A stretch of DNA of 64,000 nucleotides, taken from a virus (taxonomy: Duplodnaviria; Caudoviricetes). The translations under genes and the position numbers were made by a program. The stretch covers positions 1 to 64,000 of IMG/VR virus record IMGVR_UViG_3300007770_001239; one strand, given 5' to 3'. Under the pieces are notes generated by a model. That model did not search any database. It saw nothing but the letters and a program-made list of their open reading frames with translations, and was not told the DNA's origin. This document shows positions 1 through 64,000 of this stretch, piece by piece; position 1 is the first letter of the stretch; each line of letters opens with the position of its first letter.

Positions 1-4
1 TTTT

Positions 5-390
5 AAGGTTTAGTGACGGTATTGATCCGACCCCTTAAGTTCTAAGCCCCGCAGTCGCGGGTGGGGAAAACGTTGCTAGCTAGACCATCGATCATCGCCA
101 AAGAGCGAAGACGCTAAACCTTTTTATTTTGAGGCCTTGGGCTTAGCGGCCCAAGGAGCCGGTGGGGATCGGCAGTTGTTGTAGACAAAGAATGAGCGGT
201 GAGCGGCAAAGTGGTAGTCGGCAAGATACGTCAGCCTGAGGGATAACGGACCACCCAGTTATCTCGTACACATACAACGGATCCCCACCTCCTCTTTCAT
301 CTGCAAAAACACCAGGGAATGGCCCACCTTGGGATGTCAATAAATCAAAAACAACGGGCCCCTTTTATATCATCCATTCCCCGGGGGGAT
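5..390. ncRNA. Candidate structured non-coding RNA(s) or leader; family not recognised
   Basis: Inverted repeats: AAGGTTTAG 5-13/CTAAACCTT 114-122 then a T-run; CCTTGGGC 135-142/GCCCAAGG 149-156; GGTGGGGATC 161-170/GATCCCCACC 280-289; GGGATAAC 240-247/GTTATCTC 258-265 (one G-U); GGGAATGG 315-322/CCATTCCC 374-381. No credible ORF. Confidence 0.4.
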
Positions 391-391
391 T

Positions 392-1117
392 ATGACAAAC
401 TCAATCAGACTTTTCGAAGTTGGTGGCTCCATTCGTGATGAACTAATGGGCATCACCGAAATTCCTGACCGCGACTTCTGTGCTGAAGCACCCTCCTGGC
501 CTGCTCTTCTTGAGTGGTGCCGCTCTAGTATGGAGCGAGTGTTTCTTGTTACTCCTGAATTTTTTACCGTCCGTGGGCGTATGCCGAACGGTGATTCGAT
601 TGACGTGGTCATGTGTCGTAAGGACGGTTCAAGTTCTGACGGTCGTCATCCTGATACTGTCGAAGCTGGTACTCTTCTTGACGACTTGGCTCGTAGAGAC
701 TTCACGGTCAATGCTATGGCTCGTGAGGTGGACCCCGCAACTCTTGAACCGATTGGTGAGATCATCGACCCGTTCAGCGGTCGTATCCATCTGGAGAAGG
801 GATTGCTTCGTTGCGTCGGAACAGCGGCGCTAAGGCTTGAGGAAGACGGTCTTCGAGTCTTGAGAGCTGTTCGGTTCTCTATCACCAAGGAACTCACACC
901 CTGCGAAGAGCTTGGTTTCGAACTCAAGTCTGGTCATTGGTGGACTTTCGCTGGTGAGACTGTCAGCAACGAACGCATCCGTGAAGAACTTACGAAGATG
1001 TTCAAGCACGATACTCTTCGAACCATGATTCGGTTTGTTGAGCATCTTCCTGGCGAGGCTCTTATGCTGCTCGAAACAGCTGGCATCTGGCTTAAGCCGA
1101 CGGTGGAAAAAAAGTAA
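392..1117 (+). CDS. cca: Class II tRNA nucleotidyltransferase (CCA-adding), short form
   Basis: VGGSIRD..DRD, DLARRDFTVNAMA, DPFSG, EDGLRVLRAVRF, SNERIREEL motifs; poly(A) polymerase GRRF signature absent. Confidence 0.85.
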   Translation: MTNSIRLFEVGGSIRDELMGITEIPDRDFCAEAPSWPALLEWCRSSMERVFLVTPEFFTVRGRMPNGDSIDVVMCRKDGSSSDGRHPDTVEAGTLLDDLARRDFTVNAMAREVDPATLEPIGEIIDPFSGRIHLEKGLLRCVGTAALRLEEDGLRVLRAVRFSITKELTPCEELGFELKSGHWWTFAGETVSNERIREELTKMFKHDTLRTMIRFVEHLPGEALMLLETAGIWLKPTVEKK

Positions 1118-1134
1118 AACTGTTTCTGACAATC

Positions 1135-1164
1135 GTGCAAGAACCATCAGAAAAATGGTATAAT
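1135..1164 (+). promoter_or_regulatory. Sigma70-like promoter with extended -10
   Basis: TGgTATAAT at 1156-1164, GTGCAA at 1135-1140, intergenic, upstream of ATG 1212. Confidence 0.6.
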
Positions 1165-1211
1165 ATAATTGAAGGTGGGGAAATACTTCCTCCCAAAATC
1201 CTCGGTGAATA

Positions 1212-1457
1212 ATGACTGAACATCTTAATACAGACAATTTTGATTTTAACTCCTCATCACAAACGTTCTTTGCTGATGCATCTGAGCTCGGATGGAAGCC
1301 CGGACTTATCCCCGCTCGAATTGCTTTGACATCAGCAAGAACCGGTAAAGTCATAAGCTTTAAGCTTGATTTTATCGAGGAAGATGGATCTCTCAAGTTC
1401 GAGGCTTGGAACCCAACTAATTGGCGCGGGGTTAAAATCCACGTCTTTAACGACTAG
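1212..1457 (+). CDS. Hypothetical protein
   Basis: 81 aa ORF downstream of a promoter. Confidence 0.7.
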   Translation: MTEHLNTDNFDFNSSSQTFFADASELGWKPGLIPARIALTSARTGKVISFKLDFIEEDGSLKFEAWNPTNWRGVKIHVFND

Positions 1458-1464
1458 GGACAGA

Positions 1465-2025
1465 ATGTCAGACTACGACCCAAATGTACCGATGCTTAGA
1501 CAACTTCTTGCTCTTCAAATTCTTGGAAAGCTTGAAGACGCAGGGTTTAAGCATGAGCCACCAACAAAGAAGATGGCTAAGCCCTACATGGCAGAAAGAA
1601 TTTATGCACGTCATGATGGACTTCCGCCGGGTATGAAAGTGCAAGTCTACACGACTGTCATTGGTGATGGTGAGAATGTGCCGATAGAAGTACGCACGAG
1701 TGGCAAGGATGCCATCCGAGTATGCGCGGTATATGTGACCAAGGATGGAAAGACAAGGGGCCTTGGAAAGGAAACTCGCGTCAATCGTGCCGGGAATATC
1801 GAGGATATCGTAGACCGGATGGTCGAGCGGATGCGCAAGGCATGGATGACATGCAAGACGGCTGAGAAATGTAACAGCTGTGGCGCGCCAAAATTCGTAA
1901 CTAAAAATAATAAGCTTTGCTGCTCAGAGATCTGCTGGAAATCAGATGAAGAAAAGCGGGCAGATGAAATTTCATTCAAAACAAAAAACCGCCGGACACG
2001 GCGCAACTATCGTCGATGGCGGTAA
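1465..2025 (+). CDS. Hypothetical protein with C-terminal Zn ribbon
   Basis: Start moved to ATG 1465 after the previous stop; CNSC...CCSEIC cluster and basic tail. Confidence 0.7.
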   Translation: MSDYDPNVPMLRQLLALQILGKLEDAGFKHEPPTKKMAKPYMAERIYARHDGLPPGMKVQVYTTVIGDGENVPIEVRTSGKDAIRVCAVYVTKDGKTRGLGKETRVNRAGNIEDIVDRMVERMRKAWMTCKTAEKCNSCGAPKFVTKNNKLCCSEICWKSDEEKRADEISFKTKNRRTRRNYRRWR

Positions 2026-2035
2026 GGAGAAAAAT

Positions 2036-2308
2036 ATGCAAGACAAACCTGTTTACATCTACTTCAATCACGACCAGTGCCATAACTTCAACATTGAATA
2101 TTTTGGCGAATCCACTCTAACAGCTACAGGGGAAGAGATACTCAATTCTCGCTGGCAAGGATACGACAAGTTTCACCAGACTGTTCTTAAGCCTTTATCG
2201 TACAAACTTCTAACCTTGATTAAGACAGAATCTGATAGACCGGGGTGGTACTTATTGACAGGATATAATGAATCTGACTTTCCGGAGCTGAATGATGGAA
2301 ATGCATAA
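2036..2308 (+). CDS. Hypothetical protein
   Basis: AAGGAG RBS before ATG 2036. Confidence 0.65.
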   Translation: MQDKPVYIYFNHDQCHNFNIEYFGESTLTATGEEILNSRWQGYDKFHQTVLKPLSYKLLTLIKTESDRPGWYLLTGYNESDFPELNDGNA

Positions 2309-2528
2309 AGAAAAATATGAAGAGCTTCTTCGAAGATTTTGTCAGGAGCTACATGAAGTTGGGGTGAGTGAGAACCTCAAAGGTCTTATTCAAGACCAGG
2401 GAAACAGGACCCCAAATGTTATAGTCACCAGCGCCGAAGAGACCACGGATCGGTTTACCTACAGGCATGAGGGCTATATGATTGAAGCAGTAAGGACTGT
2501 CAAACTAGTAGTGAAAACAACAAAATGA
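2292..2528 (+). CDS. Hypothetical protein
   Basis: 78 aa ORF overlapping both neighbours. Confidence 0.6.
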   Translation: MMEMHKEKYEELLRRFCQELHEVGVSENLKGLIQDQGNRTPNVIVTSAEETTDRFTYRHEGYMIEAVRTVKLVVKTTK

Positions 2529-2914
2529 ATTATCGTGCTTGTGGTAGCTGCTCCGTATGTTGCGAAGTACTGGAGATACCCACGCTAGAAAAGCCCAAGA
2601 AGACCCTCTGTAGTAATGTTTGTGAGGGCGGGGGTTGTTCCATATATCAAGACAGACCAAGTGAATGTCGTACGTTTCAGTGCATCTGGAGTGAAGGATA
2701 TACTGGAAGCGGACAACGTCCGGACAAGAGCGGTATCATGGCCTATCATATCGATACACAATACGGTAGGACGCTGCTAATTCTTGAAGTAAAAGAAAAA
2801 GCGTTCGCTCGGCGTTCGTCACAAAAAGATAGGCTGGTCAAGTTCGCAGAAAAAAGAAATACGCCAGTGTTCGTGTCAAATCACAGAGGAGAAACTACCG
2901 CGATGATTCCGTAA
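2525..2914 (+). CDS. YkgJ-like cysteine cluster protein
   Basis: CGSCSVCC, C..C..GGCSIYQDRPSECRTFQCIW. Confidence 0.75.
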   Translation: MNYRACGSCSVCCEVLEIPTLEKPKKTLCSNVCEGGGCSIYQDRPSECRTFQCIWSEGYTGSGQRPDKSGIMAYHIDTQYGRTLLILEVKEKAFARRSSQKDRLVKFAEKRNTPVFVSNHRGETTAMIP

Positions 2915-2935
2915 AGCGGTATGAGGGGATAAATT

Positions 2936-3448
2936 ATGAAGAATGCAGAAAAAGCAAAAATTTACGCTTATGAAAAACATGCTGGTCAAATTCATGGAAC
3001 TAGACCATTTACAACTCATCTACATGAGGTAGTCGACACCCTCCATGAATTTGGATATAAGGACGATGATCTTACAGCGGCTGCATGGTTGCACGATGTG
3101 GTCGAAGATACTTCTGTAACTATTGAAGAAATTTATACAGAATTCGGAGACAGAATCGGAGACCTTGTGGATGCGCTAACTGATGGGCCTGGTGAGACAC
3201 GTCTAGAAAAGAAAGCAAAACCATATGCGACGATACCCAACGTTCCTGGAGCTGTTATCGTAAAACTAGCTGACAGAATAGCCAATGTTAGATTTACGAT
3301 GGTCGAGGGTGCCAAAGCTGAACGGTATCGGATGACGTATAAAAAAGAGCACGCCGGCTTTTGCAATGCGCTTAGCAAAGAAGGTGAAGCGACCGAGATG
3401 TGGTATCTACTGGACAATCTTCTGACCGGGGGTTTGAGGGGCGTGTAA
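2936..3448 (+). CDS. HD-domain (p)ppGpp hydrolase-like protein (small alarmone hydrolase/Mesh1 type)
   Basis: HAGQ..PF..HL.EV, AAAWLHDVVEDT, LVDALTD, VKLADRIAN. Confidence 0.85.
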   Translation: MKNAEKAKIYAYEKHAGQIHGTRPFTTHLHEVVDTLHEFGYKDDDLTAAAWLHDVVEDTSVTIEEIYTEFGDRIGDLVDALTDGPGETRLEKKAKPYATIPNVPGAVIVKLADRIANVRFTMVEGAKAERYRMTYKKEHAGFCNALSKEGEATEMWYLLDNLLTGGLRGV

Positions 3449-3469
3449 GTCAACAACTGCTTCTACGAA

Positions 3470-3476
3470 ATACTTA
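3470..3476 (+). promoter_or_regulatory. Candidate phage late-promoter motif ATACTTA
   Basis: Intergenic, 20 nt before ATG 3497, GGAGG in between; motif recurs before other genes. Confidence 0.45.
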
Positions 3477-3496
3477 GCATGGAGGTGAAAGCTTCC

Positions 3497-3688
3497 ATGC
3501 GTTTTTATTTGTTATTGATCCTATTATTACTTCTTTGTTGCGCCAAGAAAGAAGAACCACTCCAGCCCGCCTACGTTCCACCAGAACTAGACTGGACAGA
3601 AGATATGGATTTTGAAGAACTTCCTGAAGCGGGTGATACAGCAGATAATGATGTTGACGAAGACTTTATTATAGAACAAAATGATTGA
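3497..3688 (+). CDS. Small putative lipoprotein
   Basis: MRFYLLLILLLLLCC signal/lipobox-like N-terminus, acidic tail; GGAGG RBS. Confidence 0.6.
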   Translation: MRFYLLLILLLLLCCAKKEEPLQPAYVPPELDWTEDMDFEELPEAGDTADNDVDEDFIIEQND

Positions 3689-3713
3689 TATAATGATTCT
3701 TCGTGAGAGAAGA

Positions 3714-3720
3714 ATAATTA
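3714..3720 (+). promoter_or_regulatory. Candidate phage late-promoter motif ATAATTA
   Basis: Intergenic, 23 nt before ATG 3744. Confidence 0.4.
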
Positions 3721-3743
3721 AAGATAACTCCTGGAGATAAAAA

Positions 3744-4256
3744 ATGCGTATAAGCAAACGAGAGATACTGGAATTGATTTACGAACAGCAGGTTCAGGAT
3801 TCGAAACGACCTGATGAAGTTCAACCCGAGGAAGATGTGTGGGGTACGGGTGAGGAGCTTGAGCGCCCAATTGACTTCGAGAAAGAGTCTGGTCTTCCAG
3901 CTAATGTTGATGAACCAGAAGTTTTGGAGATTGTTGAAAGAGTAAAGCGACGCGCACGACTTCGTAGAATGATTAGGGAGCAAATGGCTGCCGCTGTTGA
4001 GGAAGAAGTTGTAGAACCAGAAGGCGGAGCTGTTGTAGATCCGGTAGTTGATGTTGAAGAAGAAAGAGCATCAGCAAGCCAGCAGTCATTACGTGACTGG
4101 CTAAAGGATACGGCTGCTGGAGTAGCAGGAATGGGAATTGCTGATGGACAGATTCCAGCATTGATTGCGTCCATGGATGACCTGATCCTCTCCGCGCAGA
4201 GCGGAAAGATGGCAAGCAGAGAAGACAAAGTTCGTCAACACATTGACACGGAGTAA
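3744..4256 (+). CDS. Acidic protein, possible internal head protein
   Basis: Glu-rich; MRISKREILELIYEQ and LRRMIREQ motifs. Confidence 0.7.
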   Translation: MRISKREILELIYEQQVQDSKRPDEVQPEEDVWGTGEELERPIDFEKESGLPANVDEPEVLEIVERVKRRARLRRMIREQMAAAVEEEVVEPEGGAVVDPVVDVEEERASASQQSLRDWLKDTAAGVAGMGIADGQIPALIASMDDLILSAQSGKMASREDKVRQHIDTE

Positions 4257-4259
4257 AAA

Positions 4260-4808
4260 ATGCAGTTGTCCAAAAGAGACCTGCTTCGTATCATTAGAGA
4301 AGAAGCTGCGAAATCGACAGAAAAATATGATGAAGATTCTGCTTTAAAGGGAGATCAAGATGAATTACCCGACGCGCTACAGAAGGGTATCATCGATAAG
4401 ACAGTCGAGGATAGAGAAAAAAATGAGTCGACAATTCGTTTTACTCGTCAGCAACTGCTTAAGATTTTGCGCGAAGAAATGGAGCTCGTCCAGGAAGAAG
4501 AGCCGCTAGCTTTAGACGCTGATGGTCTTGCTGCTGTTATTGCAGATATTGTAGGGGGAGTTGAGGCCGAAGAAGAGCCCCTTATGATGGGCGATGGTGG
4601 TAGAGCGAGAATGGCAAAACAGCAGCTGCAGCAGATCGCTAGCGCAGCTCAGGGCCTTCATGATCAACTAAATGACGATGATGAAATTCCAGAATGGACT
4701 CAGTCAAATATTGCGGTTGCTGAAGACAACATTGATGCAATAGCAGACCACCTTGGATATAAGATGACGGTCCAAGAAAATCGACGTAAAATTCGAAGAA
4801 AAAAATGA
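4260..4808 (+). CDS. Acidic protein, possible internal head protein
   Basis: MQLSKRDLLRIIREE and FTRQQLLKILREE motifs; IPEWTQSNIAVA helix. Confidence 0.7.
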   Translation: MQLSKRDLLRIIREEAAKSTEKYDEDSALKGDQDELPDALQKGIIDKTVEDREKNESTIRFTRQQLLKILREEMELVQEEEPLALDADGLAAVIADIVGGVEAEEEPLMMGDGGRARMAKQQLQQIASAAQGLHDQLNDDDEIPEWTQSNIAVAEDNIDAIADHLGYKMTVQENRRKIRRKK

Positions 4809-5371
4809 TACGTCGTATTAAAGAACAATGCGATCTGGGTCCGATTCCGGGCGGTGATGTTGAAGTTGTAGTTCCTGAAATTGAAATGAACGCAATGGAA
4901 CAGATGATTCCAGTAACTGCTTCAGAAATTATGGCTGCGTACATCGGGTTCACCAGAGCATATCACCTATGGTTCCATGCCGCGCATAACCTCACCAAGG
5001 GAACAGGGTTCGCTGGTGATCATGTAGACCTTTATGGTAAGATATACATAGAGGTGCAAGACTCCATCGATAGAGTGATTGAAAAAGCAGTTGGCGTTTT
5101 TGATGATGAGGCCTTGGCTTGTCCAATAAGAATAACTGCTGATGCATCGCTTGTTCTAGAGGAGTGGAATTCTCCAGCGGGACAATCGGCTGCTGTTATC
5201 GCAGACGCAGCGTTAGCCTACACAGAGCAGCTCGTTAAGCTTGACGAAAGAGTGGCTCAGACTCTAGATGAAATGGGCGCATTAACGTACGGACTTGATA
5301 ACCTACTTGCAGAACTAGCAGATACGCATGAAGGGTACGTCTATCTACTAAGACAGCGCGTTAAGAATTAA
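4805..5371 (+). CDS. Dps/ferritin-like protein with N-terminal extension
   Basis: HLWFHAAHNLTKGTGFAGDHVDLYGKIY..DRVIEK follows the Dps ferroxidase pattern. Confidence 0.7.
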   Translation: MIRRIKEQCDLGPIPGGDVEVVVPEIEMNAMEQMIPVTASEIMAAYIGFTRAYHLWFHAAHNLTKGTGFAGDHVDLYGKIYIEVQDSIDRVIEKAVGVFDDEALACPIRITADASLVLEEWNSPAGQSAAVIADAALAYTEQLVKLDERVAQTLDEMGALTYGLDNLLAELADTHEGYVYLLRQRVKN

Positions 5372-5630
5372 TTAATTTCTTGAACAACTGAACGGCGCGT
5401 GGTTTAATTGCTCTATGGCACGCCTTTACAAAGCTCTCAAGTTGTAAAGCGTGGCTCTTGGATTCGACCTCAGCAAATTCTATAAGTCTAACTGGCACTC
5501 GAGCAGCAGTGTATTTAGCGCCCTTTTTTTCGTTATGCTGGTTTATCCGACGGTTAATGTCAGTTGTGATACCACAATAGTAAGATTTATCTGCGCACTC
5601 TAGAAGATACACAAACCATTTTTTCTGCAT
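5361..5630 (-). CDS. GIY-YIG nuclease (UPF0213/YhbQ-like)
   Basis: WFVYLLECADKSYYCGITTDINRRINQHN..GAKYT; start moved to ATG 5630. Confidence 0.9.
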   Translation of the reverse strand: MQKKWFVYLLECADKSYYCGITTDINRRINQHNEKKGAKYTAARVPVRLIEFAEVESKSHALQLESFVKACHRAIKPRAVQLFKKLINS

Positions 5631-5964
5631 GACAAATAATAGCACTAGAAAAAGAAAGTTTAAAGTTGGCCAAGTATATTTGACTGACACGTTCGCTGGA
5701 GTGCGGGTAAAGATTAAGCTTACTAGAAAAGAAATAGACCCATTTACAAAGAAAGATGTGTGGTGGGGGGTCCTCATAGATGAGGAAGATGCTAAAGCTT
5801 TACATAAAGCAAGCGTGCCTTACAGTAGAATTAATATTGATGAATCTATTGTGTTCGAGTGGTTAATAGCTAAGAGTATACGACAACCCAGGAAAGCAGC
5901 AAAAAATGCAGACACTAACAGGAAGCGTAGGGTCAGAAGAAGACCAAAAAAAGAGTCCGTTTGA
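5629..5964 (+). CDS. Hypothetical basic protein
   Basis: 111 aa ORF with Arg/Lys-rich termini. Confidence 0.65.
   Translation: MTNNSTRKRKFKVGQVYLTDTFAGVRVKIKLTRKEIDPFTKKDVWWGVLIDEEDAKALHKASVPYSRINIDESIVFEWLIAKSIRQPRKAAKNADTNRKRRVRRRPKKESV
5636..5664 (-). promoter_or_regulatory. Sigma70-like promoter, possibly leaderless GIY-YIG mRNA
   Basis: Minus strand TTTAAA (5664-5659), 17 nt, TATTAT (5641-5636), 5 nt before the ATG; no RBS. Confidence 0.35.
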
Positions 5965-6196
5965 TAGGGCTCATGAAAATGCTTTAGCATTTATGGTGAA
6001 TATGCAGACATGCGCAACCTTTGAGTCGCTAGCTCAACGAATCGAATTATTAGAAACAGTTATGTCACTACCTGTTATGTCATCATCTGCTGCAAAAATT
6101 GTGACAATGACAAAAATTGGCTATGAGCAAGAGCTACAAGAAATAGACACTGCAATCAAAGTCTATTGTTCTTTACCCGGGGTTCCCGAAGCTTAG
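5906..6196 (+). CDS. Hypothetical protein
   Basis: ORF; true start may be downstream. Confidence 0.5.
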   Translation: MQTLTGSVGSEEDQKKSPFDRAHENALAFMVNMQTCATFESLAQRIELLETVMSLPVMSSSAAKIVTMTKIGYEQELQEIDTAIKVYCSLPGVPEA

Positions 6197-7098
6197 TCTA
6201 AAAAGTACGCTACTTCTACTAACACGCCATCGCCTGGTATCGTTAGGAAATTAACAGTGTTTGTGGGGCTGTCATATTCCCATTCAACATCAAGCATTGG
6301 AACACCATCCAAAAATACAACGATGCTTCCTGGCTCTGGTATCTGTGAAAGCTCAATGGAATCTATCGGCTCATAAGACTTGCTGGCTTCTTCAACGCCC
6401 TGAGTCCAATCAGAACTACATATGTCAATTTCCATGCCATTGAAGTCTCTGGTTAATTCCAGATACCTTTCACCAACTTGGTCTGCACAAGTGCTTGAGT
6501 CTAGACCGACTATTGAGGTAACAAAAGTTCTGGACCTGATGGTAGACAAGTAAGTACTAAAGTCTGGTACTGTCCAATCGAATGATTGTTCGTCCTCATC
6601 AGACACGAATACCACAAGTAAGGCCGCAGTTGGCCTCATCCAGGTAGATGAATATGAGCCCAGCGTGATATATGAATATACAGCTTCAAACCCCTCTTCT
6701 CCCGGGGGACCGTAGTAAGAGCCCTGTAGCGCATCTAGCGCAAGCGTAGCATCAATAATATCATCACCAGGAACAAGAGGAAATGTTGTGTTAGATATTG
6801 AGTAATTCCCATCAGTGCTAATAATCCCAAGACGCCAGCCGGTATCTATTGGAAGAGCATTCATCATAGCTTCTATTCCAGCAAGAAGCTCTGCGTCATG
6901 ATTACCCATGCTCCCGGATCTATCAATGACCCACAGGATATCATATCCATCGGTAGCAGAAGGTTGAATGAAAGAGTCGACCCAAACGTCTGGATACATT
7001 TCAACTTCTTCAATCTTTTCGTAAGTGAGTATATTGTCGCTGCCACAACTTAGACAGACTGTCAGTGCTATCAATAAAAGCGAGAAAATTTTATTCAC
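6193..7098 (-). CDS. vWA-domain lipoprotein
   Basis: LLLIALTVCLSC lipobox; MIDAS DILWVIDRSGSM; LLVVFVSDEDEQS; GTG 7098 with AGAGG RBS. Confidence 0.85.
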   Translation of the reverse strand: MNKIFSLLLIALTVCLSCGSDNILTYEKIEEVEMYPDVWVDSFIQPSATDGYDILWVIDRSGSMGNHDAELLAGIEAMMNALPIDTGWRLGIISTDGNYSISNTTFPLVPGDDIIDATLALDALQGSYYGPPGEEGFEAVYSYITLGSYSSTWMRPTAALLVVFVSDEDEQSFDWTVPDFSTYLSTIRSRTFVTSIVGLDSSTCADQVGERYLELTRDFNGMEIDICSSDWTQGVEEASKSYEPIDSIELSQIPEPGSIVVFLDGVPMLDVEWEYDSPTNTVNFLTIPGDGVLVEVAYFLD

Positions 7099-7119
7099 TT
7101 TGACGGTGCCTCTAAAAAT

Positions 7120-7126
7120 TAAATAT
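7120..7126 (-). promoter_or_regulatory. Candidate phage late-promoter motif ATATTTA
   Basis: Minus strand, 21 nt before GTG 7098. Confidence 0.45.
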
Positions 7127-7221
7127 AGAAAAAAAACGTTTAGTTGGTGTACTTTCAAGGAATGATGACTATCATTGTATTAAATAACCTCACCGGCTAT
7201 AGGTTTCCTATTGAGTAACGT

Positions 7222-7512
7222 ATGAAAGAAGTAACTACCATGTTAGTAATTGCGAGTATGCGTAGTTGGGATGGCTCAAGAATTTTAGGCGCTTTTAATT
7301 CAGAAAAAGAAGCGCTCAAGTTATGTGACGACGCAGGATATGATATTAACGGTGAAGAGTTTTACTTGGATGTTGTTGAGATGAACAAAATTTCCGATTC
7401 GCAACATCTTGTATTAGACCCGAGTACCACTACCAAGAACTTCAAGAGAATACACGTTTATTCTTGCGCTCTTAACACTTCTGAAAAAGATAAAAAAGAT
7501 ATGAATACTTAA
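7222..7512 (+). CDS. Hypothetical protein
   Basis: 96 aa ORF. Confidence 0.6.
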   Translation: MKEVTTMLVIASMRSWDGSRILGAFNSEKEALKLCDDAGYDINGEEFYLDVVEMNKISDSQHLVLDPSTTTKNFKRIHVYSCALNTSEKDKKDMNT

Positions 7513-7547
7513 TATTGCGCATGCGCAGACATGTTGGCAGGTGTGAA

Positions 7548-7733
7548 ATGCGTAATTCAGAGAAGGATGCAAAGAAGCTAGAGTTGATTTATCAATTAAG
7601 AAAATGTCTTCTGCATCTTAATAGAACGTATATTCTGGCTGCTTCGTGTAATGAAACAGCGACCATCGGAGAAATAAAGAAGTGCATGGATTTGATAAAA
7701 AGACGGATAAAAGTGCTGTCAGCAAAGTCCTAA
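7548..7733 (+). CDS. Hypothetical protein
   Basis: Short helical ORF; start moved to ATG 7548. Confidence 0.45.
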   Translation: MRNSEKDAKKLELIYQLRKCLLHLNRTYILAASCNETATIGEIKKCMDLIKRRIKVLSAKS

Positions 7734-8020
7734 ACGAAGATGGGCCTGGTAGCAACTTTCATACGATAGACCCCCACCCAATTAGTTTTTTCCACGATGA
7801 CCGTGTTGACGTGGAAATGTTTCCATCTGGATGGGGAGAGTTTGGGGTCCAGGTTACATGTGATGACTTGGAATATAACAGCGGCCTTCGCCGATTTTCA
7901 GATGAAGAACAAGGTGAGCTTTGGGCTAGAAATCAATACAGCAATTTAATTTCCAAACTTGATTCAGCAAACAATGTCGTAGAAGAAGTGATTAAAAGGC
8001 TTCTAGAGAACGCCGTTTGA
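7682..8020 (+). CDS. Hypothetical protein
   Basis: 112 aa ORF, 52 nt overlap with the previous ORF. Confidence 0.6.
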   Translation: MHGFDKKTDKSAVSKVLNEDGPGSNFHTIDPHPISFFHDDRVDVEMFPSGWGEFGVQVTCDDLEYNSGLRRFSDEEQGELWARNQYSNLISKLDSANNVVEEVIKRLLENAV

Positions 8021-8788
8021 TATTAAGAAATTTCTAAGTGCTTGCGTTTTACACCCAATCGCATATTCATCAAAGCTCACCGCCGCGGCGTTGATTATGG
8101 ATAATACTTCTCCATCTTCATTCATAACTGGAGAGCCACTAGAGCCAGGTGCTGCGGGTATTGTGAAAATATAGAGCGAAGAAACTTGTCCTGTGAAATA
8201 ACCATCGAAGACGGGGACAGCGACTGGTACAGCTAGTCCAAGTGGTGATGCCATGTTGTACACTTTTTCGTGCAGTGAAGGCTCACCTTCATAAATAGGT
8301 AATGCTGGTCCGAGGTACGTATCAGATATTAGAAGGCAAAGATCATTGATCATGTCAATAGAAAGTATTGTACCAATTCCCGGTTTGCCGAATCCTGTTT
8401 CCAGTTCAATATGATATTGTACGTTTAGATTCTGAATCATAGGAACCATGTCACTGCCACCTGCACATACGTGTCCAGCTGTTACCACTAAAGATTTTCC
8501 ATCTCGTTCCCCAACCACAACACCAGAGCCGGTTCCAGATATTTTGTTTGTCGGGCTTGGAACCGGAATGCAATCTTCATCTGATTGATTACAAATTTGT
8601 TGAAACGTTATCAGGTCTTGTGTTACCATAACAAAAGATTCAATCGGAAAATAGCTGTCAGCCTTTTCGATTTGAGAAACTGGAATCCAGCGAATGTTAG
8701 AAGTGATTGAAGCAAAATTTAATACGCTTACAATTGTGAGCGCGCAAAGCATCATTGTTATTATTAATTTGTAAGGCTTCTTTATCAT
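8003..8788 (-). CDS. Membrane-anchored trypsin-like (S1) serine protease
   Basis: N-terminal TM; SGTGSGVVV, TAGHVC (His), DLCLL (Asp), PGSSGSP (Ser). Confidence 0.9.
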   Translation of the reverse strand: MIKKPYKLIITMMLCALTIVSVLNFASITSNIRWIPVSQIEKADSYFPIESFVMVTQDLITFQQICNQSDEDCIPVPSPTNKISGTGSGVVVGERDGKSLVVTAGHVCAGGSDMVPMIQNLNVQYHIELETGFGKPGIGTILSIDMINDLCLLISDTYLGPALPIYEGEPSLHEKVYNMASPLGLAVPVAVPVFDGYFTGQVSSLYIFTIPAAPGSSGSPVMNEDGEVLSIINAAAVSFDEYAIGCKTQALRNFLISNGVL

Positions 8789-8838
8789 TCGAATTGCATA
8801 TCCTATAAATTACTTATGACTTAGCGAGACTTTCTGAA

Positions 8839-9633
8839 ATGACTACTTCAAACGTGATCACTCTATTCGACATGGACGGTACACTGACTCCGCCTAGAAA
8901 GACAATAGACAATAATGTGATAAGGGCCCTTAGTCGGCTTTCAAAAATAACCAGAATTGGAATCATTACCGGTTCTGACTTTGAATATATTCTAGAACAA
9001 TGTAATGCTATGTTTGATGTGGGTGGCGTTTCAATGAGTGATATTGATCTACTGCCATGTAACGGAACCAAATTAGCGAAATGGGAAAAGTCAAAGTGGA
9101 CCATGGTTCATGAAGTAGATATGATCGAGAAGATAGGCAAAAATACTTACAAGAATATTCTTATGAAAATATTCGAGTGGCAAGCAGAAATAACTCGATT
9201 CTATCCAGACCTCCCCTTTAGCGGAACATTCTTTCAGTACAGGGGCTCTCTTTTAAATTGGTGTCCGATTGGCAGGACAGCAGATACACAGCAGAGAGAC
9301 GAATGGAAAAAATGGGATGAGGGCTATTGCATCCGCTCCAATTATATGGACGAGTTACAAAAGTATATCGCTAAGGAAAAACTTCCCATCACCGTCGCAC
9401 TGGGTGGCTCAACAAGTTTTGATATTTACCCAGCTGGATGGAACAAAACTTACGGTCTTCAGCACTACGATGGATGGGATGTGTTATTCGTGGGAGATAA
9501 ATGCCAGCCCGGTGGTAATGACTGGCACCTTTATTCTGCATTATCAGATGCAGATAGAGCGTGGGAAACCGATGGACCAGAAACTACAATCAGCATAATC
9601 AATAGAATCATAGAAAAGCTTTCTAGCGCTTGA
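8839..9633 (+). CDS. Phosphomannomutase, eukaryotic PMM/Sec53-type HAD
   Basis: LFDMDGTLTPPR, GSDF, RGSLLNWCPIGR, GGSTSFDIYPAGWNKTYGL, FVGDKCQPGGND. Confidence 0.9.
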   Translation: MTTSNVITLFDMDGTLTPPRKTIDNNVIRALSRLSKITRIGIITGSDFEYILEQCNAMFDVGGVSMSDIDLLPCNGTKLAKWEKSKWTMVHEVDMIEKIGKNTYKNILMKIFEWQAEITRFYPDLPFSGTFFQYRGSLLNWCPIGRTADTQQRDEWKKWDEGYCIRSNYMDELQKYIAKEKLPITVALGGSTSFDIYPAGWNKTYGLQHYDGWDVLFVGDKCQPGGNDWHLYSALSDADRAWETDGPETTISIINRIIEKLSSA

Positions 9634-9677
9634 AAATTTCCACTTATTTCTCTACAATAATGTAAAAGGAGTCTAGT

Positions 9678-11312
9678 GTGAGCTTTGAGTATAACCAACA
9701 ATTTCCACATAAATCTATTCGTGAACAACAATCGAAAGCTATCGACTTTGCATTGAACGCTTCCCTGAACGAAGGTAAGAGATTTATCATCATCGAAGCC
9801 GGTACAGGCGTTGGTAAGAGTGCAATCGGTCTGACAGTTGCACGATACCTTAGCAAAAATATATCGAATACAGCAGGATTATTTGAACCAGGGTCTTATT
9901 TTTTGACAACTCAGAAAATTTTGCAAGAACAATATGTCAAAGATTTTGGTGGATTTTCAGGACCAATGAAGTCTATTAAGTCAGCCACAAATTACACATG
10001 TAGTTTTAACAAAAAGACAACATGTGCCGAAAGTCTTAGGGCTTTACGCACAACGGAAAAGGGCAGCCGGTTTTGGAAAGCATGCACTTTCAACTGTGTA
10101 TACAGGACAGCTAAGGATGGTTTTCTAAAGTCTCCGGAAGGGGTCACCAACTTTCCTTACTTTCTTGCCGAAACACAATACGCTGGAAAGCTTACCCCAC
10201 GTCAAGTATTAGTAATCGATGAAGCCCATAATGTTGATAACGAACTTAGCAAATTTGTCGAAGTCACGATTTCAAATCGGTTTTGCAAAAGCTTTCTAAA
10301 TTTTGAAATTCCAAAAGGGCTTACTACTGCTAAGTACGTTACATGGATTAAGGAGACCTACGTCCCCACCATATCAGGTAAGCTTAAGCATCTCGAGCAA
10401 ATGCTAGAAAAATATGTCGGTCTGAAAGAGAAGATTAAGTCTGGTGAGTTCGCTTCTCTTGCAAAGAAATTTGAGATTATGGATAAACATGTTTGTAAGG
10501 TTCGTCGATTTTTAGGATTGTATAATTCAGAAAATTGGGTTATGAATGAAATTGCCGCTGATGGACGCTCAGGTAGGAAAATAGAATTTAAACCAATTGA
10601 TGTTGCGCCCTTCGCGGAGGAGCACCTGTATAATTTCGGAGAGATCGTAATCCTGATGTCTGCTACAATCTTAGATAAAGATGCTTTCACAGAAAGTGTG
10701 GGTATACCCAAAGATAAAGCAGCTTTCATTAGTCTGCCGAGTCCGTTTCCTGTAGAAAACCGGCCGGTTGTTTTTAGCGGTATGGGAAAGATGAGCTCGA
10801 AATCGATCGATGAAACGCTCCCGCGCATGGCTGATGCAGTAAAAGAAATTTTGAAACAACATAAAAATGAAAAAGGGATTATTCATTGCCATTCGTATAA
10901 GGTCGCAAATTATATCAAACGAAATGTTCGCAACTCTCGGCTACTGATTCATAATTCTGTTAATAGAGAAGCTGTATTAGAAAAGCACCTAAGAGGTAAA
11001 AAGCCCACTGTACTGATTTCTCCATCAATGACAGAGGGTGTTGATCTAAAGGGAGATTTAAGCCGGTTTCAAATTATCTGCAAGGTTCCCTATCCATATT
11101 TAGGAGATAAGCTTGTAAGAAAAAAGATGAATAAATGGAAGTGGTGGTATCCCCTTCAGACAGCAAAAACGATAGTTCAAGCGACCGGACGATCTGTCCG
11201 ATCTAAAGATGACACAGCAGTAACCTACATCTTAGATTCCGATTTTGAGATGTTTTATAACCGTAACCGTGAAATGTTTCCAGAAGGATTCAAAGAGAGT
11301 CTACACAAATGA
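9678..11312 (+). CDS. DinG/XPD-family SF2 helicase with Fe-S cluster
   Basis: IEAGTGVGKS, four Cys (NYTC..TC..CTFNC), DEAHN, MSAT, EGVDLKGDLSRFQIICKVPYP, QATGRSVR; AAGGAG RBS. Confidence 0.9.
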   Translation: MSFEYNQQFPHKSIREQQSKAIDFALNASLNEGKRFIIIEAGTGVGKSAIGLTVARYLSKNISNTAGLFEPGSYFLTTQKILQEQYVKDFGGFSGPMKSIKSATNYTCSFNKKTTCAESLRALRTTEKGSRFWKACTFNCVYRTAKDGFLKSPEGVTNFPYFLAETQYAGKLTPRQVLVIDEAHNVDNELSKFVEVTISNRFCKSFLNFEIPKGLTTAKYVTWIKETYVPTISGKLKHLEQMLEKYVGLKEKIKSGEFASLAKKFEIMDKHVCKVRRFLGLYNSENWVMNEIAADGRSGRKIEFKPIDVAPFAEEHLYNFGEIVILMSATILDKDAFTESVGIPKDKAAFISLPSPFPVENRPVVFSGMGKMSSKSIDETLPRMADAVKEILKQHKNEKGIIHCHSYKVANYIKRNVRNSRLLIHNSVNREAVLEKHLRGKKPTVLISPSMTEGVDLKGDLSRFQIICKVPYPYLGDKLVRKKMNKWKWWYPLQTAKTIVQATGRSVRSKDDTAVTYILDSDFEMFYNRNREMFPEGFKESLHK

Positions 11313-11815
11313 AAGTATACAATTCTGTTAAAGAATTTAGAGAGTATGTTGATAGAGACGGAGTCTGGGGTGGGGAGGGTATTAACGTCTACATGACATC
11401 CGGAGGATTTGATCCTCTCCATGTCGGTCACTTGAGGTGCATTCTTGAAACCGTAGATATGGCAGAGCAAGATGGCGGATATGTAGCTGTCATTGTTAAC
11501 GGTGACGGATTCCTGGAGCGAAAAAAGGGAAGAGCCTTTATGCCCGCTGCTGAGAGGGCAGAAATTATCGCAGGAATTCGAGGAGTAGATGCCGTGATTA
11601 TTTGGGATGATGGAGGTCAGACAGTCATTGGTGCAATAGCTGATCTTAAACCCGATTTCTTTACAAAGGGCGGTGACAGGGCTGCACCTGAAGATATTCC
11701 AGAATGGGATATATGCAATGAAGTCGAGTGTAAAGTGATATTCAATGTCGGTGGGGGTAAAGTACAGAGCTCTTCCTGGCTGCTAGAGGAGGTAGAAAAA
11801 AATGCGGACGATTGA
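11309..11815 (+). CDS. Cytidylyltransferase-family nucleotidyltransferase (TagD/RfaE-like)
   Basis: SGGFDPLHVGH, PDFFTKGGDR, KVQSSSW. Confidence 0.9.
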   Translation: MKVYNSVKEFREYVDRDGVWGGEGINVYMTSGGFDPLHVGHLRCILETVDMAEQDGGYVAVIVNGDGFLERKKGRAFMPAAERAEIIAGIRGVDAVIIWDDGGQTVIGAIADLKPDFFTKGGDRAAPEDIPEWDICNEVECKVIFNVGGGKVQSSSWLLEEVEKNADD

Positions 11816-12140
11816 AAAACCGTGGGGATTTGAGATAATATGGGCGGAAACAGAACACTACGTTGGAAAACTTCTTCATATTAACGCCGGCCATAAGTTG
11901 TCTAAGCAATACCACGAAGTCAAAGAAGAGACGATATATGTTCTGAATGGGACGTTATACAATTACGAAGCAGATGGGAGGATTACGAAGGTAGCACCCG
12001 GAAATGCGCTACATATTCATGTTGGACAGATCCATAGATTTGGAGCAAACGAATCTTCTGTAGAGTTAATCGAAGTGAGTACGAATTATTTAGATGATGT
12101 AGTCCGTTTGGAGGATGATTATGGGAGAAAAGAATCCTAA
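11802..12140 (+). CDS. Cupin, type II mannose-6-phosphate isomerase C-terminal-like
   Basis: KPWG, LSKQYHEVKEET, IHRFGA, ELIEVST..DDVVRLEDDYGR. Confidence 0.85.
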   Translation: MRTIEKPWGFEIIWAETEHYVGKLLHINAGHKLSKQYHEVKEETIYVLNGTLYNYEADGRITKVAPGNALHIHVGQIHRFGANESSVELIEVSTNYLDDVVRLEDDYGRKES

Positions 12141-12546
12141 GCAGGGAGCCGGCTTTATTATTTTTAGCGAAAATGATAGAACCAAAATGTTAGTTTTAGT
12201 CAGGAATGACGGCGTATATGACATTCCCAAAGGTGTAAAAAATAAGGGTGAATCCGATCTCTCTGCTGCTAAAAGAGAGTGCTTCGAGGAATGTTCAATA
12301 GTAATCGAGGGTAATGAATTATTACCTTGCGCACCTCTACGCTCTGGTGCCCTCGTTACGTTCAGCGCACAAACATCTAAAACGCCAGAAATCGTTCCGA
12401 ACGAAGAAACAGGGATATGGGAACACGTAGGTTACAAGTGGGTATCTGAAGAAGAGGCATTGACGAAATGTATATCTTATCTTAGACCCTTAATATCAAA
12501 TACATTCCGCCAAGTACAAATGTTATCAACGTTAGAGGCCGAATAA
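12115..12546 (+). CDS. NUDIX hydrolase
   Basis: PKGVKNKGESDLSAAKRECFEEC Nudix box. Confidence 0.9.
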   Translation: MIMGEKNPKQGAGFIIFSENDRTKMLVLVRNDGVYDIPKGVKNKGESDLSAAKRECFEECSIVIEGNELLPCAPLRSGALVTFSAQTSKTPEIVPNEETGIWEHVGYKWVSEEEALTKCISYLRPLISNTFRQVQMLSTLEAE

Positions 12547-12552
12547 TACTTA
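12546..12552 (+). promoter_or_regulatory. Candidate phage late-promoter motif ATACTTA
   Basis: 15 nt before yeaH ATG 12568. Confidence 0.45.
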
Positions 12553-12567
12553 AAGTAAGAGGGACCC

Positions 12568-13728
12568 ATGTCAATATTCAAAAGACATAAGACGATAGCA
12601 GATCGATCGGCTAATGATCGATCGAGGCATCGCAAGAAAATTGAGAAAGCTATCAAAGAGGGGATCCATAATATCGTTGCAGAAGAGTCCATTATCGGAA
12701 AAGGTGGAAAGAAGAAATTTCGAATTCCTGTTAGGGGGATTAAAGAATATCGCTTTGTATATGGAGACAATGGGTCTAAAAGAGTGGGGTCAGCCCAAGG
12801 AAAAGATGTCCAGCGTGGACAAGTTATTGGTGAGAAAGAGCGCCGGCGTGATCAAGCTGGTGGAAAGCCAGGACAAGAAAAGGGCGAAGAATTTTATGAA
12901 GTAGAACTAACTCTAGAGCAACTGTCTGAATACCTCTTCAAGGATTTAGAGCTTCCAAATTTTGAAAAGAAAAGAAATGCAAAAGTTGTTTCGAAAAAAA
13001 TAAAGAGAAAAGGCTACAGAACAAAGGGTATCCGACCAAGGCTTGATAAGAAAAAGACAGTCATGCAGAAGATCAAGCGAAGAAAGAAGGCCGAGTACTC
13101 GGGCACTAGAGGAGAAGATGAAGACTTTTCATTTCATGACAGAGATCTACGATATCGTCATTATAAGGTTTCAAAAAAGCTGTCCTCAAATGCTGCGATT
13201 TTCTTTTTGATGGATATCTCTGGATCAATGACAAAAGAAAAGAAGTTTCTTGCAAGGAGTTTTTTCTTTTTGCTTTATCACTTTATTCGCTCTAAATATG
13301 ACAAGGTGGAACTAGTATTTATATCACATGATGTAGAAGCGTATGAAGTGACAGAAGAACAATTCTTCGGACGTGGTTCATCAGGTGGAACTCTAGTTTC
13401 TTCTGCTGTTAAAATGACAGATGACATTATTGATATTCGATATCATCCGTCTAACTGGAATACATATGTTTTTCAATGTTCTGATGGTGACAACTGGCCA
13501 GGTGACAATGATGCTGTACGAGGTTTGCTTTCTACGCTAATGCCGAAAGTACAATTCTTTGGGTACTGTGAAATATCTCCTAACAGTGAACGTCTAAAGT
13601 GGATAAATGACACATCGCTTGGGAAGCTTTACGAGACAATGACGAGTGATAAATTTAAATCTGTAGGGATATATTCAAAAAATGATATCTGGGTGGCGTT
13701 TAATAATTTTTTTAAGGGAGAATATTAG
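12568..13728 (+). CDS. yeaH: YeaH/YhbH (DUF444) vWA-type protein
   Basis: DRSRHRKKI, IPVRGIKEYRFVYG, FLMDISGSM, SSGGTLVSSA, YVFQCSDGDNW, GYCEI. Confidence 0.95.
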   Translation: MSIFKRHKTIADRSANDRSRHRKKIEKAIKEGIHNIVAEESIIGKGGKKKFRIPVRGIKEYRFVYGDNGSKRVGSAQGKDVQRGQVIGEKERRRDQAGGKPGQEKGEEFYEVELTLEQLSEYLFKDLELPNFEKKRNAKVVSKKIKRKGYRTKGIRPRLDKKKTVMQKIKRRKKAEYSGTRGEDEDFSFHDRDLRYRHYKVSKKLSSNAAIFFLMDISGSMTKEKKFLARSFFFLLYHFIRSKYDKVELVFISHDVEAYEVTEEQFFGRGSSGGTLVSSAVKMTDDIIDIRYHPSNWNTYVFQCSDGDNWPGDNDAVRGLLSTLMPKVQFFGYCEISPNSERLKWINDTSLGKLYETMTSDKFKSVGIYSKNDIWVAFNNFFKGEY

Positions 13729-15033
13729 ATGTCTTTATTAAAAGAATTAGAGAAGTGGGACGAGACCTTAGAGAAGATGGCTCTTGATCATGGCTTGGAT
13801 TGGTTTCCTATCCTGTATGAGACATGTGATTATTATGAAATGATTGGTACAATGGCATATCATGGAATGCCCTCTCATTACGGACATTGGAGCTACGGCA
13901 AAAGCTTTGAACGGACGCATGCCATGTATAATGCCGGCCTAGAAGGCTTACCTTATGAATTGATCATCAATAGTGATCCATCTTTAGCTTATTTGATGGA
14001 AGAAAATCCACTCTATCTTCAAATCTTAATAATGGCTCACTGTATCGGACATTCAGACTTTTTCAAGAATAACGCAACGTTCAAAAAAACCAGGCCAGAC
14101 CAAGTTATCTTAAGAATGCGCAATGCAAAAAGATACATCGATCAGCTCGTAGAAGATCCAAGCGTTGGTGTAGAGCGAGTTGAAGAAGTTTTGGATGCGG
14201 TTCATGCGTTATCTTTGCACGTGCCCAGAAGGCACAAGAAATATGTTTCTCAAAAAGAGCAACGCAAAGAGCTTATTCAAGAAATTAAGGGTGGATTTTT
14301 CAAAGATGAAAAAACATCTCCGAACCCCGACAGATATCCCATAAGTAGAGAAGAAAATCTTATCGCATTTATTGCAGAAATGGCGCAAGGATTAGAAGAG
14401 TGGGAAAGAGAATTAATGTTGATTGCTTTGGATGATGCTCAATATTTCATGCCACAGATTAGAACGAAGATAATGAACGAAGGATGGGCGTCATACTGGC
14501 ACTACAGATTGATGCATGAATTAGAATTAGATTCAGGCATGCACTTGCCATTCCTAAAAATGCATAATGAAGTTGTTCGTCCCCACCTTGGTTCGATCAA
14601 TCCTTATCATTTAGGGTTTCATATGTTTCAGAAAATTGAAGAGAGGTTTGGACTTGAGGAATGCTTTATCGCAAGAGAGTCATTAAATGATGAATCATTT
14701 TTAAGACAATACCTCACCGAAAAGGATTGCGAAGAATTGAACCTATTTAGTTTCTCTTTACACAAGAATGAGTACATGATAGATGATGTGTCAGATACAC
14801 AAGGATGGAAAAACGTGAAAGAAGACCTAATCAAACAAGTTGGCGGGAATAATATACCCGTAATAACAGTGGCTGGTATTGAAGAAGGAAATATTTTGTG
14901 TCTACAGCATGAACACGATGGTAGGGATTTAGACTTAGATTACGGAGATGCAGTGGTCCGACATATTACTCGTTTGTGGGGTGATATTGTTAAATTGGAT
15001 ACGATAATCGAAGATGAACCCTTCGAGATTTAG
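13729..15033 (+). CDS. spoVR: SpoVR/YcgB family protein
   Basis: GMPSHYGHWSYGK, YELIINSDP, MAHCIGHSDFFKNN, KIMNEGWASYWH, NPYHLG. Confidence 0.95.
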   Translation: MSLLKELEKWDETLEKMALDHGLDWFPILYETCDYYEMIGTMAYHGMPSHYGHWSYGKSFERTHAMYNAGLEGLPYELIINSDPSLAYLMEENPLYLQILIMAHCIGHSDFFKNNATFKKTRPDQVILRMRNAKRYIDQLVEDPSVGVERVEEVLDAVHALSLHVPRRHKKYVSQKEQRKELIQEIKGGFFKDEKTSPNPDRYPISREENLIAFIAEMAQGLEEWERELMLIALDDAQYFMPQIRTKIMNEGWASYWHYRLMHELELDSGMHLPFLKMHNEVVRPHLGSINPYHLGFHMFQKIEERFGLEECFIARESLNDESFLRQYLTEKDCEELNLFSFSLHKNEYMIDDVSDTQGWKNVKEDLIKQVGGNNIPVITVAGIEEGNILCLQHEHDGRDLDLDYGDAVVRHITRLWGDIVKLDTIIEDEPFEI

Positions 15034-15047
15034 TTCGGGAGAAGCTT

Positions 15048-16976
15048 ATGTCAAAAAACAAATATCTAGATATTATTAAGGCTCAACGGGCTTCTAATAA
15101 GAAAGAAAAATTTAGAGGGACTTTTCTCGAGTACCTTTCTCTTATAGAGAAGGATCCCTCCATAACTGATCATGCACATAAAAGGCTTTATGATACAATC
15201 ACTGAGCACGGTGTGAGTAGGCTTGATGACACTGACCCTAGAAAACACAAGCTATTTGATGGAGAGAACATAAAGACTTATGAGTATTTTCAAAGTCAAT
15301 TTTATGGGATGGAAAAAGTAATAGCTAAAATAATGAGGTATCTTCGCTCGGCTGGACTTAAGGGTGAAGAGAGTCGTCAGGTATTACTTTTGATGGGCCC
15401 GGTTGGCGCTGGAAAATCTGCTCTCACAGAGCATATAAAGAGCTGTCTGGATGGCCATACATACTACCACTTAGAAAGTGATCCTCAGTGCGGTGAGCCG
15501 CTTCAATTAATTCCGCGGTCTTTGAGACCAAAGATGAAAGAGATGTTAGGCGTGCATATTGAAGGAGACATATCTCCCGTTGCAAGACACCTCTTGTTTG
15601 AAGAATACGGTGGGGAATATGAAAAGTTTATTGTAAAAGAAACTACATTTTCCCAGCGAGCAAGAAGGGGTGTTGCATCAGTACCACCAATGGATGCAAA
15701 TAGCCAAGACGTTTCTGTCCTTATCGGTTCAGAAGACATTTCCAAGTTAGACAAATATTCTGAAGATGATCCCAGAGCGCTTAGTCTTAATGGAGCATTC
15801 AACGTGGGTAATCGTGGGATTGTAGAGCTTGTGGAGGTCTTTAAGAATGAAATTGAGTTTCTCCACACAATCATCACCGCGACACAGGAGAAGAGAGTTC
15901 CGTCCCCCGGAAAGCATGATATGATCCATTTCGATGGTGTGATCTTAGCGCACTGTAATGAGGCGGAATGGAATCGGTTCCAGAGTGAGCACACTAACGA
16001 AGCTATTTTAGATAGGATTGTTAAGATCGATGTACCGTATGTTCTGGAACTAGAACAGGAAATTCGGATTTACGAAAAAATTCTTGGTCAAGCCAATTTT
16101 GATATTCATATCGCTCCCCATACTCTACGCGTTGCGTCGATGTTTTCGATTCTCAGTCGATTGCATGAAAGTCAAAAATGTGATCTCTTAACAAAGCTAA
16201 AAATCTATAATGGCGAAGAAGTTGTAGAAAAGGGTCGAGTCAAGAAAATAGACATTACTGACTTGAAAGACGAATCAGACAGAGAGGGAATGACTGGAAT
16301 TTCTACAAGATTCATAATGAAAGCAATTGATAACGCATTAAGTGATTCTGATCGTGATTTTATCACCCCTGTTTCCATGCTAGACTCCTTGATGAAGCAA
16401 GTGAAAGAACAACTGATAAACAAAGATTTCGCAGAGCGTTGTCTTGAATTGATTCGAAATACGGTCAGGAATGAATATCTTAGATTGCTTGAAAATGAAA
16501 TCGCAAAAGCATTTATTACTGCGTATGAAGAACAAGCACAATCCATTTTTGAAAACTATCTTGATAATGCCGAAGCCTTTACAACAAAGTGTAAACTAAA
16601 AGATCGAGTAACAAAAGAAGATATGCATCCTGATGAAGACTTTATGAGATCTATCGAAGGTGCTATTGGAGTGAGCTCATCGGGCAAAGAGGGGTTCCGA
16701 GCAGATGTGACTGCTTACATGTTCGCTAAAATGAGAAGGGGCGAAGTTGTTGATTATACATCTTATGAGCCGCTTAAGGAAGCGATCGAAACATACCTAA
16801 TCAGCTCAGTAAAAGATCTGGCTAGAATCGTTACAAAGTCTAAGACTAGAGATGATGAACAGAAGCATAAATACTCAAGCATGGTGCAAACCTTGATAGA
16901 CGAATATGGTTACACAGCTGAATCAGCAGAAGAAGTCTTGGTGTACGCTAGTAACAATCTCTGGAGAGATAGCTGA
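15048..16976 (+). CDS. prkA: PrkA/YeaG AAA+ serine protein kinase
   Basis: GEESRQVLLLMGPVGAGKS, GAFNVGNRGIVELVEVFK, HCNEAEW, EAILDRIVKIDVPY, GISTRF, VYASNNLWRDS. Confidence 0.95.
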   Translation: MSKNKYLDIIKAQRASNKKEKFRGTFLEYLSLIEKDPSITDHAHKRLYDTITEHGVSRLDDTDPRKHKLFDGENIKTYEYFQSQFYGMEKVIAKIMRYLRSAGLKGEESRQVLLLMGPVGAGKSALTEHIKSCLDGHTYYHLESDPQCGEPLQLIPRSLRPKMKEMLGVHIEGDISPVARHLLFEEYGGEYEKFIVKETTFSQRARRGVASVPPMDANSQDVSVLIGSEDISKLDKYSEDDPRALSLNGAFNVGNRGIVELVEVFKNEIEFLHTIITATQEKRVPSPGKHDMIHFDGVILAHCNEAEWNRFQSEHTNEAILDRIVKIDVPYVLELEQEIRIYEKILGQANFDIHIAPHTLRVASMFSILSRLHESQKCDLLTKLKIYNGEEVVEKGRVKKIDITDLKDESDREGMTGISTRFIMKAIDNALSDSDRDFITPVSMLDSLMKQVKEQLINKDFAERCLELIRNTVRNEYLRLLENEIAKAFITAYEEQAQSIFENYLDNAEAFTTKCKLKDRVTKEDMHPDEDFMRSIEGAIGVSSSGKEGFRADVTAYMFAKMRRGEVVDYTSYEPLKEAIETYLISSVKDLARIVTKSKTRDDEQKHKYSSMVQTLIDEYGYTAESAEEVLVYASNNLWRDS

Positions 16977-16977
16977 T

Positions 16978-17424
16978 GTGTTTAGATTGCCCCCAGATCA
17001 AAAATCTTATTTCTATAAAAACATTGAAATAAGAGAATCTTCTGTGCATGGCTTGGGTGTTTTTGCGACACAAGACATTCCAATACACACATGCTTTGAA
17101 ATTTCACCCGTTGTTATTTTTGACAGAAGCCTTATGCAGGACTGGCTAGATATGTACGATGAGCGGCATATTCTAAACGAGTACTTGTTCCAATCGTACG
17201 ACAAACAGCATGCAGTCGTGCTTGGTTTTGGAAGCATCTATAACCATTCAGCGTTCCCAAATGCATTTTACAGATGGCGAGAATGTGAAAAATTTCCAGC
17301 AATGGAATTTTGGTCTAAAAGAGCGATCGTAAAAAACGAAGAAATATTCGTGAAATATACACATTATTCTGATACATTACAATTCATGGATGAGAAAGAA
17401 TCCAAGTATCTTGGGCTTGAATAA
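16978..17424 (+). CDS. SET-domain lysine methyltransferase
   Basis: SSVHGLGVFATQDI, GFGSIYNHS..PNA, EEIFVKY; GTG start just after the prkA stop. Confidence 0.9.
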   Translation: MFRLPPDQKSYFYKNIEIRESSVHGLGVFATQDIPIHTCFEISPVVIFDRSLMQDWLDMYDERHILNEYLFQSYDKQHAVVLGFGSIYNHSAFPNAFYRWRECEKFPAMEFWSKRAIVKNEEIFVKYTHYSDTLQFMDEKESKYLGLE

Positions 17425-17435
17425 AGGGAGTTAAG

Positions 17436-17705
17436 ATGAACATACGTTTTGGTATGTCAGAGATGATGGTTGTTTTTGCAACTGCCCTATTGTGGCATAA
17501 CGTTGTCGGGGCTTGTTGCATTTTTGCGCTAGCAGTATTTTCGGCATTTTGTAGATGGGCAGTTGAATTTTCAGAAAAAACCAAAAAAGCAGAAGCGAAT
17601 CGTAAAGCAGTACAGACGCTAAATGAACAAGCAGGTGAATTGGGAGAAGCGCTTGGCGCACTTTTCTCTAGTGGTAATCAAAAGAAAAATACAAACTTGC
17701 ACTGA
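17436..17705 (+). CDS. Small membrane protein
   Basis: Hydrophobic N-terminal half, coiled C-terminus. Confidence 0.65.
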   Translation: MNIRFGMSEMMVVFATALLWHNVVGACCIFALAVFSAFCRWAVEFSEKTKKAEANRKAVQTLNEQAGELGEALGALFSSGNQKKNTNLH

Positions 17706-17716
17706 TCGGATGTCAT

Positions 17717-19039
17717 ATGTCTGTGCACAATCAGGTTATACGTGGAGATGAGCTCGATAAATGTAAGTCGATCTTAAAAAAAGATATCTCTCTATTGATC
17801 GAAGACATCAACAGTCTTTCATCTTCTGTTCTAATGACAGACCGGCTCCATACTATAGGATGGAGTGATTCTTTTCGTGGGCTTCTTGTTGGGTTGAATA
17901 ACTGCGAAACAGCATACAAGAACTTAATCTTGAATAGCGCGTATCATCTAAATGAAACATGCGCCCTGGCAATTCCTGTATATTTGCTTACACTTCAAAA
18001 GATTCTTTCCTCGTCAATCACAAATGAAAGAGCTCTTGCCTTAATAAAAGCACCAACTCGGCCTCGGCGAGTCAAGTCAATCGATATCATTAAGGAATGG
18101 GAACGAAGCATTCATGATGAAGTTACACTTTCCTATAAGAATGTTTTTATCGATGCTGTACGAACAGCTGGTTCACTTGGTTCCGTTGTCATTGAGCAGA
18201 CAACAGGAAATACAATCACTGAACTCGAGTCGGGCTGCCAATTTCAATGTAGTCTACATTCCTTTTTTCAAGAATCTTTTGATGACTACGTAGAATTAAG
18301 AGAGTGTATAGTTGTTGTGATCGATGGTGCCATCATCGATGTCAGCGAAATACATCATTTGTTAACATATGCTTACGAAAATAAGACGCCGGTGGTGGTC
18401 TTCGCGAGTAATTACTCAGACGATGTTGCAAACACTCTGATTGTGAATTGGGAAAAGGGGTTAGTGAAAGTCCTCCCATTCATCATGGATAAAAGTCTAG
18501 ATAATGTTAACCAAGTAAAAGATTTGTGCACTATTGCTGGTATTACACCGGTGTCTAAAGAGTCAGGGATACTCATAAGCACTCTAGATTTTGATACAAT
18601 CCCGTCAAATACCGCAAAATATTCTGTCAAGAAACAAACTTGCTCAATTCAAACAAGCAAGAATAATTTTGATTCGATCAAGTATCTACGTCAAGATATT
18701 CAGAAAAAGCTGACTAAAGAAAAAGTAGATGATGTAAGAGATGTATTGAAAAAACGATTATCGCGATTATCAACACGGACAGTAAAAACTAAAATTCATT
18801 GCTCCAAAACAGAGGAGGGAATTCTTCAAGATAGAGCCGCATGTCTGGTCCAGCTTCTAGCATGTTCGGGGAGAGAAGGTATTATCGATATTCAGCCGAT
18901 TTATGATATGCTGAACTACACTCCTTCGAATTTTATGCCGACAATATTACCACATCAAATTACGCTTAATGCAATGCGAAGAGCTGTAGCTGATGCGAAA
19001 GCCATAAGTAATATTAGCGTCATTATCAAGCTGGATTAG
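17717..19039 (+). CDS. Degenerate GroEL/Cpn60-like protein lacking equatorial ATP motifs
   Basis: Segments match GroEL intermediate/apical domains (ELESGCQF, PVVVFASNYSDDVANTLIVN..GLVKV, DLCTIAG..VSKESG, KKRLSRL, EGII); no GDGTT or GPKG. Confidence 0.75.
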   Translation: MSVHNQVIRGDELDKCKSILKKDISLLIEDINSLSSSVLMTDRLHTIGWSDSFRGLLVGLNNCETAYKNLILNSAYHLNETCALAIPVYLLTLQKILSSSITNERALALIKAPTRPRRVKSIDIIKEWERSIHDEVTLSYKNVFIDAVRTAGSLGSVVIEQTTGNTITELESGCQFQCSLHSFFQESFDDYVELRECIVVVIDGAIIDVSEIHHLLTYAYENKTPVVVFASNYSDDVANTLIVNWEKGLVKVLPFIMDKSLDNVNQVKDLCTIAGITPVSKESGILISTLDFDTIPSNTAKYSVKKQTCSIQTSKNNFDSIKYLRQDIQKKLTKEKVDDVRDVLKKRLSRLSTRTVKTKIHCSKTEEGILQDRAACLVQLLACSGREGIIDIQPIYDMLNYTPSNFMPTILPHQITLNAMRRAVADAKAISNISVIIKLD

Positions 19040-19040
19040 A

Positions 19041-19517
19041 ATGGTAAAATGGAGCACATCGAAGATACAGTGGCATAATGCTGATTCTAAGCCGGCATCA
19101 TTTAATGATATTATTGAAAAAATAAATAGTAATAATGCATACCAAATTCATGTAGGGTGTGATTCTCACAAGCGAGGGGATACATATGTTTTCGCCGTTG
19201 TAATTGCTGGGTATGTTAACCGCAAGGGTGGCACTTTTTATTTCCACAGAAAAAGAAGCAAGGATTGCGCTTTAGATTCTATGAAATTTCGTCTTATGAA
19301 AGAAGCAGAATTAGCAATAGAAGCTGCACGATCTTTAAGAGAAGCATTTCCGATTAAGATTATAAATGTTCATCTAGATCTAAACCCTAACAAGAAATAT
19401 CCGTCATCTAAAATTTTAACATCTGCGATTTCTTGGGTAAACTCTTATGGGTTTACACCGATTGTGAAGCCAAATTCATGGGCTTCTTCATCTTTAGCTG
19501 ACGCATATGCTAAATAA
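19041..19517 (+). CDS. RNase H-like YkuK (DUF458) protein
   Basis: IHVGCDSH, RLMKEAE, NVHLDLNP, KPNSWASSSLAD. Confidence 0.85.
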   Translation: MVKWSTSKIQWHNADSKPASFNDIIEKINSNNAYQIHVGCDSHKRGDTYVFAVVIAGYVNRKGGTFYFHRKRSKDCALDSMKFRLMKEAELAIEAARSLREAFPIKIINVHLDLNPNKKYPSSKILTSAISWVNSYGFTPIVKPNSWASSSLADAYAK

Positions 19518-19567
19518 ACGTTTACTATCGCGCACTACAGTTATAATTGGTACCAGGAGGATGACTA

Positions 19568-19807
19568 ATGCCACCCAAGACAAAAACAAAAACTAAGAGC
19601 TGGTCGACTAAAGAGGTTAGGGAATTAATCCAAGAAATTCTAGTCTTTCAGAACGATTCTATTTTATCAGCGTTAATGACAGCTACGACAGAAGATATGT
19701 CTGAAGCTCAACGCTTAACTAGAGATCAAGCTAATGGACTTGGCTTACTAATAGAGCACTCGTCTAAGGATGCTGCGTTTAAGGTCTTAGCTTCGAAGAA
19801 GCTATAA
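19568..19807 (+). CDS. Hypothetical protein
   Basis: AGGAGG RBS; upstream TATAAT at 19542-19547. Confidence 0.7.
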   Translation: MPPKTKTKTKSWSTKEVRELIQEILVFQNDSILSALMTATTEDMSEAQRLTRDQANGLGLLIEHSSKDAAFKVLASKKL

Positions 19808-19808
19808 G

Positions 19809-20270
19809 ATGCAAGGGTTAAAGCACTTGATAAAGTGTCGGTGCATTTTACCCACGCTAAAGAATAGGACCGACCCACCGCTACATCAATTTATAGTATT
19901 TTCGATTGTAGAAAAAGATGTAGTGCTTGAAAAAATTGTGAATTGTAATAACTGCGGTATAGCACACCGGATAACCGACATCTGCAAATCTGTTATTATG
20001 GAAAGTGTAGAATCAGCAAAGTCAGTAATGACGATAGATGATGTGGCAGTTATGTTGCCAGAGTCAGTTTCAACAATTTTACAAACATATGAAAAAGATT
20101 TACCAGATTATGAACAGGCACATTTCATATTACAATATGAGAGACGAGGGGATTTTATAGTGCTTTCCTCAGAGATAGCTGAAGAGAAGAAGTTGGGTAA
20201 AGTATTGACATATCAAGGGGACGGGAAATTCAAGATCGAACCTTACTCGATAGATGAGATATTAAAATGA
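19809..20270 (+). CDS. Hypothetical Zn-binding protein
   Basis: CRC, CNNC..H..DIC. Confidence 0.7.
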   Translation: MQGLKHLIKCRCILPTLKNRTDPPLHQFIVFSIVEKDVVLEKIVNCNNCGIAHRITDICKSVIMESVESAKSVMTIDDVAVMLPESVSTILQTYEKDLPDYEQAHFILQYERRGDFIVLSSEIAEEKKLGKVLTYQGDGKFKIEPYSIDEILK

Positions 20271-20521
20271 CAGAAGAGAAGAAAGAAGAAAAGCTAGAAC
20301 GAGAAGACACAGACTGGCTGCTTGACATTAAGAAATCGCGAGATATATGTCAGGAAATTTTAAGGTTTGGGGTTTCCCAAACACAAATTAGGAATATAAT
20401 CAATTTGCTTGCACTCGAGCTAGAAGATAGGGAGATGATGCTGGCAATCAACAGGGCTGTAAAACAAGAAGAGGATGAAGAACGCCCGAAGATTCTTCAT
20501 CCAGGAGAAAACGATGAGTGA
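20267..20521 (+). CDS. Hypothetical protein
   Basis: 84 aa, translationally coupled. Confidence 0.65.
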   Translation: MTEEKKEEKLEREDTDWLLDIKKSRDICQEILRFGVSQTQIRNIINLLALELEDREMMLAINRAVKQEEDEERPKILHPGENDE

Positions 20522-20708
20522 TTCAAACACAATTCTCGAAAATTGGGAGAGCCTGAAGGAGCTAGTAGCATCTTTAGAGTTAGACGTGCACAAGAACGCG
20601 CATGGAAACAAGTCTGCTGGTGTAAGAGCCAGACGCGGTTTGCGTAGACTAAAGGATTCATCCGCTAGCTTGGTTAAATTAACTTTAGAAGTTGAAAAGA
20701 GCAAGTAG
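20514..20708 (+). CDS. Hc1-family histone H1-like nucleoid protein
   Basis: LELDVHKNAHGNKSAGVRARRGLRRLK resembles the Hc1 core KxxKGNKAAAxRxR; GGAG RBS. Confidence 0.75.
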   Translation: MSDSNTILENWESLKELVASLELDVHKNAHGNKSAGVRARRGLRRLKDSSASLVKLTLEVEKSK

Positions 20709-20735
20709 CTCGCCCTATCATTCGAGCAAAATCTA

Positions 20736-20764
20736 AGAGAGAGCGTAAGCTCTCTCTTTTTTTT
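20736..20764 (+). terminator. Rho-independent terminator
   Basis: AGAGAGAGC-GTAA-GCTCTCTCT 9 bp stem followed by a T-run, between convergent genes. Confidence 0.9.
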
Positions 20765-20778
20765 ACGCGAAGCTATAC

Positions 20779-21099
20779 TTAATTGTGTGATTGATCGGAC
20801 AATATCTTCGGGGAAGATGATTTCAAGAATTGCTTTGCTAGTTTCTCTATCTGACATATTCGCATGCGAGTTACTTTGAATATGTCCCCCACTTCTTGTA
20901 GCGTCATTGGACCATCCCTAGATGCAAGAATAACGCAATTGTGGTGCTTCTTAGATTCCATCTCTTGCCAATATCGACAATCTTTTTTCTGGCAATCTAC
21001 GCCAAGATCAGAGTGTGCTTTAAAGCAGGTTAGTCCCTCTATAGCGTCGTCAGCCCTGGCTGCGCGCTTTGTATTCTTCTTTATTTTACCTTTATTCAT
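20779..21099 (-). CDS. Stand-alone sigma70 region-4 HTH protein with Cys-rich N-terminus
   Basis: MTLQEVGDIFKVTRMRICQIEK; C..CQKKDCRYW..HHNC. Confidence 0.85.
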   Translation of the reverse strand: MNKGKIKKNTKRAARADDAIEGLTCFKAHSDLGVDCQKKDCRYWQEMESKKHHNCVILASRDGPMTLQEVGDIFKVTRMRICQIEKLAKQFLKSSSPKILSDQSHN

Positions 21100-21176
21100 T
21101 CAGTATTCCTCTAAATGTTACTTCATGTACAAAGGTATTGTAAGTCACTTGTAGCTAATTTTTCAAGGAGAAAATT

Positions 21177-22490
21177 TTGGAAAGCAAAAGAAAACGATTT
21201 ATTCTTGACACGAGCGTTCTTCTGTATGATAAATCATCGATACATTCGTTTCCTGGAAATGATGTAATCTTGCCCCTTCAGGTCATAGATGAACTAGACC
21301 GCTTTAAGGAAAAACCCGGTATCGTGGGTGATGCGGCAAGATATGTAAATCGATTTTTAGATGAGCTTCGAGATATGGGTCGACTGGATGAGGGTGTTGA
21401 GGTTGATTCTTCACTGGCCGAAAGCCAAACAGTCAAAGTTACTATTGACGAAGATTTATCAAAGCTGCCCCGAGGGCTTGCGAAGGAAAGGGGTGACAAC
21501 AGGATCCTGGCGACGTGTATGTCTGAGAAGGCGAAAACGAAGTCTGGGCCCATCGTCGTCGTAACTAAGGACATTAACCTTAGGGTGAAGTGCGATGCAC
21601 TAGGGATAAAAGCAGAGGATTACTATAAGGATCATCTCGAGCGGGGGAACACGGAATATACTGGGCATCGAGAGCTGATGATTCAAAAAAATAAAATCGA
21701 TTCTTTTTATAGCGACGGTGTTCTAGCTTTAGAGAATGAAGACCTATCTCCTAATGAATGTGTTGTTATGGTATCATCAGAAAGATCATCTTCTGCGCTT
21801 GGCATGTATCGGGCTGGTGCCGTGTATCCATTGACACAAAGGCCGGGACAGCTTATGAGCAATTTTGAGTCTAAGAATAAAGAGCAAGCTTTTGCAGTGG
21901 AAGCCTTATTGAGAGATGAGATACAACTGGTGACCCTTACCGGTTTGGCTGGGTCTGGAAAGACATATGTCGCATTAATGGCTGGCTTGGATGGTGTGCA
22001 ACAGGGGAAGTATAAGAGGATAGTGGTTTCCAGGTCCATACAGCCTGTTGGAAGGGACCTTGGGTATTTACCTGGGGATATGGATGACAAGATGCAACCG
22101 TGGCTTGCACCGATCACAGACAACTTCAGAACAATGCTTAGTGACAAGAACTTTACGTACTTCGAAATGATGAAAGATCGTGGAGAATTAGAGGTCGCAC
22201 CGCTGGCGTATATTCGCGGTAGAACGTTTAACGATTCGTACGTGATTGTTGACGAAGCACAAAATGCGACAGTGCATGAATTAAAGACAATCATTACCAG
22301 AATTGGTAAGGGTTCGAAAATTGTGCTGTTAGGAGATACGGATCAAATAGATACTCCGTACATTAATAAATTAAGTAATGGACTGTCAATTGTCGTTCAT
22401 AAATTTAGGGACAAAAATTCAGCCGCGCACGTGCAATTAGTAAAAGGCCAAAGATCGGACATAGCTTCTCTTGCTTCTTTGATTCTTTAA
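21177..22490 (+). CDS. phoH: PIN-PhoH fusion (PhoH2/YlaK-like)
   Basis: ILDTSVLL PIN motif, DNRILA, LVTLTGLAGSGKT, GYLPGD, YIRGRTF, DEAQN, LGDTDQID; AAGGAG RBS. Confidence 0.95.
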   Translation: MESKRKRFILDTSVLLYDKSSIHSFPGNDVILPLQVIDELDRFKEKPGIVGDAARYVNRFLDELRDMGRLDEGVEVDSSLAESQTVKVTIDEDLSKLPRGLAKERGDNRILATCMSEKAKTKSGPIVVVTKDINLRVKCDALGIKAEDYYKDHLERGNTEYTGHRELMIQKNKIDSFYSDGVLALENEDLSPNECVVMVSSERSSSALGMYRAGAVYPLTQRPGQLMSNFESKNKEQAFAVEALLRDEIQLVTLTGLAGSGKTYVALMAGLDGVQQGKYKRIVVSRSIQPVGRDLGYLPGDMDDKMQPWLAPITDNFRTMLSDKNFTYFEMMKDRGELEVAPLAYIRGRTFNDSYVIVDEAQNATVHELKTIITRIGKGSKIVLLGDTDQIDTPYINKLSNGLSIVVHKFRDKNSAAHVQLVKGQRSDIASLASLIL

Positions 22491-22502
22491 CTCTTCCCGT
22501 GC

Positions 22503-22509
22503 ATATTTA
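22503..22509 (+). promoter_or_regulatory. Candidate phage late-promoter motif ATATTTA
   Basis: Intergenic, 15 nt before GTG 22525, at the head of the tail-fibre block. Confidence 0.5.
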
Positions 22510-22524
22510 GTAGAGAGGTGCACA

Positions 22525-22878
22525 GTGGGAAGTTCAAAGTTAAAAAAGTTTGATAAGAATCGCTTTCGAAAAGTCTATCCCCGTTTTCGAAAGATGCCCA
22601 TTTATTCGTACATGGGCGACGCTGAAATGGTGATAGAAGCTCATGAAGTTACTTTTACAAATACGGATGAAGTGGCGTTCCAGTTAAAGGAAAATTATAC
22701 GTCAGCTCCAAACGTTACGTGTACTCCTGTAGGCGAGCACCATTCAGATATCAATATATTCATAGCGAAAGTAGAAGTAGGCGGAGTGCCCCCAGGTGGC
22801 AGAAAAGCTATCATAACAATTCGAGCAAGCGCTACCTGGACGGGAACAGTGTTCTTACAAGCTGTGAAGGCGGGATAA
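22525..22878 (+). CDS. Small beta-rich virion/tail-fibre-associated protein
   Basis: VTF...YTSAPNVTCTP pattern resembles H-lectin/gp53-like tail domains; adjacent to fibre genes. Confidence 0.6.
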   Translation: MGSSKLKKFDKNRFRKVYPRFRKMPIYSYMGDAEMVIEAHEVTFTNTDEVAFQLKENYTSAPNVTCTPVGEHHSDINIFIAKVEVGGVPPGGRKAIITIRASATWTGTVFLQAVKAG

Positions 22879-22880
22879 TA

Positions 22881-23180
22881 ATGTCAGGATTCTGGGAAAA
22901 TGGACATGTTGGATTATCTACTGGACAAGTAACATGGGACTACGGAGTAACTGAAACACCTTATATGGCTTTAGACGTCGGTAAGCACCCAAAGAAGGTT
23001 AAGCCGATAATTGTATTTAACCCAATCGGTGAAGATAGCAATATGAATGCCTACGTTCAGCATGTCACATTTGATGAAACGGATAATAATTGGAAATGGA
23101 AAGCCGGCATCTCTGCTGGAAACTGGGGCTTCGATGGTCCGGTTCTGGCTTCATATATAATTATTTCTATGTGGGCTTAA
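22881..23180 (+). CDS. Small beta-rich virion-associated protein
   Basis: Start moved to ATG 22881; similar size and pattern to the upstream gene. Confidence 0.55.
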   Translation: MSGFWENGHVGLSTGQVTWDYGVTETPYMALDVGKHPKKVKPIIVFNPIGEDSNMNAYVQHVTFDETDNNWKWKAGISAGNWGFDGPVLASYIIISMWA

Positions 23181-23190
23181 GAGGTAAAAG

Positions 23191-26100
23191 ATGGCAAGAG
23201 ACTTTAGAGCAGACCAAATACGCGTAAATAAGATAATCGCTTCTGGGTCGAGTTGGCCTTTGGCAACTGGGCGAGCGGTGGATACGAATGGTAACCCCAC
23301 TCCAGCTGAGCAGTACCACCCCAACCTGGGATTGCTGTTCTACTCATCTAGCGCCGCGGCAGATTACTCAGGCGTGATTGAGGGATCAACGGACTTGATG
23401 AACCAATTTGGTAATGAGCCGTGGCTCGTTTTTTCTGGTTCTGCAAATAACACTGCCCTGACTCCCGTGGGGGATGGTAGCGCGGTTCTCTTTCTTGGAG
23501 ATGTCATTATCAGTGGTACGCTGTTTGGAAAGCGACAGCTAATCCAGATTGATAGCGATGTCCCGAATGATTTTTATGTTCAAGGGAATACGCACCTTTC
23601 CGGTAACTTTTTTGCTGGTCCTACCTCATATGATAATGGCGGAACGCACACCCAGAATATGACAGTCTATCCGAACCAAAGGGGTGATAGAGGAGTCAAG
23701 ATTAACTCTGATATGATCGTCTATACAAGGGGTAGCTCGGCAATGCCCCCTCGGATATCTTTCAGAACACTCACATGGGAAGACCGACTTACTCCAGCAA
23801 CCGGGAATGAACATCCTGATGTCTTCTTTCACGTTTCAGGAACCGTTGGTGGTAGACTCGGAAACCAGCGCGGTATTGCTTTATTCGGTGGTGATCTTCA
23901 TGTTTCCGGAAACTTCAGCGTTGATGGGTCAAATGACCTTGTTAAATTCCAAGAGGACATGATCCTCAATAATACCAGAAGTATGCCGCCGAACTTCGGT
24001 CATGATTATACCAACCCCGCGAACCTTCCGCCTCCTCTTTCTCGTATTAAAAAGCTGGATCGCTGGACTGTTGGTCAGTTTGCACCCAACGCTTCTAGCT
24101 GGTGGTCGGTCCTTCATAACTCATCTTCCACCGCGGTGGGTGGCCATGGTGGGTGGAAGCTTAAGGTCAAAGGGGGCGCGCCCTGGAATGGGAATGAATT
24201 TACGGTTTCCGGGTCGGGTGATGTTGGAATAGACCCAGGTAAAACTTTCTGGTTTGACTCTCGCGGTGCAACGAAAACGGGTATTAAGCATACATGGGCA
24301 GTTGGTTCGAACAAGCTGCAGATCTCCGGCAATATCCCTACGTCGTATGAATTCAATCATGGGGTTGTGACAGGATCAGGCGGGTTCCATCTGCCACAAG
24401 GAACATCAGCTGAAGGTAGATTTGGTCAATCAATGGGAATTATGTTCCGCGGAGAGGGCTCAGGACTAGCAGGAAACGAAGCAGATATAGGAATATACTA
24501 CAACGGAAGTGTCCTTACAAACCCAATCTTAGGCGGGACTACAAATACACTAGTCTTTACAGGAACAAATGCCGCCAGCGATGGGTGGATGGGAGTTGGT
24601 GGTAAATTACAATTAATTGCGCATGGTGGTCTTGGAAAATTCCAGGCTAGTACAAATATGTTTCTTGGGACCGATTCAGGAGATATTAATATCAACCCTG
24701 GCGGTGGGAATGTAGTATTCAAAGATGCAACTGGTGCTGCCGTCGTTGATATAGACACAAGCAATGAACATCTACGACTACCTTCGACAGCAGATCCGGA
24801 TGACTATTTCCAAATAGCGGTAGGTGCTGCAGGAACAACCACCATCAAGACTTTTGATGATGCTGCAACAGGTGCGCATCTTACAGTAAATATTGACGGT
24901 AATATTGCAATGAACGCCGCTGACGCATCAACGATCGGTCTCGGTAACAGCAACGCAGATACTGGAAAGATAACAATTGGTGGGTCTGTTGCGAATAGGT
25001 CAGAAATCGAGCTTAACGCGACGAACATTGATGTTAACGCCGGGTCGGGAGGAATCAATCTCGATGCAGCTGGACAATCTCATCTTACCACAACAGCAGG
25101 GACACTAACACTTGACGGTGCTGGTGGAGTGAACATTGTAGGTAACTCATCTGAAGTTGATATAACAACTACCGGTGGCGTTGATATTAATTCGGCGGCT
25201 TTTGATGTTGACGCTTCAGGCGCAATAGCTCTTGATTCTGATTCGACATTTAATATCGGGGCTACGAACTTTGTCGTTACAGCTGACGGTGGCGCCGGTG
25301 ATGGCGCAATTAGTCTACAGACTACCGACACTACGAATGGTGTTAAAATATGTACCGTCGGCGGCGCTAGCGCAGTGCCGATCCAAATTGGTGGTGCCAC
25401 TTCTACGGTCACGATTGGTAACGATTTAAGTGTCGGAACGAATGCTCATTCTGGAAGTGTGGATGTTTGGGGTGATCTCACTGTCCATGGCAGCTTTATT
25501 AAGGGTCATATTATCAGTGCTTCTGTCGGTGACCCATTACTGCTTCTTAACTCTGGTGCGCTTAGTAGTAATAGTGGCGGAGGTATTGCAATCGCATCTG
25601 GTTCCAACCAGACCAACATCGCTATGGTGTTCGGTAGGGATACCTCATTCGTAAATACTTTCTTGGTCGGTACTCTTGACGTTGGTGACGGTGATTCCCA
25701 ATCAGAAACTAAGGTCGATCTTTCCGGGGCTACACCAATTCCCATTAGAACAACTGGTGTCCGGTTCCCGGCTGGAATGGCGCTAACTTCATCTCAGGTA
25801 ACAGCAGGCCCATATCATCTATCGATGTCTAATCCGAGTAATAAGGGTGGCATTAGAATAAGAGCAGGAAACCCAGTAGTAGGAGTAAATCAAGGACCGG
25901 TTCAATTAAGCGGTTCGATGTTCAGTATTCAGCCTGATAGAAAAGTCTATTTATTAGAATCAGATCCAGGAACGCATACAGGCGCTTGGTTAAAAGGTAA
26001 TTCAAGCTCCGGACTGATTACAGTAAGCGCTCCTGATGGTGTTACAATCCAAGGAGAGAAACCAGAATTACGTCTTGCTGACACTTATAAAATGCTCACA

Positions 26101-28437
26101 TGCTTTGGTGGTGGAGCGGGTACAGCAAATCTTCAACTTCAAAACGCCGGCGGAGATCTTCATCTAAGCTCTAGCGCGCCAGGAAATGCATGGACCCAGA
26201 CAGTAATATCATCTTCGCATGATATAAACATTAAGGCTGGACTCGGTAGTTTGCTTGGTGTAAATACCGGTGGTACATTCAAAGTAACTGGTTCAACATA
26301 CTCATTCCAGATGGCTGCTGGTCAGAAGATGTATCTGGACGAGGGAACAGACGTCAGTCTTCAGCTTGACAGCAATCTATTAAAGATCAATCTTGGTGGC
26401 GCTTATACCGGACTAAGATTAGACGATGCATCGCATATCTATTTTGATGGGTCTGCAAAGTACGTGCATGATTCCGGTCAAGTGTCAGATGGCGCACTAA
26501 CGTATCAAGGAACTGACATCACTGTTAATGCTTCAGCTGATGGTATCATTAACGCTGGGGGCGATCACCTCCAGCTTCGTAATAGAACATACGGAAAGGC
26601 TGTTGATTTACATGCAGGCTCAGCTTGGGTGTGGAGCGCTGCCGGTCAAAATAACAGATCAGGCGCGATATTAGTCGCATCATCATCTGCAACGGGTTTA
26701 CCAGATAGAGGGTACCTCTCATTAGGTTCTCAGCGAGGTGAGTTAACGAACGAAGTATTCTACAACGGTAGACATACAGACGTTGCAATCTGGGTTTCAG
26801 GAACGATGGGTGGACGAGGAAATGCATTCCCATCCGTCACGGCTTTCGGCGGTGACGTCGTTATGTCAGGAAGCCTCTCGCTTGCAGAATATATCTATCT
26901 CGAAGACTCTACTGCTACGAACATCAGGTTTAGAAGCAATAGGATTGATCTAAGCGCAAATTCCGTACAGTTGATATCGCTACAGCCAACTGCAGGAACA
27001 CCTTCAATAGCAATTAACGGCGACCAAGGTCAGTTTACTACTAGCATTGGCGGTCATGGTAGCCTTATTTTTGCAGCAGCTGGTCATGATAGCACAAATA
27101 GAGCCTTGTTCTTCTCCGATGGAACCGGGGAAGCAGCAGGACTTGACGTCAAATTCTACGTATCCGGTGCAGCCGGGTCCAGGAATAGTAGTACAAGAGG
27201 TACAACAGTGTTTGGCGGAGATGTTCACTGTTCGGGATCGTTAAGCACAGACACTTTGTCACTTGATAGCTTGACGCTTGATGCAACAAACTCGAAACTC
27301 GGATTCTATAACGCTAGCAATTTTTATATCCAAAAGTCTTCCGCAGACCTGGTGTTTAAGGATTCAAACCTGGGCACTCAGAAAACGCTAACGCAGTTGG
27401 CAAGTCAGGCTATGACCGAAAATCTGTTCAGCGTTACACAGACGGCTGTCGGAGTACCGAACTACGGAATGACAACAGGATCATTCTCATTCGATACCGG
27501 TGTAGGGGGTCCATCTGCGAACAATGCAAGGGCAACAAACGCCATCGGTGGAGATGTTTACTTCTTCGTCAGCGGGACGATGGGAGCAAAAGCTCTACAT
27601 CCAGCCGCTACTCCAAACAGAGGCGTGTCGGTGTTCGGTGGAGACATGCACGTATCGGGCGCGATCACGAGCGATAACACTGCATTCGGCGGGAGCTTAG
27701 ATGATGCTTATGACATGCCAAACGGTGGCGGGACACCCTCGACTGGTGCAGGAAGATCAATAACAGTTAACGGTCCACCCGTCGCATTAGCAAACGGCGC
27801 GTCTCTCGTAACATCAGACTTGTTGGTCGTTTCCGGGGGAATAGCGATGGGCCAAATGCGTATGGTGCCTATGGCCGACACTGATAGCTTTTATACAAAA
27901 GCAGGTTTGTTCCTTACATCAAGCGCAGGGGAACTATCGTTCGGCGCGGGGGGAGCACCTTCGGCGGCGAAAACGGCATTTACCATTAACTCAAATGCAA
28001 ATGTGATGATGCAACAAGCTTCAGGTGTTGGAAAGAAACTAGCATTCTCGCCGTCTGAAGCAGCGACGTATTTACAGTACACAAATGCAAACGGATCGAA
28101 TCCGGGCGGTCGTCAATTGACTATGGCTAACCAAACAACTGCCGGGATCATTCGACTCATTGCGGGTAACGACAATGGCGTAGGTAACCCAGGAACCGGA
28201 ACAGGATTCGATGGAGTCGTTCATTGTACAGGTAGCTTCCTCCCTGGTTTCGATCAAGAGTATAATCTTGGATCAGCAACAAAGCGCTGGGCGAATGTAT
28301 ACACCGGTGACCTCCATTTGAGAAATGATCGTGGAAACTGGACTATTTATGAGGAACCAGACATGCTGGTCGTGGTGAATAACCTCACCGGAAAGAAATA
28401 CAAAATGGGACTTACCCCCCTCGAGGATGAAGAATAA
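23191..28437 (+). CDS. Large tail fibre/virion protein (1748 aa)
   Basis: G/S/T/N-rich, internal repeats, C-terminal LGSATKRWANVYTGDLHLRNDRGNWTIYEE..NNLTGKKYKM typical of marine phage fibre ends. Confidence 0.85.
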   Translation: MARDFRADQIRVNKIIASGSSWPLATGRAVDTNGNPTPAEQYHPNLGLLFYSSSAAADYSGVIEGSTDLMNQFGNEPWLVFSGSANNTALTPVGDGSAVLFLGDVIISGTLFGKRQLIQIDSDVPNDFYVQGNTHLSGNFFAGPTSYDNGGTHTQNMTVYPNQRGDRGVKINSDMIVYTRGSSAMPPRISFRTLTWEDRLTPATGNEHPDVFFHVSGTVGGRLGNQRGIALFGGDLHVSGNFSVDGSNDLVKFQEDMILNNTRSMPPNFGHDYTNPANLPPPLSRIKKLDRWTVGQFAPNASSWWSVLHNSSSTAVGGHGGWKLKVKGGAPWNGNEFTVSGSGDVGIDPGKTFWFDSRGATKTGIKHTWAVGSNKLQISGNIPTSYEFNHGVVTGSGGFHLPQGTSAEGRFGQSMGIMFRGEGSGLAGNEADIGIYYNGSVLTNPILGGTTNTLVFTGTNAASDGWMGVGGKLQLIAHGGLGKFQASTNMFLGTDSGDININPGGGNVVFKDATGAAVVDIDTSNEHLRLPSTADPDDYFQIAVGAAGTTTIKTFDDAATGAHLTVNIDGNIAMNAADASTIGLGNSNADTGKITIGGSVANRSEIELNATNIDVNAGSGGINLDAAGQSHLTTTAGTLTLDGAGGVNIVGNSSEVDITTTGGVDINSAAFDVDASGAIALDSDSTFNIGATNFVVTADGGAGDGAISLQTTDTTNGVKICTVGGASAVPIQIGGATSTVTIGNDLSVGTNAHSGSVDVWGDLTVHGSFIKGHIISASVGDPLLLLNSGALSSNSGGGIAIASGSNQTNIAMVFGRDTSFVNTFLVGTLDVGDGDSQSETKVDLSGATPIPIRTTGVRFPAGMALTSSQVTAGPYHLSMSNPSNKGGIRIRAGNPVVGVNQGPVQLSGSMFSIQPDRKVYLLESDPGTHTGAWLKGNSSSGLITVSAPDGVTIQGEKPELRLADTYKMLTCFGGGAGTANLQLQNAGGDLHLSSSAPGNAWTQTVISSSHDINIKAGLGSLLGVNTGGTFKVTGSTYSFQMAAGQKMYLDEGTDVSLQLDSNLLKINLGGAYTGLRLDDASHIYFDGSAKYVHDSGQVSDGALTYQGTDITVNASADGIINAGGDHLQLRNRTYGKAVDLHAGSAWVWSAAGQNNRSGAILVASSSATGLPDRGYLSLGSQRGELTNEVFYNGRHTDVAIWVSGTMGGRGNAFPSVTAFGGDVVMSGSLSLAEYIYLEDSTATNIRFRSNRIDLSANSVQLISLQPTAGTPSIAINGDQGQFTTSIGGHGSLIFAAAGHDSTNRALFFSDGTGEAAGLDVKFYVSGAAGSRNSSTRGTTVFGGDVHCSGSLSTDTLSLDSLTLDATNSKLGFYNASNFYIQKSSADLVFKDSNLGTQKTLTQLASQAMTENLFSVTQTAVGVPNYGMTTGSFSFDTGVGGPSANNARATNAIGGDVYFFVSGTMGAKALHPAATPNRGVSVFGGDMHVSGAITSDNTAFGGSLDDAYDMPNGGGTPSTGAGRSITVNGPPVALANGASLVTSDLLVVSGGIAMGQMRMVPMADTDSFYTKAGLFLTSSAGELSFGAGGAPSAAKTAFTINSNANVMMQQASGVGKKLAFSPSEAATYLQYTNANGSNPGGRQLTMANQTTAGIIRLIAGNDNGVGNPGTGTGFDGVVHCTGSFLPGFDQEYNLGSATKRWANVYTGDLHLRNDRGNWTIYEEPDMLVVVNNLTGKKYKMGLTPLEDEE

Positions 28438-31400
28438 TGTCAGTTTTCACTACAGTCTTATCAGCGTCTGATGGCGTTCAGGTTACCGGATCAGTTGACA
28501 TCAAGGGTCAAGGACTAATAACAGCTGGAATTATTTCTGGTTCAGCGATTGCAATTACAGGATCAGCTCATTTGGGGCATCCCGCTGGTCAATCAGCTCT
28601 AGTATTTAGTCGAATAGATTCTGATGTCCAGGCAGACGAGCAGCTTGGGTCGATCCAATTTGATGGTCGTGATTCGAATAGCGCCGGAGTCGGCGCAGAG
28701 ATTCGCGGGGAAGCGGCTGACACATGGGCGAGCAATGATCGTCGAGCAACTGATATTAAATTCTTTACACAAGATAATACGTCCGGAGTTAACACATTGA
28801 CGGGCGCAAGGCTGACCGTATCCTCATCGGGTGGGGTCGGAGCTGACATTCATATACATACTCCAGTGCTACAGGTTGGTACGGGAGGTGATGGAAACCA
28901 AGGAAAAACAGGTTCTGGAGTCCAAGCAAGAGTTTCCGCATGCACCACGGGTGATGAGGGTGATGCCGGTATAGAAATAGAGGCAGGTGGAACTACCAAC
29001 ACATCTGCTCTTACGTTTGCCAGGGACAACAACACTTCCGAACGACAGGGGTGGTATGTCGACTGGAATGCAGCAGATGCCGATCGCGTAACGTATAGAC
29101 AGTCGGATGCAACTGACCTCGGAGCATCACCGATTGCGATTACTGACCCGGCCGAGAACACTGATGGTTCTGGAGGTTGGACAGTCAGAGTTGGGGGCGG
29201 GGGAGCATGGACGGCGCAGAATGCCGCTTGGGATAGGAAGCCCAGTCTTCTTGTGACTTCATCTTATTTTAGCAGGCAGTCTTTAATAACAATCCGAAAC
29301 ATGAATCAGAGCAATCCCTCGACAGGCCTTGCAGGGCACAAAGACGCTGTTCCGGGTATTGCATGGAATTATCTGCAAAAGAATGGCGCTCAAAATAATG
29401 GCATCTGGACGATGGGCATCGAACCATATAACAAGTCACTGACCATTGGTTCACCATCCGGAGGCTTGAGCACGGGATATAACAGAAATACAACTGCGAT
29501 GGTATTTGGTGAAGCCGGCGATAACACGAAGGTAGGAATTGGAGGCGACAGTGTCACGTGGGGACCAGGAACAGGTGGCAATACTAGATCACTAATCCCC
29601 AGTGCTACGCTTCATGTTGGTAATCAGAATAACAATCCGTATTCATCGATGGATAAAACGTTAACTCAAACATCAACACTTCTTCTGGATAATTCTATTA
29701 ACGGTAGCGGTGAAGTTCAAGCAACCCTAACGTTCGATGTTTCCACGCAATCTGATATTGAATACCATTCTGCTCATATTGCATGTGTCAATGACGGTGC
29801 TGCAGCTGGACATACATCTTACTTATCAACAGGTCTATATGACGGATCTGGCAACAAGGATTCAACGCGGTCGCGGATAAGGGTCGACAGCCAGGGTGGC
29901 ATCATCGTATTAAGCGGTACAATGCCCGGTGCCGGCACAGGTTGGCCACGAAATGGAAATAGCTTTTATGATATAAGCGCAGGAGATGTACCATCTGGAT
30001 CTCTATCACTGATTTCATTAATGGATGGAACATATGGGAAGTCACAGCCAACCCTAAACTTTGTTAGCTGGACAGGTACCAATGGTAATCAGGGTGCCAT
30101 TGCAGATGGGGCTGAATTAGGTAGAATAACTTGGTGGAGTTCCGATAGCGGGAATTCAACAGACAATGATCGAACAGCCGCATTCATTCAGGCAGTTGCA
30201 ACGCTAGCTCACGGTGGATCTAATGAATCTCCCGCTGAACTTCAATTCTTCACACGATGGAGTGGGGACTCCGAACCGCAGAAACAGATGGTGATTTCGC
30301 AGGGCGGTAATTTGCTACTCGGTCAAGGATACATGCAACTCGGCGGTAATCAGATAAGGGATGCTGGTGATAATATTGTCATCAAGATGGACGGTTCAGG
30401 TAACCTGAATAAGGGACTGACAATCTCCCCCGCGGGTGCCGGCACACACGTATCTCTAAACATGGGGAACAGAGGTGCCACAAATGATACGATCATCAAA
30501 CTGGGAAATGCTGGAAGAGTAGGTCAACTTGGGGTTGATTATTCTGATACATCTTTTAAGATCGGTTTAGACACAGGGTATGATGATTTTGGCGCAACTG
30601 CGATTACGATTGACTCATCTCTCAAAACTACTCTCTCAGGAACGCTTCAAGTTGGTGGAAATATAATCAAAGCTTCTGACGGTGGCAACACCATTACTAT
30701 GGACACCAGTGATAATGTCACTATTGCCGGCGACCTAACCGTCGGAGGTAATGATATTAAGGATTCCGGTAGTAATACATTCATCGGGTCTGACGGTACT
30801 GGAAATATTAACGATCTCGGTATAATCACCGTCCCTACAACAACTTTCCGCAGCGCGACCACATCATTCCATCCAGAGATTCACCTTGAGTCGACCGACG
30901 CAACAACAGGTGATGCTGCAGAGATCCACTTTAGCAGATACGACGACGCGGTGTTACAGGCTGGTGACAAGCTGGGTGAAATATATTTCAATGGTACCGA
31001 AACAAATGACAACACATATTTTCAAGCCGCAGTCATCGAAGGACAGGTAGGTACCGGCACATGGACGGATAGTTCATCCCAACCAGGAAGATTGTCATTC
31101 TACACAGTGGCAAACGGAGCTACATCACAGACTGAACGAATGACAATCGATTCCGACGGATCCGTCGAAATTACCGGTGACTTATTCGTTAATGACTACG
31201 CTCGAATCGATGCGCTGAGAGTTGGCACAACCTCTACAGATCCTGGAGACGGTAATCTTTACGTCGAAGGAGAAGTTCAAACAGCACAGATATCGTATAC
31301 AGACGGTGACGATGCTATAACAATCGCCGATGGCGGATACACATCATATGCTGTGGGTAACACCAACGCCGGTGGCATACTGGTTAGCGACAATGCCAGC

Positions 31401-32624
31401 GCTGGTGATAACGAATGGTGTAAATTTGCACAGGCAACACCAACGAGCAAATGCGCTGAAGGTACTTTTATTGTTAATCTGGGTGGGGCGATGACGTCCA
31501 CCTACGTCAAATCTTCGACCTACATAATTTTCGCAAAGGTGGCCGATAATTCTGCTACTAACATGATTCTTACTGCAGAACCACTTTCTCGTGGTCTGGA
31601 TGGGCCGACGTCAGCTGATCAACCATGGGATCCAACAACCGACCTTGCATGTACTTGGACAAACAACACAGCAGAGCTTTGGATTAAGACTACGACAACA
31701 AATGTTGGATGTTGGGTCACTGCTCTTAGTGGACCGACTGTGACCGAAGAAAGAATAACCTCATGGACTATTCCAATTGGCGGAGATCAAGAAGGATGGC
31801 TTGCTTCCATCGACGATCTCGGTACCATAACTTACGGTACATGGGCAGAAAAGATATTCTCGAAAGTTACAGCACCGACATTTGCAGGGGTGGGTGACAT
31901 AACTCTTGATGCTGTTGGAGATATTATTCTTGCCGCTGATGGTGATCAGATCGTGATGACAGACGGGTCAACGACACGACTTACATTCAATGTCGATTCG
32001 ACTCCGGAAATCGATTTCTTTGGTGCTGCCAGAATAGACTGTGATAGTACTCTAGAGCTTGAATGTCAAGGTAGCATGTTATTGGACATTAACAGTAACG
32101 GTCATTTTCGAGTATCTTTAACTAGCGCGACGTCATACGGATTTGAGGTTCATGATGATGGACACTTCTACGCGCAGAGTTTAAGCAGTAATGGTGGTAC
32201 AAATTACGCACGGTATGATACCGGCACTGGTGAAATATCGTATTGGACAAGTACAGAGAAAGTGAAAGAAAACATTAGGGATCTGCCGCTTGACTACGCA
32301 CCATTATTAGCAATGCAACCAAGAATATTCGACTTCAAAGCCGCGCAAGGTGGGAATAAAAATGTTGTTGGATTTATCGCTGAAGAAATTGCCACAGCTC
32401 ATCCAGGATCAGCTGCCCTGGGGCCTGATTGGGACTATGATGAAGATGGGTATGTAAAACTAATCGATGCAGTACGTGAGGAAGACGGTGAGCCTACAAA
32501 AGCGAAAGTATTACTAAGCGAAAACAAGGTACCAATAGCATGGGATGATGCTGCAACGACAGCTTACCTTGTAAAAATCATACAAGACCTACATGCTAGA
32601 ATACAGGATCTAGAAAACAGCTAA
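28437..32624 (+). CDS. Tail fibre with C-terminal peptidase S74 intramolecular chaperone
   Basis: From 32250: STEKVKENIRDL..MQPRIFDF..GFIAEEI..LVKIIQDLHARIQDLE. Confidence 0.9.
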   Translation: MSVFTTVLSASDGVQVTGSVDIKGQGLITAGIISGSAIAITGSAHLGHPAGQSALVFSRIDSDVQADEQLGSIQFDGRDSNSAGVGAEIRGEAADTWASNDRRATDIKFFTQDNTSGVNTLTGARLTVSSSGGVGADIHIHTPVLQVGTGGDGNQGKTGSGVQARVSACTTGDEGDAGIEIEAGGTTNTSALTFARDNNTSERQGWYVDWNAADADRVTYRQSDATDLGASPIAITDPAENTDGSGGWTVRVGGGGAWTAQNAAWDRKPSLLVTSSYFSRQSLITIRNMNQSNPSTGLAGHKDAVPGIAWNYLQKNGAQNNGIWTMGIEPYNKSLTIGSPSGGLSTGYNRNTTAMVFGEAGDNTKVGIGGDSVTWGPGTGGNTRSLIPSATLHVGNQNNNPYSSMDKTLTQTSTLLLDNSINGSGEVQATLTFDVSTQSDIEYHSAHIACVNDGAAAGHTSYLSTGLYDGSGNKDSTRSRIRVDSQGGIIVLSGTMPGAGTGWPRNGNSFYDISAGDVPSGSLSLISLMDGTYGKSQPTLNFVSWTGTNGNQGAIADGAELGRITWWSSDSGNSTDNDRTAAFIQAVATLAHGGSNESPAELQFFTRWSGDSEPQKQMVISQGGNLLLGQGYMQLGGNQIRDAGDNIVIKMDGSGNLNKGLTISPAGAGTHVSLNMGNRGATNDTIIKLGNAGRVGQLGVDYSDTSFKIGLDTGYDDFGATAITIDSSLKTTLSGTLQVGGNIIKASDGGNTITMDTSDNVTIAGDLTVGGNDIKDSGSNTFIGSDGTGNINDLGIITVPTTTFRSATTSFHPEIHLESTDATTGDAAEIHFSRYDDAVLQAGDKLGEIYFNGTETNDNTYFQAAVIEGQVGTGTWTDSSSQPGRLSFYTVANGATSQTERMTIDSDGSVEITGDLFVNDYARIDALRVGTTSTDPGDGNLYVEGEVQTAQISYTDGDDAITIADGGYTSYAVGNTNAGGILVSDNASAGDNEWCKFAQATPTSKCAEGTFIVNLGGAMTSTYVKSSTYIIFAKVADNSATNMILTAEPLSRGLDGPTSADQPWDPTTDLACTWTNNTAELWIKTTTTNVGCWVTALSGPTVTEERITSWTIPIGGDQEGWLASIDDLGTITYGTWAEKIFSKVTAPTFAGVGDITLDAVGDIILAADGDQIVMTDGSTTRLTFNVDSTPEIDFFGAARIDCDSTLELECQGSMLLDINSNGHFRVSLTSATSYGFEVHDDGHFYAQSLSSNGGTNYARYDTGTGEISYWTSTEKVKENIRDLPLDYAPLLAMQPRIFDFKAAQGGNKNVVGFIAEEIATAHPGSAALGPDWDYDEDGYVKLIDAVREEDGEPTKAKVLLSENKVPIAWDDAATTAYLVKIIQDLHARIQDLENS

Positions 32625-32627
32625 TTC

Positions 32628-32645
32628 AATTAATTAATTAATTAG
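32628..32645. repeat. (AATT)n self-complementary microrepeat in AT-rich intergenic region
   Basis: AATTAATTAATTAATTAG. Confidence 0.7.
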
Positions 32646-32763
32646 AAAATTTACTAAAGAAAACAGATATACTGGATTACTGGGAAGCTGAATTCAGAAT
32701 TAATATACAGCAGCTGTAAAATTTGTACACCAAAAAAAGTTGAAAAAATCTGATTTTTCTATC

Positions 32764-32791
32764 TTTACAGTCAATCAAGAGGGCTTATTAT
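32764..32791 (+). promoter_or_regulatory. Sigma70-like promoter of the glycosylation island
   Basis: TTTACA-16 nt-TATTAT; AGGAG RBS at 32800-32804. Confidence 0.5.
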
Positions 32792-32810
32792 TCATCAGCA
32801 GGAGTGTTTG

Positions 32811-34763
32811 ATGTTTACTAGTCCCTTTGAGACTCCGCAGATACCGGTTGTAGATCCGGATGCGGATATTATTTTTGTTGCAGATTTCTTTATAGAAGAT
32901 TATGCAGGTGGTGCAGAAATGACCACTGAAGCTTTGATACAATCAGCAACAGATCTGAAAGTTCAGAAGCTTCACTCTCATCACATAGCTATGAACCATC
33001 TTAAGGGTGGTATGGACAAGCATTGGGTTTTTGGAAATATTGCTGGATTAAAACCCGATTTGATTGCCAGCATTATTGGTAACCTCTCTTATTCTATACT
33101 TGAATACGATTATAAGTTTTGTCAGTATCGATCGATAGAGAAGCATGAACATGAGACCGGTTCTCCTTGCGATTGTTCCGAGCAGTTACATGGAAAAATG
33201 ATATCAGCTTTCTTTCATGGCTCAAAATCGATTTGGTGGATGAGCGAAGAGCAAGAAAAAAGATACCTGGAAAGATTTCCGTTTCTAGCAGATAATGCAA
33301 GATGCGTGCTAAGTAGCGTATTCGGTGAAAATTTCTTTCGCATGGTCGGTGCATTAGCTGAAGTTGCTAGAGAGAACCCACCAGAGCGCAAGGGCTGGAT
33401 CGTCTTGGGTTCGGATTCTTGGATTAAGGGTGCTGAGGATGCCATAGCTTATTGTGAAAAAAATAATTTAGAACATGAAGTCGTCTGGGGTATACCACAT
33501 GATCAGTTACTAGCGAAGCTAGCCGTATCAGAAGGGTTTGTTTATCTGCCTCGAGGGGGAGATACATGCCCGAGGATGGTGATTGAAGCCAGAGCAGTTG
33601 GGTGTGATATTGTTCTTAATGAAAATGTACAGCATAAGAATGAAGAGTGGTTTACTGGTGATGAGCTAGATATGATGTCATATCTTTATGCAGCTCGTGA
33701 ACGGTTTTGGACTGCCATAAAATCAGTCGCAAGTTATGTTCCATCGCTCAGTGGCTACACGACAGTAAGAAATGCGATTGATATGAAATACCCCTGGATG
33801 GCAACTGTGCAATCTATGTTAGGCTTCTGTCATGAGGTTGTCGTTGTAGATGGCGGTTCTACAGACGGTACCTGGGAAAAATTACAAACATGGGCAGAAG
33901 AAGAAGAGAGATTAAAGATCGAGCAGATTTCTGTTGATGAGGCTAGCCCAAGCTTTGCATATGAATCAGACGGTATGCTAAAGGCTGCTGCAAGAGATTT
34001 GTGCACATCAGAATATTGTTGGCAGATGGATGCAGATGAAGTGGTTCATGAACATGATTATGCGAAGGTTCATAATCTCTTAAGAGGGTTCCCACGCTAT
34101 ACAAATCTAGTGTCACTTCCCGTGATTGAGTATTGGGGGTCCACGGAGAAGGTGAGGATGGATATAAATCCCTGGAAGTGGAGATTGAGTAGGAATCTTC
34201 CGCATATAACTCAGGGCATACCCGCAGCGCTTCGTAATGTTGATGATGAAGGGTATGAATACGCGTCGATGGGAACAGATAGCTGTGATTATATCGATAG
34301 AGAGTCTGGTGAATTAATTCCTCATGCTGGATTTTATGATGAACAAATTCATAATATCAGACTAGCAGGTCTGGGTGGTAATGAAGAAGCTCGAAAGACT
34401 TATGAAACATGGTTTAATAATGTAATTGATTCTCTCCCAGGTGTGCATCACTATTCGTGGTATAACATCGCGAATAAAATAGGTCAGTATAAATTACATT
34501 GGGGTAAGTTTTGGAAGAGTATGTATCGTTTTGATACAGAAGACACAGCTGAAAATAACGTCATGTTTGATAAACCATGGGTTGATGTAACAGATGACGA
34601 TGTCGATAAGATGTCGACAAAACTAGCCACAGAATTAGGCGGGTGGATTTTTCATAACAAGGTTGATTTTACGCAAAAAGTCCCCCATATTTCTGTACAA
34701 CGAGAGCATCCTTCTACATTTATAGCATACGAGAAAAGTCTGCAAAAATTAAATGAGGAATAA
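32811..34763 (+). CDS. Two-domain glycosyltransferase (GT-B/GT4-like fused to GT2)
   Basis: EGFVYLPRGGDTCPRMVIEA (GT4-like); EVVVVDGGSTDGT and YCWQMDADE (GT2). Confidence 0.85.
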   Translation: MFTSPFETPQIPVVDPDADIIFVADFFIEDYAGGAEMTTEALIQSATDLKVQKLHSHHIAMNHLKGGMDKHWVFGNIAGLKPDLIASIIGNLSYSILEYDYKFCQYRSIEKHEHETGSPCDCSEQLHGKMISAFFHGSKSIWWMSEEQEKRYLERFPFLADNARCVLSSVFGENFFRMVGALAEVARENPPERKGWIVLGSDSWIKGAEDAIAYCEKNNLEHEVVWGIPHDQLLAKLAVSEGFVYLPRGGDTCPRMVIEARAVGCDIVLNENVQHKNEEWFTGDELDMMSYLYAARERFWTAIKSVASYVPSLSGYTTVRNAIDMKYPWMATVQSMLGFCHEVVVVDGGSTDGTWEKLQTWAEEEERLKIEQISVDEASPSFAYESDGMLKAAARDLCTSEYCWQMDADEVVHEHDYAKVHNLLRGFPRYTNLVSLPVIEYWGSTEKVRMDINPWKWRLSRNLPHITQGIPAALRNVDDEGYEYASMGTDSCDYIDRESGELIPHAGFYDEQIHNIRLAGLGGNEEARKTYETWFNNVIDSLPGVHHYSWYNIANKIGQYKLHWGKFWKSMYRFDTEDTAENNVMFDKPWVDVTDDDVDKMSTKLATELGGWIFHNKVDFTQKVPHISVQREHPSTFIAYEKSLQKLNEE

Positions 34764-34765
34764 AA

Positions 34766-35548
34766 ATGCCCAAAGTCTCCATTATTCTTCCGGTTCATAA
34801 CGGAGAGAAAAAAATATCGCGTGCGTTGACGTCGCTAGCGAAGCAAACATATCGAGACTTTGAAACAGTATTAGTAGACAATAATTGCACTGACTTGACC
34901 GTTGAGGTTGCAATGCAATTCAAGGATTCTGTGAATCTAAGAGTTGTGAAATGTGAAGTGCAGGGATTGGTCGCTGCTTTAAATTTTGGTATTGCAAATT
35001 CGGATAGCGAATTTATAGCTCGTCAAGATGATGATGATTATTGGTACCCGGATAAGCTAGAAAAGCAGATGAAGTATTTTGAAGAAAATCCAGATGTTGA
35101 TGTATTGGGTACTCAAATTAGGTTGTTGGATACCGATGGAAGAGTTGAAGAACTTGGTACTTTTGGATCAGCAGTAACGTACGCTGTACATGATCAAGCA
35201 ATGAAGATGGCTTTGTTAATCGGCCAAAATCCGATATGTCATCCTTCAGTCGTTTTCAAAAGAGCTGTTATTCTGAAAGTTGGTGGGTACGTCGATATTT
35301 GGCATCTAACAGAAGATCTTGAATTGTGGTGTAGAATGATTCCATTTGCAAAATTTGCGAATATAGATGAAGTGCTGATTGACTATACTCAGACGATACG
35401 GGATGACTATGATCCGAATCTAGCTATCTTGATTTCAGATATGTACTATCATCTTTATAAGGTGCTAGGGTATGTTAAGGGTGAAAGACCTCCGGTACTT
35501 GCAGAGTGGCAAGTCGATCAGATGATGGAGAAGAATAATGACAAATAA
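34766..35548 (+). CDS. GT2 glycosyltransferase
   Basis: VSIILPVHNGE, VDNNCTD, ARQDDDD, HPSV, EDLELW. Confidence 0.95.
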   Translation: MPKVSIILPVHNGEKKISRALTSLAKQTYRDFETVLVDNNCTDLTVEVAMQFKDSVNLRVVKCEVQGLVAALNFGIANSDSEFIARQDDDDYWYPDKLEKQMKYFEENPDVDVLGTQIRLLDTDGRVEELGTFGSAVTYAVHDQAMKMALLIGQNPICHPSVVFKRAVILKVGGYVDIWHLTEDLELWCRMIPFAKFANIDEVLIDYTQTIRDDYDPNLAILISDMYYHLYKVLGYVKGERPPVLAEWQVDQMMEKNNDK

Positions 35549-36446
35549 AGATTTCAAAAAGGTTATCATATGGGGGTTACCCCTCCATTCTCATACGCAC
35601 AGTTATATTCATGATTGTTTTTTTAAGGCTTTTACGTCTATGGGCTACGATACCGTGTGGGTTGATAAGACACAAGAGAAAATTGATAATTCATTTTTAG
35701 ATAATTCTCTGGTGATTGTTTGTGGTGTTGATTGTCAAACATTAAGCGTAAATGAAAACTGTTTTTACGTTCTTCATAATGTTGATGATTACCGCTTTAG
35801 GCAAGGTGATAATTTCATGAATCTGCAAGTTTATACTAAGGATACGTTACTACCAGAAAGAAAAGCTCAAAAGTTATCAACATTCACGTATTGGCAAGAG
35901 AGCGAGAAATGCCTGTATCAACCCTGGGCAACCGATTTGTTACCAGAAGAAATGATTTATGATCCAGTTCCTGCACCAGAAGTTAACAGAGTTGTTAATT
36001 GGGTGGGATCGATTACAGATGGTGAGCAAGGGAATTTTCGACAAGTCCAAGAATACGCACAACAGCTTGCTGTAAGCTATAATATTCCTGTTCACGCTCA
36101 TAGGGGTGTCGATAGAGATGGAATGATTAAGCTAGTTCGTGGATCAAATCAAGCTCCAGCGATTGTTGCGGGATGGCAAAAAGAGAACATGTACGTTCCA
36201 TGTAGATTATTCAAGAATATCTCGTACGGTCAACCGACATTCTCTAACAGTCCTGTTGTTGAGGAGCTTTGTGGTTCAGAATATTTTGAAGAAGACTGTG
36301 CAAAGTTGGCGATAAAGAATCATGAGTATCTTCAAAACAGGGATTTTGAAAAAGAAAATGAGCTTTTACAATTTATAAAGAAAGAGCACACGTATGTCAA
36401 TAGGTGCAATCGTATTTTAGAGCTCGCTGGAGGAATAAGGAAGTGA
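35538..36446 (+). CDS. GT-B glycosyltransferase (CgeB-like)
   Basis: HTHSYIH, YVPCRLFKNISYG, HTYVNR. Confidence 0.7.
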   Translation: MTNKDFKKVIIWGLPLHSHTHSYIHDCFFKAFTSMGYDTVWVDKTQEKIDNSFLDNSLVIVCGVDCQTLSVNENCFYVLHNVDDYRFRQGDNFMNLQVYTKDTLLPERKAQKLSTFTYWQESEKCLYQPWATDLLPEEMIYDPVPAPEVNRVVNWVGSITDGEQGNFRQVQEYAQQLAVSYNIPVHAHRGVDRDGMIKLVRGSNQAPAIVAGWQKENMYVPCRLFKNISYGQPTFSNSPVVEELCGSEYFEEDCAKLAIKNHEYLQNRDFEKENELLQFIKKEHTYVNRCNRILELAGGIRK

Positions 36447-37261
36447 GTGGATCTGAATCGACTGTCAACATTTGCATTTTTTCTAGAAATCGACCATTAC
36501 AGCTTCAAGCTTTGTTACGGTCTGTGAAGTCATTTGTGCACCCGCATGGAGATATCACTATTCTTCATCGTTATGATGAAGAGTATAACCCTGCGCTAGC
36601 CGAGGTGAAAGAGCAATTTCAGGAATGTAAGTTTATAGAAGATGATAATTTCAAGCATCAAGTTTGTTCATTCTTGGAGGCCTCGGCGAATAATTGCTTT
36701 TTCTTGGTAGACGACATTGTATTTCGGCGACCTGTTGACATGCATCTTTGTGATAGCATTCTTGAAAGTAATCCTGACGTTTTAACGATATCATTACGTC
36801 TCGGTCTTCATCTGAATCATTGTTATCCAGTCAGCTCCTGGCAGAAAATTCCAGATGGGCAGGTTCAGCAAGGATTTTTCTTATGGCCTTGGCGAGCGGG
36901 CATGCACGATTGGGGATATCCCTTTTCGGTAGATGGTCACATCTTTCGAGCAAAGCAAATACTGAATTATATCAGACACTTAGAGTTTACAACCCCGAAT
37001 TCTTTTGAGGCAGAGATGCAAAAGATTCCGCATTATTTCGCGGTGCCGAATCTTACTATCTGTAATGTAGAGTCTTGTTTATTCAACAATCCGTTAAATC
37101 GCGTACAGGATGCATTTCAAAATAGGAGCGGGAATGTTACAACTGAAGAATTATTGGCTAAGTGGAATGAAGGTCTAGAGATTGATATTGATAAATTGGC
37201 TAGACTAATTCCGAATGGTGCTCATTTCGTTGCAGAACTTCCCTTTAGAGAACGAAAATGA
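36443..37261 (+). CDS. GT-A/GT2-like glycosyltransferase
   Basis: IFSRNRPLQLQALL, FLVDDIVF, GYPFSVDGHIF; GTG start. Confidence 0.7.
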   Translation: MSGSESTVNICIFSRNRPLQLQALLRSVKSFVHPHGDITILHRYDEEYNPALAEVKEQFQECKFIEDDNFKHQVCSFLEASANNCFFLVDDIVFRRPVDMHLCDSILESNPDVLTISLRLGLHLNHCYPVSSWQKIPDGQVQQGFFLWPWRAGMHDWGYPFSVDGHIFRAKQILNYIRHLEFTTPNSFEAEMQKIPHYFAVPNLTICNVESCLFNNPLNRVQDAFQNRSGNVTTEELLAKWNEGLEIDIDKLARLIPNGAHFVAELPFRERK

Positions 37262-38013
37262 AAGATTACCACATAGGAATATTGACGATTGCGACTGGGA
37301 AATATATAAAATTTCTTCCCAATCTTTACGCTTCCATCAACAAGAATTTTTTAGTTGAGAATAAAATTACATGTTATCTATTCACTGATGATATCGAAGC
37401 CGCGAAAGCTTTGGTCCCTTCCACTAGATTATCTCATCAATATTTCCATATTGAGAGACAAGGATTCCCGGGAGATACGCTTTATAGGTACAAGCATTTT
37501 TCTACTTTAGACGATCGACTTACAGAAAAGCCTGACTTCTTATTTTACTCGGACGCTGATATGCTCGTCGTTTCCGATGTGGGACCAGAGGTGATTCCAG
37601 AAGAGAGAGTTGGGCTAACGGCAACAGCTCATCCAGGATTTTATTTATACCGAACACCACAGCACCCATTAGGTACCCCAGAAGATCGTCCAGAATCAAA
37701 AGCGTATGTTGATCCAAGTCGCTATCGTCCCTATTACGTCGCTGGTGGATTCAACGGCGGCGCATATGAAGCATTTGTAAAGATGTCAAAAGAGATATCA
37801 GCCAACATCGATGATGATTATTCTCGTGGAATTATTGCAGTGTGGCATGATGAATCTCATCTTAATGAATATGTCACTCGTCCAGAGAACCTACAGAATC
37901 TTAAGATAATGACACCGTCATATTGCTTCGCAGAATATAACAACCCTCGTGAAGTCGGGTATCCTGCTAGAATCGTTGCGCTAGACAAAAATCATGATGA
38001 GGTTCGTTCATGA
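37258..38013 (+). CDS. GT6 family (ABO/alpha-1,3-Gal/GalNAc transferase-like)
   Basis: IATGKY..F, YLFTD, LYRY, DAD, HPGFY, YYVAGGFNGG, AVWHDESHLN. Confidence 0.9.
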   Translation: MKDYHIGILTIATGKYIKFLPNLYASINKNFLVENKITCYLFTDDIEAAKALVPSTRLSHQYFHIERQGFPGDTLYRYKHFSTLDDRLTEKPDFLFYSDADMLVVSDVGPEVIPEERVGLTATAHPGFYLYRTPQHPLGTPEDRPESKAYVDPSRYRPYYVAGGFNGGAYEAFVKMSKEISANIDDDYSRGIIAVWHDESHLNEYVTRPENLQNLKIMTPSYCFAEYNNPREVGYPARIVALDKNHDEVRS

Positions 38014-38747
38014 ATAATCTGGTAAGTGTAATAATCCCATACAGGAATGCAGAGAAGTATATTTTTCAAACATTGGAAGCGGTGCTAGCACAGACTTATA
38101 GCAATTTTGAGTTATTGTGTGTAGACAATGGTTCTTCAGATGACAGTACTTCTGTAGTTAGAGATTTTGCAAATAACGATGATAGAATTTGTGAATTAGA
38201 ATTTCCCCATGCTGGAAAAAGTCTTGCTTTAAATTACGGTCTCTCCCGGGCGACGGGAGCATGGATCGCAATTTGTGATGCTGATGATACGTGGGATTCA
38301 GAGAAATTAGAAAAGCAAGCTCTGTTCATGGATCGATTTCCGGAATATGATGTTATCGGTACTCAGATGAGATATGTTAATGATGCTGGTGCGCAATTCA
38401 AAGAAGCGCCATTTCTACCCTTACATCATGATGGAATTTGTGAGTCGATTTTTAAGCGTAAAGAAAATCCTGTATGTAACAGCAGCGTAATGTATAAAAA
38501 ATCTCTACATGATGTGCACGTTGGATTTTATGATCCTCTCTGTGCAGTAGAGGATTATGACCTCTGGTCAAGATGCGCTTTTGCTGGACTTAAGTTCGCT
38601 AATTTAGAGGATGTATTAGTTTCTCATCGATTGCACGATAATTCAAATTTTAATAGCTCAAGAAAACAATCATATCACAAGCAGCTTGTAGATGCGAAGA
38701 TAGACGCTTATAATTCTATTGAAGAAGCGTTGGCGGAGAAAGAATGA
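38010..38747 (+). CDS. GT2 glycosyltransferase
   Basis: VSVIIPYRN, VDNGSSD, ICDADD, EDYDLW. Confidence 0.95.
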   Translation: MNNLVSVIIPYRNAEKYIFQTLEAVLAQTYSNFELLCVDNGSSDDSTSVVRDFANNDDRICELEFPHAGKSLALNYGLSRATGAWIAICDADDTWDSEKLEKQALFMDRFPEYDVIGTQMRYVNDAGAQFKEAPFLPLHHDGICESIFKRKENPVCNSSVMYKKSLHDVHVGFYDPLCAVEDYDLWSRCAFAGLKFANLEDVLVSHRLHDNSNFNSSRKQSYHKQLVDAKIDAYNSIEEALAEKE

Positions 38748-39244
38748 ATTTAAGCGAAGTCGTTCAAGCAATCAATGAGATAGATCCAAGCGATGTTGCT
38801 GAGTTAAAGTCGTTGGTTGGAAAATACACTGACATTATTATGATTGGAAATGGCGGGAGTAATGCAATCTGTTCTCACATTGCGCAAGACTATACAAAGA
38901 TGCTCGGGAAACGCGCATTTGCATTTTCTGATGCTTCTCGTTTAACGTGTTATATCAACGATTTTGGGATGGAGAATGCGTATGAACGATTCATTGCAGA
39001 TTTTGAGACTATTGATACACTAGTCGTTTTAGTATCTTCTTCGGGGAATTCTAAGAATATCTTAAATTGCGCAAAACATTGTGTAGCAGAAAATATCCCT
39101 TTCATTATTTTAACAGGGTTTGACGATTTTAATGAGCTTAGATCGAATTATGCTACAGCTGCAGAAATAGACATGCATGTGAATTCAAGGTCTTACGGTG
39201 TGGTTGAATGTGTTCATCAGGTTTTTCTACATACACCAGTGTGA
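38744..39244 (+). CDS. gmhA: SIS-domain phosphoheptose isomerase
   Basis: GNGGSNAICSH, LTCYINDFG, VSSSGNSKNI, LTGF. Confidence 0.8.
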   Translation: MNLSEVVQAINEIDPSDVAELKSLVGKYTDIIMIGNGGSNAICSHIAQDYTKMLGKRAFAFSDASRLTCYINDFGMENAYERFIADFETIDTLVVLVSSSGNSKNILNCAKHCVAENIPFIILTGFDDFNELRSNYATAAEIDMHVNSRSYGVVECVHQVFLHTPV

Positions 39245-39253
39245 GGAGTTTTT

Positions 39254-39574
39254 ATGATTTATTGTTTTGACATTGATGGTACAATTTGTACATTGGAAAA
39301 AAATAGCCAGTATAAGAATGCGAAACCTTTTGCTGGAATGATTTCTAAGATTAACGATTTGTATGAGCAGGGCCACACGATAAAATTTTTTACTGCAAGA
39401 GGATGTAATTCTGGGATTGACCACACCGATCTGACAACGAATCAGCTAAAGGGGTGGGGTGTAAATTATCATGAATTAATCATGAACCGTAAACCCCATT
39501 ATGATTTATTGATAGATGATAAAGCTGTAAACGTTGAAGATTGGATGAGATGTATGGGGATAAGAGATGTTTAG
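39254..39574 (+). CDS. Small HAD phosphatase
   Basis: FDIDGTIC, FTARG, KPHYDLLIDDKA. Confidence 0.85.
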   Translation: MIYCFDIDGTICTLEKNSQYKNAKPFAGMISKINDLYEQGHTIKFFTARGCNSGIDHTDLTTNQLKGWGVNYHELIMNRKPHYDLLIDDKAVNVEDWMRCMGIRDV

Positions 39575-40448
39575 CGTTTTATTACCAGTCTATAATGGGG
39601 AGCGATGGCTTGGAGAAGCAATTCAGTCTGTTATGGATCAAACATTTAAAGAATTTGAGTGCCTCATCTTATGTAACGGGTGTACAGATAGCTCTGCTGA
39701 TATTGCAACGGAAATGACCGCCGACGATGATAGATTTGTAGTACATAAATTACATTTAGCTAATAAAGCAAACGCCTTGAATTTTGGTGTATGTTTTTCA
39801 AAGCATCAATGGTTAGCTCCAATCGATGCAGATGATAAGTGGCTTCCAGAAAAGCTCCAGACACAATATAATTTTATTTCACAAAATCCCGCAGTTGACA
39901 TAATCGGTACCCAGTTAGATTATTTCGGTACGCTTGAGTGTGCAGCACCTCGAAATCCTTGTTCACATGATGAGATATATGAGTGTTATTCGAGAGGAAA
40001 GAATCCGCTCCCGTTTCCCTCAGTTGTTTATAAGAAGAATGTGCACTTAAGAGGTGTGGGGTTTTTTAATACTTCACACTTTGTCATAGAGGATTACGAT
40101 TTCTGGCAACGCTGTCGTCACAGCGGTATGATCATGGTCAATCTTCCTAATGTGCTGTTACATTATAGAATACATGGTAATGCTGCAAATTCTCGTGTGA
40201 AAGATCAAAAGAAGCAAGACGGTGGCGTTACCACAGAAAGTATACAGACAGACAGCATTGTGACGGCACGTCAGACTATCGCAAAAGCCATAACAGATGC
40301 GATGTACGTGAGCTGTGATGATGTTGAAAAGATGCCCACAAGTTGGGGTTTAATTGGATTTTTAAGAAAATTTGATAGACAATACCCAAAGGGAGATGGC
40401 ACCCCAGTTAATTCTACAGATAACATGAAGGTGGATCATGAAGATTAA
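39567..40448 (+). CDS. GT2 glycosyltransferase
   Basis: SVLLPVYNGE, PIDADD, PSV, EDYDFW. Confidence 0.95.
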   Translation: MFSVLLPVYNGERWLGEAIQSVMDQTFKEFECLILCNGCTDSSADIATEMTADDDRFVVHKLHLANKANALNFGVCFSKHQWLAPIDADDKWLPEKLQTQYNFISQNPAVDIIGTQLDYFGTLECAAPRNPCSHDEIYECYSRGKNPLPFPSVVYKKNVHLRGVGFFNTSHFVIEDYDFWQRCRHSGMIMVNLPNVLLHYRIHGNAANSRVKDQKKQDGGVTTESIQTDSIVTARQTIAKAITDAMYVSCDDVEKMPTSWGLIGFLRKFDRQYPKGDGTPVNSTDNMKVDHED

Positions 40449-41310
40449 ATTATTAGCATCACAGCGATCAGCTCGTGGTCCAGGAATGGTGTACAAGAAC
40501 CTTAGAAAAGGTCTTGAGGCCCTAGATATTGAAGTTGCAAATTACCCGGTTCGTATTGAAGAAGAGTGTGACTATACAGTTAGTCTTTCACATCCTTCGC
40601 CTTGGGAAAAGTCTGGGGTGGATAGTAATTCTATTTGCGTTATTGGACCGAATATCTGGGAAATTCCTGAAGAAGCCACAGCTGCCAAGTATAGTGATAT
40701 AATTGTACCATCTCAATGGGTCAAGACCTTTTATGAAACATTTGATTTTATGAAAGATAAAAATATCCACATCTGGCCAGTGGGAATTGATACTGAAGAC
40801 TGGACTCCGGCTTTGCCCGAGCAAAAAAAGGGCGATTGCTTGATTTACTACAAGGCTGCCCCTAAGCAGTATCTTGATCAAGCTGCTGAGATGTGTATTA
40901 AGGCTGGGCTGTCATTTGGGATATTGGAGTATGGGAAATATCATGAGGATGCTCTTCGACAAGCAGCAGAGCAATGCAAATTTTGCATTCTAGTTACAAG
41001 AACAGAAAGTCAGGGTATCGCGTATCTGCAGGTGCTATCAGCGAATTTACCATGTTTTGTCTTTGAGAAAGAAGTGTGGGATGATCGTAGCGATGGTGTA
41101 TCATGTCCAGCAACAGCTGTCCCGTATTTCGATGAAACGTGTGGCGTAAAGGTTTCACAGTCTGCTACACTAGAAGAAAAACTAGAGAAGTTTTCAGAAT
41201 TTTTAGAGAATTTAGAAAATTTTGCACCTCGTGATTACGTGACTAGCAATCTTGGATTGGAGGATTGTGCAAAGAAATTCGTAGATATTCTGGAGAGTAC
41301 AGATGAGTAA
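40438..41310 (+). CDS. GT-B/GT4-like glycosyltransferase
   Basis: IIVPSQWVK, WPVGIDT, TESQGIAYLQVLS. Confidence 0.8.
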   Translation: MKIKLLASQRSARGPGMVYKNLRKGLEALDIEVANYPVRIEEECDYTVSLSHPSPWEKSGVDSNSICVIGPNIWEIPEEATAAKYSDIIVPSQWVKTFYETFDFMKDKNIHIWPVGIDTEDWTPALPEQKKGDCLIYYKAAPKQYLDQAAEMCIKAGLSFGILEYGKYHEDALRQAAEQCKFCILVTRTESQGIAYLQVLSANLPCFVFEKEVWDDRSDGVSCPATAVPYFDETCGVKVSQSATLEEKLEKFSEFLENLENFAPRDYVTSNLGLEDCAKKFVDILESTDE

Positions 41311-42145
41311 AAAAGTTAGCTCAATAACGCCGTGTTATAAAGGTGGAAAATATCTCGCTGGATTTTTGAACAATGTAGCATCTCAGACAATGCTAGATGA
41401 TATCGAAATTGTCTTAGACCATAATGCTCCCGAAAAGTGGGAGATCGAAATGGTTCAGAAATTTCAGGAAGAATATCCTGGTGTTGTGAAGCATGTTGTG
41501 AAAGATCACGTTGATAATATTGGTAGATCTATGAATGATTGCTGGTCTGCTGCGTCTGGAGACTATGTCGCGATTTGGAATATTGATGATTTGCGGGTCC
41601 CAAACTCATTAGAACTGCAGGCAACATTTTTGGATGAAAATCCAGACTACGGTGTCGTTCATGGAAATTTTGTTGTTGTTAATACATTTGGTTCTGGTAC
41701 TGGAAGACTAGTAGATCATTCTCAATATTGTACACCCCACCCAGAGCTGACTAGAGGAATGGTGACAGGACCATTTCTAATGTGGAGAAGAAGTCTAAAA
41801 GACGTGTGCGGAATGTTCGATGAACAACTTGTTTCAGGCGCCGATTTTGATCTATCAGTTCGTCTTTGTGCTACAATGAAGACAATGGGCATTAATGAAA
41901 TTTTGGGTGCATATCTTGATGAGGGCAAAGGCGCCAGTACCCGACCGGATACAAAACAACCTCTCGAGCGAACAGTCATAGAGCTTCGTTACGGGATATA
42001 TGATAAAATTGATCCCAGATTTTTAGAAGAAGCAAGACAGAAATATGATATTGATAATCTGATTTGGTATGAAAATAAAACAGACGTTTCAACTACAATA
42101 ACCGAATTTTTGGATTTTAGGAAAAAGAACAACAGGAAAATATAA
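41303..42145 (+). CDS. GT2 glycosyltransferase
   Basis: SSITPCY, GDYVAIWNIDD, GPFLMWR, GADFDL. Confidence 0.9.
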   Translation: MSKKVSSITPCYKGGKYLAGFLNNVASQTMLDDIEIVLDHNAPEKWEIEMVQKFQEEYPGVVKHVVKDHVDNIGRSMNDCWSAASGDYVAIWNIDDLRVPNSLELQATFLDENPDYGVVHGNFVVVNTFGSGTGRLVDHSQYCTPHPELTRGMVTGPFLMWRRSLKDVCGMFDEQLVSGADFDLSVRLCATMKTMGINEILGAYLDEGKGASTRPDTKQPLERTVIELRYGIYDKIDPRFLEEARQKYDIDNLIWYENKTDVSTTITEFLDFRKKNNRKI

Positions 42146-42849
42146 TGCTAAGTGAAGTGCTTCAGAAAGTGATAGAAGAGACTAGAGAAAATCCCCATGT
42201 TGAATGGAATGATCATGAATGGCCTGAGCTTGTTAATAAAGATCCTGAGTTTTCAGTGTACATGAATAATGAACCGATCGTACAGTCTCCTGGTGAGCCA
42301 GCCCAGAAGTGTCATGGCTATTTTGCATTACTCCATAATCTTGTCTCCAATCTCCCTGCTAATACAACAATTTTTGAATTAGGAAATCGAGAGGGTCTTT
42401 CAACTATAGCAATTTTAGATTCACTAAAGCCTTCGCACGTTTTTGTGACGTACGACATTGTGGCAGACTTGAGATTTGTCAATGCAGATAAGGCGCTAGA
42501 ATTAAAAAATATCTTCTGGCCGACAATTGAAGACGTCTTAGGAGAAAATGCACAAAAGTTTGCTGAATGGATTTGCGATCGGTACGGAAAAATAAGTCTT
42601 TTATTTTGCGATACTCTTCACACGTATGAACAGCTTTCAGCTGAAGTGAAAGTATTTGAGAGATTTCTTTGTGATGAAGCAATTATTCTTGTTGACGATA
42701 TTCAAAATAATTTCGATCATCCTAACAAGGCTTATCATAGAGACAAGTATCGATTTTTTGAAGAGTGGGAAGGGGAGAAATATGATTTGACTGATTTCTG
42801 TCATAACCCCTCCGGCTTTGCAGCGTTTGTGTATCGGAGAGAAAAATGA
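42145..42849 (+). CDS. Class I SAM-dependent methyltransferase (Methyltransf_24-like)
   Basis: FELGNREGLST, TYDI, LLFCDTLHTYE, ILVDDI. Confidence 0.8.
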   Translation: MLSEVLQKVIEETRENPHVEWNDHEWPELVNKDPEFSVYMNNEPIVQSPGEPAQKCHGYFALLHNLVSNLPANTTIFELGNREGLSTIAILDSLKPSHVFVTYDIVADLRFVNADKALELKNIFWPTIEDVLGENAQKFAEWICDRYGKISLLFCDTLHTYEQLSAEVKVFERFLCDEAIILVDDIQNNFDHPNKAYHRDKYRFFEEWEGEKYDLTDFCHNPSGFAAFVYRREK

Positions 42850-43757
42850 AGATTGTAGGAATATTACCTGTCAAAAATGAAGAATGGATTTTACCCACAT
42901 TTCTCTCTAATGTCATGCCGATTGTTGACGAGCTAATTGTTATTGATGACGGCTCAACAGATAATAGTAAGAAAATACTAGAAGAAGCCGGCGCAACGAT
43001 AAAGGGCTATGATGACACGGAGCAGTTAAAAGGAGGTTGGCCCTGTGGCTTAATTCGAAGCCATCTTTTTCGGTATGCTAGAGAAGCTGGAGGTACACAT
43101 TTTTTGTGTCTAGATGCGGATGAGACCTTCACGACTAATTTTGTGCCCGTCGCAAGAAACCTTATATCTCAGCTACAACCAGGTCAGAAATTAGCGATGC
43201 ACTGGCTGGCTTTGTGGCAAAGCTATACTCACTTTCGTCATGATGCAACTGTTTGGAGCAATAACTGGAAAGACTTTGTTGTTTGTGATGATCCTGCGTT
43301 GACGTATGATTACAACTATATGGCAGAAGGCCGAACCCTGGGAACGAATGAAGGAACATGGGTCCGACTACCAACGCAGCAGGGCGCAGTCATGCATTAC
43401 CAATTTGCTACCCTCAATAATTTTTTACTTAAGCAAGCCTGGTGTCAATGCGGCGAACTTGTCCAGAAGCCAGGTCATGCGACATCAATTCGCGGCAAGT
43501 ATTCTATAACTCTACTTACGAACAACGTCGGAATAGCAGAAATGCCTCAAGAGTGGTATGCAAATGTACCAGTTCCGGAGGTGCCAAATTACGACCCTAC
43601 ATGGGATGAGAAGTGGTTTATGAGAAAAGATTTGCTCCCGGGATTAATGAAGTATTTTGATGATTATGGCGCAGAATACTTTAGAGACTTGGACATCTGG
43701 CACATACCACAGCTGGCAGAAAGATACATAAGCGAAACAGGAAAAGAGCCAAGATGA
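42846..43757 (+). CDS. GT2 glycosyltransferase
   Basis: PVKNEE, IDDGSTD, LCLDADE. Confidence 0.9.
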   Translation: MKIVGILPVKNEEWILPTFLSNVMPIVDELIVIDDGSTDNSKKILEEAGATIKGYDDTEQLKGGWPCGLIRSHLFRYAREAGGTHFLCLDADETFTTNFVPVARNLISQLQPGQKLAMHWLALWQSYTHFRHDATVWSNNWKDFVVCDDPALTYDYNYMAEGRTLGTNEGTWVRLPTQQGAVMHYQFATLNNFLLKQAWCQCGELVQKPGHATSIRGKYSITLLTNNVGIAEMPQEWYANVPVPEVPNYDPTWDEKWFMRKDLLPGLMKYFDDYGAEYFRDLDIWHIPQLAERYISETGKEPR

Positions 43758-44851
43758 CAAAAAAGAAGATCGCCTTTATTAAGTTCGGGGGTTTAGCCTG
43801 CGGGGGAACAGAGAAGCACCTACAAACGTTAGCAGCAAATTTACCTGCAGCACAATTTGATGTGACATATTTTTATTGCGATGCAGCGCCCTATATCGGA
43901 AGTGATTTCAAACATATCGATACGGACCCATTTCGCCAAGCTTACATGGAAAAGTCTAATGTGAAATTAGTAAAGTTCTCTGTGGGGTTTAAGGACGTTA
44001 CCGTTGGTACACACGATTGGGTGGACACTAATTTTTGGGATATTTTCAATGAGGAAGATTTTGATATAATCCAAACCGGGAGATCCGGCCACCCAGAATA
44101 TCCTTTCACACTAATAAATAAAACAACGATTGTGGACTCTCTTCATTTGCCCGGGCATGTTGAAAACAAACCGAATGTAGCAAAAACAGTGCTCGTGTCC
44201 CCTGAGCAAAGAGATATTTGGGTTAAGATTGGGGGTATAAAAGAAAACTGTATGGTAATCCCAAATGCAATAGAGATGCCCATAGTTTTAGAGAATTTAA
44301 GAAGTGAGCTCGGTTTCGATGAGGACACAACAATCGCCGGGATGCACCAGCGACCTGATGATGGTATTTTCTCGCCCTGGCTAATTGCTTCATACGCGCT
44401 AACAAGAGACCCTAAGTTGCACCTGCTTGTTCTTGGTGGGTCTGACATATACAGGCAACATGCTGTGCATCTGAATATTCCGTCATCTCGTGTTACGTTT
44501 CTTCCCCCAACCGGAGATGTGGAATATATCCATAAGTTTTTGAACACGCTAGACTTTTATACTCATGCTAGAAAAGATGGAGAGCAATGCTCAACAGCTC
44601 TGATGGAAGCGATGTTTCATGGGTTACCCATCATCGGACACCCTGCACCCTCTATGGGTCATGAGATCCAAATAGGTAATTCGGGCTTTATTTGCAAGAC
44701 TCCTGAAGATTATTCTGCAAAGATTTCATTACTTTGCGATCGTGATACACGAGAGAAGCTTTCTATTCTCGCTAGACAGCGTTATGATGAAGAATATTCT
44801 TTAACATCAGTTGTAGATTCGTATGTTGAGCTATATAATACAATTACTTAG
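43754..44851 (+). CDS. GT4 glycosyltransferase
   Basis: GGTEK, GEQCSTALMEAMFHGLPII. Confidence 0.9.
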   Translation: MTKKKIAFIKFGGLACGGTEKHLQTLAANLPAAQFDVTYFYCDAAPYIGSDFKHIDTDPFRQAYMEKSNVKLVKFSVGFKDVTVGTHDWVDTNFWDIFNEEDFDIIQTGRSGHPEYPFTLINKTTIVDSLHLPGHVENKPNVAKTVLVSPEQRDIWVKIGGIKENCMVIPNAIEMPIVLENLRSELGFDEDTTIAGMHQRPDDGIFSPWLIASYALTRDPKLHLLVLGGSDIYRQHAVHLNIPSSRVTFLPPTGDVEYIHKFLNTLDFYTHARKDGEQCSTALMEAMFHGLPIIGHPAPSMGHEIQIGNSGFICKTPEDYSAKISLLCDRDTREKLSILARQRYDEEYSLTSVVDSYVELYNTIT

Positions 44852-44862
44852 TGTGAGGTTAG

Positions 44863-45807
44863 ATGATAATAGCAAAATGCCCATTACGAATTGGGCTTGT
44901 TGGAGGGTCTTCCGATCTTTCATCTTATATTGCTGTGCACGGCCGAGGTGCTGCAGTCAACTTTTCTGTTAATCTCTACACGTACGTTACTCTCTCAAAA
45001 GATATCGGAGGCTTTAATGCGCTCCAGAATCGTTATATTGTAGGCTATTCTAGACGTGAAGAAGTAGACGATATTTACAAAATCAAAAATGACGTCGTCC
45101 GAGAAGCTTTTTCTAATTTCGGAGTGACACCCTGTACAACAATGTTGACGACTGATGTGTATTCTTCCGGCTCAGGTTTGGCATCTTCATCATCCTATAT
45201 GATTTCATTGGTGTCCGCGATTCGAATGCTTCAGAATAAACCCGCTTCACGATATGAGATTTGCCATGAAGCCATGATTTTGGAACGAAAATTTAATCCA
45301 TTGTTAGGGTGGCAGGATACGTTTGGGTGCGGCTTACCCGGCTTAAAGCGGTTTGATTTTTATGATACTACCCCTCCGAAATTTCGAAATCTTAAGACAA
45401 GCATTTTTGATAACGTCGGCATATACCTCTTACCCACAGGGGTTAACCGCTCTTCCACCCAGGTCTTAAAGACGATAAAGGTCCCTGCTGATGATAGTCT
45501 TCTATTTTTAGTTGATGATCTAGAGACAGCAATAAGAGATGAAAATTTGCTTGATTTTTCAAAAATTATGAAGGAGGGTTGGGAAAGAAAGAAGGCGGGA
45601 TCTTCTAAAATTCTTGAGAATGAGAAAGTAAAATCAATTGATGAGGACTTAAGCGCCCAACCTGATGTGCTATGTCATAAGTTATGCGGTGCGGGTAATG
45701 GCGGATTTTTCTTATTCTTCAAGCCCAATGATAAAAAAATGAAAATTCCAAAGGGAGCTATTAAAGTAAATGTAGACAATGATGGGTCGATGGCTATTCG
45801 TTTATGA
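44863..45807 (+). CDS. hddA: GHMP kinase, heptose-7-phosphate kinase
   Basis: CPLRIGLVGGSSDL, GSGLASSSS, GWQD, KLCGAGNGGFFL. Confidence 0.85.
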   Translation: MIIAKCPLRIGLVGGSSDLSSYIAVHGRGAAVNFSVNLYTYVTLSKDIGGFNALQNRYIVGYSRREEVDDIYKIKNDVVREAFSNFGVTPCTTMLTTDVYSSGSGLASSSSYMISLVSAIRMLQNKPASRYEICHEAMILERKFNPLLGWQDTFGCGLPGLKRFDFYDTTPPKFRNLKTSIFDNVGIYLLPTGVNRSSTQVLKTIKVPADDSLLFLVDDLETAIRDENLLDFSKIMKEGWERKKAGSSKILENEKVKSIDEDLSAQPDVLCHKLCGAGNGGFFLFFKPNDKKMKIPKGAIKVNVDNDGSMAIRL

Positions 45808-45843
45808 GCTGTATATTTTGGTTACAATGACTGAGGAGAGATT

Positions 45844-46743
45844 ATGAAATTATTAGTTACGGGTGGTGCTGGGTTTATTGGAAGTCACATCGTTGAAAAG
45901 TTACTTGATGAAGGTCACAGTGTAACTGTTATAGACAATGAAACAGGTCAGGCTTCTGACACATTCCACTGGAAAAAAGAAGCGCTAAACTACAAGATCG
46001 ATGTTACTAATTTCGACGCACTTTCGCAGGTATTCTTAGACCACGATTTTGATTTTGTTTTTCACCTAGCGGCAAAAACTAAGATTGTTCCTGCTATGAA
46101 AAACCCACCGCCGACGCTACTGGAAAACTATTCTGGGCTGTTAAATGTTTTAGAGCTTTCTCGTCTACATAACGTTAGGCGTGTAATATTTTCCTCATCA
46201 TCCTCAGTATACGGTGATCAAGCTATTCCACATCACGAAGAAAGCATTCCAGATTGTCTCAATCCGTATGCGTTAAGTAAGCTTCAGGGCGAAGCCCTTT
46301 GTAACCACTATTCTAGTGTTTTCGGCCTTGACACTGTTTGCCTAAGGTATTTTAATGTCTTCGGCGAGAGGATGCCCGAGAAGGGACAATACGCCCCTGT
46401 AATCGCTATATTTTTACGGCAACGCCGGAATGGCGAATCATTAACGATCGTAGGTGATGGTCACCAACGCCGCGACTTTGTTTACGTAGAAGACGTTGTG
46501 GATGCTAATGTTCAAGCTGCTTTCGCAAATGATAATTTTGAGGGAGATGTATTGAACGTTGGACATGGTTCGATGGTAAGCGTGTTGAAATTAGCAGAAC
46601 TAATATCTGATGATTTCGTTTATCTTCCCGAACGCTCTGGAGATGCAAAAAATACTCAGGCAGATATTACTAAGATATGCTCTTTGTTGGAGTGGTCTCC
46701 TACAACTGATGCGATCACCTGGGTTAAGGAGCTTTTAACATGA
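45844..46743 (+). CDS. NDP-sugar epimerase/dehydratase (extended SDR)
   Basis: TGGAGFIG, SSSSVYG, YALSK, LRYFNVFG, RDFVYV. Confidence 0.95.
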   Translation: MKLLVTGGAGFIGSHIVEKLLDEGHSVTVIDNETGQASDTFHWKKEALNYKIDVTNFDALSQVFLDHDFDFVFHLAAKTKIVPAMKNPPPTLLENYSGLLNVLELSRLHNVRRVIFSSSSSVYGDQAIPHHEESIPDCLNPYALSKLQGEALCNHYSSVFGLDTVCLRYFNVFGERMPEKGQYAPVIAIFLRQRRNGESLTIVGDGHQRRDFVYVEDVVDANVQAAFANDNFEGDVLNVGHGSMVSVLKLAELISDDFVYLPERSGDAKNTQADITKICSLLEWSPTTDAITWVKELLT

Positions 46744-47582
46744 AGCACTTAGTTTTAGGGTCAGCAGGACAGATTGGAGAAGCGTTATGTAGATTTCTCT
46801 CCAGTCAGGATGAAGAAGTTATTACATTTGATATTGTAGATTCTTCGCACGAAGATTTGCGTATTCATGATAACGCATTGCTGGATGAACGAGTCAAGTC
46901 TGCAGACTTTGTGTATTTTTTAGCCTATGATGTTGGTGGCGCTAGATATCTTGAGAAGAACCAAAGTAAGGCTTGGTTCATGAAAAACAATATGCAGTTA
47001 ATGTGTAATACATTTTCTGCTTTAGAACGTCATTCGAAACCATTTCTGTTCGCCTCAAGTCAAATGGCTGATATGAAACACTCATCTTATGGAAATCTTA
47101 AGTACATCGGCGAACAAATGACATTGGATCTTGGTGGTACAATCACGCGTTTTTGGAACGTGTACGGTCCTGAAAGAGATTTAGAAAAAGCTCATGTTAT
47201 TACTGACTTTGTCTTAAAGGCCCTGACTGAAAAGAAGATAGAAATGATGACAACCGGAGAAGAGACAAGACAGTTTCTCCATGCGACAGATTGCTGCCGT
47301 TGTCTTTATATGGTTTCTCAAGCTCCCCAAGAATTTTCTTCTAGATTTCTTGATATCACATCTTTTGAGTGGACGAAGATCATCGATATTGCTCATCTTA
47401 TCTCATCTTTGGCTGGTAACGTACCAGTTATTCCTGGAAAAAAACTTGACGAGGTTCAGAAAGATATGTCGATACCCCCCTCAAAAGAAATATTAAAATA
47501 TTGGGAGCCTGAGATTTCGCTCAGTGATGGAATCGAAGACATTAAAAATTTAGTAGAGGAAATACATGGAAAAGTATTATGA
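46740..47582 (+). CDS. NDP-sugar epimerase/dehydrogenase (extended SDR)
   Basis: GSAGQIG, YGNLK, RFWNVYG, RQFLH. Confidence 0.9.
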   Translation: MKHLVLGSAGQIGEALCRFLSSQDEEVITFDIVDSSHEDLRIHDNALLDERVKSADFVYFLAYDVGGARYLEKNQSKAWFMKNNMQLMCNTFSALERHSKPFLFASSQMADMKHSSYGNLKYIGEQMTLDLGGTITRFWNVYGPERDLEKAHVITDFVLKALTEKKIEMMTTGEETRQFLHATDCCRCLYMVSQAPQEFSSRFLDITSFEWTKIIDIAHLISSLAGNVPVIPGKKLDEVQKDMSIPPSKEILKYWEPEISLSDGIEDIKNLVEEIHGKVL

Positions 47583-48225
47583 TTATGATTTAGAGAAATA
47601 TGGATTTGTGTCTTTATTTCAAGAACTTTTTGGGAGGGAAGATTTAGAAAATCTCCATACAGACCTAGAAAAAGAATATGATTTTTTTAGCAAACCCGGT
47701 TCAGATTCTGACACCAGATTCCATAGAGTATTTTATGATAAGATGAGAGCCGGCTGGCCAGAATTTTTAGAAGCGTATAAAAGCCTTATCAGAGAAGAGA
47801 TAGTCTCCATCGTTGGTGCAAAAGATGAGTTAATATACCAAAAGTGGCCATCATTTAGGGTTCACTTACCAAATAATGTTGCTGTTGGTGGTTGGCACCG
47901 AGACGGAGATTATAATCATCCTTCAGGGGAGATTAATTTTATTCTTGCTCTTACAGAGATGTTTGAAAGTAATACAACGATAACAGAGACAGAGCCGAAT
48001 AAGATGGATTTTCGACAGCTGGAGCTAAATCCCGGACAGGTTGTTAGGTTCAACGGAAATCAATGCCTTCATGGAAACCTTCCGAATAAAACCGGTGTGA
48101 CAAGGGTAAGTTTCGATTTTAGAGTAATGCTACCTGAGAGTTATGATTCGAGTCATAAATTGACCTCCTTAAGCAAAGGGAATAAATTTTTAATTGGTCA
48201 TTATTACGAGGTTATGAAAATATGA
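47566..48225 (+). CDS. 2OG-Fe(II) oxygenase-like (StrG-like) protein
   Basis: WHRDGDYNH (HxD), CLHGN (distal His), TRVSFDFR. Confidence 0.75.
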   Translation: MEKYYDYDLEKYGFVSLFQELFGREDLENLHTDLEKEYDFFSKPGSDSDTRFHRVFYDKMRAGWPEFLEAYKSLIREEIVSIVGAKDELIYQKWPSFRVHLPNNVAVGGWHRDGDYNHPSGEINFILALTEMFESNTTITETEPNKMDFRQLELNPGQVVRFNGNQCLHGNLPNKTGVTRVSFDFRVMLPESYDSSHKLTSLSKGNKFLIGHYYEVMKI

Positions 48226-49151
48226 AAGTGCTTGTTACAGGCGGAACAGGAATGGTCGGTTCAGGTTTTAGGGATGTAAATACAGAGCATGAGTTGATTC
48301 TTGTAGGCTCTAAGCAATATGATTTGAGGTCACAGCGTGACACCCGGCTCATGATGACAAACCATACGCCTGATGCAGTGGTCCACCTCGCTGCGAGAGT
48401 GGGAGGTGTAAAAGGAAATACCGATTTCGTGGCTGATTTCTTTTCAGACAATGTTAGGATGAATACAAACGTCTTACAGGCATCAAAAAAGTTTGGTGTT
48501 TCTAAGGTTGTGTCTCTTTTGTCTACCTGCGTTTATCCTGATAAAGTAAATTATCCACTGACAGAAGATCAAATACATAACGGCCCTCCCCACCCCAGTA
48601 ATTTCGGTTATGCGTACGCAAAGAGGATGCTGGATGTACACTCAAGGGCACTAAGGCAGCAATATGGATGTAACTTCATCTGTGCGGTACCAAACAATCT
48701 GTACGGCCCTCATGATAATTTCGATCTAGAAAATGGGCATGTAATTCCAGCTATAATGAGAAAGGTTCTGGAAGCTAAACAGACTGGCACTCCACCAACT
48801 TTCTGGAGTGATGGTTCAGCGTTTAGAGAGTTCACATTTGCACCAGATCTTTCAAAGATTTTGCTGCATTTGTTAAACGAGTACAATGACGCTGATCCTG
48901 TTAATATTGGTATAACCGAGGAAAGAAGCATTGCGTCTGTAGTTGAATTAGTCTGTCAAAATCTTGAGTATGATGGTGATGTGTCATGGGACAGATCGAA
49001 GCCAGCAGGCCAGTTTAGAAAACCGAGTAATAACGATAAACTTGCATCAACCGGATGGAATCGTTCTTATTATACTTCTTTTGAAGACGGACTGAAGAGA
49101 ACTTGCGATTGGTTTGTTGAGAATTATCCCAATGTGAGAGGAATGGAATGA
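48222..49151 (+). CDS. fcl: GDP-L-fucose synthase
   Basis: [50 protein letters not shown]. Confidence 0.95.
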
Positions 49152-50185
49152 AGACTGCTTTAGTAACGGGCGTGACAGGTCAAGATGGATCCTATTTGGC
49201 AGAGCTATTACTCGAGAAAGGGTATAGGGTTGTTGGTCTAAAAAGACGAACAAGTTTAATATCAACAGACAGATTAGATCACATTTATCACAACCCTATG
49301 TTCTGTCTAGAGTATTATTCTTTACATGATCCGACTACGCTATATCGGCTTTTAGAAGAATATGAACCAGAAGAATTTTATAATCTAGCTGCGCAGTCTC
49401 ATGTTCGTGTGTCATTTGATGTCCCCCTTGAGACGGTTGATACAATCGCGATGGGTACTCTTAGAATTTTGGAAGCCATTAGGTTTGTCAATAAGGACAT
49501 AAAGGTTTATCAGGCTTCATCTTCTGAAATGTTTGGAGACAATCCAGAGTATCCTCAATCAGAGAAAACTGTTTTAATGCCTGCGAGCCCTTACGCTTGT
49601 GCAAAAGTTTTTGCTCATAATCTGTGCCGAAATTATCGTGAGTCTTATGATATGCACATTTCTAGTGGAATTCTTTTTAACCATGAGTCCCCACGAAGGG
49701 GCAAGACTTTCGTGACCCGAAAGATAACACTTGCGGCTGCCAGAATTAAGCTCGGCCTGCAGGAAAAATTGTTTCTAGGAAATCTTTCCGCTAAAAGAGA
49801 TTGGGGATTTGCTGGTGATTATGTAGAAGCAATGTGGCTGATGCTTCAGCAAGATTCGCCAGATGACTATGTCATAGCTACGGGGGAGACTCACTCTGTA
49901 CAAGAGTGGCTAGATACTGTTTTTGAAGCAGCCGGATTACCAGTAGACGGTAACGTCGAGATAGATAACAGGTTATTTCGACCTCAGGAAGTGCCTATAC
50001 TGCTGGGCGATCCGACCAAGGCAAATGTTAAGCTTGGGTGGCAACCCAAAACCAAATTCAAGAGTCTGGCAGCCTTAATGCAAGCTGAAGATTTTCAGCT
50101 ATCTTTACAAGAGCTCCGCGTCCGGGGACATGATCCTGAACCTGAGGCATGGATGCCAGGCCGTAAGATGAAGTTTAAAGGGTAA
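49148..50185 (+). CDS. gmd: GDP-mannose 4,6-dehydratase
   Basis: [55 protein letters not shown]. Confidence 0.97.
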
Positions 50186-50188
50186 TAC

Positions 50189-51061
50189 ATGATGAATATT
50201 CCAGATCCAGAACAAATTTCCTTTCCGACCGGGAAGCCTCACGTTTCTTATTCTGAGGTCCGCTGTTGGAGAGAGTGTCCTCATCGTCACAGGTTATTGT
50301 ATATCGATAAGGTTGGTGTAGATGAGCCATCGCCCTATCTTTCCTATGGGTCAGCTGTGCATGATGGGATCGAAAAATTTCTTGAAACAGGTCAAATGGA
50401 CATCCCATCAGTGCTGGAAAATATCCGGAGTGAATGGGATAAACATGGGTTCGATTCTAAGGAATGGATCCGCGGTCAAGCGGATCACAGAAAATCTCAA
50501 GGATGGAAGCCAAAAGCGCATGATTATATAGACAGCTGGCTCGAGTGGGCTACAAATTCATTAGAAGAGCTGCCCATATTTTTAACAGAGCAATTTGGTG
50601 AATATGAAGTCGTATCCGCAGAAGAGCAACTTTATGAATTTTTCCCCAATTATGACATCTTTTTTAAGGGTTTCATTGATGCGATTCTAAAGGTAGAAAT
50701 TCGAGGCAAAGAATATTATTACGTTATTGATTGGAAGACTGCTGGTGATAAGGGTTGGTTCGCTAGCAAGAAAAGAGACATTTTAACGTGGGCTCAAATA
50801 GCGCTTTATAAATCATTTTGGAAAGATAAGAATGAGCTGGACATAAAGCAGGTCCGCTGTGGATTTGTTCTATTAAAAAGGGGTGCCAAGCCAGGCTCTA
50901 CTTGCGATCTCGTCCCGGTTTCGGTTGGTCCTAAAGCTGAAGAAAATGCGCTGTCAATACTTCGTAGTATGATAAAAACCGTACGTCGCGGAATATTCTT
51001 AAAGAATCGAGAGTCTTGTAGGTTCTGTGAATTTAAGAACACAACCCATTGTCCAGGTTGA
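50189..51061 (+). CDS. PD-(D/E)XK nuclease (RecB/Cas4-like, Cys-ligated)
   Basis: SYSE..WRECP, YGSAVH, GFIDA, VIDWKT, Q..LY, CRFCEFK..HC. Confidence 0.85.
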   Translation: MMNIPDPEQISFPTGKPHVSYSEVRCWRECPHRHRLLYIDKVGVDEPSPYLSYGSAVHDGIEKFLETGQMDIPSVLENIRSEWDKHGFDSKEWIRGQADHRKSQGWKPKAHDYIDSWLEWATNSLEELPIFLTEQFGEYEVVSAEEQLYEFFPNYDIFFKGFIDAILKVEIRGKEYYYVIDWKTAGDKGWFASKKRDILTWAQIALYKSFWKDKNELDIKQVRCGFVLLKRGAKPGSTCDLVPVSVGPKAEENALSILRSMIKTVRRGIFLKNRESCRFCEFKNTTHCPG

Positions 51062-51116
51062 ACAGATATACTTTAGGATGATCTTTAATATGATTATCCA
51101 CGCTGACGAGGATTAG

Positions 51117-52370
51117 ATGCTAGAAAAAAAGAAGTATAAAATATTGATGTTATCCGACCATGCCTTGAGTACATCAGGCGTCGGATGTCAATCTCGATTT
51201 TTAATTGAGGGTCTAATAAAGAAAGGCTGCTGGACTGTGCGTCAATTTGGCGCAGCTTTAAAGCATAATGATTATAGCGCTGTCCAGATTAACCCTGACT
51301 TTATTATTAAGCCGATTGACGGATTTGGTGATCCGAATGTTTTACGCTTGGCACTAGCGACAGAAAAACCAGATATTCTTTTTATTTTTACCGACCCACG
51401 ATTTTTTACGTGGTTATGGGAGATGGAGGATGAGATACATCAGCTATGTCCCATAGCGTACTGGCATGTGTGGGATAATTTCCCTCGACCTGATTTTAAC
51501 GATGCGTATTACGGATCTACTGACTTGATTAATTGTCATTCATATTTGACATATGAGATTGTAAATGAGCGGTTCCCTGAGCGGACTAACTTCATTCCGC
51601 ATGCTTTGCCTGATGAGATATTTTTTCCGCTTCCAGAGAATCAAAAGAAGATGTGGAAAGAAAAAATATTAGGTTTTGAAAATCGCGATTGCTTTACTGC
51701 ATTTTGGGTTAATAGAAATGCAAAACGAAAGCGCCCAGCAGACGTAATCTGGGCGTGGAAATTATTTTTAGATAAATTAGAAGACAAGAACAGCGCTATG
51801 CTTCTCATGCATACGGATCCATTTGATATGGAAGGGCCCAATCTTGTTGAGGTTGCGAAAAAATTAGGTGTCATTGACAGGGTTACTTTTTCAAGGGAGC
51901 GTATCGAGTTTGATCAAATGAATATTTTGCATAACGTGTCAGATTGTTGCGTCAATATAGCTTTTGCAGAAGGATTTGGTTTGGCGACTCTTGAAGCCAT
52001 GAAGGTTGGGAAACCAATAATAGCTGGTAAGACGGGCGGTCTAACAAGACAGGTCGTCGATCATCGTGACGGATCAGAAAACGGTATTGCTTTAGATATT
52101 CGCTCAAAAAGTATAGTCGGATCGCAGCAGGTACCCTACATTTATGAAGACTATGTGTCCATCGAAGAAACAGCAGATGCATTCTACAAATTATACTCAA
52201 TGTCAGATGACGAACGTAGCAGTCTTGGAAATAAAGCAAGAGAATATGTGCAGGCCGAATTTGCGATGCAAAAGACTATAGACCTCTGGCATGATAGTTT
52301 AATGAACTTAGTACAAGATTGGGAGTCTGGCCAACGAGCAGTTAACCGATTCGAGATAAGGGAGATATGA
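51117..52370 (+). CDS. GT4 glycosyltransferase
   Basis: VNRNAKRKR, AEGFGLATLEAMKVGKPII. Confidence 0.95.
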   Translation: MLEKKKYKILMLSDHALSTSGVGCQSRFLIEGLIKKGCWTVRQFGAALKHNDYSAVQINPDFIIKPIDGFGDPNVLRLALATEKPDILFIFTDPRFFTWLWEMEDEIHQLCPIAYWHVWDNFPRPDFNDAYYGSTDLINCHSYLTYEIVNERFPERTNFIPHALPDEIFFPLPENQKKMWKEKILGFENRDCFTAFWVNRNAKRKRPADVIWAWKLFLDKLEDKNSAMLLMHTDPFDMEGPNLVEVAKKLGVIDRVTFSRERIEFDQMNILHNVSDCCVNIAFAEGFGLATLEAMKVGKPIIAGKTGGLTRQVVDHRDGSENGIALDIRSKSIVGSQQVPYIYEDYVSIEETADAFYKLYSMSDDERSSLGNKAREYVQAEFAMQKTIDLWHDSLMNLVQDWESGQRAVNRFEIREI

Positions 52371-52371
52371 T

Positions 52372-53550
52372 ATGAACGTCATTATGAGAGGCCCATTACT
52401 TTCCATTAGTGGTTATGGCGTCCATGCAAGACAAGTTTTTTCTTGGGCTCATTCAAAGGGCTGGAATATTAACTGTCATGTTCTACCTTGGGGGATAACG
52501 CCCTTCTACATTGATCCTGACAAATTAAACGGTATGATCGGTAAGGTGATGGAATGCACCGCACCGTTCCATCCCCAGCTGTCAGTTGACCTTTCATTAC
52601 AGATACAGCTGCCCAATGAGTGGGACCCCAATCTAGCTAGGGTAAATATTGGTATCACTGCGGGTGTTGAGGGAACCACATGCTCTCCTGAGTGGATAGC
52701 TGCGTGTAATAGAATGGATCATGTTGTTGTACCAAGTACATTTACAAAGGACCTATTTGTACGAGGGGGAGTAAGCGAAGATAAAATATCTGCTATTCCA
52801 GAAGCTTTTACTTGCAATTTTGAGGAAACTGCGGGTTCCCAAAGATTGTTAGACGGGTTAGCCGATCTTCCTACGAGCTTTAATTTCCTTATATTTGGGC
52901 AGATTACAGGAACTTCTCCCGAAACTGATAGAAAGAATACTTTCTATAATATCAAATGGTTATGTGAATTATTTGCTAATGATCCAGATGTGGGTATTAT
53001 AGTCAAGACGAACATGGGAAGACTGACAGTAAGAGATAGAGAAGAGTCAACGAACATATTAAGAGAAGTAGTAGGACAGGTCCGTCAAGGTCCGTATCCA
53101 AGATTTTATCTGGCCCATGGATTGATGGATGAAAGTGAGATTACATCGCTATATAAGAGTGAGAGTGTCAAGGCTCTTGTCGCTCCAACCCGCGGCGAGG
53201 GCTGGGGGCTGCCTATTTTAGACGCCGCTGTGTGCGGCCTTCCTATAATTGCAACCAATTGGTCTGGTCATTTGGATTTTTTGAAAGACGTGAAATTTTT
53301 GTCATTGGACTATGACCTTGTACCCGTCCATCCCGATAAGATCGATGGAAGTATATTCGTCGAGGGATGTAAGTGGGCAGAGGTACGTGAATCGCATTTT
53401 AAGTCTAGGCTGAAGAAATTCCGAAAGGGTTCCGACCTCCCGACTCAATGGGCTACCCAAGCCGCTCCTCACGTTACTGAAAACTTTAATCTTACAAAGA
53501 TTTTTTCTATATATGATGAGAAGCTTGGGGGATTAATTGACGGGTCTTGA
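52372..53550 (+). CDS. GT4 glycosyltransferase
   Basis: SGYGVHAR, VVVPSTF, TRGEGWGLPILDAAVCGLPIIATNWSGH. Confidence 0.95.
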   Translation: MNVIMRGPLLSISGYGVHARQVFSWAHSKGWNINCHVLPWGITPFYIDPDKLNGMIGKVMECTAPFHPQLSVDLSLQIQLPNEWDPNLARVNIGITAGVEGTTCSPEWIAACNRMDHVVVPSTFTKDLFVRGGVSEDKISAIPEAFTCNFEETAGSQRLLDGLADLPTSFNFLIFGQITGTSPETDRKNTFYNIKWLCELFANDPDVGIIVKTNMGRLTVRDREESTNILREVVGQVRQGPYPRFYLAHGLMDESEITSLYKSESVKALVAPTRGEGWGLPILDAAVCGLPIIATNWSGHLDFLKDVKFLSLDYDLVPVHPDKIDGSIFVEGCKWAEVRESHFKSRLKKFRKGSDLPTQWATQAAPHVTENFNLTKIFSIYDEKLGGLIDGS

Positions 53551-53836
53551 AATAAGTCTAACGGTTGTCTGCGTCTTGCTGTTCCTCAGCACTTTTGTGC
53601 TCTCATTTTATGCGTACAAATTTGGTATTACCATTTTGAAAGTTGAGGACGCTGTAGAAGAGTCTTTGGATATTTTAGACGAGAGGTATGCATCAATATC
53701 TGAAGTCTTAGAAATTCCTTTATTCGATGACAGTCCACAAATAAAAACTGTACATACGGATATAAAAAGATCACGAGATGCCATACTGAATATAGCGAAT
53801 GTTTTGACTAACGGGATCATCGATGAGGAGGAATAG
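53537..53836 (+). CDS. Small membrane protein
   Basis: N-terminal TM helix; TTG start. Confidence 0.7.
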   Translation: MTGLEISLTVVCVLLFLSTFVLSFYAYKFGITILKVEDAVEESLDILDERYASISEVLEIPLFDDSPQIKTVHTDIKRSRDAILNIANVLTNGIIDEEE

Positions 53837-53838
53837 CG

Positions 53839-54564
53839 GTGGCTAGAAGAAAAATTAGAAGAAATCCCGGTAAGAAGCGGAACATGTATTTTAACAAAGA
53901 TACGCAAGCTTCTATTGAGGCGTACCAAAATTCTGATGATATGTCTGAGAAGGAAATAATCTACAGAAAAGATATAATGCCAGCATTTGAGCAGTTATCT
54001 GAAAGCTTAATATTCGTGTATGGGTTTAATTCTCCGTATGAATCAATGGCTTCAATGAAGGGTGATTGTGTTGCTTTTTTATACGAAACCATTCATAAGT
54101 GGGATCCGGCCAGGGGAACAAAGGCTTTTTCATATTTTAACGTAGTGGCAAAGAATTGGCTAATAATAAGATGTCGAAATGCAAAGAAGAATGATCATCG
54201 TCACGTTTCTATGTCTGATTTATCGATCTTAAATTCAGCAGATAAAGCGAAAATAGCTGAAAGTAAGGTCGCGCCATCTCCCCAAGACATTTTAGAGAAA
54301 GAAGAATTGCGCGATAGGATAATGGATGTTATCAATGAAATCGATTCTCGTGTCAAGAAGCCGAATGAAGTGTTATGCGCGAAAGCAATAAGGACTGTCT
54401 TCGAAAATATTGATAATTTAGACTTCTTAAATAAGCGTGCAATATACGTTTACGTTCGTGAGATTTCAGGCCTAACATCTAAGCAGCTGTCGGTATCGAT
54501 GTCAAAGATTAGAAAGCACTATAAAGAGATCGTCCATGACGATAGAATTGTAGACCTTCTGTAG
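53839..54564 (+). CDS. Phage sigma-factor-like protein (gp55-type late sigma candidate)
   Basis: YFNKDTQ..I..Y; DCVAFLYETIHKWDPARGTKAFSYFNVVAKNWL resembles sigma region 2 (FDPxKGxxFSY). Confidence 0.75.
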   Translation: MARRKIRRNPGKKRNMYFNKDTQASIEAYQNSDDMSEKEIIYRKDIMPAFEQLSESLIFVYGFNSPYESMASMKGDCVAFLYETIHKWDPARGTKAFSYFNVVAKNWLIIRCRNAKKNDHRHVSMSDLSILNSADKAKIAESKVAPSPQDILEKEELRDRIMDVINEIDSRVKKPNEVLCAKAIRTVFENIDNLDFLNKRAIYVYVREISGLTSKQLSVSMSKIRKHYKEIVHDDRIVDLL

Positions 54565-54572
54565 GAAACGCC

Positions 54573-54941
54573 ATGACAAAGAAGATAGAAGAAACCGTAA
54601 AAGATTTTAAGCAGCTAGATAAAAAAATCGCTGAGTTCGATAAAGTACTTCAAAAAATTGAACATGCCGATAATAAGAAAAAGCTACTTTGGAAAGAAAT
54701 TTACGAAAATGCTTCATTAGACAGACAGAATGCTCATATATTGTTTGTCGAGGCGTATACAACGATGAGCCAAGGAACTACTGAACACGCAACATTAGGC
54801 ACCACACTGACAAAATATCTTGAAAGAATGAGCAAGTCAAATGAGCAACTTTTGAAGCTAGCTGACCTTATATCTAAATCAGAGAGTGATCATGCATCGA
54901 TAAATGCAGATGAATTATTCTCTAAAATCCAGGATGAATAA
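54573..54941 (+). CDS. Hypothetical helical protein
   Basis: Coiled-coil-like ORF between the sigma-like and baseplate genes. Confidence 0.75.
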   Translation: MTKKIEETVKDFKQLDKKIAEFDKVLQKIEHADNKKKLLWKEIYENASLDRQNAHILFVEAYTTMSQGTTEHATLGTTLTKYLERMSKSNEQLLKLADLISKSESDHASINADELFSKIQDE

Positions 54942-56791
54942 TGGCACGAGGATCCGGAAGAGACGCAATTGCAGACCAGGCTAATCCAACTGCTTCGACT
55001 ACGCCTGACACTAACGCAACTGCAAGCTCAACGCAAATATTCAACAGGGCAGTCGTCGTTGAAGTCTTATATGATTTAAGCGTTTTTTCTGAAGAAGACT
55101 TCGAAGAGATGAAGGCACTAGTCAGCGCCCCAGATATGCTGGCCACGGCCCCAAGAAACTCCATTATAGCGAGGGTGATAACGGGTGGCGCAGATAAGAA
55201 GACCCCCGAAGCGACCGAGGCTCCAACAGAAGATGAGCGGCGAGACGCGGAGGAAAACGCTGAGTCGCTTCCCGAGGGCGAGACTGTTGGTAATGTTGGC
55301 GTTCTATGTTATCCCTTCTTTCCTCCCCACCTATGTTTTCCAGTAAAGCCTGGCGAGCAAGTGTGGGTAGTTCAGGATTCACCCGATAATCCTGCTCAAA
55401 TTCAGTATTGGATGTGTCGTATTCCTGAACCCGCTCATGTGGATGATGTTAATTTCACACATGCCGATCGTAAGTTTGTTGGAAGTTTGGCTCAACCGAC
55501 CACAAAAGAAAAGGCCGATGCCGCGCAAGATTCAGGAACATCTGATACGGGTGAATCATCGACTTCTACCAGCACAGGAGAAGCGAGCAGTCCGCAAGAA
55601 AATTTTGATAAAGACGGCGATGGAATGGACGATCGTATTTTTGGTTTTCCAAACGGTCCCGGAAAGCCAGACCAATTTACACTCAAAGAGGAATTAGCAT
55701 ATGAAGATCTTGTGAATGTTTCTATTGCTTACGACCAATTCAAGCGTCAACATGTTCCGCGATTTACCAAGAAGCCTGGTGATTTTGTTATACAGGGATC
55801 TCACAATACGTTGATAGCTCTAGGTCAGGATCGTGGTTGGGGCTGGATGAAGCGTGAAGATGAACTTGAGCTACCGTGGGACCCGGAATTTTCGAATGCT
55901 ACTCAAGATGAAGATGTTTTAGAGGAGCGAAAAGAATACGTTTGGGGTTCGATCGATATTGTTGCAGGTCGTGGTAGGTATGACTGGCGCTACCGTGGGA
56001 GAACGGAAGAGAGTCCTCCGATGCTGACCGCACCTCGATGTATCCTTAACACTCCGATTCCAGAGCACCTGGGTCCCGGACGAGAACCATGGATAGAGGT
56101 TAATAAAAATCCCCAAGGAAATGAATCGGCCGAGTTAAATCGTCTAGACGCTCCTGCAGAGGGTGATCCAGACTTCGCATACGATGCAGCTCGTATCCTG
56201 GTAGCGCACGGTAGCGATGTAGACGTAAATTTTAATATTGCAACGCCGGGATCGACTATTCCTACGCTTATTGGTCCGGAGGATGGTGATATGACGTTAA
56301 TCACTAAGGACTATCCATCCTCTGTCGTCGCAAAGGCAGATGAGATTCGCCTGATAGCCAGAAGTCATGATGCAGATGTTCCAGTGGATGAAGCTCCCGA
56401 AATTAACGGCTCTATTAGGATTATAAAAGAAGGTCTTCCAGATGAAGACCTCGCGTGCTTGTACATGCTATCAGATGGTACCATCCAGATTAGCGGCTCA
56501 AAGATTTTTCTTGGACGCCACCCGGATGATGGCGGCCTTGGAGAAGATAATTCTGGTCCGGGAGACGGAAGTTCACAGCCGTATGTCAAATATCAGCAGC
56601 TTGAAGATTTGCTTAACGCGACAATGAGTAATATCCAATCTTTTTGTGATACGGTTCTTACTCATGTTACACCCGGATACGGTGCTCCGTCTCCGCAATT
56701 AAATAACGCCGTCGCGACCCTAAAAGCAGATATGAGCTCTCGAATGGGAGAAATTGAAAATCTAAAATCTGAAAGAATATTTGGTGAATAG
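54941..56791 (+). CDS. Baseplate central spike/hub (gp5/gpV-like, no lysozyme domain seen)
   Basis: FPVKPGEQVWVV OB-fold-like motif, GDFVIQGSHNTLIALG, position before gp25-like gene. Confidence 0.65.
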   Translation: MARGSGRDAIADQANPTASTTPDTNATASSTQIFNRAVVVEVLYDLSVFSEEDFEEMKALVSAPDMLATAPRNSIIARVITGGADKKTPEATEAPTEDERRDAEENAESLPEGETVGNVGVLCYPFFPPHLCFPVKPGEQVWVVQDSPDNPAQIQYWMCRIPEPAHVDDVNFTHADRKFVGSLAQPTTKEKADAAQDSGTSDTGESSTSTSTGEASSPQENFDKDGDGMDDRIFGFPNGPGKPDQFTLKEELAYEDLVNVSIAYDQFKRQHVPRFTKKPGDFVIQGSHNTLIALGQDRGWGWMKREDELELPWDPEFSNATQDEDVLEERKEYVWGSIDIVAGRGRYDWRYRGRTEESPPMLTAPRCILNTPIPEHLGPGREPWIEVNKNPQGNESAELNRLDAPAEGDPDFAYDAARILVAHGSDVDVNFNIATPGSTIPTLIGPEDGDMTLITKDYPSSVVAKADEIRLIARSHDADVPVDEAPEINGSIRIIKEGLPDEDLACLYMLSDGTIQISGSKIFLGRHPDDGGLGEDNSGPGDGSSQPYVKYQQLEDLLNATMSNIQSFCDTVLTHVTPGYGAPSPQLNNAVATLKADMSSRMGEIENLKSERIFGE

Positions 56792-56800
56792 GAGGAAATA

Positions 56801-57082
56801 ATGCCATTATCAGCAGCAAAACCATTATTAGAATTAGAAATATTTGCAGCCCTTGAAAATGCGGGAGGCTCGATCGATGCAGGAGCTGAAGACGGAACAA
56901 GCCCAACCGAGATAAACCAGACTCTTGCAAAAGAGCTGGCAGCCGCTATCCATAATTACACTACCCAAGCAATGGTCACAACGCAAGTGGTGACGGTGCT
57001 TGCTGGAGTTGCAATTGGTGCTACAGTTGCTGGTCCAGTTACTGGAGCAGGGATGGGTTCCGGTACGGGAATGTTAATGTAA
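56801..57082 (+). CDS. Small Gly/Ala-rich baseplate protein, possible spike tip
   Basis: GPVTGAGMGSGTG; follows the spike gene; AGGAGG RBS. Confidence 0.55.
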   Translation: MPLSAAKPLLELEIFAALENAGGSIDAGAEDGTSPTEINQTLAKELAAAIHNYTTQAMVTTQVVTVLAGVAIGATVAGPVTGAGMGSGTGMLM

Positions 57083-57136
57083 CTTTTGTTGATTTGTTTA
57101 GGGGGTGACTTATCCCATCACTATTTCTCTAAGCGA

Positions 57137-57143
57137 ATATTTA
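57137..57143 (+). promoter_or_regulatory. Candidate phage late-promoter motif ATATTTA
   Basis: Intergenic, 16 nt before ATG 57160. Confidence 0.5.
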
Positions 57144-57159
57144 GTATGGGTGGTAGATC

Positions 57160-57657
57160 ATGGCTGTATCTAGAAGAGCGAATAACAGGGTTTATAGTTT
57201 TAAGTCTGTAGGAACGACGTATGAGTTACAACGTGAACTTGATTCTAGATCAACTAGGGCGCCTCCTGTTGGGATAAAAACACCGGTTGCCTTATCGGAC
57301 TCCGGTTCAGAATTTATTCAAATGCACACAACTTTCGCTGATCAGATTCATGATAACCTGATTAATTTAATATTGACCAATCATGGGGAGCGGTTAGGGC
57401 AACCTTTATTGGGCGCGAATTTAATGGAGCTAGCATTCGAAATGCAGACAGACGCAGGTGCATCAGAGGCAATGAGCAGAATAACGATGGCGTGTAATCG
57501 CTGGATGCCCTATGTTACACTACTTACATTTGAGCCAGTGATAGAGCATTTTGATAATAAACAGGTGGCCAAGGTCGGTGTCAAGCTATCATATAAGGTA
57601 CCCAAGCTTAAGACGAAAGAGCGTGGGATGGAAATATTAATTTATAGCGCGGGATAA
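57160..57657 (+). CDS. Baseplate wedge protein, gp25/GPW-like
   Basis: QIHDNLINLILTNHGERLGQPLLGANL..FE, WMPYV. Confidence 0.9.
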   Translation: MAVSRRANNRVYSFKSVGTTYELQRELDSRSTRAPPVGIKTPVALSDSGSEFIQMHTTFADQIHDNLINLILTNHGERLGQPLLGANLMELAFEMQTDAGASEAMSRITMACNRWMPYVTLLTFEPVIEHFDNKQVAKVGVKLSYKVPKLKTKERGMEILIYSAG

Positions 57658-57659
57658 AA

Positions 57660-59504
57660 ATGGCAATAAATGCAAAAAGAAATTTGAAAAATGAAGTAAG
57701 ACGGAATTACTTGGCAAAAGACTTCTCGTCTTTTCGTAATGCGCTATACGCACATGCCAAACTATATTTTTCAGATAAAATTCAAGATTTCTCAGATGTA
57801 AGTTTGGGTGGATTGCTTTTAGATATGGCTGCGTTTGTTGGTGATTCGATGTCATTTTATCTAGATCACCAATTTAATGAACTTAATTGGTCTACAGCGA
57901 TTGAGACTAAAAACATTCAAAAGCACTTACGGAATGCGGGTGTAAAAGTTCATGGTGCATCACCATCAGTTGTGATGCTAAAAATATACTTCGAAATTCC
58001 TGCTGAAACGATTACAGGTAATACTGCTCCTAAGGCTGCGCTGCTGCCTAAGGTCGGTGCGCTGTCTACTTTTACCTCTAATGACGGGGTGCCGTTTAAC
58101 CTCCTGGTAGATCTGGATTTTGCAGAGCAAGATTCTGAGGGTAGCTATCTTTATGAATCAGTGGTCGTGGAGACGTCTGAGGACGGAACGCCAACTTCTT
58201 ACGTCGTTATGAGATCCGGTCTTTGTCTTTCTGGGTTCCGTAAAGAATGGAAGACATCCATCCCAAATGTTCACAAACCATTTAGGACGCTCACGCTACC
58301 AGACGAAAATGTCACTGGTATTGTTGATGTTAAAGATAGCGATGGGAACATATACTACGAGGTTGAATCATTATCTCAAGATACTGTTTTCAGAAAGATT
58401 ATTAATTTATCGGAAGACAGCGACTCTGTGGGTTATAATCTTGAAGTAATTCCCGCTCCTTATCGATACATCAAGGCGTATGATTACAACACAAAATTAA
58501 CAACTATACGATTTGGTTCTGGAAATGCGAAGACCTTAGATAACGATATCATCCCTGATCCTTCTGAGCTAGCTCTTCCCCTATACGGTAAAAATACATT
58601 CGCAAGGTTTACTATAGATCCAAATTCGATGTTGCATACCCAGACTTTGGGCATTTCTCCAAGAAATACAACACTCACTATAACGTATAGGGCTGGTGGC
58701 GGTCTAAAACATAATGTGGGAAGTGAAACGATAAGAACAGTCACCACGTTGTTTCTAACCTTCGCGTCAACCGCATCCGCTTCAGAAGCTGGTCAAGTTC
58801 GTGGATCCGTAGACTGCTCAAACCCACTTCCAGCGCTTGATGGTGATCGTGCCCCAACAATTAATGAATTAAGATCCCTGATTCCTTCAAGCAGGGCAGC
58901 ACAATCGCGTATTATAACTAAAGAAGATCTCATTGCAAGAGTCTATACATTACCGAATGAGTTTGGGCGTGTCTACCGTGTAGGTCTCCGGCCCAATCCG
59001 ATTAATTCTCTAGCATCTCAAATATTCATCATCTCTAGAAATAAGAGGAAGAAACTTGCGATGTCTTCTGACACGCTTAAAAAGAATCTTAGAATTTATC
59101 TAAACGAGTTTAGAGCAGTAAGCGATGCCTATGATATTTTAGATGCTAGAATTATTAATTTCGCTGTTAATGTTGATGTTGTGGCACATCCAGACTCGAA
59201 TAAATCCCAAGTCGCACAAACCATTATAACGAATCTCACAGGAATATTACGCACAGAAAATATGCAGATTGATATGCCCGTTGCATATGCTGACATTATA
59301 AATGCCGTTCTTAACAGCGAGGGAGTTATATCGATGGTCGAGGTTAAGCTCGTTAATCTGACAGGGCTTGTAGAAGAAAGAGAATACAGCGACGTGTCAT
59401 TTAGCGTTGAAGGAAACACATTCCAGCAAATGGTCGTCGGACCGCCAGGTAGCATATTTGAAATGAAATATCCCAACAAGGATATTGTAGTGACGGTGAG
59501 ATAA
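57660..59504 (+). CDS. Baseplate wedge protein, gp6/baseplate J-like
   Basis: YLAKDFSSFRNAL, MAAFVGDSMSFYLD, IRFGSG, YRAGGG..HNVG, RIITKEDL. Confidence 0.9.
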   Translation: MAINAKRNLKNEVRRNYLAKDFSSFRNALYAHAKLYFSDKIQDFSDVSLGGLLLDMAAFVGDSMSFYLDHQFNELNWSTAIETKNIQKHLRNAGVKVHGASPSVVMLKIYFEIPAETITGNTAPKAALLPKVGALSTFTSNDGVPFNLLVDLDFAEQDSEGSYLYESVVVETSEDGTPTSYVVMRSGLCLSGFRKEWKTSIPNVHKPFRTLTLPDENVTGIVDVKDSDGNIYYEVESLSQDTVFRKIINLSEDSDSVGYNLEVIPAPYRYIKAYDYNTKLTTIRFGSGNAKTLDNDIIPDPSELALPLYGKNTFARFTIDPNSMLHTQTLGISPRNTTLTITYRAGGGLKHNVGSETIRTVTTLFLTFASTASASEAGQVRGSVDCSNPLPALDGDRAPTINELRSLIPSSRAAQSRIITKEDLIARVYTLPNEFGRVYRVGLRPNPINSLASQIFIISRNKRKKLAMSSDTLKKNLRIYLNEFRAVSDAYDILDARIINFAVNVDVVAHPDSNKSQVAQTIITNLTGILRTENMQIDMPVAYADIINAVLNSEGVISMVEVKLVNLTGLVEEREYSDVSFSVEGNTFQQMVVGPPGSIFEMKYPNKDIVVTVR

Positions 59505-59508
59505 GTTT

Positions 59509-61065
59509 ATGTTTTATATTCTGACTGCAAGCGCTGATACGTATATCACAAATAAGGTAATAGATAGCAAGTTCAAGGCGACTGATGGTAACGTTGGACG
59601 AGCGGGAACGTTAGACTTATTTAAGCTTTGGGATGAATCTAGCTATATTTCTGCGTCTACTCGAATTACATCATCAGTTGACGAGCTATCAAGGCTCTTA
59701 GTAAAATTTGATTATTCCCCGTTATCGAAGCTTACGTCTTCATCGCTTGACTTGAATCACCCGTCGTTTAATGCCAAGCTTGAGCTATTTGAAGTTGTTG
59801 TTGGTGCACCTGTACCGAAGAATTTTTATGTAGTCGGATATCCACTTTCTAGATCATTCGAAGAAGGCTCCGGTAGAAACGTTTCTAATTTTAGTGATGT
59901 AGATGCAGCAAATTTTCTGACCGCATCATACGATGGAGATTCTTCGTTGCTTTGGAACACTTCGGGGTCGGGAGCGAGAGGAATATTGGGAGACACTGGG
60001 ATCGATTATATGATAAGCGGTACCGTCGGTAGTCAGGTTCTTGACTTCGGGTCAACGCAATATTTCGATGAGGGCCCCGGAAAACTTTCACTTGATGTTA
60101 CAAAAGTAGTGTCAGCGTCGATAGCTGGAGTAATTCAAAATCATGGGTGGAGAATTTCTTTCAGTGGATCATCTGAGACTGATAGAAAAACGAGATTTGC
60201 GAAACGCTTTGCTTCAAGACATGCAAGAAACCCATTGATTACTCCACGGATGATCATCACCTGGGATGATAGTATACAAGACAAACACAGGGGTCTTTTA
60301 TTCAACGTTTCGTCTAGTTTATTCTTAAAGAATCTAACTTCCGGTCGTCCGCAGAACCTTGTAAGCGGTTCATCATTAACACAACTAACAGGTCAGAATT
60401 GTGTTCTACTTCGCTTTGTATCTTCATCTGGAGATGTAGCAAGGGAGAAGAATATTTTCGTGACAGCATCCCAGCACACTGGCTCGTCTAATAATGCGGG
60501 GATGGTAGGTGTATATTCCGGAACATTCAATCTCAATAGATTTGATTCTACATTTTTTCAAACGTTAAAACACAACGATGAACTAGAGCTCCAAGAAATC
60601 TGGTCTTCTATAGACAAGACTGTTGGATATTACACTGGTTCGATTACGGTAAAGAAAACAGAACGTGCCGTTGGGGGATTCGCGAATAGAAAGCTTCTAA
60701 TAACTCCTGTTGGCGCTCATTCTGAATATGACAAAGACGTGCAGGCAACTATAAGATTCTTTATTGAAGATATTGAGGCGGCCGCTGATACGAAAGCATA
60801 CAAGCTTCCCAGAAAGCTACAGACGATCATCCTTGACGAAGCGTATTATAGAATAAAAGACAGACAGACCGGCACGATTATTGTTCCGTTTGATAAGACA
60901 AGACAAAGTACCAGAGTGTCGACGGACGGCGACGGTATGTTTATACAATTTAGAACATCTGGGTTACCAAAGAATAGACAACTAACCGTTGATCTGCTTA
61001 TTGTGGATCGAGGAATGGAGCGCTTACTGAAAATCCCAGAAATTGATTTCCGGGTTACTTCATAA
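59509..61065 (+). CDS. Virion structural protein of the baseplate region
   Basis: TASADTYI, RLLVKFD, NHGW, P..IITWDD; lies between baseplate genes. Confidence 0.75.
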   Translation: MFYILTASADTYITNKVIDSKFKATDGNVGRAGTLDLFKLWDESSYISASTRITSSVDELSRLLVKFDYSPLSKLTSSSLDLNHPSFNAKLELFEVVVGAPVPKNFYVVGYPLSRSFEEGSGRNVSNFSDVDAANFLTASYDGDSSLLWNTSGSGARGILGDTGIDYMISGTVGSQVLDFGSTQYFDEGPGKLSLDVTKVVSASIAGVIQNHGWRISFSGSSETDRKTRFAKRFASRHARNPLITPRMIITWDDSIQDKHRGLLFNVSSSLFLKNLTSGRPQNLVSGSSLTQLTGQNCVLLRFVSSSGDVAREKNIFVTASQHTGSSNNAGMVGVYSGTFNLNRFDSTFFQTLKHNDELELQEIWSSIDKTVGYYTGSITVKKTERAVGGFANRKLLITPVGAHSEYDKDVQATIRFFIEDIEAAADTKAYKLPRKLQTIILDEAYYRIKDRQTGTIIVPFDKTRQSTRVSTDGDGMFIQFRTSGLPKNRQLTVDLLIVDRGMERLLKIPEIDFRVTS

Positions 61066-64000
61066 TGTCTTCGAAGAAAAGGGTTTTTGAAGGACAAAGG
61101 TTATTTACACCTAACGTTGTTAGGCGATTTACTAATTCTTCTGGTGTCCTAAAGCGTCAAACTCAGGCAGCACTGTCGGGATCAGATGAGCCCATGAGTG
61201 TAACAGGATCATTTCGTTTTGATCCGCCTGGTTCACCGCTAAAATCCACGCAACAACTTCCGTTGAATTTTGATGCCTGGGAAGAGCACACATTTTTCTG
61301 TTCCGCAGAAGCAAACGTTAATATCGTTTTTGAAAAAATTCTGAATCGTTATCCCTTTGACGGCACAAGGGCAGAATTAGACACGTGGCTTGATGAGCTA
61401 ACGGGTTGGGAGAAATATGTCCTGAATCGATACCCTCAGTATACTGGTTATTTAAGCCTGGACGGAAGTAATCAGTATATAAAGGTCGTCGACAAAGCGG
61501 GTATTCTCTTCCCTGCTCTTTCAAAAAATAAATCAGGAATGACGATCCTTAATCCGGGCTCAAACAGCGTATTCATTGAATTGGATCTCGCCCTAGAGGC
61601 GAAAGCTAATAATAACCAATTCATCTTTAGTCATTTTTCGGGAAGTAACGTTGGCTATGCTGCGTTTATAGAGGCGTCATCGTCGACAGTCAACGCCCCC
61701 GTGATCTTCTGTATGTTAAGCGGGTCTAATATGCTATCAACTCGTTATTATATGGAGAAGGGAAAGTTCGAGCGATTATCATTTGACTACAACCGCCGCC
61801 CTTCATCAAGAAGATTACGAATTCTCAGCGGCAGCACCGCTGTAGCTCAATCAAGAAGATTCAATTTTAGGGGAATTAATACTGATGGCCATCCCTTCCT
61901 AATCGGTTCAGGCTCTGAGATAACGATTGGTAAGAAGTGGATATTTACACCTGCGAACACGCTTAGCGGTTCTATAAACAAGCTAAGAATATTCAATAAG
62001 ACTCGAACAAAAAAGCAACTCGATTATTTTTGTAAGAGAATATTCTTTGCTGGAGACAGTAGTCTATTGCTGAATATGCGATTTAATGAGCCCACAGGAT
62101 CATATACAAATAACAGCGTTGTTCTAGATCACAGCGGAAACAGCCTACACTCTAAGATAACCAATTATTCAACAGTCATCAGATCAGATAAGCAGTATGA
62201 TTCGTTAATAACGTTTCAATCTGCAATTCCACATCCCGTCCTTTTTCCAGCATATCCGGATGTTATCACTCTAAACGAGGGTCTCCTCGCTAGCGCTAGC
62301 CTGTATGATGCTAATAATCCGAATATGATAACCAAGCTAGTACCCCAGCATTATTTTGAGATGGCTGCTCAATCTGACTGGACAGTCGGTGGTGACGCAA
62401 ACGGGACTTTACTAGATGGTATAACTACTGTTCCCGAGTCCTCCTCTGGCCCTGGCGGTGCGAGAATGGGACAGCCTCAGATAATTTCGTCTCTACTCTT
62501 TATGTGGGCTAGAGAATTCGATGAGCTAAAACAGATGCTCGATCATGTAAGTGACTTGGTTCATATAGATTATGACAAGCACGAGTCGGTTGCCGATGCC
62601 TTTTTGCCATTTTTAGCGAACTATTATGGGTTCAAGCTCCCGAATATGTACAGAAATGCTACACACAACCAATTATTCTCAGGAGAGGGAGTTGCGGGTG
62701 ACAATCCTGTCGGAAATCTGCTAGTAGTTCAGAATGAAATGTGGCGCCGCGTTTTGATTAACTTACGAGAAGTGTTCAGCTCAAAGGGAACAGTTCATGC
62801 TATCAAAACATTGTTCCGTGCGTCTGGAATTGATCCAGATAGAATGTTTCGATTTATCGAATATGGCGGATCTCCAGCATTTCGACTTGGTTCCTCACGT
62901 CAGAAAATAACTGAAATTTCTTCATTGGTAGATTTTTCAGGTAGCTTTGCTGGATTGATCGGCACAAAAGATCCTCAAGGTCATTATTCAAACCGGCCAA
63001 CGCTTATATCAACTTATCTTACATCATCTCGCGTTGAGACAGGTTGGCCGCCCATAGGGGGGACGTTTGTAGATAAAACAATATTCACTCCTTTCGGAAT
63101 TTCTAATAATGTGAATGATGGTTTATTAACGTCGGGTAGTTGGACGCTAGAGGGACGCTACCGATTCCCTGTTACTCGTGACTTCCGAAACCCGCAAAGT
63201 TTAATGCGGCTACATTCTACAGGCGCAGCAGAAAGGACCGGTGCAGCAGCAGCAGAGCAGCCGATGTTTTTGAACGTAATCGCTGATCCAGCGATCAATA
63301 AAGTGACGCTTTTTGCCAGACCTGGATTTGCGAGCACTGACCCTATATTAGAACTCCCACTAACTGGTGTGAACGTATTTACGGGTGATAAGTGGTATAT
63401 CTCTGTAGGTAGAAAACGAGACGATGAAGCGGGCGCCTATATTTCTTCAAGTTACTTTTTGAATGTCGCTAGACAGGACAACGGGAACTTGATGGAGTTT
63501 TATACAACTTCGTCATTCTTTGCAGAATCAGCAGCACCCGGTAATAATATCTTCCAAAAAGTAACAGAGGAAAACAAATACGGACCGTTTCTAGTAATTG
63601 GAACACAATCTTTGGGGTCTGATTCGTCTATACAATATTTGAATAATACAACAGCAGTCACAGCAAGTCTATCAAGAGTTACAGACTTCGGTGGCAGAGC
63701 AGGACATTTTAGATTTTTTTCGAAAGCGCTAACGCGCGCTGAAGTTAAGGAGCATGCTCTGAATTTCACATCTGTGGGAGTTGAGGATCCATTGGTCAAT
63801 TTTGGTTTTACACCCGACGTAACTGGGTCCTGGAGTAAGTTAAGGCTAGACCTTTCATGCGATCAATCAGTTACAGCGTCAGACGGCTCTGGTATTTTGA
63901 CGCTAATTGATTTCTCACAGCAGTCTAAAAAGTACCGAACCAAAGTCCCAGGTACTCTCTCACCTATCTTGTTTAACACTGCATCTGAATTTGGCGGTTT
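61065..64000 (+). CDS. Large baseplate wedge-like protein with LamG-like domain, truncated by the window end; absent from the ORF track
   Basis: ATG overlaps the previous TAA; MSSKKRVFEGQRLF...; frame open at my spot checks (VPQHYF 62340, NLREVFSSKGT 62760, SPILFN 63960). SGSINKLRIF..RFNE..DHSGN (LamG-like) and LPFLANYYGF..WRRVLINL..KGT (P2 gpI/gp7-like). Confidence 0.85.
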   Translation, partial: MSSKKRVFEGQRLFTPNVVRRFTNSSGVLKRQTQAALSGSDEPMSVTGSFRFDPPGSPLKSTQQLPLNFDAWEEHTFFCSAEANVNIVFEKILNRYPFDGTRAELDTWLDELTGWEKYVLNRYPQYTGYLSLDGSNQYIKVVDKAGILFPALSKNKSGMTILNPGSNSVFIELDLALEAKANNNQFIFSHFSGSNVGYAAFIEASSSTVNAPVIFCMLSGSNMLSTRYYMEKGKFERLSFDYNRRPSSRRLRILSGSTAVAQSRRFNFRGINTDGHPFLIGSGSEITIGKKWIFTPANTLSGSINKLRIFNKTRTKKQLDYFCKRIFFAGDSSLLLNMRFNEPTGSYTNNSVVLDHSGNSLHSKITNYSTVIRSDKQYDSLITFQSAIPHPVLFPAYPDVITLNEGLLASASLYDANNPNMITKLVPQHYFEMAAQSDWTVGGDANGTLLDGITTVPESSSGPGGARMGQPQIISSLLFMWAREFDELKQMLDHVSDLVHIDYDKHESVADAFLPFLANYYGFKLPNMYRNATHNQLFSGEGVAGDNPVGNLLVVQNEMWRRVLINLREVFSSKGTVHAIKTLFRASGIDPDRMFRFIEYGGSPAFRLGSSRQKITEISSLVDFSGSFAGLIGTKDPQGHYSNRPTLISTYLTSSRVETGWPPIGGTFVDKTIFTPFGISNNVNDGLLTSGSWTLEGRYRFPVTRDFRNPQSLMRLHSTGAAERTGAAAAEQPMFLNVIADPAINKVTLFARPGFASTDPILELPLTGVNVFTGDKWYISVGRKRDDEAGAYISSSYFLNVARQDNGNLMEFYTTSSFFAESAAPGNNIFQKVTEENKYGPFLVIGTQSLGSDSSIQYLNNTTAVTASLSRVTDFGGRAGHFRFFSKALTRAEVKEHALNFTSVGVEDPLVNFGFTPDVTGSWSKLRLDLSCDQSVTASDGSGILTLIDFSQQSKKYRTKVPGTLSPILFNTASEFGG

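Follow-up and report, generated by a model that had tools for sequence, protein, structure and literature searches.

A structurally complete but shrunken GroEL homolog without an ATP site from an uncultured marine jumbo phage

The stretch of viral DNA analyzed here (64 kb, referred to below as the window) carries on its plus strand, at 17717..19039 with the stop codon included, a gene with an ATG start whose 440-amino-acid (aa) product is a true homolog of GroEL/Cpn60. This product is a group I chaperonin subunit of an uncultured marine jumbo phage, structurally complete although reduced in size, and we refer to it as a GroEL-like pseudo-chaperonin lacking the ATP site. Group I chaperonins are the textbook ATP-driven folding machine, and natural ones without the ATP engine are, to our knowledge, rare. 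The phage family to which the protein belongs is large, maintained by selection and apparently undescribed; its members keep the client-binding domain of GroEL on a minimal base from which the nucleotide site is gone.

Homology to GroEL

The open reading frame exists exactly as given in a preliminary description of this DNA, and the blocks of GroEL similarity quoted there were all recovered by computed alignments. Residues 144 to 176 pair with GroEL 162 to 195 and KKRLSRLS with QERLAKLS (both in phmmer alignments), the helix I block PVVVFASNYSDDVANTLIVN..GLVKV pairs with GroEL 246 to 273, and REGII with EEGIL/EEGVV (hhalign). The protein matched PDB chaperonins by phmmer with an E value of 8.6e-11 and PHROG 5725 ("chaperonin groEL") at 3.4e-11, while profile-profile comparison of the family with GroEL (hhalign) gave a probability of 98.3% and an E value of 1.7e-14. 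General family models recognize it poorly. PF00118 found no match in the protein at E<0.1, no chaperonin match in Pfam was obtained for it or for ten distant relatives, its score with TIGR02348 (44.9 bits) lies below the family threshold of 582.1, and the remaining GroEL models of NCBIfam gave 25 to 48 bits against cut-offs of 352 to 1041.

The AF2 model has a confident, compact fold (pLDDT of 88.5). Searching with it by Foldseek recovered Cpn60 (E value of 5.5e-23), and VIA-align superposed 429 of the 440 residues on GroEL residues 3 to 526 (Z of 22.4), in agreement with the earlier assignment to this fold.

Domain architecture

Equatorial, intermediate and apical domains are all present in the model (AF2, Foldseek, VIA-align). 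The preliminary description was right that the apical and intermediate domains are kept; the equatorial domain, however, is not missing but reduced and diverged, as the nearly full-length superposition indicates. Its N-terminal segment (residues 1 to 140, 17717..18136, plus strand as for all segments below) superposes in the model on the GroEL N terminus and consists of a strand (6 to 9), a helix (11 to 32), the stem-loop strands (37 to 46) and a further helix (49 to 59), followed by a single long helix (65 to 97) that replaces helix C, the GDGTTT loop and helix D of GroEL. Within this segment G48, D51, R54, S74, Y89, R118, S121 and D134 are invariant in the close family. Over residues 1 to 140 the alignment of family and GroEL sequences merged by MAFFT is not reliable enough for equivalences of single residues, and hmmalign to a GroEL profile left both termini unaligned; the invariant Asp51 may match GroEL D52, although the N-terminal alignment is not reliable.

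The intermediate domain is formed by residues 141 to 172 (approximately GroEL 158 to 191; 18137..18232; hhalign and phmmer alignments) and 354 to 391 (approximately GroEL 375 to 413; 18776..18889; hhalign and merged alignment). In the second segment R373 corresponds to GroEL R395, G388 to the hinge Gly410, and Cys376 occupies the position of the catalytic Asp398. We considered the invariant Asp372 as the counterpart of Asp398 and rejected it, since D372 and R373 fall on GroEL 394 and 395 (hhalign, merged alignment). The apical domain between the two segments (residues 173 to 353, approximately GroEL 192 to 374; 18233..18775) is the best-conserved part and bears the family signatures EIHHLL in helix H and DDVANTLxVNW in helix I; against isolated Cpn60 apical domains it gave an rmsd of 2.2 Å over 177 residues, with a Z of 21 to 22 (VIA-align). 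Over the whole chain, the equivalents of GroEL F195, F204, L237, T261, V264, N265, D291, R368, R395 and G410 are kept.

The C-terminal equatorial remnant (residues 392 to 440; 18890..19036) was delimited by hmmsearch, the merged alignment and the model. It comprises a 19-residue linker and then the last helix and strand (413 to 432 and 435 to 438 in the model), and the chain ends at approximately GroEL 523; the second hmmsearch domain aligns profile positions 411 to 439 to GroEL 512 to 540 of P0041, which equals E. coli 496 to 523. The terminal strands and the stem-loop, from which GroEL forms its intra-ring sheet, are kept in the model. With an rmsd of 4.4 to 5.1 Å to the GroES-bound "open" subunit, against about 12 Å to the apo subunit, the model is far closer to the former.

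Loss of the ATP site and of ring contacts

A regex scan of the protein found no GDG[TS]T, G[PA]xG, GGG, GGM tail or Walker A motif, which bears out the reported absence of GPKG, GDGTT and the GGM tail. Compared with GroEL/Cpn60 (PF00118; 1AON, 4V4O, 5OPX), with which the protein shares the three-domain fold and recognizable sequence similarity in the intermediate and apical domains, it has 440 aa instead of about 548 and lacks GPKG, GDGTTT, D398, GGG414-416, N479/A480, D495 and the GGM tail. Asp398 is replaced by Cys376 and Asp495 by Leu411 (Leu411-Pro412 being equivalent to GroEL Asp495-Pro496; hhalign, merged alignment), and GroEL 414 to 494 is reduced to 19 residues, with the GGG414-416 and Asn479/Ala480 segments gone. 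By the motif scan and these alignments, each of the segments with which GroEL contacts the nucleotide has been either substituted or lost, and with the Cpn60 fold recovered the earlier reading of an ATPase-dead GroEL homolog stands. The loss extends to the relatives: among 170 of them, none has equivalents of both D87 and T89, and only two have Asp at the site equivalent to 398.

The whole protein is approximately 100 residues shorter than GroEL, and its equatorial domain lacks about 80 internal residues as well as the flexible tail. The region 414 to 494 of GroEL includes E434, R452, E461, S463 and V464, which together with K105 and A109 join the two heptameric rings back to back; R452, E461, S463 and V464 are the residues mutated to obtain the single-ring SR1. 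This inter-ring segment with E434 and R452 to V464 is absent from the protein (hmmsearch, merged alignment), which argues against its simple insertion into GroEL-type double rings, and the loss of about 80 equatorial residues, ring-ring interface included, would make it a poor fit in a GroEL ring.

The helix H/I groove

In the groove between helices H and I the positions F204, L237 and V264 are kept (merged alignment), Y203 is changed to Phe, L259 to Ala, V263 to Ile and L234 to His, and Y199 is deleted. The V263 position is Lys or Arg in many relatives. This remodeled, more polar groove, with His-His, Asn and Trp or another aromatic residue, is the most conserved surface of the protein, and its polarity argues against a generic hydrophobic holdase. 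As far as can be judged from the alignment, the polar substitutions and the loss of Tyr199 weaken the analogy with substrate binding by GroEL.

Family, selection and distribution

We retrieved 37 homologs with 32 to 84% identity, all with intact frames and with 35 invariant columns. The dN/dS ratio was about 0.06 to 0.07 for the gene overall, 0.04 to 0.05 in the apical domain and 0.08 in residues 1 to 140. By these estimates the gene is under strong purifying selection, and the neutral decay that would have refuted the preliminary description was not seen. The search for the superfamily gave 503 representatives at E<1e-10, and there are more than 500 clusters at 50% identity. Not one of the best 150 representatives exceeds 510 aa or contains GDGTT or GPxG. 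All nine superfamily invariants (G204, V237, T240, N244, P254, N265, D269, G284, R347) are present in the protein from the window, and some of the superfamily-specific invariant residues have no counterpart in GroEL.

The IMG/VR viral contigs that carry family members reach 281 kb, the fragments being an estimated 3 to 30% complete, and tail fiber and baseplate genes are present within the window itself (PHROG). Neighbor clusters in the ESM Atlas were 95 to 100% Viruses, and among 185,579 GTDB species genomes a close-family-specific pattern matched just one 4.9-kb contig of a metagenome-assembled genome; the short GroEL-like family is seemingly restricted to viruses. A tblastn search of 50,697 phage records gave no match to the protein and detected no relative in a cultured phage, and the distant member P0064 was matched there at no more than 22% identity, in two records of uncultured megaphages. 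Searches of the literature turned up no account of short phage GroEL proteins without an ATP site. Neither Pfam nor PHROG has a model dedicated to the family, which leaves thousands of metagenomic proteins with the label "hypothetical."

Canonical GroEL and GroES in related genomes

Two related genomes of 281 to 290 kb contain a canonical, motif-intact GroEL beside the short paralog: G001 (281 kb, 92% complete) and an ENA contig of 289,811 bp that carries both P0032 and P0260. The canonical and the short gene lie approximately 160 kb apart in both and are not co-located. From one of these genomes to the other, identity is 60% for the canonical GroEL and only 28% for the short paralog. A further pair, P0007 and P0243, was considered to share one 12,987-bp contig and was rejected, as their contigs differ. 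No canonical groEL was found within the window (tblastn with a related phage GroEL), nor did PF00118 match in 18 further related IMG/VR records, which are only 4 to 30% complete. PF00166 (Cpn10) was absent from four related viral records, the 92%-complete G001 included, and a host GroES might be used. The coexistence with canonical GroEL in two genomes speaks for a link to an active chaperonin.

Gene neighborhood

Upstream in the window, on the same strand, lie genes for DUF444/YeaH (12568-13728), SpoVR (13729-15033) and the AAA+ protein PrkA (15048-16976), all assigned by Pfam and PHROG and repeated in this order in relatives. They are followed by a gene for a small membrane protein of 89 aa (17436..17705, plus strand), recognized by alignment of relatives, with two hydrophobic helices, a LNEQAGELGEAL motif and an invariant C-terminal His, separated by 11 nt from the pseudo-chaperonin gene. 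This small gene stands directly 5' of the pseudo-chaperonin in 21 of 41 related loci, down to a family-profile score of approximately 145 bits. In 31 of the 41, the pseudo-chaperonin gene directly follows a co-oriented PrkA gene, the latter either overlapping the pseudo-chaperonin gene or with only the membrane protein gene (in some, SET too) intervening, and this linkage persists where the pseudo-chaperonin retains only about 65 to 110 bits of family similarity. One subclade (L020, L021, L024, L025, L029, L030) has a different upstream gene in place of PrkA, and no PrkA was found in five records of this subclade (10 to 99 kb), so the linkage is frequent but not universal. Two other distant members have PhoH as a neighbor and lack PrkA.

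Downstream, a gene for an RNaseH_like protein of 158 aa (PF04308, DUF458/YkuK-like; 19041..19517, plus strand; Pfam E value of 8.5e-26) begins 2 nt past the pseudo-chaperonin stop and is adjacent or overlapping in all close relatives. The first strong terminator-like hairpin downstream (20735..20758, plus strand; 10-bp stem and T-run) closes the co-directional run to which the pseudo-chaperonin gene belongs, and no strong terminator was found between yeaH and the Hc1 gene in the window. A PIN-PhoH gene (21177..22490, plus strand; Pfam) is a recurrent neighbor of the family, located 1.3 to 2.2 kb downstream or, in distant members, divergently adjacent. A proposed equivalence between a 153-aa downstream ORF and a 164-aa neighbor of a distant member was rejected, the two being unrelated. 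Because the 41 loci were gathered with the patterns of a single family and all belong to related jumbo phages, their common gene order may be inherited, and the neighborhood (PrkA, small membrane protein, DUF458, PhoH) may mirror lineage synteny, not function.

Comparison with known chaperonins

The isolated apical domain of GroEL (residues ~191 to 376, the "minichaperone") provides a precedent for ATP-independent activity. The best structural matches of residues 173 to 353 were indeed minichaperones (1KID, 1FYA, 3VZ6; rmsd of 2.2 to 2.9 Å), in which the apical domain is likewise limited to ATP-free action. However, minichaperones are engineered monomers cut from GroEL that retain its native hydrophobic groove, whereas the protein described here is natural, keeps the intermediate and a remnant equatorial domain, and has a remodeled, more polar groove.

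Other large or jumbo phages also encode GroEL homologs, such as Pseudomonas phage EL gp146, OBP gp246 and Bacillus phage AR9 gp228, often in genomes without a GroES gene. Our model matched EL gp146 (6tmt_A, PDB 6TMT) with a Z of 19.7 (VIA-align), as well as models of AR9 and metagenomic viral GroEL in BFVD. These phage chaperonins are full-length (511 to 609 aa) and ATP dependent (PMC7185714, PMC9598537), and a survey of viral GroEL in virioplankton retained only sequences covering GroEL 8 to 514 (PMC5649160). The protein described here is, in contrast, a separate paralog without an ATP site, found in relatives beside such a canonical phage GroEL.

Degenerate paralogs are also found in cells. 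The eukaryotic BBS6 and BBS12 act together with CCT. MKKS/BBS6 and BBS12 are three-domain chaperonin paralogs with a degenerate ATP hydrolysis motif and are not believed to fold proteins on their own (PMC5534436). They belong to the CCT-related group II, have insertions rather than deletions, and are related to our protein only at the level of the chaperonin superfamily. Chlamydiae carry GroEL2 and GroEL3, extra paralogs with diverged ATP-binding/hydrolysis and GroES-binding regions, alongside canonical GroEL1 (PMC1892554). Their models (NF038370, NF038369) match our protein weakly, at 37.8 bits against a cut-off of 600, and unlike it they are full-length, cellular and intact in the equatorial domain.

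Possible function

The reading that we favor, at close to but short of even odds, is that the 440-aa protein is an ATP-independent binding module that serves during infection as a dedicated holdase or as an assembly or hand-over factor. Without the ATP site an ATP-driven folding cycle would not be possible, and the polar H/I groove probably binds a single partner protein or a small specific set, not exposed hydrophobic chains in general. The kept terminal strands and stem-loop could still permit a single ring, and the client might be passed to a phage-encoded ATP-driven machine, either canonical GroEL or PrkA. The preliminary description had suggested either an ATP-independent holdase or a subunit that co-assembles with GroEL rings and retunes or inhibits them for capsid folding; nothing was found to link the protein to capsid folding.

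Alternatively, although we consider it rather unlikely, the protein could serve an ATP-competent chaperonin as regulator or structural companion, joining or capping rings formed by the phage's GroES-less GroEL or by host GroEL/GroES. It would then alter the client range or replace the missing co-chaperonin, forming a two-component viral chaperonin. The motif-intact GroEL accompanying the short paralog in both long related genomes, with G001 devoid of Cpn10, would fit such a role, as would the retained intra-ring strands and stem-loop, a model far nearer to the GroES-bound than to the apo subunit, and the eukaryotic precedent of the ATP-motif-degenerate BBS6 and BBS12. However, the two genes are ~160 kb apart in both genomes, the 28% identity of the short paralog against 60% for the canonical one is contrary to what tight co-assembly would lead one to expect, the GroES-contact residue L234 is a His, and the predicted fit of a subunit missing ~80 equatorial residues is poor. 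A still less probable role is that of an accessory to the PrkA-YeaH-SpoVR system, in which the protein would be a passive adaptor holding or presenting substrates for PrkA, possibly anchored by the small membrane protein. The position of PrkA directly upstream in 31 of 41 loci, even at ~65 to 110 bits of family similarity, the yeaH-to-Hc1 stretch without a strong terminator and the co-conserved membrane protein point to it; yet this order may be inherited synteny among related jumbo phages, a subclade has another upstream gene with no PrkA in the five records searched (10 to 99 kb), and two distant members adjoin PhoH without PrkA. We also know of no GroEL-like partner in cellular PrkA/YeaG operons.

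An activity still driven by nucleotide, with ATP in a non-canonical pocket of D51, R54, S74, Y89, R118, S121 and D134, is very improbable: the polar cluster in the remnant equatorial domain is indeed invariant, but the sequence lacks a P-loop, a Walker motif and a Thr-rich phosphate loop, the segments contacting adenine and ribose are deleted, and the Asp398 site is variable. Finally, a functionless, decaying remnant of a phage GroEL might be suspected because, compared with GroEL, every catalytic motif and ~100 residues are gone, and because Pfam gave no match. We give this virtually no credence; it is refuted as far as sequence data go, as all 37 homologs, even those at 32% identity, are intact and share 35 invariant columns, dN/dS (0.06 to 0.07) is low in the degenerate equatorial part too, and the confident compact fold comes with superfamily-specific invariants that GroEL lacks.

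The ATP-independent binding module could be extended to a two-part viral chaperone, an elaboration that we regard as speculative and improbable in its entirety. A constitutively "open" ring free of nucleotide, which the co-conserved 89-aa partner with its invariant C-terminal His might hold at the membrane, would capture a specific phage client and then act as the missing lid or adaptor for the GroES-less GroEL or hand the client over to PrkA. If true, the binding and ATPase functions of a chaperonin would be naturally divided between separate polypeptides. More generally, if the protein acts as an ATP-independent holdase, adaptor or regulator, the family would offer insight into the proteostasis of giant phages, a natural "minichaperone" for protein engineering, and a testable case of a chaperonin that has become a pseudo-enzyme.

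A short GroEL homologue lacking the ATP site

The 440-amino-acid product of the ORF at 17717..19039 (+ strand, ATG start), as delimited in the preliminary description, is a GroEL homologue. When it was compared by phmmer to all PDB sequences, the only significant matches were GroEL chains (all of the best 60), the best one (E value, 8.6e-11) aligning query residues 144-370 to GroEL 162-390, and PHROG 5725 ("chaperonin groEL") was matched with an E value of 3.4e-11. There was no match to PF00118 in the Pfam search, and the GroEL NCBIfam models gave 25 to 48 bits, well under their cutoffs of 352 to 1041. Profile-profile comparison of 28 family members with GroEL gave a probability of 98.3% (E value, 1.7e-14; query 141-391 on GroEL 158-413). 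An AlphaFold2 model built from the family alignment had a mean pLDDT of 88.5, with every segment at 50 or higher, and GroEL/Hsp60 chains appeared throughout the Foldseek matches listed for it (best E value, 5.5e-23). VIA-align (Z score, 22.4) placed 429 of the 440 residues on Thermus Cpn60 residues 3-526, and apical domains in isolation superposed on model residues 173-353 at 2.2 Å. Because sequence, profile, and structure searches all recover GroEL/Cpn60, the last being a check proposed beforehand, the alignments originally made by eye were right.

P0043, a canonical GroEL, shares the residue numbering of E. coli GroEL at every anchor motif and was therefore chosen as the ruler. The intermediate and apical domains align to GroEL nearly gap-free, with Arg395 kept as R373 and the hinge Gly410 as G388. 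The catalytic Asp398 is replaced by Cys376, at a position variable in the family, and Asp495 by Leu411, while GroEL 414-494 is reduced to 19 residues. This segment holds the nucleotide-pocket residues Gly414-416 and Asn479/Ala480 as well as the inter-ring contacts E434, R452, E461, S463, and V464, the last four of which are the SR1 single-ring mutation sites. A motif scan of the whole protein found no GDG[TS]T, G[PA]xG, GGG, Walker A, or GGM tail. With these residues, segments, and motifs lost, the description of the protein as ATPase-dead is well supported. The accompanying claim that apical and intermediate domains are kept is correct for both but understates what remains, because a reduced equatorial domain is also present. 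Residues 412-440 preserve the final helix and strand of GroEL (Pro496-Asp523), and the N terminus of the model retains a strand (6-9), a helix (11-32), the stem-loop strands (37-46), and a helix (49-59), with a single unbroken helix (65-97) replacing GroEL helix C, the GDGTTT loop, and helix D.

The GroEL residues that contact substrate or GroES were mapped onto the short GroEL and its family, and on this alignment the groove appears remodelled. Tyr199 is deleted, Tyr203 and Phe204 correspond to Phe183 and Phe184, Leu234 to His213 (His, Asp, or Asn across the superfamily), Pro235 to His214, Leu237 to Leu216, Leu259 to Ala238, Val263 to Ile242 (Lys or Arg in many relatives), Val264 to Val243, and Asn265 to Asn244, followed by Trp245, a position at which over half of the distant members have an aromatic residue. 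No stretches of the family are more conserved than the motifs of helix H (EIHHLL) and helix I (DDVANTLxVNW), which were picked automatically as search patterns for finding related loci. We infer that the helix H/I face is the still functional end of the protein, and it probably recognizes a specific partner, not exposed hydrophobic chains in general.

Gene neighbourhood

The short GroEL belongs to a long codirectional gene run. Upstream, all on the + strand, are DUF444/YeaH (12568-13728), SpoVR (13729-15033), PrkA (15048-16976), a SET-domain protein (16906-17424; Pfam E value, 6.8e-12), and, directly before the short GroEL, an 89-amino-acid hydrophobic protein (17436-17705). The last, which matched no Pfam family, has a pair of hydrophobic helices at its N terminus; the motif LNEQAGELGEAL is conserved in it, and its C-terminal residue is invariably His. 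The full and densely packed YeaH, SpoVR, and PrkA trio (12568-16976) is here found in a phage; the PrkA C terminus (...NNLWRDS) is nearly invariant even in very distant relatives, and the closest homologues from cultured phages (Thermus phages and RsoM2USA), as well as those of uncultured megaphages, are only about 30% identical. The longest ORF of the SET-domain gene shares 71 nt with the 3' end of PrkA, and the gene is a variable insert, present in relatives L001-L003 and missing from L004, L005, L007, and L044.

Downstream, a PF04308 RNaseH-like gene begins 2 nt past the stop codon, followed by three small ORFs, an Hc1 histone-H1-like protein (20475-20708, +), and the first strong terminator-like hairpin (20735-20758, bidirectional). 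The Hc1 gene converges with the only gene in this region that lies on the minus strand (20779-21099); in relatives, the genes corresponding to the latter match sigma-70 region 4. Beyond the hairpin, PIN-PhoH, two giant ORFs, and a baseplate-wedge homologue were recognized with Pfam and PHROG. The giant ORFs abut (23191-32624, +; 1748 and 1395 amino acids), with a weak tail-fibre PHROG match in the second only, and the ca. 20 back-to-back ORFs at 32808-53550 (+; 220 to 420 amino acids), with glycosyltransferase matches at both sampled ends, may form a glycan-synthesis island between fibre and baseplate genes. Auxiliary genes farther upstream encode a poly(A) polymerase/CCA-adding head domain (392-1117), an HD domain (2936-3448), a weakly matched vWA (6193-7158, -), and a trypsin-like peptidase (8003-8788, -); ORF 8839-9633 occupies the place of a eukaryote-type phosphomannomutase in relatives.

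The order YeaH-SpoVR-PrkA-(SET)-small protein-short GroEL-DUF458...Hc1-sigma region 4-PIN/PhoH is retained down to 33% identity. PrkA lies directly upstream of the short GroEL in 31 of 41 related loci, and a homologue of the 89-amino-acid membrane protein immediately upstream in 21. This linkage to PrkA is frequent, not obligatory, since one subclade carries another gene (175 amino acids) upstream, with no PrkA found in the five records searched (10 to 99 kb), and two distant members have a head-to-head arrangement near PhoH.

Coexistence with canonical GroEL

A related IMG/VR jumbo-phage record, G001 (280,913 bp, 92% complete by CheckV), encodes a short homologue (31% identical) in the same gene order, PrkA, small protein, short GroEL, and DUF458, and, ca. 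160 kb away, a canonical GroEL of 525 amino acids (PF00118, 188 bits) with intact GPSG, GDGTTT, RVEDAL, AGGG, and IDP motifs. Cpn10 was not found in this 92% complete record. A 289,811-bp ENA contig likewise carries a short homologue with the synteny of the window (P0032) and a canonical GroEL (P0260). Between the two, the canonical GroELs are 60% identical and the short paralogues only 28%. Canonical GroELs of the same clade occur on many contigs of 180 to 300 kb; the other related viral records, all fragments 3 to 30% complete, had no PF00118 gene. By analogy, the phage of the window probably encodes a canonical GroEL outside the window. In three related jumbo-phage loci (L038, 1426-3003; L047, 4001-5590; L048, 1566-3152), the canonical gene sits in a conserved block of 5'-3' exonuclease, small ORF, GroEL, small ORF, and full sigma-70, from which GroES is absent in all three, with peptide deformylase next in two (L047 and L048).

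A constrained viral family

A word-indexed search gave 37 homologues (247 to 449 amino acids, a few partial; 32 to 84% identity) without Pfam annotation, and the alignment of 28 of them had 35 invariant columns. When 1.84 billion cluster representatives were searched exhaustively with HMMER, 1073 proteins had an E value of <1e-3 and 503 of <1e-10. The best 150 of these are all ≤510 amino acids and lack both GDGTT and GPxG; of 170 relatives placed on a GroEL profile, none has D87/T89 equivalents and only two have Asp at the D398 site. Ten distant members had no relevant Pfam match, and their sole PHROG match was the generic GroEL one. In the apical domain, certain residues are almost invariant among 131 distant representatives, either unlike GroEL (Gly204 in 130, Lys226 in GroEL; Val237 in 126; Pro254 in 125; Asn265 in 130) or common to it (Thr240, Asn244, Asp269, Gly284, and Arg347). 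As shared derived residues, they point to a single family under constraint that has the apical domain as its core. In the ESM Atlas, the short GroEL adjoins "hypothetical protein" clusters that are 95 to 100% viral, and its BFVD structural neighbours are exclusively full-length viral GroELs. Marine or aquatic metagenomes and IMG/VR viral contigs are the source of all related sequences. Among 185,579 GTDB species genomes, a pattern specific to the close family matched only once, to a 76%-identical copy on a 4,951-bp contig (L046, DQKQ01000100.1) binned into a Flavobacteriales MAG; this contig either is a piece of phage DNA that was misbinned or hints weakly at the host.

Possible function

The protein has the fold of a chaperonin, with its apical domain conserved and its nucleotide site and inter-ring interface lost; it is under strong selection, and in two related genomes its homologue coexists with a real GroEL. 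It would be unable to cycle with ATP, so that any function would have to rest on binding. An ATP-independent, partner-specific holdase or assembly factor is the likeliest reading, although we hold it tentatively. Ranked second, and rather doubtful, is that it acts together with, or regulates, the chaperonin of the phage or of the host; canonical GroEL is encoded alongside the short form in relatives, and the inter-ring interface is gone. An accessory role in the PrkA module, placed third, seems unlikely, and the linkage behind it may be inherited synteny.

A cryptic nucleotide site is very improbable. That the gene is dead is scarcely credible. The neutral decay considered in the preliminary description was not seen, dN/dS (Nei-Gojobori) being 0.07 and 0.06 against the two closest relatives, at a dS of 1.3 to 2.3, near saturation; against the closest relative, the apical domain alone gave 0.04, and the degenerate equatorial part at the N terminus gave 0.08. 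The predicted structure is nearer to the GroES-bound open subunit (root mean square deviation, 4.4 to 5.1 Å) than to apo GroEL (ca. 12 Å), a likeness that we treat as a property of the prediction and give little weight.

The short GroEL has functional analogues in engineered apical-domain minichaperones, in the chaperonin-like BBS6 and BBS12, with degenerate ATP motifs (PMC5534436), and in chlamydial GroEL2 and GroEL3 (PMC1892554). The characterized phage chaperonins (EL gp146, OBP, and AR9) are full-length ATPases (PMC7185714, PMC9598537). A virioplankton survey retained only sequences spanning GroEL 8-514 (PMC5649160), and our literature search found no paper describing a short, ATP-site-less phage GroEL family. 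These ATP-site-less, equatorially reduced GroEL paralogues of jumbo phages form a seemingly undescribed family, the function of which is approachable by experiment.
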